This document shows positions 1 to 64,000 of a stretch of 64,000 nt of DNA, piece by piece. Location of the stretch: assembly GCA_013112715.1 (NCBI GenBank), contig JABFGB010000024.1, forward strand, positions 16,896-80,895, given 5' to 3'. The stretch is from Chloroflexota bacterium. Lineage in GTDB: Bacteria > Chloroflexota > Anaerolineae > Aggregatilineales > J027. How positions within the stretch are numbered: position 1 is the first letter of the stretch; every line of letters begins with the position of its first letter. Under the pieces are notes generated by a model. It did not search any database. It was not told where the DNA came from and saw only the letters and a program-made list of their open reading frames with translations. A program made the position numbers and the translations under genes.

Positions 1-2487
1 CGCCATCAATCCAAGCGTCAGCCCGCGCAGCATATTGGTTTCGAGACCCAATTTCTCGGCGAATTGAATAGAGGGTACTGATAGCAGTTCGCGGATTTGT
101 CGGCCTGTGATTTGTTCGGGGTCAAGATCAAGCATCGTCTTGGCGCGGGGATTTGCCATGCGTAACGTGCCATCACTGTCAATCAACAGCACCGCTTCGG
201 TCATGCTGTCCAAAATTGCCTGCAAGCGGTCACGGGTGGATTGGATATTTTGGAACAGCAGGCGGCTATCAATCGCAATGCGAGCTTGTGCGCCGACCTG
301 CATCAAAAACAGCATATCTTCCAGTCCAAAACCGTCAGCGGCATTACTTTCGAGCAGAATGGTACCGATGGTCTGGATGTCGCGCAGCAACGGCACACAT
401 AACAAAGAGCGGGTTTCCGTGCGTGGAGTGGCGAAGGTTGGGTCGGCTTTGACATCCGGCACCAGCGTGGCATCGCCCGTATCAAATACGTGTTTGCTGA
501 TACGATTGAGGTTTTCGGATTTTGCTAGGAGTTCCCGTGTGTACCCCAACGCCGCTACCTGTTCAGCCGGACGGTGGTCTTCTTTGAGAGTCAGCACCGC
601 TGCATGAGCGCCCGTTCCTTCGGCGGCGCGTTTAAGTACCCGCTGGAAGATTTCATCACGTTCAAGCTGGGTCGAAAATAGATCGTGGCTCAGTTCTTCC
701 AAAAGCGTTAATTGGTCAACGCGGCGGCTGAGAGCGGCGTCTTTGCTGCTGTACAATTGGGCGTTGCTGATAGCAAGCGCGGCTTGATTGGCGAAAGTGC
801 GTAGGACTTCAATATCCTCATCCCCATGCGGATGGGGCATATCATAATAGACCACTAGTACCCCCAAAATATCTTCGGGGTTACGCATCAACACTTCCAC
901 CCATGAACGTTTGCCATCTTGATCTAAAATGGTGCGCATTTCGGTGGCACGGGTGTCGGTACGGGAATCGGTAATAATTAGAGGTTGTTGGCGATGCGAA
1001 AGGTTGGTTTCGCTGGTGAGTAGCGGATAGGGCGGATCGTGTTTAAGACCATTTGACCGAACTAACGCAATGGTCTGTTTATCTTCGTCCCACCACATAA
1101 AAATGGCCGAAGCGGAAGCCCCCACCACTTGTTGGGCATATGGCCCGATACGATCCAAAACCTGTTGGGCGTCGAGCGTGCTGCTGAGTTGGGCGCTGAC
1201 CCTTGTCAGGGTACGCAATTGGCGGATGCGATCCGATGCCTGTTCATACAATTGGGCGTTTTCGATGGCGAATCCAGCCTGCACTGCAATGGTCATCAAC
1301 AGTCGTTCATCTTTGGCCGTAAATTGGCGCTGTGGGCCGTCTGACCAAACGACAATCGCGCCACTTACCCGTGTCTGGGCAGGTAGGGGCACACCCAACC
1401 ATGAATAGGCCGGAAATTCAATAAAGCCACCATCCATTTTTTCAGCGGATGACCACGCCTCCTGCTGAATTAGCAAAGGGTTGCGGGTAGTGATGATACG
1501 CTCAATTAGGCCTTTGCCGGCCTCCCGTCCGGGGCGTTGCTCAGACTGCCCTGCACGTATATTCAGCGGAAAAGTGAGATAACGCGAACTGGGGTCGTAG
1601 AGAACCACCGAGAAATTTTTGATGTCAAGCAGGGTGGCGACCTGTAGATAAATTGTCTGCAAGAGTGCCTGCAACTCCAGATTGGAGCGCATGGCGTTGC
1701 TGACTGCTGTGATGGTCATGATCTCCTGCAATTGACCTTCATAGCGATGTTGAATTTGGCTAAGACCCTGCACGCCGACGACCAACAGTGCGAAGCCAAT
1801 GACCATCAAGCTAAACGCCAGTAGCGAGATCCCATGATAGGCTACTGCCCCCAAAATCGCTTGGGGTAGGGGTACCAACAGCACACCAATCAGTGATTGC
1901 CAATTAAGGCGCACCACCTCATCCAATTGATGTACCGGAATGGCATTTTGTCGGATATTCAGCACTACAGTCGCCAGATAGACGGCCAGATAGATGCCTA
2001 CTAAAGCTAAAATGGGGAGTGAGTCACCTGCGCTAAAGGATTGGAGGGGGAGATCACCATCAAGCCGTTGATAGGCCCATCCCGCGACTGCAAGCCCGAG
2101 GGTCAATTGGCTGGCGGTACGCAGGGCCGGTTCCCACGTCTTTTGCAAAAGAACTTTGCGATTGTTTTCCCCTTTGGCGTACAGCCGCTGCCCCTCACGA
2201 ATTAGCACTCCACCTAATGACCCAATGGCGACTGCCCACAGCGCCGCTCCCATATCATCCGGTTCGGCCAGTGTCAGAAACGCCATAATGCCGACGGTGT
2301 AGGCTGCGTTGATTTCGCCTTCGGTGAACGTTAGGCCAAAGTTGAGTGCGAAGCCGGTAAGGATGGCAAACAGTACCCAAAGCACTACTGTTTCGCCAGT
2401 GGCATGTGGCGGCATCAGGAGCAAAACAATCAAGGTTGGGATTGCCAGCAGCCAGCCGGGGCGACTGCTTTGGCGCGGGGTTAACAT
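1..2487 (-). CDS. Membrane-anchored multi-GAF/PAS sensor protein, N-terminal 829 codons (3' end runs off the left edge)
   Basis: My own minus-strand translation from ATG at 2487 is open to position 1. It is absent from the ORF track because no stop lies inside the window. The N-terminus is hydrophobic (MLTPRQSSRPGWLLAIPTLIVLLLMPP...). GAF-like blocks follow (WLGVPLPAQTRVSGAIVVWS, SLLCVPLLRDIQTIGTILLES). A PAS-like start (LQAILDSMTEAVLLIDSDGTLRMANPRA) lies near position 200. The plus-strand ORFs 107..607 and 1070..1408 look like antisense artefacts. Confidence 0.7.
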   Translation of the reverse strand, partial: MLTPRQSSRPGWLLAIPTLIVLLLMPPHATGETVVLWVLFAILTGFALNFGLTFTEGEINAAYTVGIMAFLTLAEPDDMGAALWAVAIGSLGGVLIREGQRLYAKGENNRKVLLQKTWEPALRTASQLTLGLAVAGWAYQRLDGDLPLQSFSAGDSLPILALVGIYLAVYLATVVLNIRQNAIPVHQLDEVVRLNWQSLIGVLLVPLPQAILGAVAYHGISLLAFSLMVIGFALLVVGVQGLSQIQHRYEGQLQEIMTITAVSNAMRSNLELQALLQTIYLQVATLLDIKNFSVVLYDPSSRYLTFPLNIRAGQSEQRPGREAGKGLIERIITTRNPLLIQQEAWSSAEKMDGGFIEFPAYSWLGVPLPAQTRVSGAIVVWSDGPQRQFTAKDERLLMTIAVQAGFAIENAQLYEQASDRIRQLRTLTRVSAQLSSTLDAQQVLDRIGPYAQQVVGASASAIFMWWDEDKQTIALVRSNGLKHDPPYPLLTSETNLSHRQQPLIITDSRTDTRATEMRTILDQDGKRSWVEVLMRNPEDILGVLVVYYDMPHPHGDEDIEVLRTFANQAALAISNAQLYSSKDAALSRRVDQLTLLEELSHDLFSTQLERDEIFQRVLKRAAEGTGAHAAVLTLKEDHRPAEQVAALGYTRELLAKSENLNRISKHVFDTGDATLVPDVKADPTFATPRTETRSLLCVPLLRDIQTIGTILLESNAADGFGLEDMLFLMQVGAQARIAIDSRLLFQNIQSTRDRLQAILDSMTEAVLLIDSDGTLRMANPRAKTMLDLDPEQITGRQIRELLSVPSIQFAEKLGLETNMLRGLTLGLMA

Positions 2488-2760
2488 TGGAATCCTATTT
2501 CATCTGGGTCAACAACACCCATGCAGTTTATAACCCGATTCAAAGGTTTGCAAAAATAAATACCCTAGTTTTATGTCGTCCTCTCATTTTGAACGCATTG
2601 TAGTGAAATTGTCAATAAGTGTTGAATATAAAGAACAAAGTTAAGCGGATCATCCTTATCTTTCTATGATTTATTGTACTTCAATTCTTAAAAATCTACC
2701 CTCATTCCAAAAAGATTATGTCACAAGCAATTCGCCTGCCTGCCCGTTATAATTGCCAAT

Positions 2761-3567
2761 ATGACAGCACCAATTTTCGAGCATTTTGACCAATCAACCC
2801 TTCAATCGCACTGGCAACCACTGCTCATCGGCAATGGTCATTTAAAGTTGCATGACTCTCAATTAACCTTTACCGTTGGGCCTGCCACCGAAGATACTTA
2901 TCATGATGCTCAAATTTATGATTATGCCCATCTGCGCCGCCGTGATTATTTATGGCGACCCCCGCTAAAGATGACAGTACGAGCATGGGCTTCGCACTCA
3001 GTTGAAGAGTTGCATGGGACGGCGGGTTTTGGATTTTGGAATCAGCCGTTTATGCCGACGGGCAACGATTTACCCCGTTTGCCACGTGCCGTATGGTTTT
3101 TCTTTGGGTCGCCACCCAATAATATGGCGCTGGCAAAAGATGTGCCGGGATACGGTTGGAAAGCCGCCACCTTTGACGCTCAAAGCCTTAATTTTTTTGC
3201 TATGCTGCCGTTGACCCCGCTTGGATTTTTATTGATGCGAAGTCGAGCTATTTATCGGCGCGTATGGCCGATTGCCCAAAAAGCCATTGGCGTATCTGAA
3301 AAATTACTGACAGTGGACATTGCCACTCCACACACCTATGAACTCGTTTGGCGGCAAAAAAGTGTGGATTTTTCGGTAGATGGTGAAAAGGTGCATCATG
3401 CCCCGTGTGCCCCACGTGGCCCGTTGGGATTTATCGCATGGATTGATAATCAGTATGCCATTGTGACGCCGCAGGGTCGGTTGGGTTTTGGTTTTATCCC
3501 GTTGCCGCATGAACAATCCTTGACGTTGGATTCGATTGAGATACAACCATTAGAGGGAACCGAATGA
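2761..3567 (+). CDS. Hypothetical protein (268 aa)
   Basis: Long ORF starting at ATG after an AT-rich promoter-like region. Its stop overlaps the next gene's start (ATGA at 3564). No motif recognised with confidence. Confidence 0.6.
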   Translation: MTAPIFEHFDQSTLQSHWQPLLIGNGHLKLHDSQLTFTVGPATEDTYHDAQIYDYAHLRRRDYLWRPPLKMTVRAWASHSVEELHGTAGFGFWNQPFMPTGNDLPRLPRAVWFFFGSPPNNMALAKDVPGYGWKAATFDAQSLNFFAMLPLTPLGFLLMRSRAIYRRVWPIAQKAIGVSEKLLTVDIATPHTYELVWRQKSVDFSVDGEKVHHAPCAPRGPLGFIAWIDNQYAIVTPQGRLGFGFIPLPHEQSLTLDSIEIQPLEGTE

Positions 3568-4364
3568 CCTCGACCAAAGGCCGCAAAATCATTGCATTTG
3601 TCAAGGACGTTCCCCTGCGCCAAATGGTTGAAAAAGCAGTAGCCGAATTGGAAGCCGAGGTCGTTTGGGGGCTAGATACTACGCAGGTTGTAAAACAGGT
3701 CGCCGAAATGCGCCCCCTAGCGATTTTGTTGCATTTGGCGCTGTTGGATGAGGTGCGGCGGATAATCCAGACGCTCAAAACCAGCCCCGCCACGCGCCGT
3801 ATTCCAGTGATTGCCTTTGATTATCATTCCGATGAAGAAATAATTCGTCAGGCTGCCGTAACCATTTATCACGATTGGTATTTTAATGCACAGGATGCGA
3901 TAGCCGGAAATATGCGTCCCACACTGGCAGAGATGATTCAGCACAACCTAGATGGGGTGGAAAGAGATTCTCAAAAATTATTTGACCAATGTGCCCAACC
4001 GATGCCCCCAGTGGTAAAGCGGGGACTTGAGGAGTTTAATGCGGGGGAATATTACGAATGCCATGAAACTCTCGAAACAGCATGGATGGAAGAATCTGGC
4101 CCGGTGCGGGATGTGTATCGTGGTATTTTGCAGGTGGCAGTGGCCTACTATCAAATTCAACGCGGCAACTATAACGGGGCGATGAAGATGTTTTTGCGTT
4201 CGTTGCAATGGTTGGAGCCACTGCCCGATCAATGTCAGGGGATTGACATTGCCCAATTTAGAGCCGATGCTTTGCACGCCCGCTTGGTGATGGAGGCACT
4301 TGGCCCGGAACATATGAAAGATTTTGACCGAAATTTACTAAAACCCATTACTTATGAAGTTTAG
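3564..4364 (+). CDS. Pseudo-receiver domain / DUF309-like protein
   Basis: The N-terminal CheY-like layout lacks the acceptor Asp (ILLHLAL where ILLDL is expected). The C-terminal segment EFNAGEYYECHETLETAWMEESGPVRDVYRGILQVAVAYYQIQRGNYNGA matches my memory of the DUF309 signature (F-N-x-G-x-[FY]-x-x-H-E-x-x-E-x-x-W). Confidence 0.6.
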   Translation: MTSTKGRKIIAFVKDVPLRQMVEKAVAELEAEVVWGLDTTQVVKQVAEMRPLAILLHLALLDEVRRIIQTLKTSPATRRIPVIAFDYHSDEEIIRQAAVTIYHDWYFNAQDAIAGNMRPTLAEMIQHNLDGVERDSQKLFDQCAQPMPPVVKRGLEEFNAGEYYECHETLETAWMEESGPVRDVYRGILQVAVAYYQIQRGNYNGAMKMFLRSLQWLEPLPDQCQGIDIAQFRADALHARLVMEALGPEHMKDFDRNLLKPITYEV

Positions 4365-4372
4365 GAGTCAAA

Positions 4373-5161
4373 ATGAACAGGATGATTTACCCTGACCGAT
4401 TTGCGGGTAAGGTGGCCCTCATTACAGGCAGCGGACGGGGCATCGGCAAGGCAATTGCATTGCGAATGGCGGCAGAGGGGGCGGATATTGTTGTTAATTT
4501 TTTCCGCAATCGTGAGCCTGCTGAAGAAACCGCCGCTGAAATTCGCGCATTAGGCCGACGCGCCGCGGTAGTGAAAGCCAATATTGCGGAACAGGATGAA
4601 TTGGAGACTCTTTTTAAAGCTACCCAAGAAGCGTATGGGGGATTGGATTTTCTCATCAACAATGCCGCCTCAGGGTTTAATCGCTCCGTGATGGAACAGC
4701 GGGTCAAGGGCTGGGATTGGACGATGAACATCAACGCCCGCTCTGTTTTGTTCAGTTCCCAATTAGCTGCTCCGATCATGGAGGCGCGCGGCGGCGGGGT
4801 GATTGTCAACCTGAGTAGCATTGGGTCGTTTCGGGTGCTGCCGGAATATGTGGCGGTGGGGGCATCCAAAGCGGCCCTAGAAGCCATTACCCGTTATCTG
4901 GCAGTAGAGCTTGCCCCAAAAGGGATTGTAGTCAACGCGGTTTCGGCGGGGATTGTCGAGACCGATGCTTTGCAACATTTCCCCACTATGAAGGCCGTCA
5001 TGCAAGAACGCTTGGACGCAGCGGCGAATTTTACACCCGCCAAGCGTAATTTGAATGCCGATGATGTTGCCGGGGTCGTAGCGTTTTTGTGTACATCGGA
5101 TGCCGCGATGATGTGTGGACAAGTTGTGTTGGTGGATGGGGGATTTACACTAGGATTTTAG
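4373..5161 (+). CDS. fabL: Enoyl-[acyl-carrier-protein] reductase, FabL-type SDR
   Basis: Motif G-S-G-R-G-I-G-K, then NNAASG, WDWTMNINA, and VGASKAALEAITRYLAVELAPKGIVVNAVSAG. It is near-colinear with Bacillus subtilis FabL as I recall it. Confidence 0.8.
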   Translation: MNRMIYPDRFAGKVALITGSGRGIGKAIALRMAAEGADIVVNFFRNREPAEETAAEIRALGRRAAVVKANIAEQDELETLFKATQEAYGGLDFLINNAASGFNRSVMEQRVKGWDWTMNINARSVLFSSQLAAPIMEARGGGVIVNLSSIGSFRVLPEYVAVGASKAALEAITRYLAVELAPKGIVVNAVSAGIVETDALQHFPTMKAVMQERLDAAANFTPAKRNLNADDVAGVVAFLCTSDAAMMCGQVVLVDGGFTLGF

Positions 5162-5162
5162 G

Positions 5163-5194
5163 AACAAGAGCCGAGGGGGTATTCGGCCCTTGTT
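5163..5194. terminator. Hairpin between convergent genes (fabL / hybrid kinase)
   Basis: AACAAGAGCCGA (5163..5174) pairs with TCGGCCCTTGTT (5183..5194) with one mismatch. The loop is GGGGGTAT. No strong T-tract on either side. Confidence 0.45.
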
Positions 5195-5203
5195 GCAAAC
5201 ACC

Positions 5204-6358
5204 TTATTGAGTGAGCGGAATCTTGATCCAGACGGTTGTGCCTTGCCCCACCGCACTTTCAAGGACAGCGTTGCCATGATGAATTTCGATGATGCGTTGG
5301 GCAATGGGCAGCCCTAAGCCAAAACCTTGCTGCTCCAAGCGGCGATGCTCCAAGCGTTCTGACTGTTGCATGATGCCCCAAACGCGGCGTAGGTCTTCTT
5401 CGCGGATGCCACGTCCAAAATCTTGAACTTCAATCACCCCCATCTCCTCTTCCGCAAAGCCTCGGACGAAGACGGTTTTGTTTGGGCCAGAAAACACGAT
5501 CGCATTGCGGATGATTTCTGAGACGGCTTTTGATAAAACATCCAAAACTCCCTCAACCCGGAGTCCCGGTTGAATTTCAAATTTTAGGGTGACATTCTCT
5601 TGGCGAGCTAAGTCTTCAATGAAGGGGCGGGTGGCTGAAATTAGATTTCCCATATCCACTGGCCCATGCTCTAGTTCATAGATACGTTGGGTTTGACCAC
5701 TTGAAATATCGGTCATAGTAACGGTTTGGTCGGCTAAACGATTTAAGCGAGCAGTACCCAACTGGATCAACCGGAAATATTCTTCAATACCGGGGGTGTC
5801 CTGAAGAAGCTGCTTTTGCGCCATCAATTCTTCCATCAATAAATCGAACCCACCTTTAACATAGGTCAGAGGCGTTCGGAGTTCATGTGAGACCACTTGA
5901 ACAAGGTCATGGCGAATTTTTTCGATCTTATCTTCCATCGTGCGATGGGCGTGTTCAGTGATCTCACGGCTTCGTTTGAGGCGATTGTTGAGGATTAGGA
6001 TAAAATCTTCTGGCTTAAAGGGCTTGACCACATATTGGTCGGCTCCCATCAGCCATCCCTGCCGTACCTGCACATCTTGATCCATCGCGGTGAGGAATAT
6101 AAACGGGATGTCGCGTAGGTTGAGTTTTTCCCGCACGGCCGTAAAAAAATCGTAGCCATTCATACGTGGCATGGCGATGTCGCTGACAATCAGATCCGGC
6201 TTGCGCGGGTTTTTGTTCAAAATTTCCAGTGCTTCAAGCCCGTCGCAGGCAAGTGCTACCTCATAACCATGCACTTCCAACAAACTGGCGGCGCTTTCCC
6301 GAAAATCGGGATTATCTTCCACAAATAAAACTAAATCAGGTACGGTGGGGGCGTCCAT
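5204..6358 (-). CDS. Hybrid response-regulator receiver / histidine kinase
   Basis: N-terminal REC domain (LVLFVEDNPDF...DLIVSDIAMPRMNGYDF). H-box SHELRTPLT. C-terminal HATPase_c (GFGLGLPIAQRIIEIHHG). Confidence 0.85.
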   Translation of the reverse strand: MDAPTVPDLVLFVEDNPDFRESAASLLEVHGYEVALACDGLEALEILNKNPRKPDLIVSDIAMPRMNGYDFFTAVREKLNLRDIPFIFLTAMDQDVQVRQGWLMGADQYVVKPFKPEDFILILNNRLKRSREITEHAHRTMEDKIEKIRHDLVQVVSHELRTPLTYVKGGFDLLMEELMAQKQLLQDTPGIEEYFRLIQLGTARLNRLADQTVTMTDISSGQTQRIYELEHGPVDMGNLISATRPFIEDLARQENVTLKFEIQPGLRVEGVLDVLSKAVSEIIRNAIVFSGPNKTVFVRGFAEEEMGVIEVQDFGRGIREEDLRRVWGIMQQSERLEHRRLEQQGFGLGLPIAQRIIEIHHGNAVLESAVGQGTTVWIKIPLTQ

Positions 6359-6684
6359 AATAAATTATTCCTTTAAATCGCTCTATGGATTTACATTGCC
6401 AGCGTAATCTTTTTCATTCTAGCACGCTTTGACAGGACGATTTCTGAAAAATATATAAAATATTGCTGTGGCACTTTTGCGAGAAAGTTTGGGAACTGCC
6501 TATCTAAGAGGCGTATTACTTGTCAATCCCTCCAGTGGGTAGGTATGGGCAAGTCAAAACTGTGCTAAACTGAAACTATGGTTTGACCAAACTTAAACCC
6601 TATCCTTACCATGTCTCTAGCATAATACATGGCAAGTCCTGTAAACTTCGCCTCAACCGTCCATTATCCAGAGTAAGTAGTCGC

Positions 6685-7473
6685 ATGAATCCCATTTCAA
6701 TCACCTGTAAACACGAAAGCCTTGAAAGTTGTTTGGCCCTCGCTGCTACACAAGGAATTGGCCTAGAAATCCAGTCATTTGCCTTTCCTCCTCTTCTCAA
6801 TGATGATAATTGGGATGAAATGGTGACCTACTATGAAAGCCGACTGCAAAATTTTCACGGCTCTGTGGCACTCCATGGGGCATTTATGGATATGGCCCCC
6901 GGCAGCCCGGACAAAAATTTCCTCCAGATCACCCGTGACCGTACACGGCGAGATTTCGAAATTGCCAAACGCCTCAATGCCAAAACAGTTGTTTTCCATG
7001 CCAACTTTATTGCGACGATCCACAACGATGATTATCGAGAGGGCTGGACAAAGCGGATGGTGGAGTTTTATAAACCAATTGCTCGTGAAGCCGAAAATAT
7101 GGGCTTGTGTGTAGTATTGGAAAATATGTGGGAATTTGACCCATCTATTATTCGACGGGTCGTGGAAGAAGTCGGGTCATCCGCGTTAGCTGCCTGCTTA
7201 GATGTCGGCCATTCACAGCTTTTCTCACATCTGCTTTTGGAAGATTGGCTACAAGACTTGGATGGCTGGATTGCTCATATTCACATCAACAACAACTATG
7301 GTGAGATTGATGAACATCTAGCGCTCGACGACGGGGTATTGGATTACGAAAAAATCCTGCCACGCTTGGCGGAACTGCCGCGTAACCCTACCATTGTACT
7401 TGAAATTGAACGACTAGAGGATATTGAACACAGCCTGTCGTTTTTTAAGCTCCCCCATTCTGAGCAGAATTGA
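6685..7473 (+). CDS. Sugar phosphate isomerase/epimerase (xylose-isomerase-like TIM barrel)
   Basis: Typical family pattern (VVFHANF..., VVLENMWE..., CLDVGHSQL). I prefer the ATG at 6685 over the TTG at 6583 used by the ORF track. Confidence 0.7.
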   Translation: MNPISITCKHESLESCLALAATQGIGLEIQSFAFPPLLNDDNWDEMVTYYESRLQNFHGSVALHGAFMDMAPGSPDKNFLQITRDRTRRDFEIAKRLNAKTVVFHANFIATIHNDDYREGWTKRMVEFYKPIAREAENMGLCVVLENMWEFDPSIIRRVVEEVGSSALAACLDVGHSQLFSHLLLEDWLQDLDGWIAHIHINNNYGEIDEHLALDDGVLDYEKILPRLAELPRNPTIVLEIERLEDIEHSLSFFKLPHSEQN

Positions 7474-8569
7474 GCATCTCCCGATAGACGGCTACTGTTT
7501 GGGCGGCAATTTGAGCCTGTGTGAAGTTTTCTAAGATGCGCTGGCGACCTCGTTTACCCAGCGAAATACAAAAATCCCGGTCTTCCATTAACTGACGCAA
7601 ATGACAGGCGAGTTGCGGAACATCGTTTTCCGGAAATATCAACCCTGCATGACCCACCACATCAGGAATCGCCGCACTATTTGAACCGACCACCGCCACT
7701 TCACTTGCCATCGCCTCAATGATGACTCGTCCATATTGCTCTTTCCAGTTGGGCAGGGTGCGTGAAGGGATGACGAGGGCATCTAGTTGTTGAAGATGCG
7801 ATGGCATCTCGATGGATGGCACAAGCCCAACGAATTCAACCCGACCTGCGATGTTTAAGTGTTCGGCCTGTTGTTCTAGTCGGTTCCGTTCCGGCCCACC
7901 CCCAATAATTTTGAGCCGCCAATCCAAATCCGTCAGGGTGGCAAGGGTGTTCAACAATAAATCCACGCCTTTTTCGGATACAAGTCGCCCCGCGAAACCA
8001 ATCATAAAGGGCATATGTTGGGAGGTGCGTTGAACAGGGGTGAATAATTCGGGGTCAACGCCGAATTGTGGAATAACCGCCATCTTGCCTTGATAGCCCT
8101 TGATACGCCAGACCTCGGCGGAACTTTCTGTACCCACCAGTGCATAATCCACAGTGCGGAGAGCCGTTTGTTCCATCCATGAAAAAGGGGGGGGATAGCG
8201 CCGAGCGATGTTCTGCCAAGAAAAAAAGAGGGTTTTGGCCTCCATCTGGCGGGTCGCCCGCAGCGCCAACCATGTCGCCAGATTATAGGGTTCTTCATCT
8301 ATATGCACGATGTCGGGCTGGAAATCATGAAGCTGTTTGGTAAATTCAGGATAGTAATGCAGGTGGAAATTTCCATTCAAGCGGATGGGAGTCACGGTCA
8401 ATTCATAACCATCGGTAAAAGCCCGCTCCAATTGAGTTTCGCCACGCTCGTCTTTCCATGAGGGTGGGACGAGAACCCGTAAGGTTACATCCGGATGCCG
8501 GGCGATTTCTTCAAGTTTGCGCTGATAGATGCCGACAATGCAGGCTTTGGAAAGCATGAGGACGCGCAT
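7445..8569 (-). CDS. Glycosyltransferase family 4
   Basis: N-terminal MRVLMLSKACIVGIYQRK and a C-terminal GT1/GT4 core (GRLVSEKGVDLL...IPSR...EQYGRVIIEAMASEVAVVGSNSAAIPDVV). Its 3' end overlaps the convergent gene by 29 nt. Confidence 0.8.
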   Translation of the reverse strand: MRVLMLSKACIVGIYQRKLEEIARHPDVTLRVLVPPSWKDERGETQLERAFTDGYELTVTPIRLNGNFHLHYYPEFTKQLHDFQPDIVHIDEEPYNLATWLALRATRQMEAKTLFFSWQNIARRYPPPFSWMEQTALRTVDYALVGTESSAEVWRIKGYQGKMAVIPQFGVDPELFTPVQRTSQHMPFMIGFAGRLVSEKGVDLLLNTLATLTDLDWRLKIIGGGPERNRLEQQAEHLNIAGRVEFVGLVPSIEMPSHLQQLDALVIPSRTLPNWKEQYGRVIIEAMASEVAVVGSNSAAIPDVVGHAGLIFPENDVPQLACHLRQLMEDRDFCISLGKRGRQRILENFTQAQIAAQTVAVYREMLNSAQNGGA

Positions 8570-8723
8570 GGGCGCTCCTTACAATAATTCACGGTTAAGA
8601 CGCGCCCCATACAATACGGCCTGAGTAGACGCTTGTCAACAGAGGGGTAGAAATTTACGAAATTTGGTTTTGGGCCTAAGCCAATTGGGTAGAGGATGTT
8701 TATCCCCTACCCAATACCAGAGG

Positions 8724-9698
8724 TTAATCGCCGCGCATTTTGAGATAACTGCGATAGCGCGATTCGGCAATCTTATCTTGCTCGACTGCCTCGATGATCG
8801 CACAGCCGGGTTCGGTAGTATGGGTGCATCTCATCCCAAAATGACACGCGCCAATCAATGGACGCATCTCGCGGAAAAGGTAGGCGAAATCCTCCCCGGT
8901 CTCGGTTGACCAGATGCCAAATTCGCGCATTCCGGGAGTATCCACAATCCCTCCGCCGATTTGGAGGGGAAACATCTCTTGATGGGTGGTTGTATGTTTA
9001 CCTTTTCCCGTGCGCTGATTGACTTCATTGACTCGCAGGCCGAGGTCGGGTTCAATCGCATTGAGCAAACTAGTTTTACCCACCCCGGATTTGCCCACAA
9101 ATACTGAGATTTTGCCGCTAAGGGTCTCTCGAAATTCGTCTAGGCCTTGTTGTTTGGCGGTACTTGTTAGATAGACCGGATAGCCGATTTGCCGATAAAT
9201 CTCAAGTTCGGTGGGCGGCGCATCTAGTAAGTCCATTTTGGTGATACAAATCACGGCTGGGATTTCGGCGATTTCGGCTGTCGCCAAGTAGCGATCCAGC
9301 ATATTCCATTTGGGGGTAGGATTCGCTGCTGCAAATACCGGAATAATCAAGTCAACGTTGGCGACAATAACTTGCTCAAGCGGTTTCTGGCTTCCACGAT
9401 CTTTAGGATCGGCGGCCAAGCGTGACAATTTATTGCGGCGAGGTAACACCTCTACGATCATGCCAGTTCCATCACCAGAATCGGTTAATACCACTTGATC
9501 GCCAATCGCAATGGGGTCAACGCTCTGAATGTCGTCAACGGCCATTACACGCTTGCTGGCTGAAGATGGGTCGGAATGCCCAAACAGATAGACGAGGTTC
9601 TTCCGCAGTTTACTAGAAATGGTACAGACCAAGACTTGGTCATCCGTGTGAACGGTATAGCTGCCAATGGTTTTTTTGAATACTGTCCCTTGTATCAT
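8724..9698 (-). CDS. rsgA: Ribosome small-subunit-dependent GTPase A
   Basis: Circularly permuted GTPase: NVDLIIPVF, ITKMDL, GKSGVGKTSLLNAI, DTPGMREF. C-terminal zinc knuckle CHFGMRCTHTTEPGCAI. Confidence 0.9.
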   Translation of the reverse strand: MIQGTVFKKTIGSYTVHTDDQVLVCTISSKLRKNLVYLFGHSDPSSASKRVMAVDDIQSVDPIAIGDQVVLTDSGDGTGMIVEVLPRRNKLSRLAADPKDRGSQKPLEQVIVANVDLIIPVFAAANPTPKWNMLDRYLATAEIAEIPAVICITKMDLLDAPPTELEIYRQIGYPVYLTSTAKQQGLDEFRETLSGKISVFVGKSGVGKTSLLNAIEPDLGLRVNEVNQRTGKGKHTTTHQEMFPLQIGGGIVDTPGMREFGIWSTETGEDFAYLFREMRPLIGACHFGMRCTHTTEPGCAIIEAVEQDKIAESRYRSYLKMRGD

Positions 9699-10025
9699 GG
9701 GGATTCCTTGAACTTAAGGCAAATGTGTCAACATGAAAAACGAGGCACGCGGTCATAGAACCCCAAAAGGGTCGCCGCGTCCGCCGGACACATTCTGATA
9801 TGGCGAGGTTTAGTCTGGGAGTAGGGAACTAAAACACTGCGGAATCAGAAGGCACGCCGGGAATGGTTACAAGTGTGACATTGGCAATCCTCATGACGCG
9901 CCTCCTTGTTAAGTATCGTTGCGGAATTTGCTCTACCGTATCACAAACGATAGGAATATGTCAATCAAGAACAGTACCTATGGGGATATGGGATTTGCGT
10001 GATTGGTATATAATCCCCTTAACAC

Positions 10026-10457
10026 GTGTTATTGACCCACCCTGACTTTGAAGGATGTGTAGAGTTGGGTATCTATACGTCGGCAGCAAGTGAAATATTG
10101 GATCGCCTATGGGATAACTATGAGGGTTTTGCCGCCTATTTCCATGCGCGAGATGTCAGTTTGCGTGATCTGGGGCATCTACTTGAAGAAGTGTTTGTTC
10201 CAGCCTATCTGCATGTAAAAAGTAACCTAGACCGGGGTGCTTTATATTCGCTGAACAATGAAATTACCGAAAATGTATTGGGCGGTCTGTTAAATAAGCC
10301 CGGCTTTCGGGATTTGTGGAACGAATGGGATGATCATACCCGCCAAACATTTTTGCAGGAGCCGATTGAAGAATTATTAGGCCGGATTTTATTTGAAGAA
10401 CATGCCGAACAGTTTGCGCGGGTTTTTATTGCCGCTTATGAAAGTCATCGGGCTTGA
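10026..10457 (+). CDS. Hypothetical protein (143 aa, GTG start)
   Basis: ORF only. The composition looks helical. No recognisable motif. Confidence 0.45.
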   Translation: MLLTHPDFEGCVELGIYTSAASEILDRLWDNYEGFAAYFHARDVSLRDLGHLLEEVFVPAYLHVKSNLDRGALYSLNNEITENVLGGLLNKPGFRDLWNEWDDHTRQTFLQEPIEELLGRILFEEHAEQFARVFIAAYESHRA

Positions 10458-10814
10458 AAAAATTTCTCAAATAAATATTGTGCAAATTGTTCCAAGCGCT
10501 TGTATTTCAGCTAGAACAAAGCTACAATAAAAATGTTATTCTGGGGAAGAATTGAATAAATATTTAGGAATTTTGAAACAATTGTTGCATTGGAAAATAA
10601 CAAAGTGTTTTCGCCAAAAATGCTTGGGAAAACTTGCTATAAATCCGCAAAAAATTAAATTAATTAAAGTGTCGGGTATTCTCTCTTGCTCTAGCTCTAC
10701 AAATTGTTATCACTTCCCTTATCAGAAATGTACTGATTTGGGAATTTAGCCTTTTAAAAAATTTCTTTAAGGCGGAAAGATTAAACGGGGTCGTTCGCGG
10801 CCCAAGGATAGAAA

Positions 10815-12917
10815 ATGACGGCATACTTAATTGTTGATGTGGATGACTTACTGGCCCGACTGCACGAGAAAAACCTCGCGCTTGATTTACATGAAGTCGC
10901 TACCGCGTTGCGAAATGGGGCCACCCTTGCTTCTGGTTTGATGAGTGCTGATGAATTAGTAGCCGTGGCTGCTGCTGATTGGAATCGCCATAGTTTGATG
11001 CCGGGGCGCGTTACGCCTAATATTCAACAGATTTTCGTTACCACAGGCTTTGACATCTTTAATGTACCAGAACGTGCATTTTTGGTGGATGCGCTGGTCG
11101 TCCACTATTTTGCCGACTCGGATGTAGTGGATGAACTTGTTCTTGTTACCACGCGGGCTGATTTTGCGGGACTGCGTTCAAGAGTCAATTTACGTCCCCA
11201 CACCCGTGTGCGAGTTTGGAGCGACCAAGCACCGGAAGTCAACAACATCATCTTCCAACCGCTTGAAACTATTTTGGGTATCCCCACCAAAACTGTCTCA
11301 ATGTACATTGACTTCGAGAATATCACGATTGGCCTAAATGAGCAGGGCTACATCATTGACATGGATCGGTTGATTGACTCGATGGTGCGGCAGGCACGGG
11401 CACATGGTCGTGTCGCCCGTATGGCGGCTTATGCGCCTTGGGGCCAGCGCGGTAGTTTACCCCCATTGGTAGATACTCAGGGGCGTGAAGTATCAGACGA
11501 TGTCCCAAGTCGTTTGGCCTTGTCAAATATTGACCCGGTGTTTAATTTGCCGGGTAAAAATAGCGCCGATATGCGGATTGCCAAAGATGTCTTGGCAGAC
11601 AGTGCATTATCGGGCAGTTCGGACATTTTCATCGTCGCCAGCGGAGACCGGGACTTCAACGATGTGTTTGGGGCACTCCGCGCACGTGGCAAGCAGGTGA
11701 TTGTATGGGGAGTACATGGCAGCACCAGCCGCCTCTTGGAAAATAACCCCGCCATTTTATTGGAATATCTGGACGACTTTACTCACTTTCAGCGCCATAC
11801 TGAACTGGGCCAGATTTATGAAGATGCGACCCGTGACGCGGGGGGCGAAGTGTTGGCGTTCCGACCCTCCCAATGGTCAAGTGTGGTACTGCAATGTGAC
11901 TTGCTGCAAGCTGAACGCCCCCGTTCCCCTCTGACCTTAGACGATTTGACCGATCAATTGGTGGAAGTACATACCGTTACCAGTCCTGCACGCGGCGAAG
12001 AACTGCTTAAACAGGCCGAGGGGTTGGGGTTGTTGCGAATCAATCACGATAACATCGTGACCATCAATGACCAACATCAGATTGTCAGCACTACACGGCT
12101 GATCCGTGACCGAATTGTACATCGGGTTGCCAATACACTCAGCGTGCGGAATTGGGAGTACGTCAATTATGGCTTTTTGCTGAAGGGCATCAGCATGGAT
12201 TTGGATTTAAACGGCCCCGGCATGAACCTTGATGATAATTGGCGCTCGGAATGGATTGACGCACTGGTGCGCGAAGGCATTTTGGTACGCGAACTGGTAG
12301 CCCATCGCCATAATCCCGAAGATTTAGTACCCGTTATCCAACTGCCCGAAAAGTCGGCGGCGGTGCAGCAGTATCGGCCTGCCACCGAAGCCCCTGATGT
12401 CGAGGTACCGGCGACGGATTTGGAAATCCAAGAGATGATGTATCGCGTCGTGGTCAGTGTCGAGCAGTTCACCAGCTTCCGCAAGTTTGAGTGGTGTCCG
12501 CTGGGCAGCCTACATAAGCGACTACGGGCTTTTGATTCTGGTACAGCTTTTCAACGTGCGGTTGAAGTGATGATGGAAGATGGGGCGGTACTCATTAATG
12601 AATATGAAAACCCTCAGAGCAACTATCGCACCAAAGGTATTTCGCTGGTGATGGATTCACCCGCCGTGCAGCGTGTGTTGCTGGAACGGGATGCGTTTGT
12701 GCGAATGCTGCTCGACCTCTATCAACAACATATCCCGATTACCGCCGGGGCGATTCAGGCATCAACGGGCTTGGATGCCGATGTGCTTCAGATGTGGATT
12801 TCGATTATGGAAATCGAGAACATCCTCAATTTGGTGCCGGGGCACACTGATTTATACAGCTTGTTCCGCACCCACCACACCGTCAATTTGATTGCTGAGA
12901 AGTACGGCATTGAATAA
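10815..12917 (+). CDS. Tandem NYN/PIN-like domain protein with long C-terminal extension (700 aa)
   Basis: The second domain has the NYN/LabA-like signature: VSMYIDFENI...GKNSADMRIAKDVL...IFIVASGDRDFNDVFGALRARGKQVIVWGV. The first roughly 150 aa repeat the layout (YLIVDVDDL...LVLVTTRADF). The C-terminal approximately 350 aa are unassigned. Confidence 0.7.
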   Translation: MTAYLIVDVDDLLARLHEKNLALDLHEVATALRNGATLASGLMSADELVAVAAADWNRHSLMPGRVTPNIQQIFVTTGFDIFNVPERAFLVDALVVHYFADSDVVDELVLVTTRADFAGLRSRVNLRPHTRVRVWSDQAPEVNNIIFQPLETILGIPTKTVSMYIDFENITIGLNEQGYIIDMDRLIDSMVRQARAHGRVARMAAYAPWGQRGSLPPLVDTQGREVSDDVPSRLALSNIDPVFNLPGKNSADMRIAKDVLADSALSGSSDIFIVASGDRDFNDVFGALRARGKQVIVWGVHGSTSRLLENNPAILLEYLDDFTHFQRHTELGQIYEDATRDAGGEVLAFRPSQWSSVVLQCDLLQAERPRSPLTLDDLTDQLVEVHTVTSPARGEELLKQAEGLGLLRINHDNIVTINDQHQIVSTTRLIRDRIVHRVANTLSVRNWEYVNYGFLLKGISMDLDLNGPGMNLDDNWRSEWIDALVREGILVRELVAHRHNPEDLVPVIQLPEKSAAVQQYRPATEAPDVEVPATDLEIQEMMYRVVVSVEQFTSFRKFEWCPLGSLHKRLRAFDSGTAFQRAVEVMMEDGAVLINEYENPQSNYRTKGISLVMDSPAVQRVLLERDAFVRMLLDLYQQHIPITAGAIQASTGLDADVLQMWISIMEIENILNLVPGHTDLYSLFRTHHTVNLIAEKYGIE

Positions 12918-12938
12918 ATTAATAGAAAGTAATCTGCT

Positions 12939-14429
12939 ATGATAAGGCATCTGGGACAGATTCCAAAATGGCTGACCTTCTCACTTTGCATTTTGCTTTT
13001 AATCTTAAATGCCTCAATGCCTACACTCGCGCAGCAACCTTCAAATAGTTCCCTTATTAACAACCTTAGCCTTGCCAACGACCGCTGGCTAATATATCTA
13101 ACCGAGCTGATAGAAGGGGCAGAGGCCGAGCAGCTTTTGACCTTGTACGGCGAACCAGTATCAATTGCCCCAGATGAAGAGTATGTTGCCGTAAAATTCA
13201 TGATTGAGTCTGATTCATATAGGTGGATTGGTCTATTTGCCGATGAAAGCCTCTTTGCGGCTAAAGATAATTCTGGTGTATGGCAAACGGGCGAGATCAA
13301 ACTTCGCCTTTCAGAACGCCTTATAGACGATACGATATTTTTGCCGGGTGGAGTTCGGATAGCAGCCCTCGGTTGGGTCAAAATTCCCGTGACAGCCTCT
13401 ATCACGGATATTCAATTAGATTTGTATGACACTGATGGTCGAAATTTCCATCTAGAAAAGCCAGCCATCGGACCGTTGGCTGGAATTGTAGAAGAACGCT
13501 TACCTTTCTCCCATACTCCGAATGGAATTCCGGTATTTTTTGCTCAATTTGAGGCTGTCATGTCTGATATAGCTCGACTTGTGTTTGCAAATCCACAAGT
13601 CGAACTAGATTCGAGTGGAACAACCACTTTGACATTTGATGTTGAAATAGAAAATTTAGGGATAGACAACCTAACTTTGGAATCTTTGAATGATTGGAAT
13701 GTGGTAATAATAGACAACACGGGAACCTACGACGAATCCAAACTCTTCTTTCAATTGGATAAAACCAGTCCTCAAATTATCCGACCCGGTACTATGACTC
13801 GATCATCTGCATTGATCTACTTGACGCCATTCCAAGCACAATCAAATTTTCTTTGGATAGCTTGCGGCCTTGAACCAAGCTCCACCAACCCAATTGAGAG
13901 AACAAATCGTGGCTATTTTCAGTTGGTGCTAAGTCGGACTTCCGATGGTGATTTGGGTTATGAGCTTTTGGCTAGAATAGAAAATGTTGTAGAGGTACTC
14001 CCCGAAAATATACAAGTGGATAGTTCGGAGTGGGAGAAATCTAATAATGGTATTGAGTTACTCCTACTCCAGAACGGTGCTGGAGTAAAGGCTAGATATG
14101 GCACTCCGTATGGTGAAAGTGCCATCATCACCTACGCTGTTTTTGATACTCTTGAGTCAGCCAATGCCTATTTTGAATTTGTTAAAGAGATACGTTGGAA
14201 TATTCTCAGCATCGGCAAAGAACTCGAAGCCTTTCCTGTACCTAACCTATTTGGTCTTGGGACGACAACAGGCTCAGTTGGAATCATATTAGTGGATCAA
14301 TATTTTCTTGAGGTTTTTGTGGAAGTTACCCGCAGTGTTGGGCCAAATCCTCTGGTGAAAATTGCGAACGAGGCCCTCAATACACTAAACGCGGGCATTG
14401 CAAGTTTTGAGAATAATCGTGCCCCTTGA
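12939..14429 (+). CDS. Secreted hypothetical protein (496 aa)
   Basis: Signal-peptide-like N-terminus (KWLTFSLCILLLILNASMPTLAQQ). Visibly more AT-rich than flanking genes. Starts 21 nt after the NYN gene. Confidence 0.6.
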   Translation: MIRHLGQIPKWLTFSLCILLLILNASMPTLAQQPSNSSLINNLSLANDRWLIYLTELIEGAEAEQLLTLYGEPVSIAPDEEYVAVKFMIESDSYRWIGLFADESLFAAKDNSGVWQTGEIKLRLSERLIDDTIFLPGGVRIAALGWVKIPVTASITDIQLDLYDTDGRNFHLEKPAIGPLAGIVEERLPFSHTPNGIPVFFAQFEAVMSDIARLVFANPQVELDSSGTTTLTFDVEIENLGIDNLTLESLNDWNVVIIDNTGTYDESKLFFQLDKTSPQIIRPGTMTRSSALIYLTPFQAQSNFLWIACGLEPSSTNPIERTNRGYFQLVLSRTSDGDLGYELLARIENVVEVLPENIQVDSSEWEKSNNGIELLLLQNGAGVKARYGTPYGESAIITYAVFDTLESANAYFEFVKEIRWNILSIGKELEAFPVPNLFGLGTTTGSVGIILVDQYFLEVFVEVTRSVGPNPLVKIANEALNTLNAGIASFENNRAP

Positions 14430-14452
14430 TTCCAATCGCCGTAATCAAGGGG
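14422..14452. terminator. Perfect 10-bp hairpin between convergent genes
   Basis: CCCCTTGATT (14422..14431) pairs with AATCAAGGGG (14443..14452) around an 11-nt loop. The stem overlaps the TGA stop of the upstream gene. A T5 run follows about 12 nt downstream. Confidence 0.5.
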
Positions 14453-14469
14453 CAGGTAGTGAATTTTTG

Positions 14470-15939
14470 TTAATATGCCTTCGCAAAATAGGCCATACGT
14501 TGGGCTGGCTGACCCGTCACAATATCCGGCCCAGTTTGACCGGGGTAGGGCTGCTCAAGCGGGAAGCAGCGGCTCACGGCTTGATTATCGGCTTTGATTT
14601 TTTCTTCAGTTTCTTTATCGCCCGCGAACCATGTTAATGCCCAACGGCCCGATGCAATCACCTCGCGGAATTGGTCGTAATTGCCGACGACCTCAACCAA
14701 ATTGGCATCGCGGAATTCGGTAGCCTGACGCAGCATGTTGTGATGAATTTCAGTCAAAAGGTCGCTAACACGGGTGGCTAATCCCTCTTGGCTGACAAAC
14801 TGCTTGCCCTCTTTGCCGGGGACATCCCGCCGCGCCAATGCCACTGACCCTTTTTCGACATCTTTTGGCCCGATTTCGATACGTACCGGGACACCGCGCA
14901 TTTCCCAATCATTATATTTGAAGCCGGGGGAGAGATTTTCACGGCGGTCTACAGTCACACGCAGACCAGCGACCACCAATGATTGCTGCACACGATCCAC
15001 CACAGGCGAGACCAATGCTTTTTCATCGTCGTTTTTGAAAATCGGCACAATGACCGCCTGAATTGGGGCGAGGCGGGGCGGCATCCGCAAGCCTTTGTCG
15101 TCGCCGTGTGTCATGATAATCGCGCCGATCATGCGGGTGCTCATGCCCCATGAGGTCGTCCAGCAATACTGCCACTCGTTGTTGACATCGGTGTATTGGA
15201 TGTTGAAGGCTTTGGCGAAATTCTGACCGAGATTGTGGCTCGTGCCCGATTGCAGGGCCTTGCCGTCCCCCATCATGCCTTCGATGGAATAGCTGTGCAA
15301 CGCTCCGGCGAATTTTTCCTGATTGGATTTTTGCCCGCGAATGACTGGGATGGCGGCTTCATTGACAGCGAAATCGGTGTAGACATCCAACATCTGGATG
15401 GTTTCGGCCTCGGCGTCTTCATAGGTCGCGTGGGCGGTGTGACCTTCCTGCCATAAAAATTCGGCGGTGCGGAGGAAAGGACGAGTGCGTTTTTCCCAGC
15501 GGACGACATTGGCCCATTGATTCAGCAGCATTGGCAGGTCACGATAGGATTGAATCCAGCGGGACATGGCCTCACCGATAATCGTTTCACTGGTGGGGCG
15601 TATAACATAGGGTTCAGCTAACTGTTCGCCGCCACCATGTGTCACCACCGCTAATTCTGGCGAAAATCCTTCAACATGCTCCGCCTCTTTGGTGAGAAAG
15701 CTGAGGGGGATAAACAGCGGGAAATAGGCATTTTGATGACCTGTCGCCTTAAAACGTTTATCAAGGCCAGCACGAATCCCTTCCCATAATTCATAACCAT
15801 AGGGCTTGATAATCATACAGCCCCGCACCGGGGTTTTGTCGGGGGCATCCACCAAATCGGCGCGGACTACAATTTCGTTATACCACGCGGAAAAATCTTC
15901 GCTGCGTGGCGTGACTGCTAGATTTGCCAATGCAAACAC
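14470..15939 (-). CDS. proS: Proline--tRNA ligase (archaeal/eukaryote-like class II type)
   Basis: FSAWYNEIVVRADL, IRPTSETIIG, VVRWE, FLWQEGHTAH, and the C-terminal YFAKAY ending typical of the ProRS form lacking the insertion domain. Non-ATG start. Confidence 0.9.
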   Translation of the reverse strand: MFALANLAVTPRSEDFSAWYNEIVVRADLVDAPDKTPVRGCMIIKPYGYELWEGIRAGLDKRFKATGHQNAYFPLFIPLSFLTKEAEHVEGFSPELAVVTHGGGEQLAEPYVIRPTSETIIGEAMSRWIQSYRDLPMLLNQWANVVRWEKRTRPFLRTAEFLWQEGHTAHATYEDAEAETIQMLDVYTDFAVNEAAIPVIRGQKSNQEKFAGALHSYSIEGMMGDGKALQSGTSHNLGQNFAKAFNIQYTDVNNEWQYCWTTSWGMSTRMIGAIIMTHGDDKGLRMPPRLAPIQAVIVPIFKNDDEKALVSPVVDRVQQSLVVAGLRVTVDRRENLSPGFKYNDWEMRGVPVRIEIGPKDVEKGSVALARRDVPGKEGKQFVSQEGLATRVSDLLTEIHHNMLRQATEFRDANLVEVVGNYDQFREVIASGRWALTWFAGDKETEEKIKADNQAVSRCFPLEQPYPGQTGPDIVTGQPAQRMAYFAKAY

Positions 15940-16144
15940 TCCTTAAAAATTACAACAAAAATAGAATGGTACTTGCACCATTTCAGGTTGTTTTCGCAGA
16001 TATACGGCGGGTGTAGAACGGCTCAACATTGTACCATAGACTTTAAAAATCTCTCAGGATAGCTCTCAAGATGACCTCTGAGAGTTTTTGATAGTCTTTT
16101 AGAATAGGATTTAAATCATTCAATCTACATGAGGAGTAGTCGCG

Positions 16145-17431
16145 TTGGAAAATCAACGCTCATCCCGTCTACCCGGGTTCTATCAAAAATCATTACCCGA
16201 ACGCATCGGCATCATTGCGGAATGGGCCGGATTAAGCCAAGTCGAACAGGCTGGTCTAGAGAGTGCGGCTGGTTTATCACCCCAACAAGCCAATCAAATG
16301 GTCGAAAACGCGCTGGGAGTGTATGGTCTGCCGTTGGGGGTCGCCACTAATTTTCAAATTAATGGCAAAGATTATCTCATCCCGATGGTGATTGAAGAAC
16401 CGAGCGTCGTGGCGGCCTGCTCATTTGCGGCGAAGATGGCTCGCAGTGGGGGCGGTTTTACCACTTCTAGCGATGAACCTATCATGATCGGGCAAATCCA
16501 AGTGCTGGATGTCGAGAATTTGCAGGGGGCGGCTGATCGAATCCTTGCCGAACGCGATGCACTTTTAGCTCTCGTGAATGACCCCGACCTGACGATTGTC
16601 AAACTAGGGGGCGGGGGACGCGATATTGAGGTGCGTCAGTTTCGACAAACGACGATTGGCCCGATGCTGGTGGTGGATTTGCTGTATGACACCCGAGACG
16701 CGATGGGGGCAAATGCCATCAATACCGCCTGCGAAAAATTGGCCCCGGCGATTGAAAGAATCACAGGGGGGCGCGTCAATTTGCGGATTTTGAGCAATTT
16801 ATCAGATCGGCGTAAGGCTACCGCGAGTTGCCTCATGACCACCGATGCCCTGACCACCGAAAATATGGCGGGGGCGTTGGTTGCTAAATCCATTGTTGAG
16901 GCGGCAGTGTTTGCCGAAGTTGACCCCTATCGTGCTACGACCCACAATAAGGGTGTGATGAATGGCATTGACGCGGTGGTGATTGCGACAGGGAATGATT
17001 GGCGGGCGGTTGAAGCTGGCGCACATGCGTATGCCGCACGCGACGGACGTTATACCTCCATGACACGCTGGTGGCAGGATGAAAATGGCGATCTGCGCGG
17101 AATGCTCACTTTACCAATGGCGGTGGGGACGGTGGGCGGCGCGACCAAAGTCCACCCGACAGCGCAAATCGCCATGAAGATTTTAGGAATATCGAGTGCC
17201 CGCGAACTCGCCGAAGTCATTGTGTCGGTGGGGCTGGCTCAAAATTTCGCCGCGATTCGTGCGCTTGCGACAGAGGGTATCCAAGCGGGGCATATGGCGC
17301 TCCATGCGCGACAATTAGCATTGGCAGCTGGGGCGCAGGGTGAAATGGTCAACCGAATTGTCGAAACGATGATTGCTGAGGGCAACATTCGCTTAGATCG
17401 AGCGAAGGCGCTGGTTAAGGCGAGATTCTAG
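16145..17431 (+). CDS. mvaA: Hydroxymethylglutaryl-CoA reductase, class II
   Basis: SRLPGFYQKSLPERI..., MVENALGVYGLPLGVATNF, PMVIEEPSVVAA, DAMGANAIN, THNKGVMNGIDAVVIATGNDWRAVEAGAHAYA. TTG start. Confidence 0.88.
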   Translation: MENQRSSRLPGFYQKSLPERIGIIAEWAGLSQVEQAGLESAAGLSPQQANQMVENALGVYGLPLGVATNFQINGKDYLIPMVIEEPSVVAACSFAAKMARSGGGFTTSSDEPIMIGQIQVLDVENLQGAADRILAERDALLALVNDPDLTIVKLGGGGRDIEVRQFRQTTIGPMLVVDLLYDTRDAMGANAINTACEKLAPAIERITGGRVNLRILSNLSDRRKATASCLMTTDALTTENMAGALVAKSIVEAAVFAEVDPYRATTHNKGVMNGIDAVVIATGNDWRAVEAGAHAYAARDGRYTSMTRWWQDENGDLRGMLTLPMAVGTVGGATKVHPTAQIAMKILGISSARELAEVIVSVGLAQNFAAIRALATEGIQAGHMALHARQLALAAGAQGEMVNRIVETMIAEGNIRLDRAKALVKARF

Positions 17432-17435
17432 GATT

Positions 17436-19172
17436 ATGGTACTTCAGGGAAACGCTAACGAGGATTTGTTGCGCTATCGGCAGATGGATGATGATGCTTT
17501 GCAGTCATATGCACGCCAATTAGTTGCCGAGCATCGTCATCAGGATTTGTATGCAGCCTTGCTTGAGAACGAAGCTTGGATGCAAGCCAAATATGAGCGT
17601 TTCGGGAATGACGAATCCTGTATTGCAGATTTACATCTTGCCATAGAGTCTGCTTCAGATGATTCAGGTCCTGTATCAATTCTTATAGTGGCACAGCTTT
17701 GGGCAACGTATCAATTAGCAAAATACCGTGGAAATCAAGAAAAGAACGAAAAATTTGAGCATCTCCATAACCTTGATGCTGCCATTCAATTGATACAAAT
17801 TGCGGTTCAATTAGGATGGAAAAAAGAGACGGATTTTCTGTTGGATAAAATGATGGAAACAGAGATGCCAACCGAAAAATCGCGGCATCTTGGTACGATA
17901 ATCCATCATTCAGAATGGGAAAATCGTGTACAAGACTTTTTTGAAAAATCATTCGAGGCGACCAAGAAAATAGAGCATAGGAAGACCCAATCGGAGGAGC
18001 GATACCGCCTCGTTCAAGAATTGATCGCAACGGGAGAAATCGCTCGTGCTTATGAGATTACCCTAACAGTCCAAAACGCCTATTTTTCAGGAGATTGTTA
18101 TAAGACTCTCGGTAGGGCCTATATAGATGCGGGGCGATGGGATGATGTTGAGAATCTATTATCCCACAAGATGCTCGTATACTCGCGTATTGCTTTGCTG
18201 CTACGTCTCTCGACAGCCTTAGGAAAGCGAGGGCAGTTTCGGCAATCTAATGTCTATGCTGAGGAGGCCATTCACCTTGCGAAGCGGATACAAACGGATA
18301 TCGAATGGCTCTGGCGGTCATCCACAGCCGTCGAACTGGCTCGGGCAGGGTATATAGACATTGCTCAAGAGATCGCGGAAAAGATTGAAGATAGCACATG
18401 GAAATCTACTGCATTCAGTGGGATAGCCAAATCGCTGATAGATGAAACTCGATTTGAATTGACAGAAACTATTTTGGATAGGATTGAAAGAGGCCATCAA
18501 AAAGATGAGGCATTGAAGTATTTGGCGATTGCCCTTGCAGACAAATCACAATACCAAGCTGGTTACGATACTGCCCAGAGAATTTCTTTCAAGGTGAGCC
18601 GTCTATATACTTTGCAAAAAATACGCGAGATAGCCATCAACTTGGAAGCAATAGACTTCATTCCAGAGATTACGGAGGCAATTAATAATCTGGACATCGG
18701 TGAAGCGGCTATATCCCAATTTAAGCTAGGGAATATTGAGCAAGCCGAAGCTCTCCTTTATGCGTTTATGGAGAAACCTGCTCTGAAATTTAAGAGCGAC
18801 CTTTTGACATGGGGACTAAATTTGTGCCGACTAGGCGAAAAAATGTTAAAGGTCAATTGGATAGATCATTTGGACAGGCTGATTGATGCTGCTTCGGCGA
18901 TTGTTCCTCAAATCGATTATTCATACAGCCGTGTCCACTTATCGGGCGAGATTGGCGACCTATTGGTGAAGTTGGGGCGTTTTGGAGATGCGTTCGCTGT
19001 CTTGGATGCTGAATATCCTGCTCACTATTTGAAAAGACTTTTAGATTGGATTCCTGCAATTGAAAAAACATATGCTGGGCTTGGGAAAAAGGCAGTTATC
19101 GAAATTACCAGAGTGTTTGGTTGGTTAAGCCCTTTTTGGCAAGAAGTTCACGTGGGCCTTAGCCGAATTTGA
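17436..19172 (+). CDS. Alpha-helical repeat protein of unknown function (578 aa)
   Basis: Starts 4 nt after the HMG-CoA reductase stop and ends 33 nt before the HMG-CoA synthase start. Visibly AT-richer. Sequence looks like degenerate TPR/HEAT-like helical repeats (for example KTLGRAYIDAGRWDDVENLL, ALKYLAIALADKSQYQAGYDTAQRI). Confidence 0.6.
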   Translation: MVLQGNANEDLLRYRQMDDDALQSYARQLVAEHRHQDLYAALLENEAWMQAKYERFGNDESCIADLHLAIESASDDSGPVSILIVAQLWATYQLAKYRGNQEKNEKFEHLHNLDAAIQLIQIAVQLGWKKETDFLLDKMMETEMPTEKSRHLGTIIHHSEWENRVQDFFEKSFEATKKIEHRKTQSEERYRLVQELIATGEIARAYEITLTVQNAYFSGDCYKTLGRAYIDAGRWDDVENLLSHKMLVYSRIALLLRLSTALGKRGQFRQSNVYAEEAIHLAKRIQTDIEWLWRSSTAVELARAGYIDIAQEIAEKIEDSTWKSTAFSGIAKSLIDETRFELTETILDRIERGHQKDEALKYLAIALADKSQYQAGYDTAQRISFKVSRLYTLQKIREIAINLEAIDFIPEITEAINNLDIGEAAISQFKLGNIEQAEALLYAFMEKPALKFKSDLLTWGLNLCRLGEKMLKVNWIDHLDRLIDAASAIVPQIDYSYSRVHLSGEIGDLLVKLGRFGDAFAVLDAEYPAHYLKRLLDWIPAIEKTYAGLGKKAVIEITRVFGWLSPFWQEVHVGLSRI

Positions 19173-19205
19173 ATGCAATATCGAGAGATTGGAGAATAGG
19201 CAACA

Positions 19206-20291
19206 ATGAATCAATCTAACCCCCTCCGCGCGGCGGACTATTTGATGAAACCCGATGCCCCGGTGGGCATTGTGGGGTACGGGGCCTATATCCCGCGCTA
19301 TCGCCTGCCTGCCAGTGAGGTAGCGCGTGTGTGGACAAACGGATTGGGTGGCACGCCAATTAATGAAAAAGCCGTCGCAGGTCTGGATGAAGACGTGATT
19401 ACCATGTCCATCGAAGCGGCCCGTAATGCACTGGCGCGGGGTGGTATTGATCCCCGGCAAATTCGCGCCGTGTGGGTCGGTTCAGAATCCCACCCTTATG
19501 CCGTCAAGCCAAGTAGTACAATTGTGGCGGAGGCCATCGGTGCAGCGCCGAATATCCAAGCTGCGGACTGGGAATTTGCCTGTAAAGCGGGTTCGGAAGC
19601 GATGCAGGCGGCGATTGGGTTAGTTGGCAGCAACATGGCGGGTTATGCGCTCAGTATTGGCATGGACACCGCACAGGGTCGGCCCGGCGACGCTTTGGAA
19701 TATACAGCGGCGGCGGGTGGCGCGGCCTATTTGATTGGGCCAGCCGACAACAGCCTTGCGATCTTTCAGGGATCGTACAGCTTCGTGACCGATACTCCCG
19801 ATTTCTGGCGACGTTCGCATGAAACCTATCCTTCACATGGGGATCGTTTCACAGGTGAGCCGGCCTATTTCCGGCATACCGTGACCGCCGGAGAGACTCT
19901 CATGGAATTAATGGGGACAACTGCGAAAGATTACACATGGGCCGTGTTCCATCAACCCAATGTTAAATTTCCCAGCCGCGCCGCCCAAATTTTGGGTTTT
20001 GGCGAAGACCAGATCAAACCCGGTCTGCTGTCGGGTGATGTCGGCAATGTGTATGCAGGGAGCAGCCTACTTGGTTTGACTGCTACGCTCGATGCCGCCG
20101 AACCGGGTGACCGGATATTGATGGTGTCCTATGGCAGCGGGGCAGGCTCGGATGCATTTGACATTTTGGTGACAGACAAGATCACCGAACGCAAACATCT
20201 TGCCCCTGCCACCCGCACCTATATCGCTCGCCGCACACAAATTGATTACGCCCTATACACCCGCTATCGTGGCAAACTCCGGGTGGAATAG
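19206..20291 (+). CDS. Hydroxymethylglutaryl-CoA synthase, archaeal-type (thiolase fold)
   Basis: [79 protein letters not shown]. It is colinear with archaeal HMGCS as I recall it. Confidence 0.85.
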
Positions 20292-20307
20292 TTTTCTTCT
20301 GTCATCA

Positions 20308-20346
20308 CCCTCTCCTCAAGGCAAAGTGGGGAGAGGGCATTTTTTG
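20308..20346 (+). terminator. Rho-independent terminator after HMG-CoA synthase
   Basis: CCCTCTCC (20308..20315) pairs with GGAGAGGG (20330..20337), followed by CATTTTTT. Confidence 0.7.
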
Positions 20347-20364
20347 ACTCAAAGTGGCTCAACT

Positions 20365-21213
20365 ATGACTCCAAACGACCCCCACCAAACCACTCTCGAT
20401 TATTTCAATCGCCGCAGCGATTTTTGGCATGATATTTACGAGCGCCCCCAAACCTTTACAGGCTATAGCTTACTTAAACAACATCATACCGTCATGCAAG
20501 TGATTGAGCAGACCCAGACCCCCGGAAGCACGATATTGGATGTGGGATGCGGAACGGGGATTACCGTCCTTGAATTGGCGGCAAAAGGCTATCAGGCCAG
20601 CGGGATTGATTTTGCGCCGAACATGATCGAACGCGCCAAACAAGCTGCTATGGCAAAAGGCGTCGTCGGTGATTTTCAGGTGGCCGCCGCCGAAAATTTG
20701 CCCTATCCCACCCAACATTTTGATATGGTCATCGCGTTGGGATTGGTAGGCAATCTACGTGATGATACAGATTGTCTACGTGAGATACGCCGTGTGCTCA
20801 AACCGGGTGGCGTGCTGTTGTTGACCATGCCAAATGTGTTGGCCCTAGATCGTTGGATCAGCGTGCCGCGTTCTCTGCCGATCATTTTTGGGCATCGTTT
20901 TCGTTCGCAGTTCCGGCGTGTCGGCAATCTGGGGAGGCGCTTGCGAGGCATTGCGCTAAAAGATACTGCCGACCTTCGTTTTGGGAAATCTGCCATCCCC
21001 CATTTCTACAAACGCCATTTGACTCAAGCTGGTTTTCAAAATGTGTCCTATTCGTCCATCACCTTTGGGCCATTTTTCCCATTGGGCTTACGGGTGTGGA
21101 ATGACGCCAAATTGATTATTATGAGTGAGGCGATTTGTAAAAGGGGACTGTTGAAAAAGTGGTTTAATTGGGGTGGGAATATTGTCATTTTTCAGGCGGG
21201 GCTTGCCCCCTGA
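20365..21213 (+). CDS. Class I SAM-dependent methyltransferase
   Basis: Motif I ILDVGCGTGITVLELA. Post-I GIDFAPNMIERA. FDMVIALGLVGNL. LKPGGVLLLTMPN. I prefer the ATG at 20365 because the track start at 20200 overlaps the upstream gene and the terminator. Confidence 0.8.
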   Translation: MTPNDPHQTTLDYFNRRSDFWHDIYERPQTFTGYSLLKQHHTVMQVIEQTQTPGSTILDVGCGTGITVLELAAKGYQASGIDFAPNMIERAKQAAMAKGVVGDFQVAAAENLPYPTQHFDMVIALGLVGNLRDDTDCLREIRRVLKPGGVLLLTMPNVLALDRWISVPRSLPIIFGHRFRSQFRRVGNLGRRLRGIALKDTADLRFGKSAIPHFYKRHLTQAGFQNVSYSSITFGPFFPLGLRVWNDAKLIIMSEAICKRGLLKKWFNWGGNIVIFQAGLAP

Positions 21214-21344
21214 TTGCATCCCCTACCTGCTTCTCGTATAATGTGCCATAACTAAGAGGCAGTTGCCGTAACTATTGATGATAAAGGAGGCAAGCGCCCC
21301 CATCAGTCTGTTCGCATTTGGAGCAGATTATCGGCGCGAAACTT

Positions 21345-22100
21345 ATGAGCTTCAGTGATGTTGCCGCCAAATTGAAAAAATCAGGGGCGCTGGAAAAAGA
21401 AAAGGCCGCCCTCGAACAAAAACCACTGGATTTGGAAGAACTCTATACCCTGCGTGCGCGAATGATGGGGGTGTTGATTCGGGATGCGCGGTTGGCAATG
21501 GGTTATACCATTGAGGAAATCGCCAATCATTTAAATCTACCGGATGAAACAATACTGGCTTGGGAATTTGGGCAGGCTGTTCCCAGTTTGCCCCAACTAG
21601 AATTGGTCGCCTTTCTGCTGCAAGTCCCGGTCAGCCATTTTTGGGGCAGCGATACTTTTATGCAGCAATACGGCAGCCGCCAAATTGACAGCCACGAATA
21701 TAGCATTCTGCGGGATCGCATGATTGGCGCGTTGATTCGATCAGGCCGTCAAGCCAAAAATATTTCTACTGCTGATCTAGCCACCAAACTTGGCATTAAT
21801 GCCGAATTTTTAGAAGCCTATGAGTATGGCACGCTGCCCGTTCCCATGACCCTGTTGGTTTCGATTGCCAGCGCATTGGAGGTCAATGTCAATTATTTCT
21901 TGGAAAGCAGCAGTCGCGTTGGGGAATTTCTGGAAATCCGCGAAGCCCTCAAGACGATTGAGGAAATGCCGGAAGATATTCGGGCGTTTCTCAGTTCGCA
22001 TACGAATCAGCCCTATATCCGACTGGCGATGATTTTTGCCAAACTGCCAGCGGATTCTTTACGGGCATTAGCAGAAAGTATGCTCGATATTACGCTCTAG
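21345..22100 (+). CDS. Protein with two XRE-type helix-turn-helix domains
   Basis: Two HTH_3-like units: MGYTIEEIANHLNLPDETILAWEFGQAVPSLPQLELVAFLLQVP and KNISTADLATKLGINAEFLEAYEYGTLPVPMTLLVSIASALEV. Confidence 0.7.
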   Translation: MSFSDVAAKLKKSGALEKEKAALEQKPLDLEELYTLRARMMGVLIRDARLAMGYTIEEIANHLNLPDETILAWEFGQAVPSLPQLELVAFLLQVPVSHFWGSDTFMQQYGSRQIDSHEYSILRDRMIGALIRSGRQAKNISTADLATKLGINAEFLEAYEYGTLPVPMTLLVSIASALEVNVNYFLESSSRVGEFLEIREALKTIEEMPEDIRAFLSSHTNQPYIRLAMIFAKLPADSLRALAESMLDITL

Positions 22101-22171
22101 TTTTGTTATGTCACTTTTGTAGGGGCAGATCAGTTGCCCTTATTTTTTTGCAACGGAAGGGAAATCACATC

Positions 22172-22819
22172 ATGAGTACAGGCAGCGAACTGCAAAGCAA
22201 GGGCACTCGCTTATTTGAAAAGGGCAAATATCAAGAGGCCACTGGTGTTTTTACTGAGGCGATTGAAGCCTATCGCACTGAGGGCAATGGTCAAATGGCA
22301 GCCGAGATGCAGGTGAATGTCGGCATGTGCAAGCGCGAATTGGAGCAGTACGAGGACGCGCTCAAAGAAATGCAGACCAGTCTGGCCTATTTTGAGGAAC
22401 ATGGCCCGCAAATTCGCAAAGCCCAAACGATGGGTAACATGGCGTTGGCCTATGCCAAACTGGGCGATACCGAACAAGCCCAAACGATGTATCGGGAAGC
22501 GGGTGCGATTTTCCGTGAACTCGGTGAGGATGAACAATATGGTGAAACCATCCTTGCATTGGCAGATATGTATTTCCGCGCTGGCGATTTGATGCTGGCC
22601 GTTTCGACATTTGAAGTCGGCCTCGAATATGTCAAGAACCTCAATCATCGCCAAAAGATGATTAAGCAGTTGGGGATGTTGAAAGCGCGTTTGACGGGTG
22701 AGAAAAAGGCCCAAGAGAGTGTTTCATCCGAAGCGACCACCGACAGCCGTCGTCGTCGCCGAGGGATTAATGCTCGCCGCATTGGTCAAGGCAAGATTGA
22801 GGAAAAACCCGACGAATAA
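22172..22819 (+). CDS. TPR repeat protein with basic C-terminal tail
   Basis: TPR-like units (GKYQEATGVFTEAIEAY, QYEDALKEMQTSLAYF, GDTEQAQTMYREAGAIF). The tail is SRRRRRGINARRIG. I prefer the ATG at 22172. Confidence 0.7.
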   Translation: MSTGSELQSKGTRLFEKGKYQEATGVFTEAIEAYRTEGNGQMAAEMQVNVGMCKRELEQYEDALKEMQTSLAYFEEHGPQIRKAQTMGNMALAYAKLGDTEQAQTMYREAGAIFRELGEDEQYGETILALADMYFRAGDLMLAVSTFEVGLEYVKNLNHRQKMIKQLGMLKARLTGEKKAQESVSSEATTDSRRRRRGINARRIGQGKIEEKPDE

Positions 22820-22826
22820 TTTACTT

Positions 22827-23552
22827 CTAGATTTCTGTCTCAGGTGTGGATGTCAAGTTGATCCCTAATTCACGCCTGAGTTGCTCTTTCCCCACTTCAG
22901 TCAATTGAATGGTTCGACCCTCTGGTACGCGCACAATCCATTTCCACTCGAACAACTTGTTGGCAATAGTTGCTCCGAGTACCCCGGCTAGGTGATAGCG
23001 TCGTTCGCTCCAATCCAAGCAGGGACGGGCTAGTGCGCGGCGGCTTTTATGCAATGTTTCATTCCCAACCCCCCATGTTGGCAGCCACTGAAGCCCTTGC
23101 GAGGTCACTTCAAAATTGTCGTCCTTGCTCTCCAAAATTCCCTGATGCAGCAGCGCCTCAGTGATGGCTACCCCTAATCTACCTGCCAGATGGTCATAAC
23201 AGGTGCGCGCGAAGCGCATGGCTTGTATTTCAGCCGATTTGTGGCGTGATTTTCGCTGTGGTAGCGGAGCAATAATGGCTAATGCTTCAAGGGCGTGACC
23301 CACCTCCGCATTTTTGAGCCGATAATAACGATGTCGGCCTGTTGTTGTCACACTCAATAATCCTCCCTCAATCAGCTTATGAAGATGGCTACTGGCGGTT
23401 TGCGGGGTAATCTGAGCGCGATAGGCTAGTTCGCTGGCGGGAAGGGCTTGTCCTCCCATTAGGGCTGAGAGGATAGCGGCACGGGCAGGCTCTCCGATTA
23501 ATGCCGCGATTGTTGATAAATCAGGTTCAGCGTTCACGGAAATCATCTCCAC
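22827..23552 (-). CDS. ArsR-family winged-helix transcriptional regulator with C-terminal extension
   Basis: IAALIGEPARAAILSALMGGQALPASELAYRAQITPQTASSHLHKLIEGGLLSVTTTGRHRYYRL. Divergent from a flavin reductase gene. Confidence 0.75.
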   Translation of the reverse strand: MEMISVNAEPDLSTIAALIGEPARAAILSALMGGQALPASELAYRAQITPQTASSHLHKLIEGGLLSVTTTGRHRYYRLKNAEVGHALEALAIIAPLPQRKSRHKSAEIQAMRFARTCYDHLAGRLGVAITEALLHQGILESKDDNFEVTSQGLQWLPTWGVGNETLHKSRRALARPCLDWSERRYHLAGVLGATIANKLFEWKWIVRVPEGRTIQLTEVGKEQLRRELGINLTSTPETEI

Positions 23553-23675
23553 ATGCTTCTTCCGGGTATTGTACTGATTATACTACAAACACACTTCGAT
23601 GAAAACCGAAACGTGATTGATTCTAATTGTGCTATTCTGTTGATTGGGTTTGTGGATGAACCAAGAGGAAAGACA

Positions 23676-24272
23676 ATGTTCCAAACAATTGAACCCAAAA
23701 TTCTCTATTTTGGCACTCCGGTGGTATTGATAAGTTCGCTAAACGAGGATGGTACACCTAATCTAGCACCGATGTCCTCAGCATGGGCTTTGGGTTGGAC
23801 GATCATGCTTGGCTTGGGGACAACCGGGAAAACATACGAAAATTTGGCAGAACGCGGCGAGTGTGTGTTGAATTTTCCATCAGATGGCTTGTGGTCGGCG
23901 GTTGAAAGTCTAGCTAGATTAACGGGCAAGACTCCCATTCCACCTGATAAACAAGCTCGGTTTCGTTATGAGCCAGATAAGTTTGGGGCAGCCCATTTAA
24001 CCCCTGTGCCATCCCTCTGTGTCAGACCGCCGCGAGTGATGGAATGCTTGTTGCAAATGGAGGCAGTGGTGCGAAGTATTGCTGTTATAGGCGGGGTACA
24101 TAGCGAAATCGCAGCGGTTGAGGCGGAGGTCTTAAAAGTTCATGCCCATGATGAAATCATCTACAGCCCGAATCATATTGATCCAACCAAATGGCGTCCC
24201 CTGATCTATAATTTTCGCCATTATTTTGGGCTTGGAATGGAGTTGGGCAAGTCGTTTCGCTCGGAGACTTAA
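23676..24272 (+). CDS. Flavin reductase-like FMN-binding (split-barrel) protein
   Basis: GTPVVLISSLNEDGTPNLAPMSSAW is typical of the flavin reductase-like domain. AAGAGGAAAG SD-like sequence upstream of the ATG at 23676. Confidence 0.7.
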   Translation: MFQTIEPKILYFGTPVVLISSLNEDGTPNLAPMSSAWALGWTIMLGLGTTGKTYENLAERGECVLNFPSDGLWSAVESLARLTGKTPIPPDKQARFRYEPDKFGAAHLTPVPSLCVRPPRVMECLLQMEAVVRSIAVIGGVHSEIAAVEAEVLKVHAHDEIIYSPNHIDPTKWRPLIYNFRHYFGLGMELGKSFRSET

Positions 24273-25475
24273 TTACCCGACCAGTTCACTGTATTTATTC
24301 CGCATGGCTACGCTTTCTACCAAGCCAATCCCAAACAGCAGAGTCACCAACGATGACCCGCCGGAACTGACAAGGGGTAGGGTCAACCCTGTCACAGGCA
24401 AAATGGAAAGGTTCATGCCAACGGATACGATCGTTTGGAAGGCGATGATGCCTGCCACACCATAACAGATCAACGCACCGAGAGGGTCACGAGCCATTGC
24501 CGCCACTCGTGCAATTCGCATGACCAAAAAACCGATCAAAAACAAGACGCCGGACGCCCCGACAAAGCCTGATTCTTCGGCAATGACACTAAAAATGAAG
24601 TCAGTGTGACGCACGCGCAAAAAACGACCCTGCGTTTGTGTACCATTGGCATAGCCTTTGCCCAGCAACCCACCTGAACCAATACTAATTAAGGCTTGGT
24701 CGCGGTTAAATTGGGCGTCTTTGTTACCTTCGGGATTCACAAAGGTTAAGATGCGCTCCTTTTGATAATCTTGCATGTTGATCCAGACGACAGGGAGCAT
24801 CATCAGGCCAACCAGTCCGATAATCACAAGATGCGTAATGCGTAGCCCTGCTCCCCAAATCATCGAAAACCAGATCACAGTGAAAGCAATCACGTTGCCA
24901 AGATTGGGCTGCAAGAAAATAAAGGTCATCGGGACAGCGACATAAATCAGAGATACGATCACCGTTTTGAATTGATCTAGTTTTTGGTATTGCTTGGTGA
25001 GGTGCTGACCGAGGGCAATGATAATGAGCATTTTGCCAATTTCAGAAGGCTGCACCGGGATACCCACGTCGAGCCAGCGCTGTGCCCCGGCTGCTCCCAA
25101 TTGACCAACAGCGGCTACCAAACCCAACGCAAACAGCAAAAATCCGTAGATATAGGGCTGTAATGCTCCCAATAGGCGATAGTCGAGGCTGGCAAGAATA
25201 AAAACCACCGCCAACCCAATGAAAGTATAGGTGATTTGGCTGCTGACCCGTCCGATTAAGTCGGTGTCTACTGCGCCGAGGGTCGCACTGCGAATAAACA
25301 AAATACCGATCAATACCAGCAGCATGGTTGCACCCAATAGCCAATAGTCGAAATTGCGCCACAATGAAGTCGCTTGGGATTGTGTGCGGGGTAGGGTGCG
25401 GGAGGCTGACCGATAAGTGGATGTCATTGAATCTTCCTCTAAAACCGACGGCATTGCGTAGGGTAGCGTGTGCAA
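24273..25475 (-). CDS. rodA: FtsW/RodA/SpoVE-family peptidoglycan polymerase (probably RodA)
   Basis: About ten hydrophobic segments. QPSEIGKMLIIIAL, HTDFIFSVIAEESGFVGA, GMNLSILPVTGLTLPLVSSGGSSL. Located downstream of minCDE. The true start may be the internal M at 25427. Confidence 0.8.
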   Translation of the reverse strand: MHTLPYAMPSVLEEDSMTSTYRSASRTLPRTQSQATSLWRNFDYWLLGATMLLVLIGILFIRSATLGAVDTDLIGRVSSQITYTFIGLAVVFILASLDYRLLGALQPYIYGFLLFALGLVAAVGQLGAAGAQRWLDVGIPVQPSEIGKMLIIIALGQHLTKQYQKLDQFKTVIVSLIYVAVPMTFIFLQPNLGNVIAFTVIWFSMIWGAGLRITHLVIIGLVGLMMLPVVWINMQDYQKERILTFVNPEGNKDAQFNRDQALISIGSGGLLGKGYANGTQTQGRFLRVRHTDFIFSVIAEESGFVGASGVLFLIGFLVMRIARVAAMARDPLGALICYGVAGIIAFQTIVSVGMNLSILPVTGLTLPLVSSGGSSLVTLLFGIGLVESVAMRNKYSELVG

Positions 25476-25512
25476 CAGGGTGTGTCAAGCATTATCTTGC
25501 ACGGTCTACCAC

Positions 25513-25869
25513 CTATTCGCTGTCCTCCTCCTCTTCCTCCAGCTTGGAACTGGAATTTGACGTTTGCAGCGAAAAGGCAATCCGTCCGGGTTCTTCGTGT
25601 GGCTGCTCTACCGATTTGGCAAGGGGGATGTCCGCGACCAAATAGTTTTCCCGTTCACGCAGTTCCAATTTCATTTCCACCGCGCTTTCATCAATACGGC
25701 AGTATTTTTTGATGACCTCAATGATTTCGGCTTGCATTTCGCGCAGTTTTTCGGGGGAGAGTTGGCTGCGATCTGTGACCAAGACAAAACGCAGGCGTTC
25801 CATTGCGGTTTTGGCGCTGCGTTGGTCTTTCCGACTGAAAAAACGGTCTACAATGTTACTCATCGTCAT
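25513..25869 (-). CDS. minE: Cell division topological specificity factor MinE with acidic C-terminal extension
   Basis: FFSRKDQRSAKTAMERLRFVLVTDR...LREMQAEIIEVIKKY. Immediately downstream of minD. The C-terminus ends in SKLEEEEEDSE. Confidence 0.85.
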   Translation of the reverse strand: MTMSNIVDRFFSRKDQRSAKTAMERLRFVLVTDRSQLSPEKLREMQAEIIEVIKKYCRIDESAVEMKLELRERENYLVADIPLAKSVEQPHEEPGRIAFSLQTSNSSSKLEEEEEDSE

Positions 25870-25875
25870 CTCCTT

Positions 25876-26664
25876 CTACCCGCCTCCAAACAGCTTGCGG
25901 AAGCGCTCGAGAACACCCCCGTTGCTATCCAGATTCATGAAAGGAACTTTTTCGCCCATCAAGCGACGTGCGATGTCTTCAAAGGCTTGTTTGGGGCGAC
26001 CTGTGGCGGCGACGCCTTCATTACTGCTTTTGATAATAATCTCATCATCAGGAACCACACCGATGAGTTTGATTGAAAGCAGGCTCACCACATCTTCTAC
26101 CGAGAGCATATCGCCCCGACGTACCATCCCCAACTTAATACGATTGACGATGAGGCGTACAGGCACAGGTCTCTCTTCGGCTTCTAACAATCCGATGATG
26201 CGGTCGGCATCCCGTACCGCCGACACTTCTGGATTAGTGACGACCAATACTTCATCGGCTGGCGCAACCGCATTTTTGAAGCCCCACTCAATTCCGGCAG
26301 GGCTGTCAATCAATACAAAGTCATGGGCGTGTTTCAGTTCATTGGCGACGGTAATCATGTCTTGGGGAGAAATAGCGGTTTTGTCGCGCACCTGTGAGGC
26401 TGGAATAAGCGCCAGTGCGGGATAATCTTTGTGTTTGACCATCGCTTGTTTAAGTTTGCAGCGACCTTCGACCACATCCACCAGATCATAGACAATGCGA
26501 TTTTCGAGGCCCATCATCAAGTCGAGGTTGCGCAGTCCTATATCCGCGTCAATAGCGACAACCCTTTGTTCCAGCGAGGCTAATGACATCGCTAGGTTGG
26601 CAGTGGTAGTGGTTTTGCCTACGCCACCCTTGCCCGATGTAATTGTGATAACCCGTCCACTCAT
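25876..26664 (-). CDS. minD: Septum site-determining ATPase MinD
   Basis: Deviant Walker A ITSGKGGVGKTTTTANLA, DADIGLRNLD, FVLIDSPAGIE, and a C-terminal amphipathic tail LERFRKLFGGG. I prefer the ATG at 26664. Confidence 0.92.
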   Translation of the reverse strand: MSGRVITITSGKGGVGKTTTTANLAMSLASLEQRVVAIDADIGLRNLDLMMGLENRIVYDLVDVVEGRCKLKQAMVKHKDYPALALIPASQVRDKTAISPQDMITVANELKHAHDFVLIDSPAGIEWGFKNAVAPADEVLVVTNPEVSAVRDADRIIGLLEAEERPVPVRLIVNRIKLGMVRRGDMLSVEDVVSLLSIKLIGVVPDDEIIIKSSNEGVAATGRPKQAFEDIARRLMGEKVPFMNLDSNGGVLERFRKLFGGG

Positions 26665-26689
26665 CGTGACATACTCCAAGCGATAATCG

Positions 26690-27406
26690 CTAATCCGTCC
26701 AAGGTTCGGCTCGAATCATACCGTCATCAATATAGGCCCGTTCAGGATGTTTGCGTCGTTTTTTGCTAGGTGGTGAGACACTAATTAGCGCACCAATACG
26801 CAGTTGCGTCGGTTGCAAATCTAAGGCACACACCACACAGGTTTCATCGCCATAGGCCCCGGCATGAACAACGCCGCGTAGTCGGCCCCATACCACGATA
26901 TCCCCACCTGCTACAATTTCAGAACCAGCGTTGACATCTCCCAAGACGACGACATGGCCGTTATGCTGCACAGACTGACCACTTCGCAACGTGCGGCGGA
27001 TTAAGAGGCCTTCGGTTCCATGCACATCCGACTTTAGCAGCGGGGCTTCGTGCGGAGACTCAGTTATTTTGAGGGCATCGGGTACATGCGAGGTGGTCGT
27101 CGGTGGATCAACCAATTCAATCGCAAGGCCCAATTTGCGAGCCGCTCCTTGTGTGGTGGCGCTGGTACTGAGCACGGAAATTAAATTGACATCCCGTTTT
27201 TGTAGGATATTGAGTAGATTAGCCAGTTCGTGTCGCCGGACTGCCCGCTTATCCACATCCAAGGCCAAACTAGCCCCTTTGAAAAAAGCGGCCTGTTGGT
27301 CAATCCGTATGGCAAGGTCAGCAATCACTTTCGCCCATTCATCATCGGGTGGAATCGTGACGAGTAAGCCTTGTCGAATCCCTTTGAACTGAATAGCCCC
27401 CGACAT
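26690..27406 (-). CDS. minC: Septum site-determining protein MinC
   Basis: C-terminal beta-helix region RSGQSVQHNGHVVVLGDVNAGSEIVAGGDIVVWGRLRGVVHAG. Position upstream of minD. Confidence 0.85.
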   Translation of the reverse strand: MSGAIQFKGIRQGLLVTIPPDDEWAKVIADLAIRIDQQAAFFKGASLALDVDKRAVRRHELANLLNILQKRDVNLISVLSTSATTQGAARKLGLAIELVDPPTTTSHVPDALKITESPHEAPLLKSDVHGTEGLLIRRTLRSGQSVQHNGHVVVLGDVNAGSEIVAGGDIVVWGRLRGVVHAGAYGDETCVVCALDLQPTQLRIGALISVSPPSKKRRKHPERAYIDDGMIRAEPWTD

Positions 27407-27474
27407 AAAATGTAATCTACTCCAAAAATGTACTTTGCATTATCGGTTATTGTACGGAAGGTGGGACATTCGCG

Positions 27475-28146
27475 CTACTTATTTGACCAGACTCGTGTTT
27501 TGTCCCATGTAACGCCGCTCAATGAATCTGGCCCACCTTGTATCCACACTCCCCAAAGTATCACCTGATCTGGCGGTACATACGGCAAATCCCACATCCA
27601 CTCTCGATTCAAGCGCAGAGTCAGCTGGTTACGGGATGGTAAAAAATCGAGGCGGATGGTGTTGGTCGCCCCACGCTGATGGATAAATCGGAAAGGTTTC
27701 CAGTAAGTCAAGATTTGTTGGGTGGGTTCGGCTAGGGGAGGGCAGCTATCGAGACGGGGAATCATAGTTTGTAGGCACTGGCGGGCCGTGACATATCCAG
27801 CACCATTAATGCCGATCATTGTCCATGTGCCGTTGTTATTTGCCAGCGCGATGCCCCATGCTGTAAATGGGTCGGCGGCTTGGTTGATTTGCGCTGAAAC
27901 TTCAAGGGTGAAGGACGCATTTTTTAGCAGAGACGGGGCATCATAAAATAGGGTATCAGCGGGAAGAATGATCTGCTCATCACTACCACCTGCCCATAAA
28001 AACTCATCATCCGTCCATTGGAGTGATCCTTGATACGCTGGATTGGCAGCCCCCTGTGACAATCGCCATGCCAGCAGACCAAACCCGACCAGAGTTGCCA
28101 TTGTCATTATCACCAGCAACCAGAAAAAACGTGGAGAGGGTTTCAT
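27475..28146 (-). CDS. Membrane-anchored hypothetical protein (223 aa)
   Basis: Single N-terminal TM segment (FFWLLVIMTMATLVGFGLLAW). No recognised domain. Lies upstream of minC on the same strand. Confidence 0.55.
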   Translation of the reverse strand: MKPSPRFFWLLVIMTMATLVGFGLLAWRLSQGAANPAYQGSLQWTDDEFLWAGGSDEQIILPADTLFYDAPSLLKNASFTLEVSAQINQAADPFTAWGIALANNNGTWTMIGINGAGYVTARQCLQTMIPRLDSCPPLAEPTQQILTYWKPFRFIHQRGATNTIRLDFLPSRNQLTLRLNREWMWDLPYVPPDQVILWGVWIQGGPDSLSGVTWDKTRVWSNK

Positions 28147-28258
28147 AGGCCGTCAGCATTACGAACGGCAAACGACGTAATTGGAGTAGGTTTGCACCCA
28201 ATGCGCGTGTTATAATGCGCCAATATCATTTATCTTTCCAACTGATGAGGGTTTTCCC

Positions 28259-29125
28259 TTGCGGACACGCACTTATACTCTTTTAGTCCTCACTATTTTA
28301 GCATTGTCGGTTGTACCTTTGCCCGCCAGCCGTGCCCAAACGACCACCTTTGATATTTGCGTCCGCGATTTTAATGATGCCAATCAAAATGGGCAATGGG
28401 AGGAAGGTGAGCAACCATTTCCCGGTATCGGGGTGCTGGTTCGTCAAGAGGGCACGGTTATTGGGGCGCTGACGACTACCACCGATGAAGATTGTATCCG
28501 TAGTCTGCCCCCCGGTGTCTATCAGTTATCGGTTGAAGGCGGCGGGACACCCTATCAGATAACGACTGCTGAATCAATGGATGTCACCTTAGCCGATCAA
28601 TCTATTACGGTTGATATCGGCGCAATTGTTCCCCCGAACGCAACCCCCGTGCGGAGCGGGCCGGGGAACGATGTCTGTATTGTCGTTTATCAGGATGGCG
28701 GACAGGTGGGCGTGCGTGAGGAAGGCGAAAACCTTGTGTCGGGGGTGGATGTTAACTTATTAACTTCAGATGTCGTGATCCAGACATTAGTCACCACCGC
28801 AGAAGGCCCCCAGTGTTTTAGTGGCTTACCTGCTGGCGAATTTCGGATTGTGGTGCCACCATCCCCTAATCATTTGCTGACGACCCGCAATGATGCTGGG
28901 GTGAGCTTTTTGGACACGGGCAACCGCATCACGGCCAATTTTGGCGCACAGATGATAGATCCCCTTGCCGATGGCCTGACCCGTTCAAGTGTTGAGGAGA
29001 CCGAGGGCGAATTAATCCTCGATCAAGATACCCGCTTGCTGCTTTCGATTGCAGGGGCAGCAGTGGCAATGCTGTTTATGGTGGGGGTTGGGGCGATTGT
29101 TATGAGCATGATGCGTCGTAAATAA
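28259..29125 (+). CDS. Secreted protein with two SdrD-B/Cna-B-like repeats and a C-terminal TM anchor
   Basis: Signal peptide (LLVLTILALSVVPLPASRAQ). Repeat with a D-x-N-x-N-G-x-x-E calcium-type motif (RDFNDANQNGQWEEGEQPFPGIGVLV), repeated as VYQDGGQVGVREEGENLVSGVDVNL. TTG start. Confidence 0.6.
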   Translation: MRTRTYTLLVLTILALSVVPLPASRAQTTTFDICVRDFNDANQNGQWEEGEQPFPGIGVLVRQEGTVIGALTTTTDEDCIRSLPPGVYQLSVEGGGTPYQITTAESMDVTLADQSITVDIGAIVPPNATPVRSGPGNDVCIVVYQDGGQVGVREEGENLVSGVDVNLLTSDVVIQTLVTTAEGPQCFSGLPAGEFRIVVPPSPNHLLTTRNDAGVSFLDTGNRITANFGAQMIDPLADGLTRSSVEETEGELILDQDTRLLLSIAGAAVAMLFMVGVGAIVMSMMRRK

Positions 29126-29130
29126 ATCTC

Positions 29131-30021
29131 CTAACGACGACGCATGAGGGTATCGCGCAGGGCTGCTTGCAGTCGCCCAATATCTGTTCCGTAGTCGGTC
29201 AAGTATTGGCGTAGGCGGGGTTCCAGCGTCATCGCCAATAAAATATGCTCTGTTCCCGTGTAGTGCGACCCCAAAGCCTCAGCCCGATCTACCGCCCGAT
29301 CAATCAAATGGTCGAGCATGGCTTCGGCCTCCATTGACTGCGCAGGGAGGTGTGGAACATCTTGTGCCAACTGCGATATATCGAAACTACATTGGGGGAG
29401 CAGACGATACGCCACGCTGCGTCGTTCACGGGTGAGGGCCAAGAGTAAATGCGCTGGACTGACCGAATACTGCTCATTTGATTTGGCTAATTGCTCGGCA
29501 GCATTCAAGACACGACGACCCAATTCGCTGAGTTTTGCCATGCGCCGGGCCGACTCAATTGTGATTTCCGAAAGGCCCTCTTGCAAAAAGCGTTTGGCCT
29601 TGCCACGAAGTTGGTCAGGCGAGAGGTCAAGCCCGCGCCATAACGTGCCCACTTCACCACCGCCACTGCGCAACAAACCCAATAAGATATGCTCGGTGCC
29701 GATATAATGATGGTCAAGCCATTTGGATTCGGCGACGGCATAAATGAGTGCTTCGCGCCATGCTCCAGAGAAGGGTAGACGTTCTGATACGGTCTCGTAG
29801 GATGGGTGGAGTTGGTGGATGGTCTCTTCAACCCACGAACGCTCAATGTCCAACTCCGCCAGTATCTGATAGCCCAGACTGCCCTCTGTACGTAGGATCC
29901 CACCAAAAAGATGATCGGTATCTACTTCGGCATGTTTAAATTCGCGGGCCAACCAATGACTGTAGGCCAACGAACGGCGGGCATGTTGACTATAACGGCT
30001 GTACTGGGGATTTGAGGCCAT
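29131..30021 (-). CDS. Clp N-terminal (Clp R) repeat domain protein
   Basis: Repeated Clp_N signatures: DTDHLFGGILR, GTEHILLGLLR, SPAHLLLALTR, GTEHILLAMTL. No AAA+ module. Confidence 0.75.
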   Translation of the reverse strand: MASNPQYSRYSQHARRSLAYSHWLAREFKHAEVDTDHLFGGILRTEGSLGYQILAELDIERSWVEETIHQLHPSYETVSERLPFSGAWREALIYAVAESKWLDHHYIGTEHILLGLLRSGGGEVGTLWRGLDLSPDQLRGKAKRFLQEGLSEITIESARRMAKLSELGRRVLNAAEQLAKSNEQYSVSPAHLLLALTRERRSVAYRLLPQCSFDISQLAQDVPHLPAQSMEAEAMLDHLIDRAVDRAEALGSHYTGTEHILLAMTLEPRLRQYLTDYGTDIGRLQAALRDTLMRRR

Positions 30022-30197
30022 TGACTTCTATTCGTCCACTTTACGATGGTTTCTATTATACAAAATCGCGGGGGAATGACTAATCTGAGAAGAGAAGAAA
30101 ATTTCCTGCTCTAGGGAATGTGCAAAGGCTGTCTGGTTATCGGCAGCCTTTTTTAGGGTAGAGCTTAACTGGCGGGCAGACAGGATGTAAAGTTGAT

Positions 30198-31145
30198 TTA
30201 GCCCTTAATTGCACCTGCTGTAATGCCTTTAATGATTTCGCGCTGGGCAATGAAATAGAAAGCCAAAATTGGCAGCGTCGCCATTGTAAGCACACTGAAC
30301 ATGCGGTCAAAGTGGGTTATCCCCAATGCCGATACCATTGATAACGTCCCCAGTGGTAGGGTATAAGCGTCGTTATTCGCCCCGATGAACGTCAAGGCAA
30401 ACAAATATTCGTTCCATGCGCTGACTGCACTCAAAATGACGACGGTAGCGATGGCGGGGCGGGCCAGTGGCAGCATAATTGACCAGAAAATGCGGGCCGA
30501 GGAGCACCCATCCACCCGTGCGGCGTCTTCGAGTTCGGTGGGTATTTTGCTGAAAAAATCACGCAGGATAAAGATCGAGACTGGCAGGTTAAAACTGATA
30601 AATGGGACAATCAAGGCGGTTAGAGTGTTTAGCCAATGTAAATCACGCAGCATGGTATAAAGCGGAATCAACGTGACGTGGACGGGAATCATCGTCCCGG
30701 CAAGGAACATATAAAACAGGAGCGTGCTGCCTTTGAATCGGATTCGAGCAAAAACAAAGGCCGCCATTGCTGCAATGAGGGTTAGCAGCGGAACACTCAC
30801 CAACACGACAATCAAGTTGTTTTGATAGTAATTTAGGAAGGTGTCGTTATGAATGAGTTCGTCGTAATTGTCGAACGATATGTTCGTCGGCAAGGCCCAG
30901 ACATTTTTGACCAGTTCGCGCGTAGGCTTAAAGGATGAGTACACCATCCACACCAGTGGATACCCAAAGATGACCGCAAAAAACAGGGCGATGGGATACA
31001 TCCACAGGCTCATAAGGGTGTTTCTAAACAGCCGTCGGAAAAAGCGTCTCCAGTGCATATGTCTTAATAGCTTAAAAGGGTTACTCAGCGATACTGGCAA
31101 CCTTTTGACCAGACTATTTGCACTTTGTAGTTTGGTGAACGACAT
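30198..31145 (-). CDS. Carbohydrate ABC transporter permease (MalG-like)
   Basis: EAA-loop region LEDAARVDGCSSARIFWSIMLPLARPA. I prefer the start at 31145, after the upstream permease stop. Confidence 0.85.
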   Translation of the reverse strand: MSFTKLQSANSLVKRLPVSLSNPFKLLRHMHWRRFFRRLFRNTLMSLWMYPIALFFAVIFGYPLVWMVYSSFKPTRELVKNVWALPTNISFDNYDELIHNDTFLNYYQNNLIVVLVSVPLLTLIAAMAAFVFARIRFKGSTLLFYMFLAGTMIPVHVTLIPLYTMLRDLHWLNTLTALIVPFISFNLPVSIFILRDFFSKIPTELEDAARVDGCSSARIFWSIMLPLARPAIATVVILSAVSAWNEYLFALTFIGANNDAYTLPLGTLSMVSALGITHFDRMFSVLTMATLPILAFYFIAQREIIKGITAGAIKG

Positions 31146-31158
31146 AAATAGCTCCAGA

Positions 31159-32085
31159 CTAAGTGTCTTTTTTCTGACGGGTAAAAAAGATGAACGTGAT
31201 CGCCAGCACAAACGCAATCAAAAACAGCGTAAAGGCGATAGTGCTGCCATAACCCCAATTGTTGGAACTGAACGCCTCTTTAAACATATAGGTTGCCACC
31301 AGTTCGCTGGCATGTGAGGGGCCGCCTTGACTCAAGACCCACACCAAGTCAAATGATTTGAGTGCCCCTACAATCATGAGCACCGAGGCAACACGGATGG
31401 TCGGAATTAACTGGGGAATCGTGATATAGCGATGACGCTGAAAGGCATTCGCGCCATCAATGCTGGCCGCTTCATAATATTCCTCTGGGATGCCTTGAAT
31501 AGCAGCGATGAAGATCACAATATAGAAGCCGAGATAACGCCATGTTGCCACCACCAAGATGCACAGCAAAACTTGTTTTTCGTCCCCAAGCCATCCTTGT
31601 TTATCAAGCCCCAGTTCGAGGAGGGCCGCATTTGCCATGCCGAAAAATGGTTGATAAATCCAACGCCAAATAACACCAACGATGACCTCGGATAAGACCA
31701 TCGGGACAAAGTACAATGTGCGAAAAAAGGATGACCCTTTAAGCCCGCGTGTGAGCAGTAAGGCTAATCCAACACCGAGTGGAATTTGTGTGCCGAGCGA
31801 CCAAATCACCACAATACCATTGTTTTTGAGCGCCTTCCAAAAAACCTTGTCGTGCAGCAAATCTTCATAGTTATTGACGCCGATAAAATCCGAAAGTGGC
31901 CCGACTCCGTTCCAATCATAGAGGCTGTAGCGAACGGATTTGATAATAGGCCAGAGCACAAAAATGCTGAAAATGAGCAAAGCTGGTGCTAGAAAGGCAA
32001 TAGCCGTCCTTTGTGGCTCACTGAGTCGGAGGTGAAATCGTGGGGCGGGTGTGCGGTTTTTAAAGACTTGGCTGATGGTTGCCAT
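31159..32085 (-). CDS. Carbohydrate ABC transporter permease (MalF-like)
   Basis: EAASIDGANAFQRHRYITIPQLIP EAA motif and six hydrophobic segments. Confidence 0.85.
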   Translation of the reverse strand: MATISQVFKNRTPAPRFHLRLSEPQRTAIAFLAPALLIFSIFVLWPIIKSVRYSLYDWNGVGPLSDFIGVNNYEDLLHDKVFWKALKNNGIVVIWSLGTQIPLGVGLALLLTRGLKGSSFFRTLYFVPMVLSEVIVGVIWRWIYQPFFGMANAALLELGLDKQGWLGDEKQVLLCILVVATWRYLGFYIVIFIAAIQGIPEEYYEAASIDGANAFQRHRYITIPQLIPTIRVASVLMIVGALKSFDLVWVLSQGGPSHASELVATYMFKEAFSSNNWGYGSTIAFTLFLIAFVLAITFIFFTRQKKDT

Positions 32086-32157
32086 GAGTTGCCTATCCTC
32101 TCAAAAAAGGTGGGGCGCATGGGAGATACGCCCCTGTATCCAGAGCACCTACAGTCT

Positions 32158-33444
32158 TTATTCAGCCCCTAAGATTTCAACCGCTGCTGCTTCTGTTTCG
32201 GCAGCAGCATCTTCGGGACTCGTGCTAAGGCCGAACAACTGCTGCGTCGTATCCAAGTGAACTTGGGCAAGCTCAGGTGGCAGGAATTGGTCGTAGGCTA
32301 GTTGGACAAAGGATGCCTGACTTAGCAAGGAGGCCATCTTTTGTACAATTGGGACTTCGATGTTTTGGTCAAAGCCCTTCAACGCCGGAATGAAGCCGTT
32401 TTCGGCTACCGACAGACCGAATTCTTCACTGCCGAGTAGTTCGATCAGCGCAACATTGGCTTCGGCGGGGGCATCCGCAGAGATGGCGAAGGCCTGTCCT
32501 GTGCCACCGACCAACGCATTGGGATCACCCATTTCACTGTCGAGCAGGGGGAAGGGTACAACGTCTACACTGTTTTCGGCGATTTCGGCGTCAATATTGA
32601 GCAGACCAGCATAGTTCCAGTCGCCTTGCAGTTCCATCGCGGCGAGACCCGTGCCAAACAGCAGTTGTTCATCGGGATAGTCCACTCCATTGAAGCCTTC
32701 ACCAAAGCAGCCTGCTTCAACGGCTTCTTGAATCTTCGTGCCCGCTTCTACAAAGGCTGGGTCGGTGAATGATGCCCCATCAACGCGATTAAAGGCATTC
32801 ATAAAGGGTTCTGGGCCACCAGAGCGCAGGACAAGATTCATAAACCAGAACGAACCCGTCCAACGGTTCACATTGCCCAACGCGATTGGGATGATGCCGT
32901 TTTCGCTGAAGGTTTCGCAGGAGGAAATCAGTTCGTCCCATGTGGCAGGGGCGGACAGGTCGAATTGTTCAAACAGGTCTTTGTTGTAGTAGAGGAACAC
33001 CCCCGCCAAGTTCGCAGGAACGGCATAGTGTTTGCCATCAAAAGTTGAAGGCGCAAAGCCGCCGGGGATGAAGTTGGCACCCAATTCGGTATCCAATTCA
33101 GGAATATCCCGCACCACGCCACCCTCAACATAACTTTGCAGCAGCCCACCACCCCACGTCATAAAGATGTCGGGTTGTTCACCAGCGGCAATCGCCACCT
33201 GAATTTGGGTTTTGAACGCATCATTTTGGATGGCTTGGGCTTCGATTTGAACGTCCGTATGGGTGGCATTAAAACGTTCAATCGCAGGGGGCAGCACCGA
33301 ATAGAACGAGTCCGATTCAACCGCGATATGCCACATAGTAATGACAGTGGGGGATTGTCGGGCTTCCACATGCCCCGCCGATAGGGTGAGTATCATGCTT
33401 AGGGCAAGCGTACAAAAGAGAATCATCTTACGAGTTTTTTGCAT
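32158..33444 (-). CDS. ABC transporter extracellular sugar-binding protein
   Basis: Signal peptide (ILFCTLALSMILTLSAGHVEA). Family-1 SBP pattern (ITMWH..., PDIFMTWGGG, VPANLAGVFLYYNKDLF). I prefer the ATG at 33444. Confidence 0.85.
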   Translation of the reverse strand: MQKTRKMILFCTLALSMILTLSAGHVEARQSPTVITMWHIAVESDSFYSVLPPAIERFNATHTDVQIEAQAIQNDAFKTQIQVAIAAGEQPDIFMTWGGGLLQSYVEGGVVRDIPELDTELGANFIPGGFAPSTFDGKHYAVPANLAGVFLYYNKDLFEQFDLSAPATWDELISSCETFSENGIIPIALGNVNRWTGSFWFMNLVLRSGGPEPFMNAFNRVDGASFTDPAFVEAGTKIQEAVEAGCFGEGFNGVDYPDEQLLFGTGLAAMELQGDWNYAGLLNIDAEIAENSVDVVPFPLLDSEMGDPNALVGGTGQAFAISADAPAEANVALIELLGSEEFGLSVAENGFIPALKGFDQNIEVPIVQKMASLLSQASFVQLAYDQFLPPELAQVHLDTTQQLFGLSTSPEDAAAETEAAAVEILGAE

Positions 33445-33667
33445 TTTCCTAGTCTCCTGACTCTTCGCTGGAAAAAATAAACGGTTGCTGGAAGTTGGCT
33501 TCAACGGCAATGTGCGAATGGCTCACCTCCTCGCCTCATCCAAAATGGGATGGGGTATAATTTGTTCACTACCCTCAAGGATAGTGGGTGGGGGCTGCAA
33601 TTTGACTGCCATCGTTCTGCCATTGTTCTGTCAGGGTGGGATTTGAGAATTGAGTTTAGGGAATTCT

Positions 33668-34882
33668 ATGAAATCCGAAGATTCGGCTGTTCCGGAATCG
33701 TTTGAACAGGAAGTACGGGAATGCTTGGCACATCTGTATGATTTTACGGCGATGCAAAGCGACCCTTTGGTACACAAACTGGCCCCCCATCTCAGCGGCT
33801 TGGAACGCATTCAGACCGCACGAAAAATCCTCATTGAGACCATTGAACGTTTAAACGAAGCGGAACGGGCCAATTTACAATCCCGCCAATCCCGTCTGTA
33901 TAATATTTTGCTGCTGCGCTATATCGAAGAACATTCCACGCCGACAGTCTTACAACAACTGGCCCTAAGTGAACGTCAATATTATCGAGAATTGCAGCGG
34001 GCCATCTGGATTTTGAGCCAGTTGCTGTGGGAGCATATTGCGCAAACACAGGGCGGGCTAGAGCCTACCCATTCCGATTCCATTTCGGTTCAGTCGGAGA
34101 TTGAACGCGCCTATCAATTAGCCAGTGCTGTCGAAACGAATTTGGCGGCGTTTATTGCGACGGTGATCCATTCCATTGGCCCATTGGCAGAACAGCATGG
34201 GGTGATCGTTCAGAGCGATGTGGCTGACCCGGCCATTATCGTGAATATTCCACCAATGTCCCTAAAACAAGCAGTTTTATATATCATCAACGAAACCCTC
34301 AAAGTAATGCGGACGGGCGGGGAGATTACGATAGGGGCATCACGGGTTAAGCATGACACCCAGATCAGTCTAATTATTCTCGGCACAGATCAAGACCTTT
34401 CCCAAGTCCAAGCCGCGCTGGAGCAGGATAAAACAGTCGAATATTTGGTTGGGGCGGTTGGGGCGAACCTGCTGTTTGAAAGCGACCAACCGAATGAACT
34501 CACGATCCATTTGAGGCTACCCCATTATCAGAAAAATATTTTGGTGATTGATGATAATCCCGACTTTATCGCCCTTGTAGAGCGGTATCTAGCCAACTCC
34601 AGCTACACCGTGTTGGGTATCCAAGACGGGTTGGAGGGCATCGAGCTTTCCCAAAAATTACAGCCGCTGGCGATTATCTTGGATGTGATGATGCCGGAAT
34701 ACGATGGCTGGGATGTTTTGCAGCATCTCAAAAATCACCCCGATACCCAACATATCCCCATTTTAGTGTGTTCGGTGTTGGATATTCCCGAATTGGCCCT
34801 ATCGCTTGGGGCGGACAATTATCTAAAAAAGCCGCCGGGGCGAGTGGATCTGCTTACGATTTTGGCGCAGTTGGAAGCATAA
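33668..34882 (+). CDS. Response-regulator receiver protein with N-terminal helical and degenerate kinase-like region
   Basis: C-terminal REC domain (ILVIDDNPDFIALVERYL...LAIILDVMMPEYDGWDVLQHLK...LKKP). The upstream region resembles a degraded HATPase. The 3' end overlaps the convergent kinase gene by 29 nt. Confidence 0.65.
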   Translation: MKSEDSAVPESFEQEVRECLAHLYDFTAMQSDPLVHKLAPHLSGLERIQTARKILIETIERLNEAERANLQSRQSRLYNILLLRYIEEHSTPTVLQQLALSERQYYRELQRAIWILSQLLWEHIAQTQGGLEPTHSDSISVQSEIERAYQLASAVETNLAAFIATVIHSIGPLAEQHGVIVQSDVADPAIIVNIPPMSLKQAVLYIINETLKVMRTGGEITIGASRVKHDTQISLIILGTDQDLSQVQAALEQDKTVEYLVGAVGANLLFESDQPNELTIHLRLPHYQKNILVIDDNPDFIALVERYLANSSYTVLGIQDGLEGIELSQKLQPLAIILDVMMPEYDGWDVLQHLKNHPDTQHIPILVCSVLDIPELALSLGADNYLKKPPGRVDLLTILAQLEA

Positions 34883-37046
34883 GATTGCTTGCCAACGCCT
34901 CAATACAACTCACCAATTCAATCGGCTGGAATCCAATTTCGCGCTGAATCGTGATTTTACCCTCCACCGATTGAGTGATGGCTTCGGTTGCTCCACGCGC
35001 GGATACCACAATGACTGGAATATCTTTTAAGAATGGGTCGGCCTTCATATGCTCAATTACCGTGAAACCATCTACATCCGGCATCAAAATATCTAATACC
35101 ACGACATCGGGCGGGTCTTGACGCATGATTTCGAGGCCAGCCAGCCCACCAGAAGCAGTATTGACGGTATAGCTTTGTTTGGCCGTCTGTAAAAAGCGAG
35201 TGAGCATCCGTAATACATCCCAATCGTCATCCACAATCAACACTTTATCAAGGTCGGTACCGATATGTTCAAGGGCATCCAAAAGAGCTTGGCGGGAGAC
35301 GGGTTTGACCAGATAATCCGACAAGCCAATCGCTTGAACGGCGCGGCGCCCACTTGGCATTGGGCATTTGATTAAGGCTGTTTCGGGGCTGACATGTTGA
35401 ATCGCGGCTTCAAGGTCGTCGGTTGGCATATGTGACCCCGCAATGACCGCAACCGGGTGCAGTTCTGCTACCGATTGAATGATTTTGGTGGCATCAGTGT
35501 AGCCTTTGACTTGGTGGTCTTGGGAATACCCCTTAAACAATTGAAGAATGGCCGGATCATCATCCCATACCAAGATATTGTGAATCACCGTGCTGGGTTG
35601 TGGAGTATGACCGAGGTCGTGTAGCGGATAATACACGGTGTCGGTCAGTGGTAGCGTGAAAGAACAGGTCGCACCTTGACCCGGTATGCCCTCACTTTCA
35701 ATCCACATCCGCCCCCCATGTTGAATGATGAACTGTTTGCTCAACGCCAATCCGAGACCTGTCCCGCCATTTTTCCGGGAAAAATTGCCATCCACCTGAT
35801 AAAACTCTTCAAATACCCGATTCAATTCATGGGCCGGAATTCCTTGCCCTGTATCAGAAACGCTGAGGGTCAATACATGCTCATCAACGCTGGCACTTAG
35901 CGTAATTACACCCTCGTTGGTAAACCGAACAGCGTTTGCCAGTAAATTTAGGATGACTTGGCGAATGCGGGTGCGATCCATGCGGATGGTTGGCAAATCG
36001 GGGGGTAGTTCGACACAGAAACGCAGGTTTTTGCTTTTGATGAGGCTGCCTGCGATTAAGGCTGCTTCTTCGATGACCTGTTTCGGTTGGGTTTCTTCTT
36101 TGATGATGGCTAATTTTGCCGCTTCGATTTGCGATATATCCAAAATGTCATTAATGAGATTTTGCAGATGGGTGGCATTGCGATAGATGGCTTGAATATC
36201 GGGACGGTAGACCGACGGAAGCTGTGTACCATAGGCTTCGGGGGCCGTTGCAATCATTTCGCTGAAGCCGACGATAAGATTAATGGGGGTACGAAGTTCA
36301 TGGCTGACATTTGCGGCAAATTGGGCTTTAAGTTTGCGGGCTTCCTCTGCAAAATCGCGGGCATAACGCAATTGGGCATTGGCATTTCGGAGATTTTCTT
36401 GGGATGACAACAATGCGTGGGTCATCTTGGCTAATTCGGCGCGTTGTTCACGGGCTTTTTTCATTTGGTCAATCGCATACAGTTGATAGCGATTGGAAAT
36501 ATCCAATGCCCGGATTAAACCACGCTGACTAAGAAAACTTGCTGCCAGACTGATCCAGATAAATATAAAAGGCCCAAAGGTTTTTTCATCTAGGGTATAA
36601 AATCGGGCAATAAAAATGGTAGACAAGATGGCAACTGTCAACTGCATGGGCACGGCGGTCAAATTGCTTGAAAGAATGATCACCACCGAGAGACCAAATA
36701 GGATGAGTGGGTCATGGATGAGCAGCGACCCTAGCATGGTAAAAATCCACATGATGGTAATCAGTAGGTAGGGTGTCCAGTGGGGGATACTGCCATTGAG
36801 CCACCAAATTACCCCACAAAACATCATGAGCAGAATATTGAGCCACAACAAGTCGCGGGGGGCGTCGGAGAGAAACGTGATGAGGATAATGGTGGTCAGC
36901 CATGTCGCAATATACAACAATAGCAGAATGTTTTTAAACGATGCTTGCCGAATATCATCTATATCATAGAGGCTGTTGAGCAGGGCGTTTTGATTGGCAA
37001 GCGGCCCTGAAATATCAAAGTTTTTGGGGGAAGCGGTCATCCACAA
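34854..37046 (-). CDS. Membrane hybrid sensor histidine kinase with two receiver domains
   Basis: N-terminal multi-TM region. H-box SHELRTPIN. HATPase (GGTGLGLALSKQFIIQHGG). The terminal REC is VLIVDDDWDVL...VVVLDILMPDVDGFTVIEHMK. Confidence 0.85.
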   Translation of the reverse strand: MWMTASPKNFDISGPLANQNALLNSLYDIDDIRQASFKNILLLLYIATWLTTIILITFLSDAPRDLLWLNILLMMFCGVIWWLNGSIPHWTPYLLITIMWIFTMLGSLLIHDPLILFGLSVVIILSSNLTAVPMQLTVAILSTIFIARFYTLDEKTFGPFIFIWISLAASFLSQRGLIRALDISNRYQLYAIDQMKKAREQRAELAKMTHALLSSQENLRNANAQLRYARDFAEEARKLKAQFAANVSHELRTPINLIVGFSEMIATAPEAYGTQLPSVYRPDIQAIYRNATHLQNLINDILDISQIEAAKLAIIKEETQPKQVIEEAALIAGSLIKSKNLRFCVELPPDLPTIRMDRTRIRQVILNLLANAVRFTNEGVITLSASVDEHVLTLSVSDTGQGIPAHELNRVFEEFYQVDGNFSRKNGGTGLGLALSKQFIIQHGGRMWIESEGIPGQGATCSFTLPLTDTVYYPLHDLGHTPQPSTVIHNILVWDDDPAILQLFKGYSQDHQVKGYTDATKIIQSVAELHPVAVIAGSHMPTDDLEAAIQHVSPETALIKCPMPSGRRAVQAIGLSDYLVKPVSRQALLDALEHIGTDLDKVLIVDDDWDVLRMLTRFLQTAKQSYTVNTASGGLAGLEIMRQDPPDVVVLDILMPDVDGFTVIEHMKADPFLKDIPVIVVSARGATEAITQSVEGKITIQREIGFQPIELVSCIEALASNLMLPTAPKS

Positions 37047-38490
37047 ACTCCCTAAATCTTTTGGATGCTACAAAATAGCTGGCACCTAGTACAAGACTAC
37101 CCAATAGCATTAACATTGGCGACCAACTATGCTCACTATCCACATCCCATTGAACAAAGGTGTCTTGGTCGGTGATGCCATATAGACGATGAATCTCGCT
37201 TCCGTCGGGACGGATTTGCCAATAGACGCTCGTTTGGTGCATAGTAGGACGGCTTTGCACAATCAGCCATTCGTCACCATTCCAGTGATGCACCCTGATG
37301 GGTGTATCAAACGGATGCAGTGTTTGAATAAGGCCATCACTCAGACGCACCCGTCGCAAATTCGTTTGGCTTGTTTGAGGATCAGCGCTCGTAAACAATA
37401 ACCACTGATGATCGGGGGTATACCCCCATGTTCGTTCCAATGTGGGGTCCGAGACAAGCTCGATAACAGTACCGCCATCGAGTGCCACACGTACCAAACG
37501 AGTGCCGCCATCCCTCCGCGCAATCACCTCCTGTTGGTTAGGGGTGAAGTCCACAAAGGCACTATCTTCGAGTATCCAGCGCGGGGTAGCCCCATCGGTA
37601 GACGCCAGCGCAAAAAGGCCTGAATCGGTATTGCGAGTGGTAGAGGCGACCAAAACTGCGCCGTCTTGTACCCAACCCGAAACATCGCTACGTTTAGATG
37701 GTTCAGCCACACTGAGGGCCGTTAATTGGGGATCATCGGTTTGTAAGCGATAGAGAACTTGGTCACGCACGACCAACATCCACGTTTGGGTGGGCCATCC
37801 CCGCAATACAAAGTGGCCCTCAAAATTTTCGGTAAGTTCTGTGACACCTGTCCCGTCTAGGCGTACTTGATAAATGCCGATATGGTTAGACCCGCTCTGC
37901 CTTCCACTAAAGGCCACCGATTCGCCATCTGGTGAAAAAAACAATCCCGGCCCGTTTTGTACCCCGATATAGCCATCAAATCCATCGGTGAGGCTGTGAG
38001 ACTCACTGCCGTCAGGCCGAATAGCCCATAGATTGGGACGAAATCCCGCCCGATTCCACAAAAATAGCAACCATTGACGGTTGGCTGACCAGACAATAGT
38101 GCCCAGTTGAATCCGTTGATTCCCTAGCTGCTGCATGTGGGTACCGTCGGGTCGAACACGGTACAACATGCCGGTGGGCCTACCGACGAGGTCTGACCGA
38201 ATTTGAGGGTCTTGTACTTGGAAATAGAGCCACTTGCCTGATTTGTCGGAGGATGCCCCCACATAATATAGCAAGTTGTGGTCGTGGGTAAGTCGTTGTG
38301 AGATGCCGCCGCGTGTATCAACCAAATACAGCCGCCCTTCGCCCTCACGCTGAGATAAGATGAGGGCTGGTTCAGGCGAACTAGAGATGGCCCGGCTGAG
38401 GATAACTCCGCTGCTTGACACAAACAACAACAAAGCAAAAATAGCGCACAGGGTCCGCCCCAAAAAAGCCATCTTTTGACCTCCTAACAC
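37015..38490 (-). CDS. TolB-like beta-propeller (PD40 repeat) protein with N-terminal signal and C-terminal TM segment
   Basis: Repeated xPDGxx units (VRPDGTHM, IRPDGSES, FSPDGESVAFSG, IRPDGSEI). Its 3' end overlaps the kinase start by about 32 nt. Confidence 0.65.
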   Translation of the reverse strand: MLGGQKMAFLGRTLCAIFALLLFVSSSGVILSRAISSSPEPALILSQREGEGRLYLVDTRGGISQRLTHDHNLLYYVGASSDKSGKWLYFQVQDPQIRSDLVGRPTGMLYRVRPDGTHMQQLGNQRIQLGTIVWSANRQWLLFLWNRAGFRPNLWAIRPDGSESHSLTDGFDGYIGVQNGPGLFFSPDGESVAFSGRQSGSNHIGIYQVRLDGTGVTELTENFEGHFVLRGWPTQTWMLVVRDQVLYRLQTDDPQLTALSVAEPSKRSDVSGWVQDGAVLVASTTRNTDSGLFALASTDGATPRWILEDSAFVDFTPNQQEVIARRDGGTRLVRVALDGGTVIELVSDPTLERTWGYTPDHQWLLFTSADPQTSQTNLRRVRLSDGLIQTLHPFDTPIRVHHWNGDEWLIVQSRPTMHQTSVYWQIRPDGSEIHRLYGITDQDTFVQWDVDSEHSWSPMLMLLGSLVLGASYFVASKRFREFVDDRFPQKL

Positions 38491-38644
38491 TCAATACCTA
38501 AAATTTTTCCATAGACTCTCCCTACTCTATATGATGCACCCATTTTACTGTCATGCGCCTGCCAGACTTATGCCATCTAAGTTATTGAGATTGGAACTCA
38601 AGTTGGGGATTTCGTCGGAATGATGTCCCGTGTGGACAGGGGAG

Positions 38645-38691
38645 AAAATCCAGCAGTTCTTTAACATCCGGGGAGAATGCTCAACTGCTGG
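38645..38691 (-). terminator. Candidate terminator downstream of fbaB
   Basis: On the minus strand, CCAGCAGTT (38691..38683) pairs with AACTGCTGG (38658..38650), followed by ATTTTC. The loop is long (24 nt), so this is only moderate. Confidence 0.4.
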
Positions 38692-38746
38692 GTCTATTGC
38701 TAACAAAAATATTGCTCAATACAATGCTGAAACGCTGACACTTGGA

Positions 38747-39859
38747 CTATGCAATCGTCACATCTTCACACAGATAGACATCTTGGATAGCATTCAGTAG
38801 CGCCGCCCCTTCAGCCATCGGACGTTGGAAGGCCTTGCGTCCGCTGATTAAACCCATCCCGCCAGCCCGTTTGTTAATGACGGCTGTCTTGACGGCTTCT
38901 GCAAGATCGTTCTTGCCACTTGCACCGCCGGAATTGATTAACCCCACGCGACCCATGTAACCATTTGCCACCTGATAGCGCGTTAAGTCAATGGGGTGGT
39001 CGGAGGACAACTGGGTATACATACGCTCATCCGTCTTGCCATAGGATGAACTGCCCATGTTTAGGGCTTTGTAACCCCCATTTGTCTCTGGTAACTTTTG
39101 CTTCACAATATCCGCCTGAATGGTCACGCCGAGATGATTGGCCTGTCCTGTGAGGTCAGCCGCAGTCTCATAGCTGGTGCCATTGACTTTGAAACCCGGA
39201 TTACGCAGATAGCACCAAAGCACCGTCGCCATACCCAATTCGTGGGCATAGGCAAATGCTTCCGCCACCTCAACCAATTGCCGTCCACTTTCAGGCGATC
39301 CAAAGTAAATCGTTGCACCGATGGCGACAGCCCCCATATTCCATGCTTCCTTTATTGTCCCAAACATGATCTGGTCATGCTGATTTGGATAGGACAGCAG
39401 TTCATTATGATTGACCTTCACCAGAAACGGAATTTTATGGGCATATTTTCTGGCAACTGCCCCCAACACGCCGAAGGTCGAGGCAACCGCATTGCATCCA
39501 CCTTCAATAGCCAGTTCAACGATCTTTGCCGGGTCGAAGTAATCTGGGTTCTTGGCGAAGGATGCCCCGGCGGAATGCTCAATCCCTTGGTCAACGGGCA
39601 AGATGGAAAGGTATCCTGTTCCCGCAAGCCGCCCATGACTATGCAGTTGCTCTAGGCTACGAAGGACTTGCGGGGTGCGATCCGACATTCCCCAAATTTC
39701 CGAGACGCTATCTGGCCCCGGAAGGTAAAGTCGGTCTTTGCTAATGGTCTGGCAACGATGCTGAAGCAAACTGTCAGCTTCAGCACCAAGCAGTTCGGCG
39801 ATACGATCATAGTTAAATGTAGTATCGGGAACTCGTGTAAGCAGCATCACAGCCTCCAC
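38747..39859 (-). CDS. fbaB: Class I fructose-bisphosphate aldolase (DhnA/FbaB type)
   Basis: Near-colinear with E. coli FbaB as I recall it: [100 protein letters not shown]. The true start may be the M at 39847. Confidence 0.92.
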
Positions 39860-40057
39860 TCAATAACTCTTTGTTCGTGTGAGGGATATTATAACCGCTG
39901 CTGATCCATTTTTTGGCGTCGTATTGAGAACCGATGATGAAAGTAACGCGACTATAGTGCCGTTCATCCCGATTCTTCGCCGAAAGATTTACGGCGTTAC
40001 CAACGATGGTAGAATCAATATAAAGATTAGAATTATGTAAGGAAATGAGCGTCCATT

Positions 40058-41200
40058 ATGCGACTAGCCGTTTTGACAGGCGGAGGCGATGTCCCCGGTC
40101 TCAATTCTTCTATCAAGGCGATTGTAAGTCGGGCAATTGATAACGGTTATGAGGTTTTTGGCGTGCGTCGTGGTTGGATGGGCCTTGTTGAATATAATCT
40201 CGACAACCCTGAGAAGAACGACACTTGGGTAACACCGCTCAACCGTGAGGCAGTACGCCGTGTAGACCGTAGCGGCGGAACGTTTTTGCACACCTCGCGT
40301 ACAAACCCCTCGAACATGAAAAATAAAGACCTCCCTGAATTTCTGCGCGATTCCAGTGACAACGTGCGAGACGTGACCCCACATGTACTCAAAGTCATTA
40401 GCAAACTGGGAATTGATTGCTTGATCCCAATTGGCGGTGATGACACCTTGAGTTATGGAGAGCGGCTTTCACGCGAAGGCATTCGGGTGATTGGCATTCC
40501 TAAGACGATGGATAATGACGTCTATGGAACAGACTATTGCATTGGATTCTCGACAGCAGTCACGCGCAGTGTAGAGTTTATTCATGCGCTGCGTACCTCG
40601 GCTGGCTCTCATGAAAGGATTGCAGTGGTCGAGCTATTTGGGCGAAATTCTGGCGAGACCTCACTTATCGCGGCTTATCTCGCAGGGGTAGATCGCGCAT
40701 TAATCTCGGAAGTTCCGTTCGATTTCGAAAAGCTCGCGGCATTTTTGGTTGATGATAAGAACAACAATCCAAGCAACTACGCCATGCTGACTGTTTCTGA
40801 AGGCGCACACCCGATTGAAGGGCAAGTCATGGAAAGCGGTCAGGAAGATGCTTACGGACATCGTAAACTGGGTGGCATAGGGCAATATGTCGGAGATACC
40901 TTGAAGCAGCTAACCGGGCAAAACATTATCTACCAGCAGCTTGGCTATTTGATGCGCAGTGGTGCCCCGGATTCGCTTGACCTGATGGTTGCTGCCAACT
41001 TTGCCCATGTAGCGATGAGCCTTGTTGAGCGTGGTGAGTCTGGAAGATTGGTCTGTCTCCAACGTGGTGTTTACAGCGATGTCCCAATTGCAACCCTTTC
41101 TCAAGGCAAGAAGCGTGCCAACGTTGCAGAATTGTACGATACAGATATTTATCGCCCACGTATCCGCCACGTGCTTGGTATGCCTATGTTCTTGACCTAG
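40058..41200 (+). CDS. pfp: Phosphofructokinase, PfkA family, with PPi-dependent signature residues
   Basis: [20 protein letters not shown] has Asp at the position equivalent to E. coli PfkA G104. IPKTMDND has Lys at the G124 equivalent. Asp/Lys is the established PPi-type signature. Confidence 0.75.
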
Positions 41201-41378
41201 TAAATTGGATTGGGTCTGACCAGCAATCGGTGTCAAAACGGCATTCCCTGTAAGGTAGATGAACCACGTAGCGACGTTTGCACCCAATTTACCCAATAAG
41301 ATCATTAGTAAACCTAAATCACTAGATATGAAACTGGTTCATCTGCTTTGTTTCACCCGATGGCGTTGATACTCGCAG

Positions 41379-43646
41379 ATGATGGATACTAAAGGAACAG
41401 AATCCCTTATGTGCGCAAAACGAATCGCCATCTTGACAAGTGGGGGCGATGCCCCCGGCATGAATGCGGCGATCCGATCCATTGTACGCATCGCACTCAA
41501 CCGAGGTATTGAGGTCTACGCGATCTACGAAGGCTATCAAGGCTTGATTGACGGCGGTGACCGATTTCGGAAACTAACATGGGACTCTGTTGGTGGTATC
41601 CTCCATCGCGGGGGTACCGTCATTGGGACGGCACGGTGTGATGAATTCCGCACGCGAGAAGGGCGTCGCAAAGCAGTACACAATTTAGTAGAACGCGGCG
41701 TAGACAATCTTGTGGTGATCGGCGGTGACGGCAGCTTGACGGGGGCTAATGTTCTGCGGCAGGAATGGCAAAGCCTACTGACCGAGTTAGCCGAAATGAA
41801 TCAAATAACGCCTGAAATTGCCAAGCAGTATGCAAATCTCTTTATCGTGGGGCTGGTTGGTTCCATTGACAACGATATGCACGGTACCGACATGACCATT
41901 GGCGCCGATACTGCCCTACATCGCATCACTGAGGCGATAGATGCTATCAGCAGCACCGCCGCTAGTCATCAGCGTACTTTTGTCGTGGAAGTAATGGGGC
42001 GTAACTGTGGCTACCTTGCGTTGATGGGATGCCTCGCTACGGGTGCTGATTGGGTGCTTATCCCGGAGAATCCGCCTGAAGTTGACAATTGGGAAAAGAA
42101 GATGTGTGACGATCTGAAGGCAGGTCGTCAAGCAGGCAGACGTGATAGTATCGTGATTATCGCCGAAGGTGCGCGTGATCGAAATGGCAAGCCAATCACT
42201 AGCACGCATGTCATGGAAGTATTAAAAAAGGAATTCGATGAAGAGGTGCGTGTCACCGTCTTGGGGCATGTTCAGCGTGGTGGAACGCCAAGCGCTTTTG
42301 ACCGCAATTTGGGTACCTTGATGGGGGCTGCTGCGGTTGATGCTGTTATGAGTGGTAGCCCGAATGACGAACCCCAATTGATTAGCTTGCGTGGAAATCG
42401 TATTGTGCGTGAGCCACTGATGAAGTGTGTGGAGCAAAGCAAAGCTGTCGGACAAGCGATTGCCGACAAAAATTATGAGCGTGCTTTGGAGTTACGTGGG
42501 AACAGCTTTCGAGAGACATTGCGTACACTAAAAACCCTATTACGCTCGTTGCCCCATGAGCCAATCGCAGGGCAAAAACGACTGCGACTGGCGGTATTAA
42601 ACTCCGGTGCGCCAGCACCCGGTATGAATGCAGCGATTCGCGCAGCCATACGGATCGGGTTGGATAAAGGCCACATAATGCTAGGGGTCAACAATGGCTT
42701 TCAGGGTCTCATTGATGGCGAGATCGAGCCAATGGATTGGATGAGTGTCAATGGGTGGGCGTCTGCAGGGGGTTCTGAACTCGGTGCGAACCGCGAGGTG
42801 CCCAGTGAGAGTACCTTTTATCCTGTGGCACGTAATCTTGAAAGGTATGAAATAGAAGGTTTATTAGTAATTGGCGGTTGGACTGCCTATCAAGGGGCTT
42901 ATCGTCTCTACAAACAGCGCGAAAACTTCCCCGCATTCAATATCCCTATTATTTGCCTACCCGCCTCAATTAACAACAATTTGCCGGGTTCTGAACTCAG
43001 TATTGGCGCGGATACTGCTTTGAACAATATTATGTGGGCGGTGGATCGAGTTAAACAATCGGCGATAGCACAGCGTCGTTGTTTCGTTGTGGAAGTGATG
43101 GGGCGGTATTGTGGCTACCTTGCTCTGATGAGTGGACTTGCCACAGGTGCCGAGCGTGTTTACCTGCACGAGGAAGGAATCACACTTCGGGATTTGCAGA
43201 ATGATCTCGATCATCTGATGACAGGTTTCGAATTGGGAAAACGGCTCGGACTGATGATTCGCAACGAAAAGGCAAACCCGATTTATACTGCCGATTTTGT
43301 GGCAGCACTGTTTGAAGAAGAAGGTGGCTCACTCTTCGATGTCCGCCAAACCATTCTTGGGCACGTCCAACAAGGGGGCGATCCCTCCCCATTTGATCGC
43401 ATCCAAGCGACCCGTCTGGCGGCTCGTTGTGTGGAGTTTCTGATTGAGAACGCCAATTCCGCAACGCCAGCAGGTGCTTTCATTGGGTTGGAATCCGGTG
43501 GCATTCGTATTCACAACATTGAAGAAATGCCTCAACTAATGGATGAGACCTACCAACGACCCAAGAAACAATGGTGGTTGGATTTGCTGCCCATCTCGCG
43601 GATGTTGGCACAACCAGCCCCTGAATCCGAAATGACTTCAGTTTGA
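41379..43646 (+). CDS. ATP-dependent 6-phosphofructokinase, eukaryotic-type duplicated/fused form (755 aa)
   Basis: Two tandem PfkA-like halves. The N-half carries IGGDGSLTGA, RQEWQSLLTEL, VGLVGSIDNDMHGTDMTIGADTAL, HQRTFVVEVMGRNCGYLAL, and VLGHVQRGGTPSAFDR. The C-half carries NSGAPAPGMNAA, PASINNNLPGSELSIGADTAL, ILGHVQQGGDPSPFDR. Block-for-block similarity to animal PFK-1 as I recall it. Confidence 0.88.
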   Translation: MMDTKGTESLMCAKRIAILTSGGDAPGMNAAIRSIVRIALNRGIEVYAIYEGYQGLIDGGDRFRKLTWDSVGGILHRGGTVIGTARCDEFRTREGRRKAVHNLVERGVDNLVVIGGDGSLTGANVLRQEWQSLLTELAEMNQITPEIAKQYANLFIVGLVGSIDNDMHGTDMTIGADTALHRITEAIDAISSTAASHQRTFVVEVMGRNCGYLALMGCLATGADWVLIPENPPEVDNWEKKMCDDLKAGRQAGRRDSIVIIAEGARDRNGKPITSTHVMEVLKKEFDEEVRVTVLGHVQRGGTPSAFDRNLGTLMGAAAVDAVMSGSPNDEPQLISLRGNRIVREPLMKCVEQSKAVGQAIADKNYERALELRGNSFRETLRTLKTLLRSLPHEPIAGQKRLRLAVLNSGAPAPGMNAAIRAAIRIGLDKGHIMLGVNNGFQGLIDGEIEPMDWMSVNGWASAGGSELGANREVPSESTFYPVARNLERYEIEGLLVIGGWTAYQGAYRLYKQRENFPAFNIPIICLPASINNNLPGSELSIGADTALNNIMWAVDRVKQSAIAQRRCFVVEVMGRYCGYLALMSGLATGAERVYLHEEGITLRDLQNDLDHLMTGFELGKRLGLMIRNEKANPIYTADFVAALFEEEGGSLFDVRQTILGHVQQGGDPSPFDRIQATRLAARCVEFLIENANSATPAGAFIGLESGGIRIHNIEEMPQLMDETYQRPKKQWWLDLLPISRMLAQPAPESEMTSV

Positions 43647-43701
43647 ATTTGCCTGCTTGGTAATTGGCGATGAACTAAAAATGTTTGGAGGTTAAATAAT
43701 C

Positions 43702-44715
43702 ATGATGAGTTTGGAGACCACCTATCTCAATATACGGTTGCGTTCTCCACTGGTTGTTTCAGCCTCTCCACTGTCCCTAAGCATTGAGAATATTAAACGT
43801 ATGGATGCTGCTGGGGCAGGCGCGGTTGTCTTATTCTCTCTCTTTGAAGAACAAGTACGGAACGAACAGCGCCGCCATGAGTATTTGGAAGCGCATCCAA
43901 AAGCGACCGAAGCCAATGCCGCCGCGCCATATCCCGAACAACAATTTTATCATCTGACGGTTGATGAGTACCTCGCTCACATTCGAAAAGCGAAAGAGGT
44001 TGTGGGCATTCCTATCATCGCAAGCCTAAATGCTCAGTCCTTGGGGGGGTGGAGTGAATGCGCACAACAAATCGAAGCGGCAGGGGCAGACGCACTCGAA
44101 CTGAATATCTACGATTGGCCCACCGATATGGACAGAACAGCTGACCAAATTGAAAGTAATTATCTTCAAATTCTCAAAGTGGCTAGAGAATCAGTCAAGA
44201 TACCTCTCACCGTAAAACTTACCCCATTTTTCACCAATGTGGGCAATATGGCGACACGGCTAGATCAGTCTGGGGCAAATGCCCTTGTGCTGTTCAATCG
44301 CTTCTATCAAGCCGATTTTGAGCCTCAGACGCTGAGACCGCGTTTAGAAGCGTCGTTTGGCAGTGCCCAAGATTTGCGACTTGCACTTCACGGGATCGCC
44401 ATGCTCTATGGCAGGGTTCGGGCAGATCTTGCCGCAACTGGGGGCATCTATGGCGCTGAAGATGTCATAAAGTTGTTGATGGTTGGCGCGAAAGTGACAC
44501 TATTAGCCTCCGCGTTGCTCAAAAATGGGATTGATTATCTCCTCCAGTTGAACAAGGACTTGCGCCAGTGGCTTGATGAGAATGACTACACTTCCGTCGC
44601 GGAGGTGCAGGGACTCGTCAGTCAATCCTATCACAGCAATCCGGCAGTATCGGAGCGGGCACAATACGTTCAAATCCTTACCTCATATAGAACGCCGTGG
44701 GAAGCAGATGTATAA
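43702..44715 (+). CDS. Dihydroorotate dehydrogenase-like (class 1 DHOD/DHPD family) TIM-barrel protein
   Basis: LRSPLVVSASPLS..., IPIIASLN, ADALELNIY, PLTVKLTP, LVLFNRFYQ, GGIYGAEDVIKLLMVGA. Substrate not assignable from sequence. Confidence 0.7.
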   Translation: MMSLETTYLNIRLRSPLVVSASPLSLSIENIKRMDAAGAGAVVLFSLFEEQVRNEQRRHEYLEAHPKATEANAAAPYPEQQFYHLTVDEYLAHIRKAKEVVGIPIIASLNAQSLGGWSECAQQIEAAGADALELNIYDWPTDMDRTADQIESNYLQILKVARESVKIPLTVKLTPFFTNVGNMATRLDQSGANALVLFNRFYQADFEPQTLRPRLEASFGSAQDLRLALHGIAMLYGRVRADLAATGGIYGAEDVIKLLMVGAKVTLLASALLKNGIDYLLQLNKDLRQWLDENDYTSVAEVQGLVSQSYHSNPAVSERAQYVQILTSYRTPWEADV

Positions 44716-44986
44716 GACTACCAATCGTCATCGTAGCGATATTGCTCTGGTGGGTCGCCATGTGTTTCGATTACTTCAGCGACTTGAACGGCACGATTAG
44801 AATCAACCGCCTCAAGCACCACGTCAAATTCCTAGTTATCGCCAAAGTCGAATAAGAGACCAAATGGAAAGAGCTTTCACAAACAGCCCTGCCCGACATA
44901 AAACCGCCTATTGAAGCCCCTCCTCGCTTGCAGGGAGGGGTGGGGTCAAAGTCACCCTTTCCGCACGGTCTCTGAAAGCCCTCGGC

Positions 44987-45397
44987 GTGGTTGTCATTGG
45001 GTACAGCATCTATGGCCTGTCCAATTTCCATTTACCCGAAATCGAACATCCGCGTTGGGGTTATGGTTTTGGATTTTTATCCGTCCTGCTCAGTGGGGTC
45101 TATAATTTGGCTGGCCCACCTGTCGTAATTTATGGCAATTGCCGCCGCTGGGAACCCCGCGAATTTAAAAGTAATTTGCAGGGCTTTTTTATGCTTAACA
45201 GCCTCACCGTTATTGCGACCCATGCCCTTAGCGATAATTACACCCGCACCGTTTTTAACCACTATCTGCTGGCCGTCCCCGCTATTTTAATGGGCATTGT
45301 CGTCGGCATCGCTTTGGCTAAACATATCAACCCCAACACCTTTCGCAAAATCATCTTGGTACTTTTGATCATCGTGGGCCTGACCCTAATGTTTTGA
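44987..45397 (+). pseudogene. C-terminal fragment of a TauE/SafE-family sulfite-exporter-type membrane protein (N-terminal half missing)
   Basis: The 136-aa ORF has three or four TM segments typical of the C-terminal half of TauE proteins (GFGFLSVLLSGVYNLAGPPVVIY...LLAVPAILMGIVVGIAL). An in-frame stop lies at 44912..44914. Only about 270 nt separate it from the preceding gene, which is too short for the missing half. Confidence 0.5.
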
Positions 45398-45490
45398 ATT
45401 GCTCGAAGTTGTAAAATATTGATGGAGATTCTGTAAATTGCCCATTCTTGTGCTACTCTGGAAATAGATTTTCTGTTGCGGGGAAGAAGT

Positions 45491-45934
45491 ATGGCATATA
45501 TTGAGCAAAACTGGTTAGACGATGGACGGATTGTCATCTATCGCCTGTCCAGTGTCATGGAAAAAACATGGGATGAATGGGGTCGGATGGTCATGGAAAA
45601 CCTCGAAAAGTGGCCCGACGACCAGCCCTATCTCGCCGTGCATGAACTGAATGCCAAAGGCGTCGGCCTGACCTATGCCCACAGCAACCATTATGACGTG
45701 TTTAAAGTTGCCATTACCCCGCGTAACCAGCAAGAATTTGAGGAAATGCTAGTTTCCCGCCCCAATCTCTATGTCCGCCTTGCCATCATCGTCTCGCGTG
45801 AACTATCGGGGCAGGTGATTTTTAAGAAGGCCATCCAACTCCAAAATGAAGACCCCAACGCCCGCGTCATTGGCAAAGTTTTTTATGACGAAGACGCTGG
45901 GATTAACTGGTTGCGAGGTTTTTTAGCTGACTAA
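45491..45934 (+). CDS. Hypothetical protein (147 aa)
   Basis: ORF with ATG at 45491. No recognisable motif. The stop overlaps the convergent gene's stop by 4 nt. Confidence 0.5.
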   Translation: MAYIEQNWLDDGRIVIYRLSSVMEKTWDEWGRMVMENLEKWPDDQPYLAVHELNAKGVGLTYAHSNHYDVFKVAITPRNQQEFEEMLVSRPNLYVRLAIIVSRELSGQVIFKKAIQLQNEDPNARVIGKVFYDEDAGINWLRGFLAD

Positions 45935-46722
45935 TTTTCGATTTCACCCGCTGAATAATCCGGCGGCGCTAACAACGGCCTGCCCGACACTAAATCTATT
46001 TTCAATCGTTCGGCACGCGGTTTAACGATCTGCAAAATTTCCTGTGCTGCCTGATACGTCAATTTAGCCTGTTGTTCATCACTCAATTGACTACCAAATG
46101 CCAGCATGTCATGTTTGGCGAACGCTTCATACGCTGTGATCCCCGTCAATGCCAAATCCCCGATGTGGTCTCGCAAATATTTCGCCTGCGATTCATTTAG
46201 CCCTAGATATTTGATAATTTCCGACGCGACCATATTGAATAAGCCCTTGTACCCAGCGTTCGTAGCCCGTGCAAAATTGGGATGGCGGTTTTCATGCGTC
46301 TCGATGAGTGTCTCCGTATAGGATAGGCGGATACGTTTGGATTTTTGGCGAAGGGCTTCGCGTTCGCGTTGAGCTTCGGCCTGTGCCTCGATTTTTTCAT
46401 GCGTTGCCGTCACCATATATTCGCGGATGCCTTCCCAATTTTTGAAGCTGACAATCATGGCAATCCGCAGAAACGTATCGAAGTTGGCGACGGGGGTGGG
46501 GCGCTGCCCTTGACCTGGAAACTGATGTTGCGACATTTTGGTCGCCACATCGAAACCCTGCTCCTCAAGCCGAGATTTGGCACGCTCCCATTCTTTTTGA
46601 GGATACCTGCTACCCGACCCATAATGCTTAAAAACGTCAATAACAGAGAAGTGCATTTCTCCATTAATGATAACCTTGCGAATCGTGCCATCAAATTCTT
46701 GGAACTGTTCAAGACTAGACAT
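45931..46722 (-). CDS. Bro-N-like / antirepressor-type (DinD-like) phage-associated protein
   Basis: The N-terminus EQFQEFDGTIRKVIINGEMHFSVIDVFKHYG resembles the Bro-N layout (F-x-F...vR...G-x-x-wF-x-x-x-Dv). The helical C-terminal half is of the kind seen in DinD/antirepressor proteins. The assignment is from memory only. Confidence 0.4.
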   Translation of the reverse strand: MSSLEQFQEFDGTIRKVIINGEMHFSVIDVFKHYGSGSRYPQKEWERAKSRLEEQGFDVATKMSQHQFPGQGQRPTPVANFDTFLRIAMIVSFKNWEGIREYMVTATHEKIEAQAEAQREREALRQKSKRIRLSYTETLIETHENRHPNFARATNAGYKGLFNMVASEIIKYLGLNESQAKYLRDHIGDLALTGITAYEAFAKHDMLAFGSQLSDEQQAKLTYQAAQEILQIVKPRAERLKIDLVSGRPLLAPPDYSAGEIEN

Positions 46723-46905
46723 AATGTATTATCCTTTCTAATAGTGATAGATAGTGAAGTAGCTACTTTCACACACTTGGCTCTGACTTCCTACAAAAGT
46801 TAGGGCCTCTTTTTCTCAAGATGCTAAAATGATACGAACATCGGTGCGGTTTGTCAACAAAATTGTACTCGGTAATTATTGCCTTTTTTGTTTTTCTATA
46901 TTAAG

Positions 46906-46924
46906 ATGTGACTTATAGTCTACA
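46906..46924 (+). promoter_or_regulatory. Single C-box-like operator (ATGT-GACTTATAGTC-TACA) upstream of the methyltransferase gene
   Basis: GACTTATAGTC at 46910..46920 is identical to the proximal box upstream of the C gene. It sits 25 nt before the ATG at 46945 and immediately after a TATATT -10-like hexamer (46897..46902). Confidence 0.6.
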
Positions 46925-46944
46925 GCGAAAAGGGATTCAGGTCA

Positions 46945-47643
46945 ATGATGGATGGAATTATTAAGCAAAAGCGAATACAAGGCGGTGAAGCTACAACAGA
47001 CCTTATCCTTTCGGCCTATCAAGCCAATAATGCCGATGTCTTTCCAAAAATTCTTTCGCTACATGTGCCAATTGGTTCTACGGTGGCAGACGTTACATAT
47101 GGAAAAGGCGTATTTTGGCGCAATGTCTCGGAAGAGCACTATAAAGTTCTTCCCACCGACATTCAAACAGGTATAGACTGTCGGAATCTGCCGTATGAGG
47201 ATGGTTCGATAGATTGTGTGGTACTTGATCCTCCCTATATGGAGGGCTTATTGAGAGAAAAAGTAGAACATCGGGGTGCGCTTGGTAGTCATGTTGCCTT
47301 TCGGCAGGCTTATCAAGCTAAAAGTCACAATGGGCATCCAGAATCTGCCCAACCCAAGTGGCACGCTGCGGTACTGGATTTGTACGTTCAAGCAGGCAGA
47401 GAGGCTTACCGTATTTTGAGAAAAGACGGTGTTTTAATCGTGAAATGTCAAGATGAGGTGAGTGCAAATAAGCAGTGGTTAACTCATGTTGAAATCATCA
47501 ATGAATATGCCTATATGGGATTCTACACAAAAGATCTTTTTGTTGTTATGCGAACAAACAAGCCTGGTGTAAGTAGAATAAAACGACAAAAACATGCTCG
47601 GAAGAATCATTCCTATTTTTTAGTATTTGTAAAAATTAGATAG
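46945..47643 (+). CDS. Type II DNA methyltransferase (amino-methyltransferase, DPPY motif)
   Basis: Catalytic motif [12 protein letters not shown]. It is preceded by a motif-I-like [11 protein letters not shown]. Convergent with a PD-(D/E)xK nuclease gene and a C-protein gene. Visibly AT-rich. Confidence 0.8.
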
Positions 47644-47645
47644 AG

Positions 47646-48254
47646 CTATTTTTTTTCCGCAATTAACCGATCAAACAAATCGAAAGGATTTAATTCATAG
47701 GGTGCTTCAATGGGCCAAGTGATCTTAATTGAAGTAGCCAAAAGTTCCCCTCTTTGAAATAGGGTGTATTTTTTGCTATTGGATCGAGGCAAATCTCGAT
47801 TCAATATAAAGGCAAAGTCCCATTCTTGCCTGAATTGAAATAAGTTGATAGCAAGCAAATCAAAATCACCCGCAAGTAAACATGTTGTTCCCAGTTTAGA
47901 GCCATCTGATAGTGTGACAGTACGTCTATCGCTGGCATCCACCTGAGCTAATCCGGTTAGTGTCTCATCTGAAGGGTGTTTTTTGATGGAGTTTGTTTGA
48001 AGGGATTTTACTTCTACAGAAAAAGAATACCCCTTGTAAGTTACAATGAGGTCGTTTTTGCTACCTTTACGCCTATCGTGGTCGTCAGGTTTTTCGAGGC
48101 TGGTAACGGTAGGATTTGCCATGAGCAGCGCACGTAACTTATATTCTCCAACGTACCCAAGCATGAAACCTCTTAAACTAGGATTTTCCTCGATGATTAT
48201 GGTCAGCTCCTGTTCTGTAAGTTTCCATCGCTCAAGAATTGAAGACTTAGTCAT
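47646..48254 (-). CDS. Putative type II restriction endonuclease (PD-(D/E)xK)
   Basis: KNDLIVTYKGYSFSVEVKS gives a D-x12-E-x-K core. Its start overlaps the C gene stop by 8 nt (a C-R operon). Its stop is 2 nt from the methyltransferase stop. Confidence 0.7.
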   Translation of the reverse strand: MTKSSILERWKLTEQELTIIIEENPSLRGFMLGYVGEYKLRALLMANPTVTSLEKPDDHDRRKGSKNDLIVTYKGYSFSVEVKSLQTNSIKKHPSDETLTGLAQVDASDRRTVTLSDGSKLGTTCLLAGDFDLLAINLFQFRQEWDFAFILNRDLPRSNSKKYTLFQRGELLATSIKITWPIEAPYELNPFDLFDRLIAEKK

Positions 48255-48480
48255 CCGATGATACCCCTTCTAGCAAGTATGAAATCGAAATGTGTAGGGA
48301 TTGCGCGATAGCAGCAATATTTTTTAGGCTGACGTTTCTTTTGCCACGTTCTATGCTACTGATATAAGTCCTATCGAGACTACACAAAGCAGCCAAGTCC
48401 TCTTGGGAGAGGCCCTGAGAAAGACGCAATTCACGGACACGCTTGCCAAATTGGAGTAGAACGCTTGATGTTTTTTGCAT
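48247..48480 (-). CDS. Restriction-modification controller (C) protein, XRE-family HTH
   Basis: FGKRVRELRLSQGLSQEDLAALCSLDRTYISSIERGKRNVSLKNIAAIAQSL. The DRTYIS-IERG-RN-S signature is characteristic of C proteins (C.PvuII, C.AhdI, C.Esp1396I family). Confidence 0.85.
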   Translation of the reverse strand: MQKTSSVLLQFGKRVRELRLSQGLSQEDLAALCSLDRTYISSIERGKRNVSLKNIAAIAQSLHISISYLLEGVSSDD

Positions 48481-48498
48481 GAGGGTGATAATAAAAAG

Positions 48499-48534
48499 AT
48501 GTAAACTATAAGTCTACGGACTATAAGTCAACAT
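48499..48534 (-). promoter_or_regulatory. Tandem C-boxes overlapping the C/R promoter
   Basis: The minus strand reads ATGT-TGACTTATAGTC-CGTA-GACTTATAGTT-TACAT, fitting the GACT-N3-AGTC-N4-GACT-N3-AGTC C-box pattern. TTGACT (48531..48526) and TAGTTT (48508..48503) form a -35/-10 pair with a 17-nt spacer. The C gene ATG is at 48480. Confidence 0.75.
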
Positions 48535-48614
48535 TTGTGGATGATTAATATGGATTTATCCCCGCGTGCAATTGGCAACCGGATACCGCATCCCCCTCAA
48601 TAGAAAATCAATCT

Positions 48615-48630
48615 TAGAACAATTGTTCTA
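48615..48630. promoter_or_regulatory. Perfect 16-bp palindrome TAGAACAATTGTTCTA (GAAC-N4-GTTC, LexA/Cheo-box-like) overlapping a TATAAT hexamer
   Basis: The palindrome was read directly. TATAAT lies at 48629..48634 on the plus strand. No annotated gene lies immediately downstream. Confidence 0.45.
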
Positions 48631-48839
48631 TAATCCCCACCCATATATCCGTAACGGCAGTTACGCTTTTATGTTTTTCCACCATATGCCCTCTTACATC
48701 CCTTTGCTTTTACGTCCATTTGGTGCGATTCCACAAGAATTAAGATTTTGACTCCTGTTTGCTATCTTTCTCGAATCCGTTTTGCCCTACTTTCGCCAAC
48801 CTGCCCTCCTTCATCCGGCGGATATTCCGCCCACCCCTC

Positions 48840-48868
48840 TTGACTTCCAAAACACTCTGCGCTACCTT
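48840..48868 (+). promoter_or_regulatory. Candidate sigma-70-type promoter of the trp T-box leader
   Basis: TTGACT (48840..48845), a 17-nt spacer, then TACCTT (48863..48868). Confidence 0.5.
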
Positions 48869-48874
48869 ATTGCC

Positions 48875-49200
48875 TATCAACTGAATAGCAATTTTCCAAA
48901 GACGTTGAACCGGAAGAGTATGTCCGAACGCGATGTGCAGAGAGCCGCCAGTTGGGTGTGAAGGCGGTACAGAGGCGCGGATTGAATGGGCCGGGGAGTT
49001 GTGTGGGCGAAAATATCATCAGTAGCCCCCATCGGAGCAGCCACCGTTATCAAGGCGAAGGGTCTCGGCAGTACCAGAGCATTACCAAAAACGCTGCCCG
49101 CACCTGAATTTAAGTGAGACACAGCGTTCTGGCGTTGGTCTAAGCCGGGTGGCACCACGGGAGCCTTCTCTCGCCCTGACGATTGAGGAGGCTCTTTTTG
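48875..49200 (+). promoter_or_regulatory. T-box riboswitch leader, tryptophan-specific (UGG specifier)
   Basis: Stem I elements: AGAGUA (48915..48920), the AGAGAG bulge (48939..48944), and the distal loop GUUGGGUGUGAA. GAA-UGG-G places UGG at 48987..48989 in the specifier position. The T-box sequence is GGGUGGCACCACGGGAG (49147..49163). The terminator pairs GAGCCUUCUC (49161..49170) with GAGGAGGCUC (49185..49194), followed by UUUUU. Confidence 0.85.
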
Positions 49201-49236
49201 ATTTCCCAATCTTGTGGTGTTTGCTCGGAGGAGACT

Positions 49237-50706
49237 ATGCTGCGAATTGCCCCTGACACAACGTCCCGTTTGCTGCCCAAGCCAGAGGACATGCCCGCCC
49301 TATTTGAACGTGGCGATCTTGTCCCGGTCTATCGTGTTTTACCCGCCGATCTTGAAACCCCCGTCTCGGCTTTTTTGAAATTATTCCGCGCCGATGAACC
49401 CGCCTTCTTGCTTGAAAGTGTGCAGGGTGGCGAGCAGGTCGGACGCTATTCGTTTATCGGCGTTGGCCCACGTAAAGTATTGGCTCCTGATACCAGCCCC
49501 GGCGGTGATGCCCTTGCCGAAATCAAAGCCGAACTCGCCAATTATCACCCGGTTGCGCTCCCCGGTTTGCCACGTTTTGTCGGTGGGGCGGTGGGCTTTT
49601 TGGGTTATGACGTGGTGGGTCAATTTGAACGTCTGCCTGCCAACGCTCCCGATGTGACCAACCTCCCCGGCGCGTTGTTCATGATTTTTGACTCTATCGT
49701 CATCGTGGATCATGTCAAATCGCAGATTATCGTATTGTCCAATGCTCATAACACCGGCGACCCTGATGCTGCCTATGCCGATGCTGCGGATCGTATCGCC
49801 GCCATTGTGGAACGTCTGCGCCAACCGCTTGGCGAAATCCCAATGGCGACCAGCGTATTGGATGACCCACTGGTTTCCAATTTTACACAGGCGGGTTTTG
49901 AGGAAGGCGTGCGCCGCGCCAAAGAATATATCGCCGCCGGGGATGCCTTCCAGATTGTGTTGTCCCAACGGCTGACCTGCCAAACCAGTGCCCCGCCATT
50001 TACCATCTACCGCGCCTTGCGGATGCTCAATCCCGCGCCCTACATGTACTTCTTCCATTTCCCGGATGAAAACTTCAATGTCGTCGGTGCATCCCCCGAA
50101 ATGATGGTACGTTTAGAAGACGGCATTGCCAGCGTGCGCCCCATCGCCGGAACCCGTCCACGTGGCGCGACGCCCGAAGAAGATGCCGAATTGGAAGCCA
50201 GTTTGCTGACCGACCCCAAAGAACGCGCCGAACATGTCATGCTGGTGGATTTGGGGCGCAACGACTTGGGCCGCGTCTGTGAATATGGCTCGGTGCATGT
50301 GCCGGAACTGATGACTATCGAAAAATATTCGCGGGTCATGCACATCGTTTCGCATGTTGAGGGCAAATTACGCGAGGGGCTAGACGCCTTCGATTTGTTA
50401 CGGGCGACCTTCCCGGCAGGCACGGTCAGCGGCGCACCCAAGATTCGGGCGATGGAGATCATTGACGAATTAGAGCCGGATCGTCGTGGGCCATATGCGG
50501 GTGCGGTGGGGTATTTCAGCTTCAACGGCTCAATGGATACCTGTATCACCATCCGCACCATCACCATGCGTGGCGATCAAATTTTCCTACAGGTCGGTGC
50601 TGGCTTGGTTGCCGACAGCGACCCCGCCACCGAATTCCAAGAAACCCTTCACAAGGGCAGTGCCTTAGCTTCCGCCATCCGTATGGCTGAACGCGGTTTT
50701 GAATAA
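49237..50706 (+). CDS. trpE: Anthranilate synthase component I
   Basis: [75 protein letters not shown], and [20 protein letters not shown] before the ATG at 49237. The track start at 49183 would lie inside the terminator. Confidence 0.93.
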
Positions 50707-50726
50707 ACACTAGGGGGAGAGACACC

Positions 50727-51293
50727 ATGATTCTGGTCATTGATAACTACGACAGCTTTACCTACAACCTCGTGCAATTGTTGGGTAGCCTCGGCGCGGA
50801 TTTACAAGTGATTCGCAATGATGCCCTGACGCCCCAAGAAGTATCCGCCCTTAACCCCAGTCGGATTGTCATTTCTCCCGGCCCCGGGGATCCGAACGAT
50901 GGGGGGATTTCGTTAGAAGTCATCAGTCAATTGGGCCAGCATATCCCGATTTTTGGTGTCTGTTTGGGCCATCAATGTATCGGTCAAGCCTATGGCGGAC
51001 GGGTTATTCGTGCGCCACGATTGATGCACGGCAAAACCTCGCAGATTTACCATCGCAATCAGAAGTTGTTTACGGGCGTGCCGAGTCCGTTTGTCGCCAC
51101 CCGCTATCACAGCCTGATTGTCGAAGAACCCCTACCCGATTGCCTGAGTGTGACGGCTTTCACCGAGGAGGGCGAAGTGATGGCCTTGCGTCACAAAGAG
51201 TATCCGGTGGTTGGCGTCCAATTCCACCCCGAAAGCATTTTGACGACGTATGGGGTGCGGATTTTGCAGAATTTTTTGGAGGGTCGGTTGTAG
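50727..51293 (+). CDS. trpG: Anthranilate synthase component II (glutamine amidotransferase)
   Basis: [54 protein letters not shown]. Confidence 0.92.
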
Positions 51294-51715
51294 GCGGCAA
51301 ACCTCCTCTAAATATTATCGAATCATAAGTTAAGAATCATAGGTGGATGTGTAATGGGGGCATATGGGATGATGTGAAACGGTATGCATTTGTCAAGTGG
51401 TGTCATCGGTTATGGAGGAGGGTTATATTTGACCGTTAGGCGGGCGGGATTTTGGGTATCATAAGGGATTGGCCCGCATTCAGGTACATCTCAACCCTAG
51501 TATACTCCGGCAGTTTTTGGGCTATACATTCGATGGAGGAGTGCTGGGAGGGGTGTGACAAAAATGGGAAGCGCATGAAACGGCCAAAGCTGAAACCGCA
51601 CTTCCCAAATCACTGCCATTTCCCTCCCTTCAACAACGCTTTATTTAAGGCTTTTCCTTGCACTGAGCCATAGATATTTTGTGCAGGTTGGACAAAAAAA
51701 CAGAATTTAAATGAG

Positions 51716-51745
51716 TTGACGAATCGTGGGTGTCCGTGTTATGCT
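51716..51745 (+). promoter_or_regulatory. Candidate promoter of the aro leader
   Basis: TTGACG (51716..51721), an 18-nt spacer, then TATGCT (51740..51745). Confidence 0.5.
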
Positions 51746-51777
51746 GCTATCACTAACCAAAACACAAGGGTTTTATT

Positions 51778-51900
51778 GTGACCAATACCCGTTCGTTCTC
51801 GATTCCCACTGCCTACAGTGCGTCCTACGATGCAACTGTCAGCTTTTACTTTTATTATTACTTTGGGAACAGCACGGAGCGACGGGAACAACGCATGTAG
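51778..51900 (+). CDS. Candidate attenuation leader peptide, 40 codons, Phe/Tyr-rich ((M)TNTRSFSIPTAYSASYDATVSFYFYYYFGNSTERREQRM)
   Basis: GTG start 7 nt after AAGGG (51766..51770). The codons TTT TAC TTT TAT TAT TAC TTT occupy 51844..51864, and 10 of 40 residues are F or Y. The TAG stop is at 51898..51900, directly upstream of a terminator hairpin and of aroH-aroF-tyrA-aroA. It is too short for the ORF track. Confidence 0.6.
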   Translation: MTNTRSFSIPTAYSASYDATVSFYFYYYFGNSTERREQRM

Positions 51901-51937
51901 CGACGATTAGCCGCTACAAACGAGAGCAGCGACCACA

Positions 51938-51973
51938 GGCGCGGGGTTCCCAAAAGGGACTCCGGGCCTTTTT
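51938..51973 (+). terminator. Attenuator terminator (GC-rich hairpin followed by T5)
   Basis: GGCGCGGGGTTCCC (51938..51951) pairs with GGGACTCCGGGCC (51956..51968). That gives 12 pairs with one bulge and one mismatch, around an AAAA loop, followed by TTTTT (51969..51973). An alternative pairing joins GGGAACAACGC (51884..51894, inside the leader ORF end) to GCGGGGTTCCC (51941..51951). Confidence 0.65.
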
Positions 51974-52062
51974 CGTTTTAAGGCCTGTTTTCGTAAGTGG
52001 GTCACAAAAAACCTTGTGGGGAATGATGAATCAGCAACCACAAGGAGATAAACCGGATACTC

Positions 52063-52512
52063 ATGACCAATACACCCACCGAACCTGCGTGGCAGCCCAA
52101 AATGTGCCGGGGCATTCGTGGCGCAACCACCGTCGAGGAGAACACCCGCGAAGCCATTTTGGAGGCGACCCGCGAATTACTAATTTTGATGATTAAGCAT
52201 AATGGCATTGTCCCAGATGATGTCGCCAGTGTGATTTTTACGACGACGATGGATTTAAACGCCGAATATCCGGCGGTGGCGGCGCGGCAGTTGGGTTGGC
52301 ACGATGCGGCCCTGATGTGCGCCCATGAGATGGCTGTCCCGCATGGCCTCAAAATGTGTTTGCGGATTTTGATTATGTGGAACACGACCCTTTCCGCCCA
52401 CGAAATCCACCATGTCTATATCAATGGGGCGAAACATTTACGGCCTGACCGTTCAATTGAAATAAAAGATTTGACTGAGGTGCTGGCGGAGGAACTGACC
52501 GCCAAAAGTTAG
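52063..52512 (+). CDS. aroH: Chorismate mutase, AroH type
   Basis: CRGIRGATTVEENTREAILEATRELL...VASVIFTTTMDLNAEYPAVAAR...VPHGLKMCLRILIMWNT. This matches the monofunctional AroH family. The start may instead be the ATG at 52102. Confidence 0.88.
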   Translation: MTNTPTEPAWQPKMCRGIRGATTVEENTREAILEATRELLILMIKHNGIVPDDVASVIFTTTMDLNAEYPAVAARQLGWHDAALMCAHEMAVPHGLKMCLRILIMWNTTLSAHEIHHVYINGAKHLRPDRSIEIKDLTEVLAEELTAKS

Positions 52513-52570
52513 AACCTGATTTTTGCTAGGAAAAAATATTCAACCACCATACCGATAGGGAGAGTTTGCA

Positions 52571-53617
52571 ATGATCGTAGTCATGTCTAGTGCCGCAACC
52601 GCCCGTGAAATCTCTGAAGTGATTGCCCGTATCCGTGCGATGGGGTATGAAGTCCACCTCTCGGAAGGCAAAGAGCGCACCATTATCGGCATCATTGGTC
52701 GGGGCCGTCCGGTTGATCGTGACCAACTTGGTGTCATGTCCGGTGTTCAAGATGTCATCCCTGTTTCCCACCCCTACAAAATTGCCAGCCGCGAATATCA
52801 TCCCGACGATACCCAAGTGCCTCTCAATGGCATCAATGTGGGTGGCCCGGATTTAGCCATCATCGCTGGTCCGTGCTCAGTGGAAGGCCGCAGTGAAATT
52901 ATTGAAATCGCTCATATCGTGCGCGAAGCTGGGGCGACGGCCTTACGGGGTGGGGCGTTCAAGCCACGTACCTCACCCTACGCTTTTCAGGGGCTAGGCG
53001 AGGAAGGGCTGCGTTATCTCGCGGAGGCGCGTGAACAAACGGGACTGCCGATTGTCACCGAGGTCATGGACCCCGCGCTTGTGCCACTGGTCTGCCAATA
53101 TGCCGATGTGCTGCAAATTGGCGCCCGCAATATGCAAAATTACGCCCTGCTCAACGCCGTTGGGGAGAGCCAATTCCCCGTTTTGCTCAAGCGCGGGATG
53201 AGTAGCACCATTGAAGAACTCCTCATGGCTGCCGAATATATCCTCAGTCATGGCAATATGCGGGTCATGCTGTGTGAACGGGGTATCCGTACCTATGAAA
53301 CCGCCACGCGCAACACCTTTGACATCAACGCCATTCCCGTCCTCAAGCACTTGTCGCACTTACCTGTCATCGCTGACCCTAGTCATGGTACGGGTAAATG
53401 GGAATATGTCGAAAGCGTATCCCTAGCGGCAGTCGCGGCGGGTGCAGACGGCCTCATTTTGGAGGTGCATCAAGACCCCGACCACGCGGCCTCGGATGGT
53501 CGCCAATCACTGCGGCCTGATAAATTTGCGCAATTGGTGCAAAAAGCAGGGCGTCTGGCTGAAGTGGTCGGCAAGCAGGTACATGAACCGATTCCTGCCC
53601 CGGTTCCATCACACTAA
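52571..53617 (+). CDS. aroF: 3-deoxy-7-phosphoheptulonate (DAHP) synthase, type I-beta with N-terminal ACT/ferredoxin-like domain
   Basis: N-terminal regulatory-type domain ([33 protein letters not shown]). Catalytic core [48 protein letters not shown]. Confidence 0.9.
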
Positions 53618-53629
53618 ATTTGAATTTTT

Positions 53630-53652
53630 GGGTGAGTCACCACGACTCGCCC
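53630..53652 (+). other. Intercistronic hairpin between aroF and tyrA
   Basis: GGGTGAGTC (53630..53638) pairs with GACTCGCCC (53644..53652), 9 bp including one G-U, around an ACCAC loop. No T-tract follows, so it is probably not a terminator. Confidence 0.35.
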
Positions 53653-53672
53653 CTACCATTGTTGAGGCATGA

Positions 53673-54548
53673 ATGTCTGATAACGCGATTGATGGGTTTA
53701 CTGTACATATTATTGGTTTAGGGCTGATGGGTGGGTCGTTAGCGATGGCCCTGCGCGGTCATGTTCAGTGTATCACTGCCCAAGATGCCAACCCTGCCAA
53801 TTTGGAATCGGCTTTACAAGCAGGAGTGATTGATGGGGTTGGGGGGCTAGATCAAGCTGACATTGTGATTTTAGCCGTCCCCTCTGACCGCATCCCCCAA
53901 TTGATTCACCAGTTTTGCACCGCTGGTCAGTTGAAAAAAGGGGCATTGATTATGGACATCGGCAGCACCAAAGGCCGTATTTGTGACACGCTGGACACCT
54001 TGCCCAATACCGTTGCGGCCATTGGGGGGCATCCCATGTGTGGTTTGGCGGAGAATGGCTATCGCAATGCCATCCCTACCCTGTACAGAGGGGCACGTTT
54101 TGTCCTTTGTGAAACAGTATTAACCACCCCTGCCACCCGTGCCGTTGCCGAAAGTTTGGTAACAGCCATTGGGGCAAGGCCGCTGTGGATGGATAGGTAT
54201 CGCCACGATGCCCTGACCGCCCTCACCAGCCATTTGCCGCACGTGCTGAGTTTTGCCTTGATGCGCTTGGCGATGGAAGCATCGGCGGAAGATGAGGCCC
54301 TGTTTCAGTTGGCGGCAGGTGGTTTTGACGGCGCGACCCGTTTGGCCCGTACCGAAGAAAACATGATTACAGGCATGTTTACGACCAACGCCGCGCAAAT
54401 CCGCCCTCTCTTGGCCCGCCTCCGCAATCACTTGGATACCCTCGACGCCCTATTTGACCATCCGGATGAACTACGTGAAGAACTTGCGCGGGTAGTTGAG
54501 GCCCGCCGCCTTTACACCAAGACCTATGGAGAACGCCCGATCTCATGA
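53673..54548 (+). CDS. tyrA: Prephenate dehydrogenase
   Basis: Rossmann motif IIGLGLMGGSLA. DIGSTKG. GGHPMCG. Position inside the aromatic cluster. The stop overlaps the aroA start (ATGA at 54545). Confidence 0.85.
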   Translation: MSDNAIDGFTVHIIGLGLMGGSLAMALRGHVQCITAQDANPANLESALQAGVIDGVGGLDQADIVILAVPSDRIPQLIHQFCTAGQLKKGALIMDIGSTKGRICDTLDTLPNTVAAIGGHPMCGLAENGYRNAIPTLYRGARFVLCETVLTTPATRAVAESLVTAIGARPLWMDRYRHDALTALTSHLPHVLSFALMRLAMEASAEDEALFQLAAGGFDGATRLARTEENMITGMFTTNAAQIRPLLARLRNHLDTLDALFDHPDELREELARVVEARRLYTKTYGERPIS

Positions 54549-55870
54549 CCACACATAATTTGACTTCGACCCGCGTGCGTGTTCGCCCCAGTCAAGCTCT
54601 GCGCGGGGTGATTCGTGTGCCGGGGGATAAATCTATTTCGCATCGGGCGCTGATTTTTGGCGCACTGGCAGATGGTGTCAGCGAAATTCGTGGATTTTTA
54701 CCCGCTGGTGATACATTGGCGACTCTCGGCTGTATTCGCGCTTTGGGGGTACAGGTAGATCGCCATGACGACACGACCCTGACCGTATATGGGCGCGGCT
54801 TACGTGGGTTGCGGCAGCCCGACCAACCCCTTGATTGTGTCAATGCGGGCACGGGGATTCGTCTATTGGCAGGCGTAATGGCAGGTCAGCCTTTCCCTAG
54901 TGTGTTGGATGGCAGCGAACAACTGCGCCGCCGTCCCATGAAACGCATCACCGAGCCGTTACGTTTGATGGGTGCCAATGTGGAAGAAAATGAAGGCCGC
55001 GCCCCACTACATTTTGGTGGGGCCTATCTCAAGGGCATCACGTATGAAATGCCCGTCGCCAGTGCCCAAGTCAAAAGTTGTTTGCTACTGGCGGGGTTAT
55101 TTGCCGATAGCCCGACCACGATTGTTGAACCCGGCCCGGCGCGTGACCACACTGAGGGCATGTTGCGGGCGATGGGGGCGGATATTCGCAAAGCGGGCAA
55201 CCGCGTGACGATTACCCCGGTTGAGCGCCTGCATCCGCTTAATTGGACAATTCCCGCCGATATTTCATCCGCCGCGTTCCCGTTAGTAGCAGGTTTACTG
55301 GTGGATGGCGCGGAGGTGGTCATTGAAGGGGTAGGGGTCAATGATACCCGCACGGGCATTTTAGATGCGTTGGCGATGATGGGTGCAGTGGTGCATCAAT
55401 CGAATGTTCATGAGGAAGGTGGTGAACCCGTCGCCGATTTGTTGGTGCGTTCCACCCCATTGCACGGGACAAACATCAAAGGTGATCTGGTCGTGCGTAT
55501 GATTGACGAGTTCCCGATTTTGATGGTTGCGGCCCTCCATGCTAACGGCATCACTGAAGTCAGTGAGGCGCGAGAACTGCGCGTTAAAGAAACAGATCGT
55601 ATCGCGGTTATGGCAGCCGAATTACGCAAACTTGGTGCGGTGATTGAAGAACACCCCGACGGGTTTGTGATCGAAGGCCCACAGCGGTTACAAGGTGCGG
55701 TGGTGGATGGGCATGACGATCATCGGGTCGCCATGAGCCTGACTATCGCCGGACTGTTGGCCGAAGGCGAAACGATTGTCGAGGATGCCCGCTGCGCCCA
55801 TGATTCGTTCCCCGGTTTTGTGGAAACCATGCAATCATTAGGCGCAGGGGTAGAATGGTTGCCTGATTAG
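54545..55870 (+). CDS. aroA: 3-phosphoshikimate 1-carboxyvinyltransferase (EPSP synthase)
   Basis: VPGDKSISHRALIFGALA, NAGTGIRLLAG, LRRRPMKRI, and SAQVKSCLLLAG. Also LRVKETDRIA and DDHRVAMS. Confidence 0.93.
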   Translation: MTTHNLTSTRVRVRPSQALRGVIRVPGDKSISHRALIFGALADGVSEIRGFLPAGDTLATLGCIRALGVQVDRHDDTTLTVYGRGLRGLRQPDQPLDCVNAGTGIRLLAGVMAGQPFPSVLDGSEQLRRRPMKRITEPLRLMGANVEENEGRAPLHFGGAYLKGITYEMPVASAQVKSCLLLAGLFADSPTTIVEPGPARDHTEGMLRAMGADIRKAGNRVTITPVERLHPLNWTIPADISSAAFPLVAGLLVDGAEVVIEGVGVNDTRTGILDALAMMGAVVHQSNVHEEGGEPVADLLVRSTPLHGTNIKGDLVVRMIDEFPILMVAALHANGITEVSEARELRVKETDRIAVMAAELRKLGAVIEEHPDGFVIEGPQRLQGAVVDGHDDHRVAMSLTIAGLLAEGETIVEDARCAHDSFPGFVETMQSLGAGVEWLPD

Positions 55871-55873
55871 CCT

Positions 55874-58108
55874 TTATTGTTGGTCAGGTGTTTGTGGCAA
55901 ATAGAGCGGTGCATAATCCGTTGTATTTGAGACGGGCAGCCGAAAACTGCTTGTCCAGACAGGCGGCGCAGGAGGGGGTGTGGTTGCTAACCTCCCACGC
56001 CAATCATCATCGGTTAGGCGCACGGGGGGATACCCTAGCTCAATGAATTCATAATAGGTAAAGGTCGGGCCGACGTACATAGTATTTACTTCGTCGGTAT
56101 TGCCCACAATCATCGTGGTAGAAACTGGCCCCGTGCCAATATGCAAAACACCGGGGGGCAGTAGGTCAGGGATTTCGGGGTCGTGGTTGATGTTGGTGTG
56201 GACATCGGCAATTAACGCCGGGGAATCGTCTTCCCACGGGAAAAGTTCCATATACCAACCGTTCCATTCCCATGGATCCACCCCACAGATTTGTTGTTCG
56301 CGGTATTGCCGGACGACAATGCTCCGCAGAAAAAGATCTTCGTCTTCGGTAAATTGCTCAAGGCGAAGTTCTTTTTCGGCGAGGGTTTGTAATTGGGTCG
56401 CTGTGTTTTCGAGATTGCTAAAGTAGGTTAATGCGGTTTCTAAGGTGTGTTGTTCGTTTTCAAGATCGTAGCCACTCAACACATTGTCGGATGAGGGGAT
56501 TTGCTCAAATAGGCTACGACCCGCCCGCGCATAATCGGCAACAGCGGCATAGAAGGCGGGATAGGGTTCAACATAGCCTGTTGGATACTGGCAGGCAACA
56601 CCCATAGTGGTAACAGATTGTTTGACATACAGGATGTTGTCATGCCGGAGTTGCGCCCAAGAAGCCAATTGCGTGTGCAGCATTTTATCGGCCCATGCGG
56701 GGGTTTGCATCGAATCCGCATAAAAACCATTGTCACTGACCGGGTTGTTGAGGGTACGCAACATGGTTAACCAGCGATTATAGAAGCTGCTGCCCCAAAA
56801 ATCGCTATCGGTTGCCGCAACTTGGGTGCGAGCGGCCTCTAAGGGATTCTGATAACCATATAGGGCAAGTTCATCGGTCAGATGGGTCATGGCTTGATTA
56901 TTGCCAAGTGCATACATCACATCCAATGTGTTAGGGTAGGGTCGTAGAATTTGTTGGTCATCATCGGTATAGAGGCGGTCAAATACAAGGTTACTCATGA
57001 TCTCAGAATCAATTGCGTAGCGTGATCCCAAGAGCATCAATGTAACGGGTTGTGGGACAGCTTCGTTTCTGTTGAGATAGGCCCACGTAATTTGACCGGA
57101 GATACGCTGCCAACCGTAATCAGTGGTCGTGAGCATGGTTAACAAGTGGTCGGGGTCGGAATAGTTGAGCACATCGGCGGCGCTATTTAACCCCGCATCG
57201 CTCATAAACCGCTCCAGATCATCAAGGGTCATGTTATCACTTTGGCCCACAAAGGCCGTGAGAAGGGTGTCAATCGCGTCCCAATTGGAGCGTTGTTGAG
57301 CATCTTGAATAGTCTGGCGTAGTAATAGAGCGCTTGCTAGGGCTTCCAAATTAAGCGTTGGGAAGGCTGTCTCTGGGTCAAAGCTCACCATACGGAAGTC
57401 TATCTGGGCTAACCATGTCATTGCACGGAAATACAGGCCCAAATAGTAATCTTCTGTATAATGTCCGCGTGGTTTAAAGAGAGTAAAATCAATTTCTCTT
57501 TCGACCCCGAACAGGTCTATTTTTTCCACGCCAGCGGCCTCGGTTGCCATTGCGTGATAGCGATTCACACTGGGGTCAGGAGCAGTGTCATTCAGCAACA
57601 ATAGAGCGGTAGTGAAATAGGTTTCCAAATCAGCATATAGAGGCGTCATAGTAGGGTCTGTATTGGCGTTGGCTTGGGAGTGGAGTTTGACCAAGCAAAG
57701 TTCCAACATTACCCGCAGGCGAGGCATTAGGATGTTGCGTTCCATATTTTGTAGCAAATCATCATAGGTCTCATGCACCGCCTGTAAAATGGAGTCGGTG
57801 GTCACAAGGACAGGTAGGTCTTTCCAATAGATATAAGCGTAGGCGATGGTAAAACTGTAGAAGCCGAGACGATCACTCATCACCACGCCATTTTGCTCTA
57901 ACATCGCAATTTCTTCTGGCGAGAGGGCAAAAGTGCCATTAACAAGATCAAAATATTGGGCTTCACGAGGGTTAAAGCGATTAGGTCGTTGTTCAGGATT
58001 GGCTAAAGCAAATTTTTGCAGATTTGAGGCGGCGAGTGTAAACAGAATGATGAGGATCAACGAAGTGCGCCAACGATTTTTTAACATGGCGTTTTGTCCT
58101 TCACCCAC
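55874..58108 (-). CDS. Large secreted protein, probably DUF3160 family (744 aa)
   Basis: Signal-like N-terminus (WRTSLILIILFTLAASNLQKFALA). FKPRGHYTEDYYLGLYFRAMTWL resembles the DUF3160 core as I remember it. The family call is tentative. It is in opposite orientation inside the aro cluster. Confidence 0.55.
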   Translation of the reverse strand: MGEGQNAMLKNRWRTSLILIILFTLAASNLQKFALANPEQRPNRFNPREAQYFDLVNGTFALSPEEIAMLEQNGVVMSDRLGFYSFTIAYAYIYWKDLPVLVTTDSILQAVHETYDDLLQNMERNILMPRLRVMLELCLVKLHSQANANTDPTMTPLYADLETYFTTALLLLNDTAPDPSVNRYHAMATEAAGVEKIDLFGVEREIDFTLFKPRGHYTEDYYLGLYFRAMTWLAQIDFRMVSFDPETAFPTLNLEALASALLLRQTIQDAQQRSNWDAIDTLLTAFVGQSDNMTLDDLERFMSDAGLNSAADVLNYSDPDHLLTMLTTTDYGWQRISGQITWAYLNRNEAVPQPVTLMLLGSRYAIDSEIMSNLVFDRLYTDDDQQILRPYPNTLDVMYALGNNQAMTHLTDELALYGYQNPLEAARTQVAATDSDFWGSSFYNRWLTMLRTLNNPVSDNGFYADSMQTPAWADKMLHTQLASWAQLRHDNILYVKQSVTTMGVACQYPTGYVEPYPAFYAAVADYARAGRSLFEQIPSSDNVLSGYDLENEQHTLETALTYFSNLENTATQLQTLAEKELRLEQFTEDEDLFLRSIVVRQYREQQICGVDPWEWNGWYMELFPWEDDSPALIADVHTNINHDPEIPDLLPPGVLHIGTGPVSTTMIVGNTDEVNTMYVGPTFTYYEFIELGYPPVRLTDDDWRGRLATTPPPAPPVWTSSFRLPVSNTTDYAPLYLPQTPDQQ

Positions 58109-58179
58109 AGGGGTGTATCGCTGATTTTATTATTACTACTATAGTATACGAATAAGGTTCGATTTTGGGAAAGCTGACC

Positions 58180-59019
58180 ATGAAGCGTATAGGAATCATC
58201 GGCTGGCCTGTTGAACACAGCCTATCGCCTGTCATGCACAACGCGGCGTTTGCGGCGCTTGGCCTATCCGATTGGCATTATGAGCGACTGCCCACACCTA
58301 AAGAAGACCTAGCGACCCGCATCGAAAATTTGATAAAAGAGGGCTTTGTCGGCGCGAATGTCACTGTTCCGCACAAACAAGCCGTGATGCCTTTGCTTAA
58401 TAACATCACATTGGCGGCACGAGGGATTGGCGCGGTCAACACAATTGTGATTGAGGAGGGTCGCACTGAGGGCTATAATACCGACAGCCCCGGCTTTATG
58501 CTCGATCTTGCCGCGCAGGGAGTTGAGGTGGCGGGCAAACGGGCACTCGTGTTGGGGGCAGGGGGTTCGGCTCATGCGGTGGTGTTAGGACTCGCCAATG
58601 GTGGGGCGCATGTCATGGTGGTCGCTCGGCGCGACAATGCAGCATGGGAATTGCGCAATGCTGTGCGGCGAGGGGTCTCAAAACAGCTTGAAATTGAGGT
58701 ACAGCCCCTATCGGCTCTCGCTAAAGTCGCGCCTACTGTTGATCTAATCGTCAATACGACCCCCGTCGGCATGTGGCCCAACGTGGAAGAGTCACCGTGG
58801 CCCGACCAAGTGCCAATTCCAAGCGGGGTGGTCATTTATGATCTAATTTATCGCCCCATGCAAACCAAGTTTATGCAGCAGGCCGAAGCCGCTGGCGCAC
58901 GGGCAATTGGCGGCTTGGGGATGCTGGTCTATCAAGGTGCAGCCGCTTTTGAATTATGGACGAGCCAACAAGCCCCGGCGGATGTCATGCGAGCGGCGGC
59001 CCTCGAAGCACTGAAATAG
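58180..59019 (+). CDS. aroE: Shikimate dehydrogenase
   Basis: IGWPVEHSLSPVMHNAAF, GANVTVPHKQ, GAVNTI, GYNTD, VLGAGGSAHAV, NTTPVGM. ATG at 58180. Confidence 0.92.
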   Translation: MKRIGIIGWPVEHSLSPVMHNAAFAALGLSDWHYERLPTPKEDLATRIENLIKEGFVGANVTVPHKQAVMPLLNNITLAARGIGAVNTIVIEEGRTEGYNTDSPGFMLDLAAQGVEVAGKRALVLGAGGSAHAVVLGLANGGAHVMVVARRDNAAWELRNAVRRGVSKQLEIEVQPLSALAKVAPTVDLIVNTTPVGMWPNVEESPWPDQVPIPSGVVIYDLIYRPMQTKFMQQAEAAGARAIGGLGMLVYQGAAAFELWTSQQAPADVMRAAALEALK

Positions 59020-59083
59020 TGCGAATACACAGCTTCAGGTATCATTAGGAAGGTATGGACTAGAGTGCGATTAAGGAGCATGT

Positions 59084-59821
59084 ATGGCCCGTATCACCCG
59101 TGATGATGTCATTGCAATTTTGAAACGTGACCGTGATCTCACTGGCCTCAACCTCTCGATGCTCAAACTGAATGGGCTAGATATGACTGAGGCCAATTTA
59201 ACTGAAGCGAACTTATTCTATTGTGACTTATCCAACACCAATCTCACGGGTGCGATTATGCAAAACGCCAATTTAATGAACGCCCGTTTGCCCGAAGCCA
59301 AGATGGATTATGCCTATCTTGCGGGAGCCAAGCTCAACCATGCCCGTCTCTATCGTACCTCATTGGTTCAGGCGATTTTTCAGGTGGCGGTGTTGGATTA
59401 TTGCAATCTTACCCATGCCCGTTTGACCGGGGCGGATTTCACCCGCGCCCGCATGGATAGCTGTTATTTGATTGGGGTGGATTTGTCAGGGGGGTGTCTG
59501 CGGGAGGCTTCATTGGTGTCCGCCAACCTCACCGACTCAATATTGGCACAGGTAGATGGTGAGGCCGTGAATCTTCAGGGCGCTAACCTGACCAAAGCAC
59601 GTTGTGAGCGCAGCTATTTTGTCGGGGCGATTTTGGCGGATGCGAACCTAACGAATACGAATTTTGTGGAGGCTGATTTGTCGGCGGCGACGCTTTCACG
59701 GGCAACGATTGAGGAGACAGATTTCAGTTATGCCAACCTTAGTATTGCCCGCTTTACCGACGCCAAACTCCGCAGTCCTAACTTTACTGGCGCAACGATG
59801 GATGGTGTAGAAGGTTTATGA
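59084..59821 (+). CDS. Pentapeptide-repeat protein (245 aa)
   Basis: Continuous A(D/N)LXX-type repeats (EANLTEANLFYCDLSNTNLTGAIMQNANLMNARL...GANLTKARCERSYFVGAILADANLTNTNFVEADLSAATLS). The stop overlaps the aroC start (ATGA at 59818). Confidence 0.85.
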   Translation: MARITRDDVIAILKRDRDLTGLNLSMLKLNGLDMTEANLTEANLFYCDLSNTNLTGAIMQNANLMNARLPEAKMDYAYLAGAKLNHARLYRTSLVQAIFQVAVLDYCNLTHARLTGADFTRARMDSCYLIGVDLSGGCLREASLVSANLTDSILAQVDGEAVNLQGANLTKARCERSYFVGAILADANLTNTNFVEADLSAATLSRATIEETDFSYANLSIARFTDAKLRSPNFTGATMDGVEGL

Positions 59822-60993
59822 TTCGATTTTTGACAGCGGGGGAAAGTCATGGCCCGCTTTTAACCGGAATTTTGGAGGGGATGCCCGCTGGATTGTCCCT
59901 TACACAAGAACAACTCAATCTCGATCTCGCCCGTCGCCAGCAGGGATATGGCAGCGGCGGCAGAATGCAAATCGAGCGCGACGAGGTACGCATCACAGGC
60001 GGGGTGATGGCGGGCAAAACGACAGGTGGCCCGATTAGCCTGATTATCGAAAACCGCGATTGGAAAAATTGGGCGGAAAAAGACATCCCCCCCATGACCA
60101 CGCCCCGTCCGGGTCACGCCGACCTGACAGGCACACTCAAATATGGCTATGATGATTTACGCATTGCGCTGGAACGTTCTAGTGCGCGGGAGACCGCCGT
60201 GCGAGTGGCGGTTGGGGCGATTTGCAAACGCCTCTTGGGTGAATTTGGCATCATAATTGGCGGCTATGTCACCGAGATTGGCGGGGTGGTTGCGGATTTA
60301 CCCGAACCACCGGATTATCCTGCCCGTTTTGCCGCCGCCGAGGAATCTGATGTGCGCTGCCCTGACCCGGTTGCTTCGGAAGGGATTCGGGAAGCCATCC
60401 GTCAATGCAAAATTGATAAGGATACGCTCGGCGGGGTGATTGAAGTGGTCGCCCTGCATCTGCCCCCCGGCTTAGGCTCGCATGTCCATTATGATCGCCG
60501 CCTCAGTGGTCGTTTGGTCGGCGCGGTGTGCAGTGTGCAGAGCATTAAAGGGGCGGAAATCGGCACGGCCTTCGCCAATACCCGCAAACCGGGTACACAA
60601 GTCCACGACCAAATCCTATTGGGTGAAAACGGCAAGCTGACCCGTCAAACCAATCGCTCCGGCGGGCTGGAAGGCGGCATGACCACAGGGGAACCCTTGA
60701 TTGTCCGCGCCGCCATGAAGCCGATTAGCACGACCCTGACCCCACTGGCCTCGGTTAATTTGGCGACGGGTGAACCTGAAGGTACAACCTATGAACGCAG
60801 CGATTTTTGTGCCACACCGCGTGCCGTCCCTGTCATTGAGGCGATGGTAGCGATTGTGCTGGCGGATGCCCTGCTGGAAAAACTGGGAGGCGATTCGCTG
60901 GCGGAAATGCGTCCTCGTTATGATGCGCTCAAGCGCGGTGAATTGAGTGATTTTGCGATGCACAACACGACTTGGCGGTTTGGTTATGTCTGA
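59818..60993 (+). CDS. aroC: Chorismate synthase
   Basis: FLTAGESHGP, GYGSGGRMQIE, RPGHADL, ERSSARETA, SIKGAEIG, NRSGGLEGGMTTGEP. Confidence 0.93.
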   Translation: MIRFLTAGESHGPLLTGILEGMPAGLSLTQEQLNLDLARRQQGYGSGGRMQIERDEVRITGGVMAGKTTGGPISLIIENRDWKNWAEKDIPPMTTPRPGHADLTGTLKYGYDDLRIALERSSARETAVRVAVGAICKRLLGEFGIIIGGYVTEIGGVVADLPEPPDYPARFAAAEESDVRCPDPVASEGIREAIRQCKIDKDTLGGVIEVVALHLPPGLGSHVHYDRRLSGRLVGAVCSVQSIKGAEIGTAFANTRKPGTQVHDQILLGENGKLTRQTNRSGGLEGGMTTGEPLIVRAAMKPISTTLTPLASVNLATGEPEGTTYERSDFCATPRAVPVIEAMVAIVLADALLEKLGGDSLAEMRPRYDALKRGELSDFAMHNTTWRFGYV

Positions 60994-62572
60994 TACCCCA
61001 CAACGTAAACTTGTTCTGACTGGCTTCATGGGCACAGGCAAAACCACCCTCGGACGGCTCGTCGCGGAAAAAGTCGGCGTGCCGTTTGTTGACCTTGATG
61101 ATGTGATTGTGCAAAAAGTCGGTCTGAGCATCCCCGAAATTTTTGAAAAATACGGTGAGGCAGGCTTCCGTGTATGGGAATCCGCTGTTTGTGCCGAAGT
61201 CGCCGCCGACCCGCGTGTGATGGTCGTGGCGACGGGTGGGGGGGCATTGTTGAATCCTGTTAATCGTCAGATGTTTGCCCACAGCACAATCATCTGCCTT
61301 ATCTCTCCTTCTGAGAAAGTCTATGAACGACTTAAAGACCAAAATAATCGCCCCTTGTTATCGGGTGAAAATCCCCTAGAGCGCATTGCTGAACTTCTTG
61401 TACAACGTGGGGCGATATATGAAAGTTTTCGGCTAAAAGTCCTGAACGATACCGATATTGAAGCTGCGGCACAGAATGTTTTTGATAGTTGGCGTGAAGA
61501 TCATATTTGGCGGCAAGGAGAACTGCTTGTTCGCTCCCCGGAAAGCTATTATCCGGTGATGATTAATAGTCGCTCATTGGCAGATACAGGCGTGTTTTTA
61601 AATCGCTTCCTCGATTTTTTTGAGGGTTATCGTCACATAGTTGTGACCGATACCAATATCGCCTCATTATATGGGGAAAATCTAACTACGGAACTTTTGG
61701 ATTTAACTGACACTGCTCAATTAGTGGTCATTCCCGCGGGTGAAGAACGCAAGAATCTCGATACCGTCAAATTTCTTTACGATGAATTTGCCCGACTCGG
61801 CCTAGACCGAACAGGCGTCGTGATTGCGCTTGGGGGCGGGGTGGTGGGGGATACCGTCGGTTTTGCGGCGGCGACCTACATGCGCGGCGTCAAATTCGTG
61901 CAAATCCCAACGACCCTGTTGGCGATGGTGGATTCCTCGGTGGGTGGCAAGGTCGGGGTGGATATTCCACAGGGCAAGAATTTGGTTGGGGCATTTAAAC
62001 AACCGGATTTGGTGATTATTGACCCCGAAGTCCTTAAAACGCTCCCCCCCGAAGAAATGAGCGCGGGCATGGCGGAGGTGATTAAACATGGCCTTATAGC
62101 GAACCCCGCTCTGTTGGATGAGGATATGCCGCTGGTCGAAAAAATCCAAGCCGCCGTGCAGGTCAAAATTGATATTGTCCAGCGTGACCCCTATGAACAG
62201 GGCGAACGCGCCCATTTAAATTTGGGTCACACCTTTGCCCATGCTATTGAGCAGGTCAGCGGTTATACGTGGCGGCATGGCTTCGCGGTAGGGGTAGGAT
62301 TGGTTGGTGCGGTGCTGCTGTCGCAAAAATTGGGTTATCTCGATGGGGATGATGTCGGCTTCATTGAACATAAAATCAAATCGGCGGGTCTGCCCATTCG
62401 CTATCAGGGATTATCACCGGAGGCCCTGTGGGAAGCCATGAAATTGGACAAAAAATGGCGGGGTGGTCGTTCACATTTTGTTATTTTGAAAGGCATTGGC
62501 AATCCGGCAGTGGTGTCGGATGTGCCACGTGAAACCGTACTCGAAATCTTGGAGATGCTGCGTGATGGCTAA
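60986..62572 (+). CDS. Bifunctional shikimate kinase / 3-dehydroquinate synthase (AroK-AroB fusion)
   Basis: The N-terminal part is shikimate kinase ([31 protein letters not shown]...ATGGGA). The C-terminal part is DHQ synthase ([65 protein letters not shown]). ATG at 60986 overlaps the aroC end by 8 nt. Confidence 0.9.
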
Positions 62573-63020
62573 TATTCAACCGATGACGTTTTTGGTGCTG
62601 CACGGCCCCAATCTCAATTTATTGGGCACACGCGAACCAGAGGTGTATGGCAACATCACGCTGGATCATATCAATGCCGCCCTGCATGATGCGGCTGCCC
62701 CTCATGCCATTTCGCTGCAAATCCATCAGTCCAATCACGAGGGCCAGTTGATTGATTGGATTCAAGATGCACGGGGGTGGGCAGCGGGTCTGATTATCAA
62801 CCCCGGCGGGTATACCCACACCTCCGTTGCCCTACGTGATGCCATTTCTGGGGTGGGTTTGCCGACTGTTGAATGCCATTTGTCCAATATCCATGCGCGT
62901 GAACCGTTCCGCCATACCTCGTTGATTGCCCCGGTCTGCATCGGACAGATTTGCGGCTTTGGCTGGCGCAGTTATCTGCTTGCCCTCGAAGCCCTCCGCG
63001 CCCATCTCCAAGACCATTGA
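62565..63020 (+). CDS. aroQ: Type II 3-dehydroquinate dehydratase
   Basis: [69 protein letters not shown] at 62565 overlaps the previous gene by 8 nt. Confidence 0.93.
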
Positions 63021-63028
63021 ATTTGTAG

Positions 63029-63056
63029 GGGCGATGGCTCAGACTCGCCCTATTTT
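63029..63056 (+). terminator. Candidate terminator after aroQ
   Basis: GGGCGA (63029..63034) pairs with TCGCCC (63045..63050), followed by TATTTT. Confidence 0.5.
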
Positions 63057-63212
63057 AAACGAATCCCTTGCTGATTGTCTGTGTTTTCTGACAGCCATCA
63101 ACAGGTGAAACGTGGGTTGAATCGGAATTTTTTCTGGTAAAATAGCAAGCCACATTACAGTCATCATCAAGGTTTTGGATCGTTAGTAGGTTGTTTTTGG
63201 AGATAATGGGCT

Positions 63213-64000
63213 ATGCAAATTCGCCGGGATCGTTCCGCGCTTCATTTTGGCCGACGCGCCCGCCGCCGAGGGCCTAGCTGGTTTTTCGGATTTTGGTTTT
63301 TTTCGATGGCCGCCGCCGTATTGGTGATGTGGCAGATGGATCGTGTCCAACCGGAAGTTTTGGCAGTGGTGATGGGGCCACCCACGCCAACTACCGATGC
63401 TGTCACCCTTGCCCAACTCGCTGAAGAAGCCTATTGGCAAGGCGATCTGGATAACAGCATCCTCTATTATTCTCAAGCCTATGAACTGACACCCAACGAT
63501 ATGGGCATTATGTTTGAATACGTGCGGAATCTCGTCTATGGCAGTTATGATGGACGTGGTTTTGTTTTTCGTGCGGAACGTGCCCTCGAAGTTGCCGAAG
63601 AAGCAGTGGGCAATTACCCCAATGACCCACGTGCGCTGGCGGCCTATACATTGGCACTGGTCGCGCGGGATCGGGGTGAAGAAGCCGCCGCCGCCGGGAT
63701 TAAAGCTGTTGACCGTGCGCCGGATTGGGCCGAAGCACGTGCCTATCTTTCGATGGCCTATCGGGAACAAGAGCGCTGGTTAAATGCCCAAGAAACCGGA
63801 CAAAAAGCCGTTGATCTAAACCCAAACAGCGTAGACGCCCGCCGTGCATTGGCATTGGCAATGGCCTTTACCGGGCAATTTGATATTGCTATCGGACAAT
63901 TTGAGCAGGCCATCCAAGCCCACCCGCGTCTCAACGTGCTCTATTTTGAATTAGCGCCCTATTACATTGTCAAAGGCAATTTCGATGCCGCCATCCAAGC
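63213..64000 (+). CDS. TPR repeat protein with N-terminal TM segment (partial, runs off the right edge)
   Basis: My own translation from ATG 63213 begins MQIRRDRSALHFGRRARRRGPSWFFGFWFFSMAAAVLVMW. TPR-like units follow (AEEAYWQGDLDNSILYYSQAYELTPND, AEARAYLSMAYREQERWLNAQETGQKAVDLNPNS). The listed minus-strand ORF 63183..63770 is antisense to this. Confidence 0.7.
   Translation, partial: MQIRRDRSALHFGRRARRRGPSWFFGFWFFSMAAAVLVMWQMDRVQPEVLAVVMGPPTPTTDAVTLAQLAEEAYWQGDLDNSILYYSQAYELTPNDMGIMFEYVRNLVYGSYDGRGFVFRAERALEVAEEAVGNYPNDPRALAAYTLALVARDRGEEAAAAGIKAVDRAPDWAEARAYLSMAYREQERWLNAQETGQKAVDLNPNSVDARRALALAMAFTGQFDIAIGQFEQAIQAHPRLNVLYFELAPYYIVKGNFDAAIQ

Follow-up and report, generated by a model that had tools for sequence, protein, structure and literature searches.

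A candidate Phe/Tyr leader-peptide attenuator upstream of the aroH-DAHP synthase-tyrA-aroA operon in Chloroflexota

The aroH-DAHP synthase-tyrA-aroA operon of a Chloroflexota bacterium is preceded by a leader region that combines the features of the attenuator class, i.e., a short open reading frame (ORF) with a ribosome-binding site, a cluster of cognate codons, an intrinsic terminator, and a mutually exclusive antiterminator. Sequence comparison and RNA folding point to a leader-peptide transcription attenuator that would set the expression of aroH, DAHP synthase, tyrA and aroA by the supply of charged tRNA-Phe and tRNA-Tyr, and we assign this reading a probability of about 0.85. The same interpretation had been proposed in a first-pass annotation of the window (the whole 64-kb stretch of DNA analysed), and it is supported by folding, by comparison with close relatives, and by the phylum-wide conservation of the ORF and terminator.

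The aro operon and its leader ORF

The putatively regulated operon (52063-55870, forward strand) lies directly 3' of the leader and comprises the genes for an AroH-type chorismate mutase (aroH, 52063-52512, Pfam CM_1), a type I DAHP synthase with an FXD domain (52571-53617), prephenate dehydrogenase (tyrA, 53673-54548), and EPSP synthase (aroA, 54545-55870); the Pfam assignments agree with the gene functions given in the first-pass annotation. The annotated promoter of the sigma-70 type (51716-51745, forward strand) is present and was also found by a promoter scan. It consists of a -35 box TTGACG (51716-51721), an 18-nt spacer and a -10 box TATGCT (51740-51745), the latter being preceded by TG to form an extended -10 element, TGtTATGCT (51737-51745). 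TTGAC and TGTTATGCT are kept in relatives down to 74% AroH identity. The predicted transcription start is located near 51752, approximately 26 nt before the GTG codon of the leader ORF.

As annotated, a Shine-Dalgarno-like AAGGG (51766-51770) is followed after 7 nt by the GTG codon (51778-51780), together spanning 51766-51780 on the forward strand. Both are invariant among the five closest sequences, and GTG is also kept in two further relatives, L084 and L086. It should be noted that the start codon of the leader is GTG and that its Shine-Dalgarno sequence is modest. The putative coding region (51778-51900, forward strand) has 40 codons, translates to VTNTRSFSIPTAYSASYDATVSFYFYYYFGNSTERREQRM, and ends with a TAG stop codon at 51898-51900; Phe or Tyr account for 10 of its 40 residues. 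The seven consecutive Phe/Tyr codons TTT TAC TTT TAT TAT TAC TTT (51844-51864, forward strand), a putative ribosome stall site, are single-stranded in the predicted leader fold. All these components of the ORF were verified as first described. Eleven sense codons separate the run from the stop codon, and the proposed antiterminator strand is located inside this tail.

Windows with at least seven aromatic codons out of eight occur twice in the six frames of the 64-kb window, compared with an average of 0.02 in composition-preserving shuffles, and the aromatic run is thus far above chance. The second such window (about 63276-63279) is an N-terminal hydrophobic stretch of a long ORF and was rejected as a leader, as was an aromatic-rich window at 14593, which is antisense inside a 489-aa gene. 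A Leu-rich frame of the leader region itself (TTA CTT TTA TTA TTA CTT in the ORF 51726-52196) was also discarded, as it has no start codon past the promoter and crosses the terminator. Finally, an FYYYYY stretch at 58125-58142, 38 nt upstream of aroE, is directly preceded by an in-frame TGA and has no start codon, and an aromatic run was found upstream of aroE in none of 78 metagenome aroE loci. We treat this stretch as a coincidence in an AT-rich promoter region.

Predicted terminator and antiterminator structures

Relative to dinucleotide shuffles, the 251-nt leader has a folding z-score of -4.49, and its RNA is thus unusually structured. The intrinsic terminator (51937-51973, forward strand) consists of a hairpin (51937-51969, core stem 51942-51950/51956-51964) and a U tract (51969-51973), with -24.0 kcal/mol for the extended hairpin. 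A terminator scan, run independently of the first-pass annotation, which had described a GC-rich hairpin followed by T5, recovered the stem 51942-51964 followed by T5. Among the members of the window's clade, 89% of the terminator cells are paired, and three pairs have changed on both sides.

The proposed antiterminator 5' strand GGGAACAACGC (51884-51894, forward strand) covers the last five sense codons of the leader and lies 20-40 nt downstream of the F/Y codons, with 4-14 nt remaining to the stop codon. It is complementary to GCGGGGTTCCC (51941-51951) at nine of the eleven positions, with a 2x2 internal loop. The predicted pairs, GGGAAC/GUUCCC and CGC/GCG, enclose a hairpin GUAGCG...CGCUAC (51896-51917, forward strand) that holds the stop codon and whose stem is retained in L005, L006 and L084 with an altered or shorter loop. 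With a ribosome on the F/Y run and the terminator 3' arm not yet made, the RNA left free by the stalled ribosome adopts the antiterminator as its minimum-energy fold (-26.3 kcal/mol), as expected from the first-pass annotation, which had proposed this pairing. For the complete RNA the terminator is favoured (-37.7 vs -32.8 kcal/mol). This predicted succession, with the antiterminator before the 3' arm and the terminator once the RNA is complete, is the usual kinetic arrangement of attenuators. Equilibrium folding with the run masked by a ribosome produced no switch and kept the terminator every time, so read-through would have to be kinetic. The GGGAAC and GUUCCC strands are invariant in all eight sequences of the window's clade, including L086 and L009, in which CCC is placed in the terminator loop. 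Convincing covariation of the antiterminator was not found, the strands being invariant in the window's clade, and the three both-side changes in the Chloroflexia clade being within the range of shuffles.

Three other structures were considered. Upstream of the terminator, a predicted fold spanning 51788-51886 (forward strand) is closed by the helix 51788-51792/51882-51886 (CCCGU:ACGGG) and contains an inner hairpin (51811-51843) and a pairing of UUCCCA (51803-51808) with UGGGAA (51864-51869); two of its pairs have changed on both sides among five close sequences. Because its formation engages the GGG of the antiterminator strand, the closing helix might, tentatively, serve as an anti-antiterminator. 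Downstream, a hairpin CCUUGUGG...CCACAAGG (52012-52046, forward strand; -15.1 kcal/mol) overlaps the aroH Shine-Dalgarno sequence AAGGAG, and its pairing is kept in four close relatives via G-U pairs and one bulge; it may add translational control or may be merely a structural feature. A second hairpin reported in the first-pass annotation (51963-51970/51980-51987) is indeed present in the sequence but falls within the stretch of lowest conservation and has been lost by deletion from L006, and it was rejected as a functional part.

Conservation of the leader in close relatives

Four relatives share 83-94% identity over the block 51673-52060, and the ORF, F/Y run, GTG, Shine-Dalgarno sequence, promoter and terminator are all kept in relatives whose AroH proteins are 74-99% identical. 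Among the close relatives, variable or gapped columns make up 76% of the alignment just after the terminator and 26% of the ORF upstream of the run, compared with 5-17% in the ORF tail, the spacer between stop codon and terminator, and the terminator itself. Within the ORF, codon 3 is followed by an in-frame 3-nt indel, and codons 4-9 are free to vary. Between codon 12 and the last codon of the run there are nine changes, six of which are synonymous third-position substitutions, whereas the other three create or keep Tyr or Phe codons. At the codon level, TAT/TAC swaps occur together with replacements of Tyr by Phe and of Thr by Tyr; for example, L006 carries TAT/TAC swaps in the run, and L084 has another order of Phe and Tyr, FYFYYFY. 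A third-position bias over the whole ORF is absent in close relatives (4, 10 and 8 substitutions at positions 1, 2 and 3, respectively), a measure made uninformative by the drift of the N-terminal codons at each of the three positions. In this comparison, the coding signal comes from the run and its flanks.

Search for known RNA and peptide families

The region 51300-52300 has no family match in Rfam even at E<=10, and no match was obtained in 16 distant loci at gathering thresholds. None of the Rfam amino-acid leaders (Phe_leader, Trp_leader, His_leader, Leu_leader, Thr_leader, and the leu/phe leader), a comparison suggested in the first-pass annotation, reached its threshold. The T-box model (RF00230) had no match in the aro leader at E<=10, while it detected the T-box that controls trpE-trpG, only 2.6 kb upstream in the same window (UGG specifier, 94.5 bits), which served as a positive control. 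Searches of five leader peptides from five clades against Pfam and NCBIfam (pheL, trpL and similar models) at E<=10 were likewise negative. The aro leader is a candidate new RNA family. The first-pass annotation knew of no mixed Phe/Tyr leader controlling a shikimate/tyrA operon in a Chloroflexota-like genome, and no description of such an attenuator in Chloroflexi was found in the openly accessible literature, but the idea itself is not new and has a precedent in the aroR leader of Corynebacterium glutamicum (see below).

Conservation across Chloroflexota and alternative explanations

Beyond the close relatives, an equivalent F/Y or F/Y/W ORF, followed by a terminator, precedes aroH-DAHP synthase throughout Chloroflexota. 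Of 50 Chloroflexota loci, 43 have at least six of eight aromatic codons ahead of aroH, vs none of 30 loci from other phyla, and the combination of an aromatic ORF and a terminator is absent at the aroH loci of Planctomycetota and Desulfobacterota. The F/Y frame is open from a start codon to a stop codon ahead of the hairpin in all 50 Chloroflexota loci, compared with 16 and 7 loci for the other two frames; the frame corresponding to the Leu-rich ORF mentioned above is the one that achieves this in just 7 of the 50. A strong hairpin or terminator starts 17-54 nt past the leader stop codon across the phylum, and carriers of the element include Chloroflexus (L077), Roseiflexus (L042) and Anaerolinea (L019). 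As aroH is followed by the DAHP synthase gene in every Chloroflexota locus examined, the amino acids that would be sensed match the pathway.

The codons of the runs (153 TTT, 27 TTC, 88 TAT, 69 TAC and 14 TGG phylum-wide) vary with a strict period of three, with T in the first, T or A in the second, and T or C in the third codon position, and in several lineages TGG stands in place of TTY or TAY, with GGN codons also occurring within runs. The run is conserved at the amino-acid level rather than at the nucleotide level. Outside the aromatic run, the peptide shows no conservation between clades, and its length ranges from 20 to about 65 residues.

The pairing of the ORF tail with the terminator 5' arm exceeds that of shuffles (on average 9.8 vs 7.2 pairs; mean z of -1.08; p<=0.05 in 30% of loci), although the loci are phylogenetically related and these p-values overstate their independence. 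In the Chloroflexia clade, 83% of the antiterminator is paired vs 36-56% when the partner strand is slid, and the equivalent terminator is 95.5% paired, with 7 of 14 pairs covarying. The C-terminal tails of the leaders follow the RNA pairing and not the peptide sequence.

When searched with a covariance model of the family, the 64-kb window yields a single copy; held-out leaders are recovered as well, non-Chloroflexota aroH loci and aroE loci give no match, and the model thus distinguishes true sites from controls. A second model, derived from the tail and terminator of Chloroflexia, detects leaders of Anaerolineae, Ardenticatenales-like and Caldilineales genomes and has no match in the window's own clade. 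The window type is a divergent subtype, and we make no claim of RNA-level homology between the two subtypes. In one Chloroflexota clade (e.g., L027), only 9 nt separate the end of the -10 box from the ATG of the F/Y ORF, which is probably leaderless. Taken at the level of the phylum, we are slightly inclined to view the leader as a local member of an ancient, phylum-wide and uncatalogued attenuator family, which would act as an OR-gate for Phe and Tyr (and in several lineages also Trp) at the entry to the shikimate pathway (aroH-DAHP synthase), in some lineages on leaderless mRNAs.

The same data bear on three other explanations, each of them improbable. In the first of them, which we consider very unlikely, the ORF is translated without being a sensor, as a constitutive upstream ORF that aids ribosome loading or reinitiation, and the hairpin is a partial terminator or a stabilising structure. 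Indeed, regulatory codons are absent from many bacterial leader genes, for which a mode of action by reinitiation has been proposed (PMC4833913), and the equilibrium folds of the aro leader retain the terminator at any ribosome position. On the other hand, the sole feature of the peptide conserved throughout the phylum is a set of codons for the pathway's own products, while its other residues drift; 160 nt, including a strong terminator, separate the stop codon from the start of aroH, an arrangement unsuited to reinitiation; and the complementarity of the ORF tail to the terminator 5' arm exceeds that of shuffles.

Still less probable is that the U/A-rich run serves as an RNA motif, to which a protein or tRNA binds in a TRAP-, PyrR- or T-box-like manner, with the ORF being incidental. 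The single-stranded run in the predicted fold and the trpE T-box in the same genome would suit this explanation, whereas the negative Rfam searches, with the T-box and all other models at E<=10 and in the 16 distant loci, the strict period-3 variation with TGG and GGN substitutions within the runs, and a frame that always has a start codon and a stop codon placed consistently ahead of the terminator all speak against it. The least likely explanation, a functional small aromatic-rich peptide (e.g., for membrane or signalling functions) co-located with the aro operon by chance, agrees with the open frame and start codon in 50 of 50 loci but is at odds with a peptide of variable length that is not conserved between clades outside the run and whose C-terminal tails track RNA pairing, with the lack of Pfam and NCBIfam matches, and with the terminator that always follows directly.

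Proposed mechanism and its implications

In the leader-peptide attenuation model, transcription would begin about 26 nt ahead of the GTG-initiated 40-codon ORF. When both Phe and Tyr are plentiful, the ribosome would pass the seven F/Y codons, reach the TAG codon at 51898 and cover the segment 51884-51894; the terminator hairpin 51937-51969 with its U5 tract could then form, and transcription would halt before aroH. Under shortage of Phe or Tyr, the ribosome would stall within 51844-51864, leaving the segment 51884-51894, 20 to 40 nt downstream, free to pair with 51941-51951 before the 3' arm of the terminator exists, and RNA polymerase would read through into the operon. If the leader is not translated, the helix 51788-51792/51882-51886 would partly sequester the antiterminator strand, favouring termination. 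The alternation of Phe and Tyr codons would implement OR logic, which suits an operon that encodes enzymes of both the common pathway and the Tyr branch.

If this model is true, it would add a regulatory RNA class for a large and mostly uncultured phylum in which Rfam, Pfam and NCBIfam are empty at these sites. The genome would combine two strategies, placing the Trp branch under a T-box and the common and Tyr/Phe part of the pathway under a leader peptide. Classical attenuators mostly respond to a single amino acid, and the long alternating F/Y(/W) runs would naturally exemplify the sensing of several amino acids by a single leader peptide. To function, such attenuators require that the ribosome stay close behind RNA polymerase, and therefore the wide conservation of the leader provides indirect evidence for transcription-translation coupling in Chloroflexota, which to our knowledge has not been studied in this phylum; a functional attenuator would imply that the coupling is tight. 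In practical terms, the leader can show where the aro operons of metagenome-assembled genomes have their true 5' end and how they are regulated, and it could possibly be used as a Phe/Tyr-responsive part.

Comparison with known systems

The nearest system is the aroR leader peptide of C. glutamicum, which contains Phe-Tyr-Phe and attenuates the aroF operon (Neshat et al. 2014, J Biotechnol 190:55, as described in PMC11802643). Both systems are found outside Proteobacteria and have a mixed Phe/Tyr leader peptide upstream of a DAHP synthase operon, and in both of them ribosome stalling is proposed to relieve premature termination; it should be noted that this likeness is a functional analogy drawn from the description of aroR and not from its sequence. 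Unlike the Phe-Tyr-Phe triplet of the actinomycetote aroR, the Chloroflexota leader has seven consecutive F/Y codons, with up to 8/8 in relatives, and the first gene of its operon encodes an AroH-type chorismate mutase. According to the same account (PMC11802643), the aroR attenuator responded to Phe and not to Tyr, and therefore dual sensing of Phe and Tyr should not be assumed for the aro leader.

Similar to the pheL-pheA and pheM-pheST leaders of E. coli (Phe_leader; PMC3082878), the aro leader has a short ORF and alternative antiterminator and terminator structures, with runs of Phe codons in the E. coli systems. In the latter, the runs are Phe-only or nearly so, and the stop codon is located 1-3 codons past the run vs 11 codons in the aro leader. 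The scheme of 1:2, 2:3 and 3:4 pairings known from E. coli trpL (the Yanofsky model) also has counterparts here, including an antiterminator that is weaker than the terminator and a segment 2 that would be masked by a ribosome at the stop codon. The regulatory codons of trpL are located inside segment 1, whereas those of the aro leader fall into a large internal loop, predicted to be unpaired and flanked by the two strands of the closing helix, which is a tentative candidate for the 1:2 helix.

Among other mechanisms, the T-box (RF00230) shares with the proposed role of the aro leader the sensing of tRNA charging to control amino-acid genes by antitermination, but it binds tRNA directly and without translation, and the aro leader lacks T-box features. 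Finally, leaderless polycysteine short ORFs are described as attenuating operons in mycobacteria (bioRxiv 10.1101/834739). Unlike them, the leader of the window has a predicted 5' untranslated region of approximately 26 nt with a Shine-Dalgarno sequence and would also differ in the amino acid sensed, whereas the F/Y ORFs of the L027-type clade are probably leaderless like the mycobacterial ORFs.

Architecture and conservation of the aro leader

The four genes downstream of the leader were assigned by Pfam to an AroH-type chorismate mutase, DAHP synthase, prephenate dehydrogenase and EPSP synthase, and trpE and trpG lie upstream of it. All parts of the attenuator proposed for this region in the first-pass annotation were recovered. 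Sequence reading and a promoter scan agree on TTGACG (51716–51721), an 18-nt spacer and TATGCT (51740–51745), with a TG before the -10 box making this an extended -10 promoter (51716–51745). A reading of 51500–52400 places AAGGG at 51766–51770 and a GTG start at 51778. The ORF (51778–51900) encodes VTNTRSFSIPTAYSASYDATVSFYFYYYFGNSTERREQRM, in which 10 of 40 residues are Phe or Tyr, including the products of seven successive Phe/Tyr codons at 51844–51864. The complementary segments at 51884–51894 and 51941–51951 match their description, and a terminator scan recovered a stem at 51942–51964 followed by T5. Only two windows with at least seven aromatic codons out of eight occur in the six frames of the 64 kb, compared with an average of 0.02 for shuffles that preserve composition; the one outside the leader is a long ORF's hydrophobic N-terminus. 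The aromatic run is therefore well above chance expectation. The folding z-score of the leader RNA is -4.49.

A search of 185,579 species genomes using an AroH alignment yielded 80 loci, four of which share the leader DNA at 83–94% identity over a common block corresponding to 51673–52060. Conservation across this block is uneven. Variable or gapped columns amount to 10% in the promoter, 6% in the 5' UTR, 10% in the Phe/Tyr run, 8% in the ORF tail, 5% between stop and terminator and 17% in the terminator, rising to 26% in the ORF 5' of the run and 76% in the 37 nt 3' of the terminator. A second hairpin suggested earlier (51963–51970 pairing with 51980–51987) falls in this last stretch, is deleted in the relative L006, and was rejected as a functional part. 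Changes among the close relatives keep to the reading frame: a 3-nt indel follows leader codon 3, codons 4–9 vary freely, and of the nine changes seen from codon 12 through the run, six are synonymous and fall at third positions, the other three being Tyr to Phe and Thr to Tyr. In L006, TAT and TAC are swapped inside the run, and the terminator substitutions of L005 preserve pairing. Two metagenome contigs, L084 and L086 (82% and 74% AroH identity), retain the -35 box, the extended -10 (TGTTATGCT), the GTG start, the terminator, GGGAAC and GUUCCC; their runs are ordered or composed differently (FYFYYFY and FAFYFYFYFW, respectively). The ORF, the Phe/Tyr run and the terminator thus persist in relatives despite nucleotide drift.

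Distribution among Chloroflexota

Of 50 Chloroflexota loci, 43 have at least six aromatic codons out of eight within the 450 nt that precede aroH; they cover Anaerolineae, Ardenticatenales-like, Caldilineales, Thermoflexales, Chloroflexaceae, Roseiflexaceae and Herpetosiphonaceae. The same holds for none of 30 loci from Planctomycetota, Desulfobacterota or other groups, where the maximum was four. Of the other seven Chloroflexota loci, six share the architecture, with four or five such codons. The only Chloroflexota aroH-DAHP synthase locus without an aromatic-rich ORF upstream (of position 4001) is that of L031, a Dehalococcoidia MAG, whose upstream sequence resembles coding sequence, so that aroH may lie within a longer operon in this genome. 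In all 50 loci the Phe/Tyr frame opens with an in-frame start codon (ATG in 44) and terminates ahead of the hairpin, which the other two frames achieve in 16 and 7 of 50. A strong hairpin (-15 to -31 kcal/mol) begins 17–54 nt after the leader stop across the family. A U tract comes after it in 42 of 49 loci; most Chloroflexaceae have a degenerate tract of the CTCTGTGTTTT type. In all Chloroflexota leader loci aroH is directly followed by DAHP synthase, and in some tyrA and aroA come next.

The run codons (TTT 153, TTC 27, TAT 88, TAC 69, TGG 14) have an almost invariant T at position 1, T or A at position 2 and T or C at position 3. Substitution by TGG, as in the Roseiflexus run YYFWFWYF, keeps the amino-acid class and not the nucleotides. 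Trp codons occur inside the run in L042 (Roseiflexus, 3913–3993, MQSRSTYYFWFWYFASSPRDWLLRVG), L008, L009, L019 (Anaerolinea), L064, L066, L070 and L086, which suggests that these lineages may sense all three aromatic amino acids. In one Ardenticatenales-like clade, the promoter (TTGACG, 17 nt, TATAGT) has a -10 box ending 9 nt before the ATG of the Phe/Tyr ORF (MLTKPVYFYFYFF...), as in L027 (3738–3778), L016, L017, L025, L036, L041, L058 and L068; the mRNA translated here is therefore probably leaderless or nearly so.

A cmscan search of 51300–52300 against Rfam (E≤10) gave only three chance-level eukaryotic matches, with no leader family or T-box among them. This negative is meaningful, since the same library detects the T-box of trpE at 94.5 bits. 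Rfam likewise gave no match in 16 distant loci with an analogous element, nor did NCBIfam and Pfam for five leader peptides drawn from five clades. A family covariance model recovers held-out leaders, has exactly one match in the window (51835–51979, 78 bits) and gives no match in 24 aroH loci from outside Chloroflexota or in 14 aroE loci. A model of the Chloroflexia tail and terminator finds Anaerolineae, Ardenticatenales-like and Caldilineales leaders at the right place and has no match in the window's own clade, whose leader is therefore a divergent subtype (GGGAAC/GUUCCC versus GCUUCGCG/GGCGYGGAGC in the Chloroflexia type). It is plausible that the RNA parts of the two subtypes share ancestry.

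Alternative RNA structures

When the ribosome is placed on the run and the RNA extends only to the 5' arm of the terminator, the minimum-energy fold is the antiterminator (-26.3 kcal/mol), in which GGGAAC (51884–51889) pairs with GUUCCC (51946–51951) and CGC (51892–51894) with GCG (51941–51943), enclosing a stop-codon hairpin at 51896–51917. Once the 3' arm is present, the terminator reaches -37.7 kcal/mol versus -32.8 for the forced antiterminator, and equilibrium folds with a masked ribosome never lost the terminator. Switching must therefore depend on kinetics, as the classical trp model has it. The antiterminator strand starts 20–40 nt 3' of the Phe/Tyr codons and ends 4 nt before the stop, a position that, on the modelled folds, fits the attenuator model: a stalled ribosome would leave the strand exposed, and a terminating one would cover it. 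In the untranslated RNA, pairing of 51788–51792 with 51882–51886 and of UUCCCA with UGGGAA closes a domain that leaves the run as an open internal loop. Among five sequences, two pairs of this domain are changed on both sides, and the domain may tentatively be read as an anti-antiterminator.

Before synthesis of the 3' arm, the terminator 5' arm across the family pairs with a segment mostly 0–45 nt upstream of the stop. The duplex between ORF tail and arm has a mean z of -1.08 against dinucleotide shuffles, with p≤0.05 in 30% of loci, p-values that are optimistic because the loci are non-independent; on average 9.8 arm nucleotides are paired, versus 7.2 with shuffled upstream sequence. In the Chloroflexia clade, pairing reaches 95.5% in the terminator, with covariation at 7 of its 14 pairs (equalled in 0 of 500 shuffles), and the antiterminator is 83% paired versus 36–56% with a slid partner, mainly via G-U wobble and with little covariation. 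The window-clade terminator is 89% paired, with three pairs changed on both sides, and GGGAAC and GUUCCC are unchanged in all eight sequences. In L086 and L009 the CCC lies in the terminator loop and is yet conserved, as expected if it must pair with GGG. Folds and conservation thus support a ribosome-mediated Phe/Tyr attenuator, to which we assign a probability of roughly 85%; the specific antiterminator pairing is plausible and rated somewhat more likely than not.

Regulatory context

A T-box leader (RF00230, 48896–49181, plus strand) with UGG (Trp) at the specifier position directly precedes trpE (49183–50706) and trpG (50727–51293). With the leader peptide of the aroH operon 2.6 kb downstream, the genome splits its strategies, using a T-box for the Trp branch. 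The DAHP synthase (52571–53617, plus strand) carries an N-terminal ferredoxin-like FXD domain (PF18152), which confers feedback inhibition by Tyr/Phe on the Thermotoga maritima enzyme, so control of the first pathway step by these amino acids may operate at two levels. A hairpin CCUUGUGG...CCACAAGG (52012–52046, plus strand, -15.1 kcal/mol) overlaps the aroH Shine-Dalgarno AAGGAG and retains its pairing in close relatives via G-U pairs and one bulge; it could provide a second, translational control step after read-through.

About 20–40 nt upstream of the -35 box lies TTGTGCAGGTTGGACAA with an A tract after it (51679–51695, plus strand), single-copy in the window. Three of the four close relatives carry it unchanged; L005 and L085 each differ from it at one position and L084 at two. 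It could serve as an operator bound by some further regulator, or as an element of the UP type. Nothing equivalent to the preceding 380 nt or so between trpG and the conserved block (51294–51672) is present in the four close relatives, and this stretch neither contains an ORF recognised by Pfam nor recurs elsewhere in the window; the trpG–aroH gap is 320–350 nt shorter in three of these relatives and about 250 nt shorter in L007.

Further shikimate pathway genes on the plus strand, aroE (58180–59019) and chorismate synthase (59818–60993), flank a pentapeptide-repeat protein gene (59084–59821, plus strand) and are separated from the aroH operon by a DUF3160 gene on the opposite strand (55874–58108). 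A run TTT TAT TAT TAC TAC TAT (FYYYYY, 58125–58142, plus strand) 38 nt upstream of aroE was rejected as a leader, having an in-frame TGA immediately upstream, no start codon and no terminator after it. No aromatic run precedes aroE in 78 metagenome loci, and this one is probably fortuitous, lying in an AT-rich promoter with a TATAGT.

Comparison with known attenuators

Leader-peptide attenuation is a textbook mechanism class, exemplified by trpL, pheL, pheM and hisL. The leader described here is in effect a candidate new, phylum-wide RNA/leader-peptide family whose mechanism itself is not new; a specialist would find it solid and useful, if not very surprising. More notable are the proposed sensing of several amino acids, the probably leaderless variants and the coupling of transcription to translation that the family would imply for Chloroflexota. 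Our literature search found no description of such an attenuator in Chloroflexi; most subscription journals lie outside its range and may hold an earlier report. Such an element is unreported in a study that regarded Chloroflexi as too sparsely sampled (PMC4833913) and in one that mentions them and analyses Rfam families only (PMC3766115), putative tyrA-linked attenuators are given for other phyla only (PMC1173090), and a survey of Actinobacteria lists no RNA elements for Phe/Tyr genes (PMC1262725). In Corynebacterium glutamicum, according to the review PMC11802643, the aroR leader peptide (Phe-Tyr-Phe) precedes the aroF operon (Neshat et al. 2014), which is induced by Phe limitation and not by Tyr limitation. 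On that account, aroR too carries mixed aromatic codons and stands ahead of a DAHP synthase operon.
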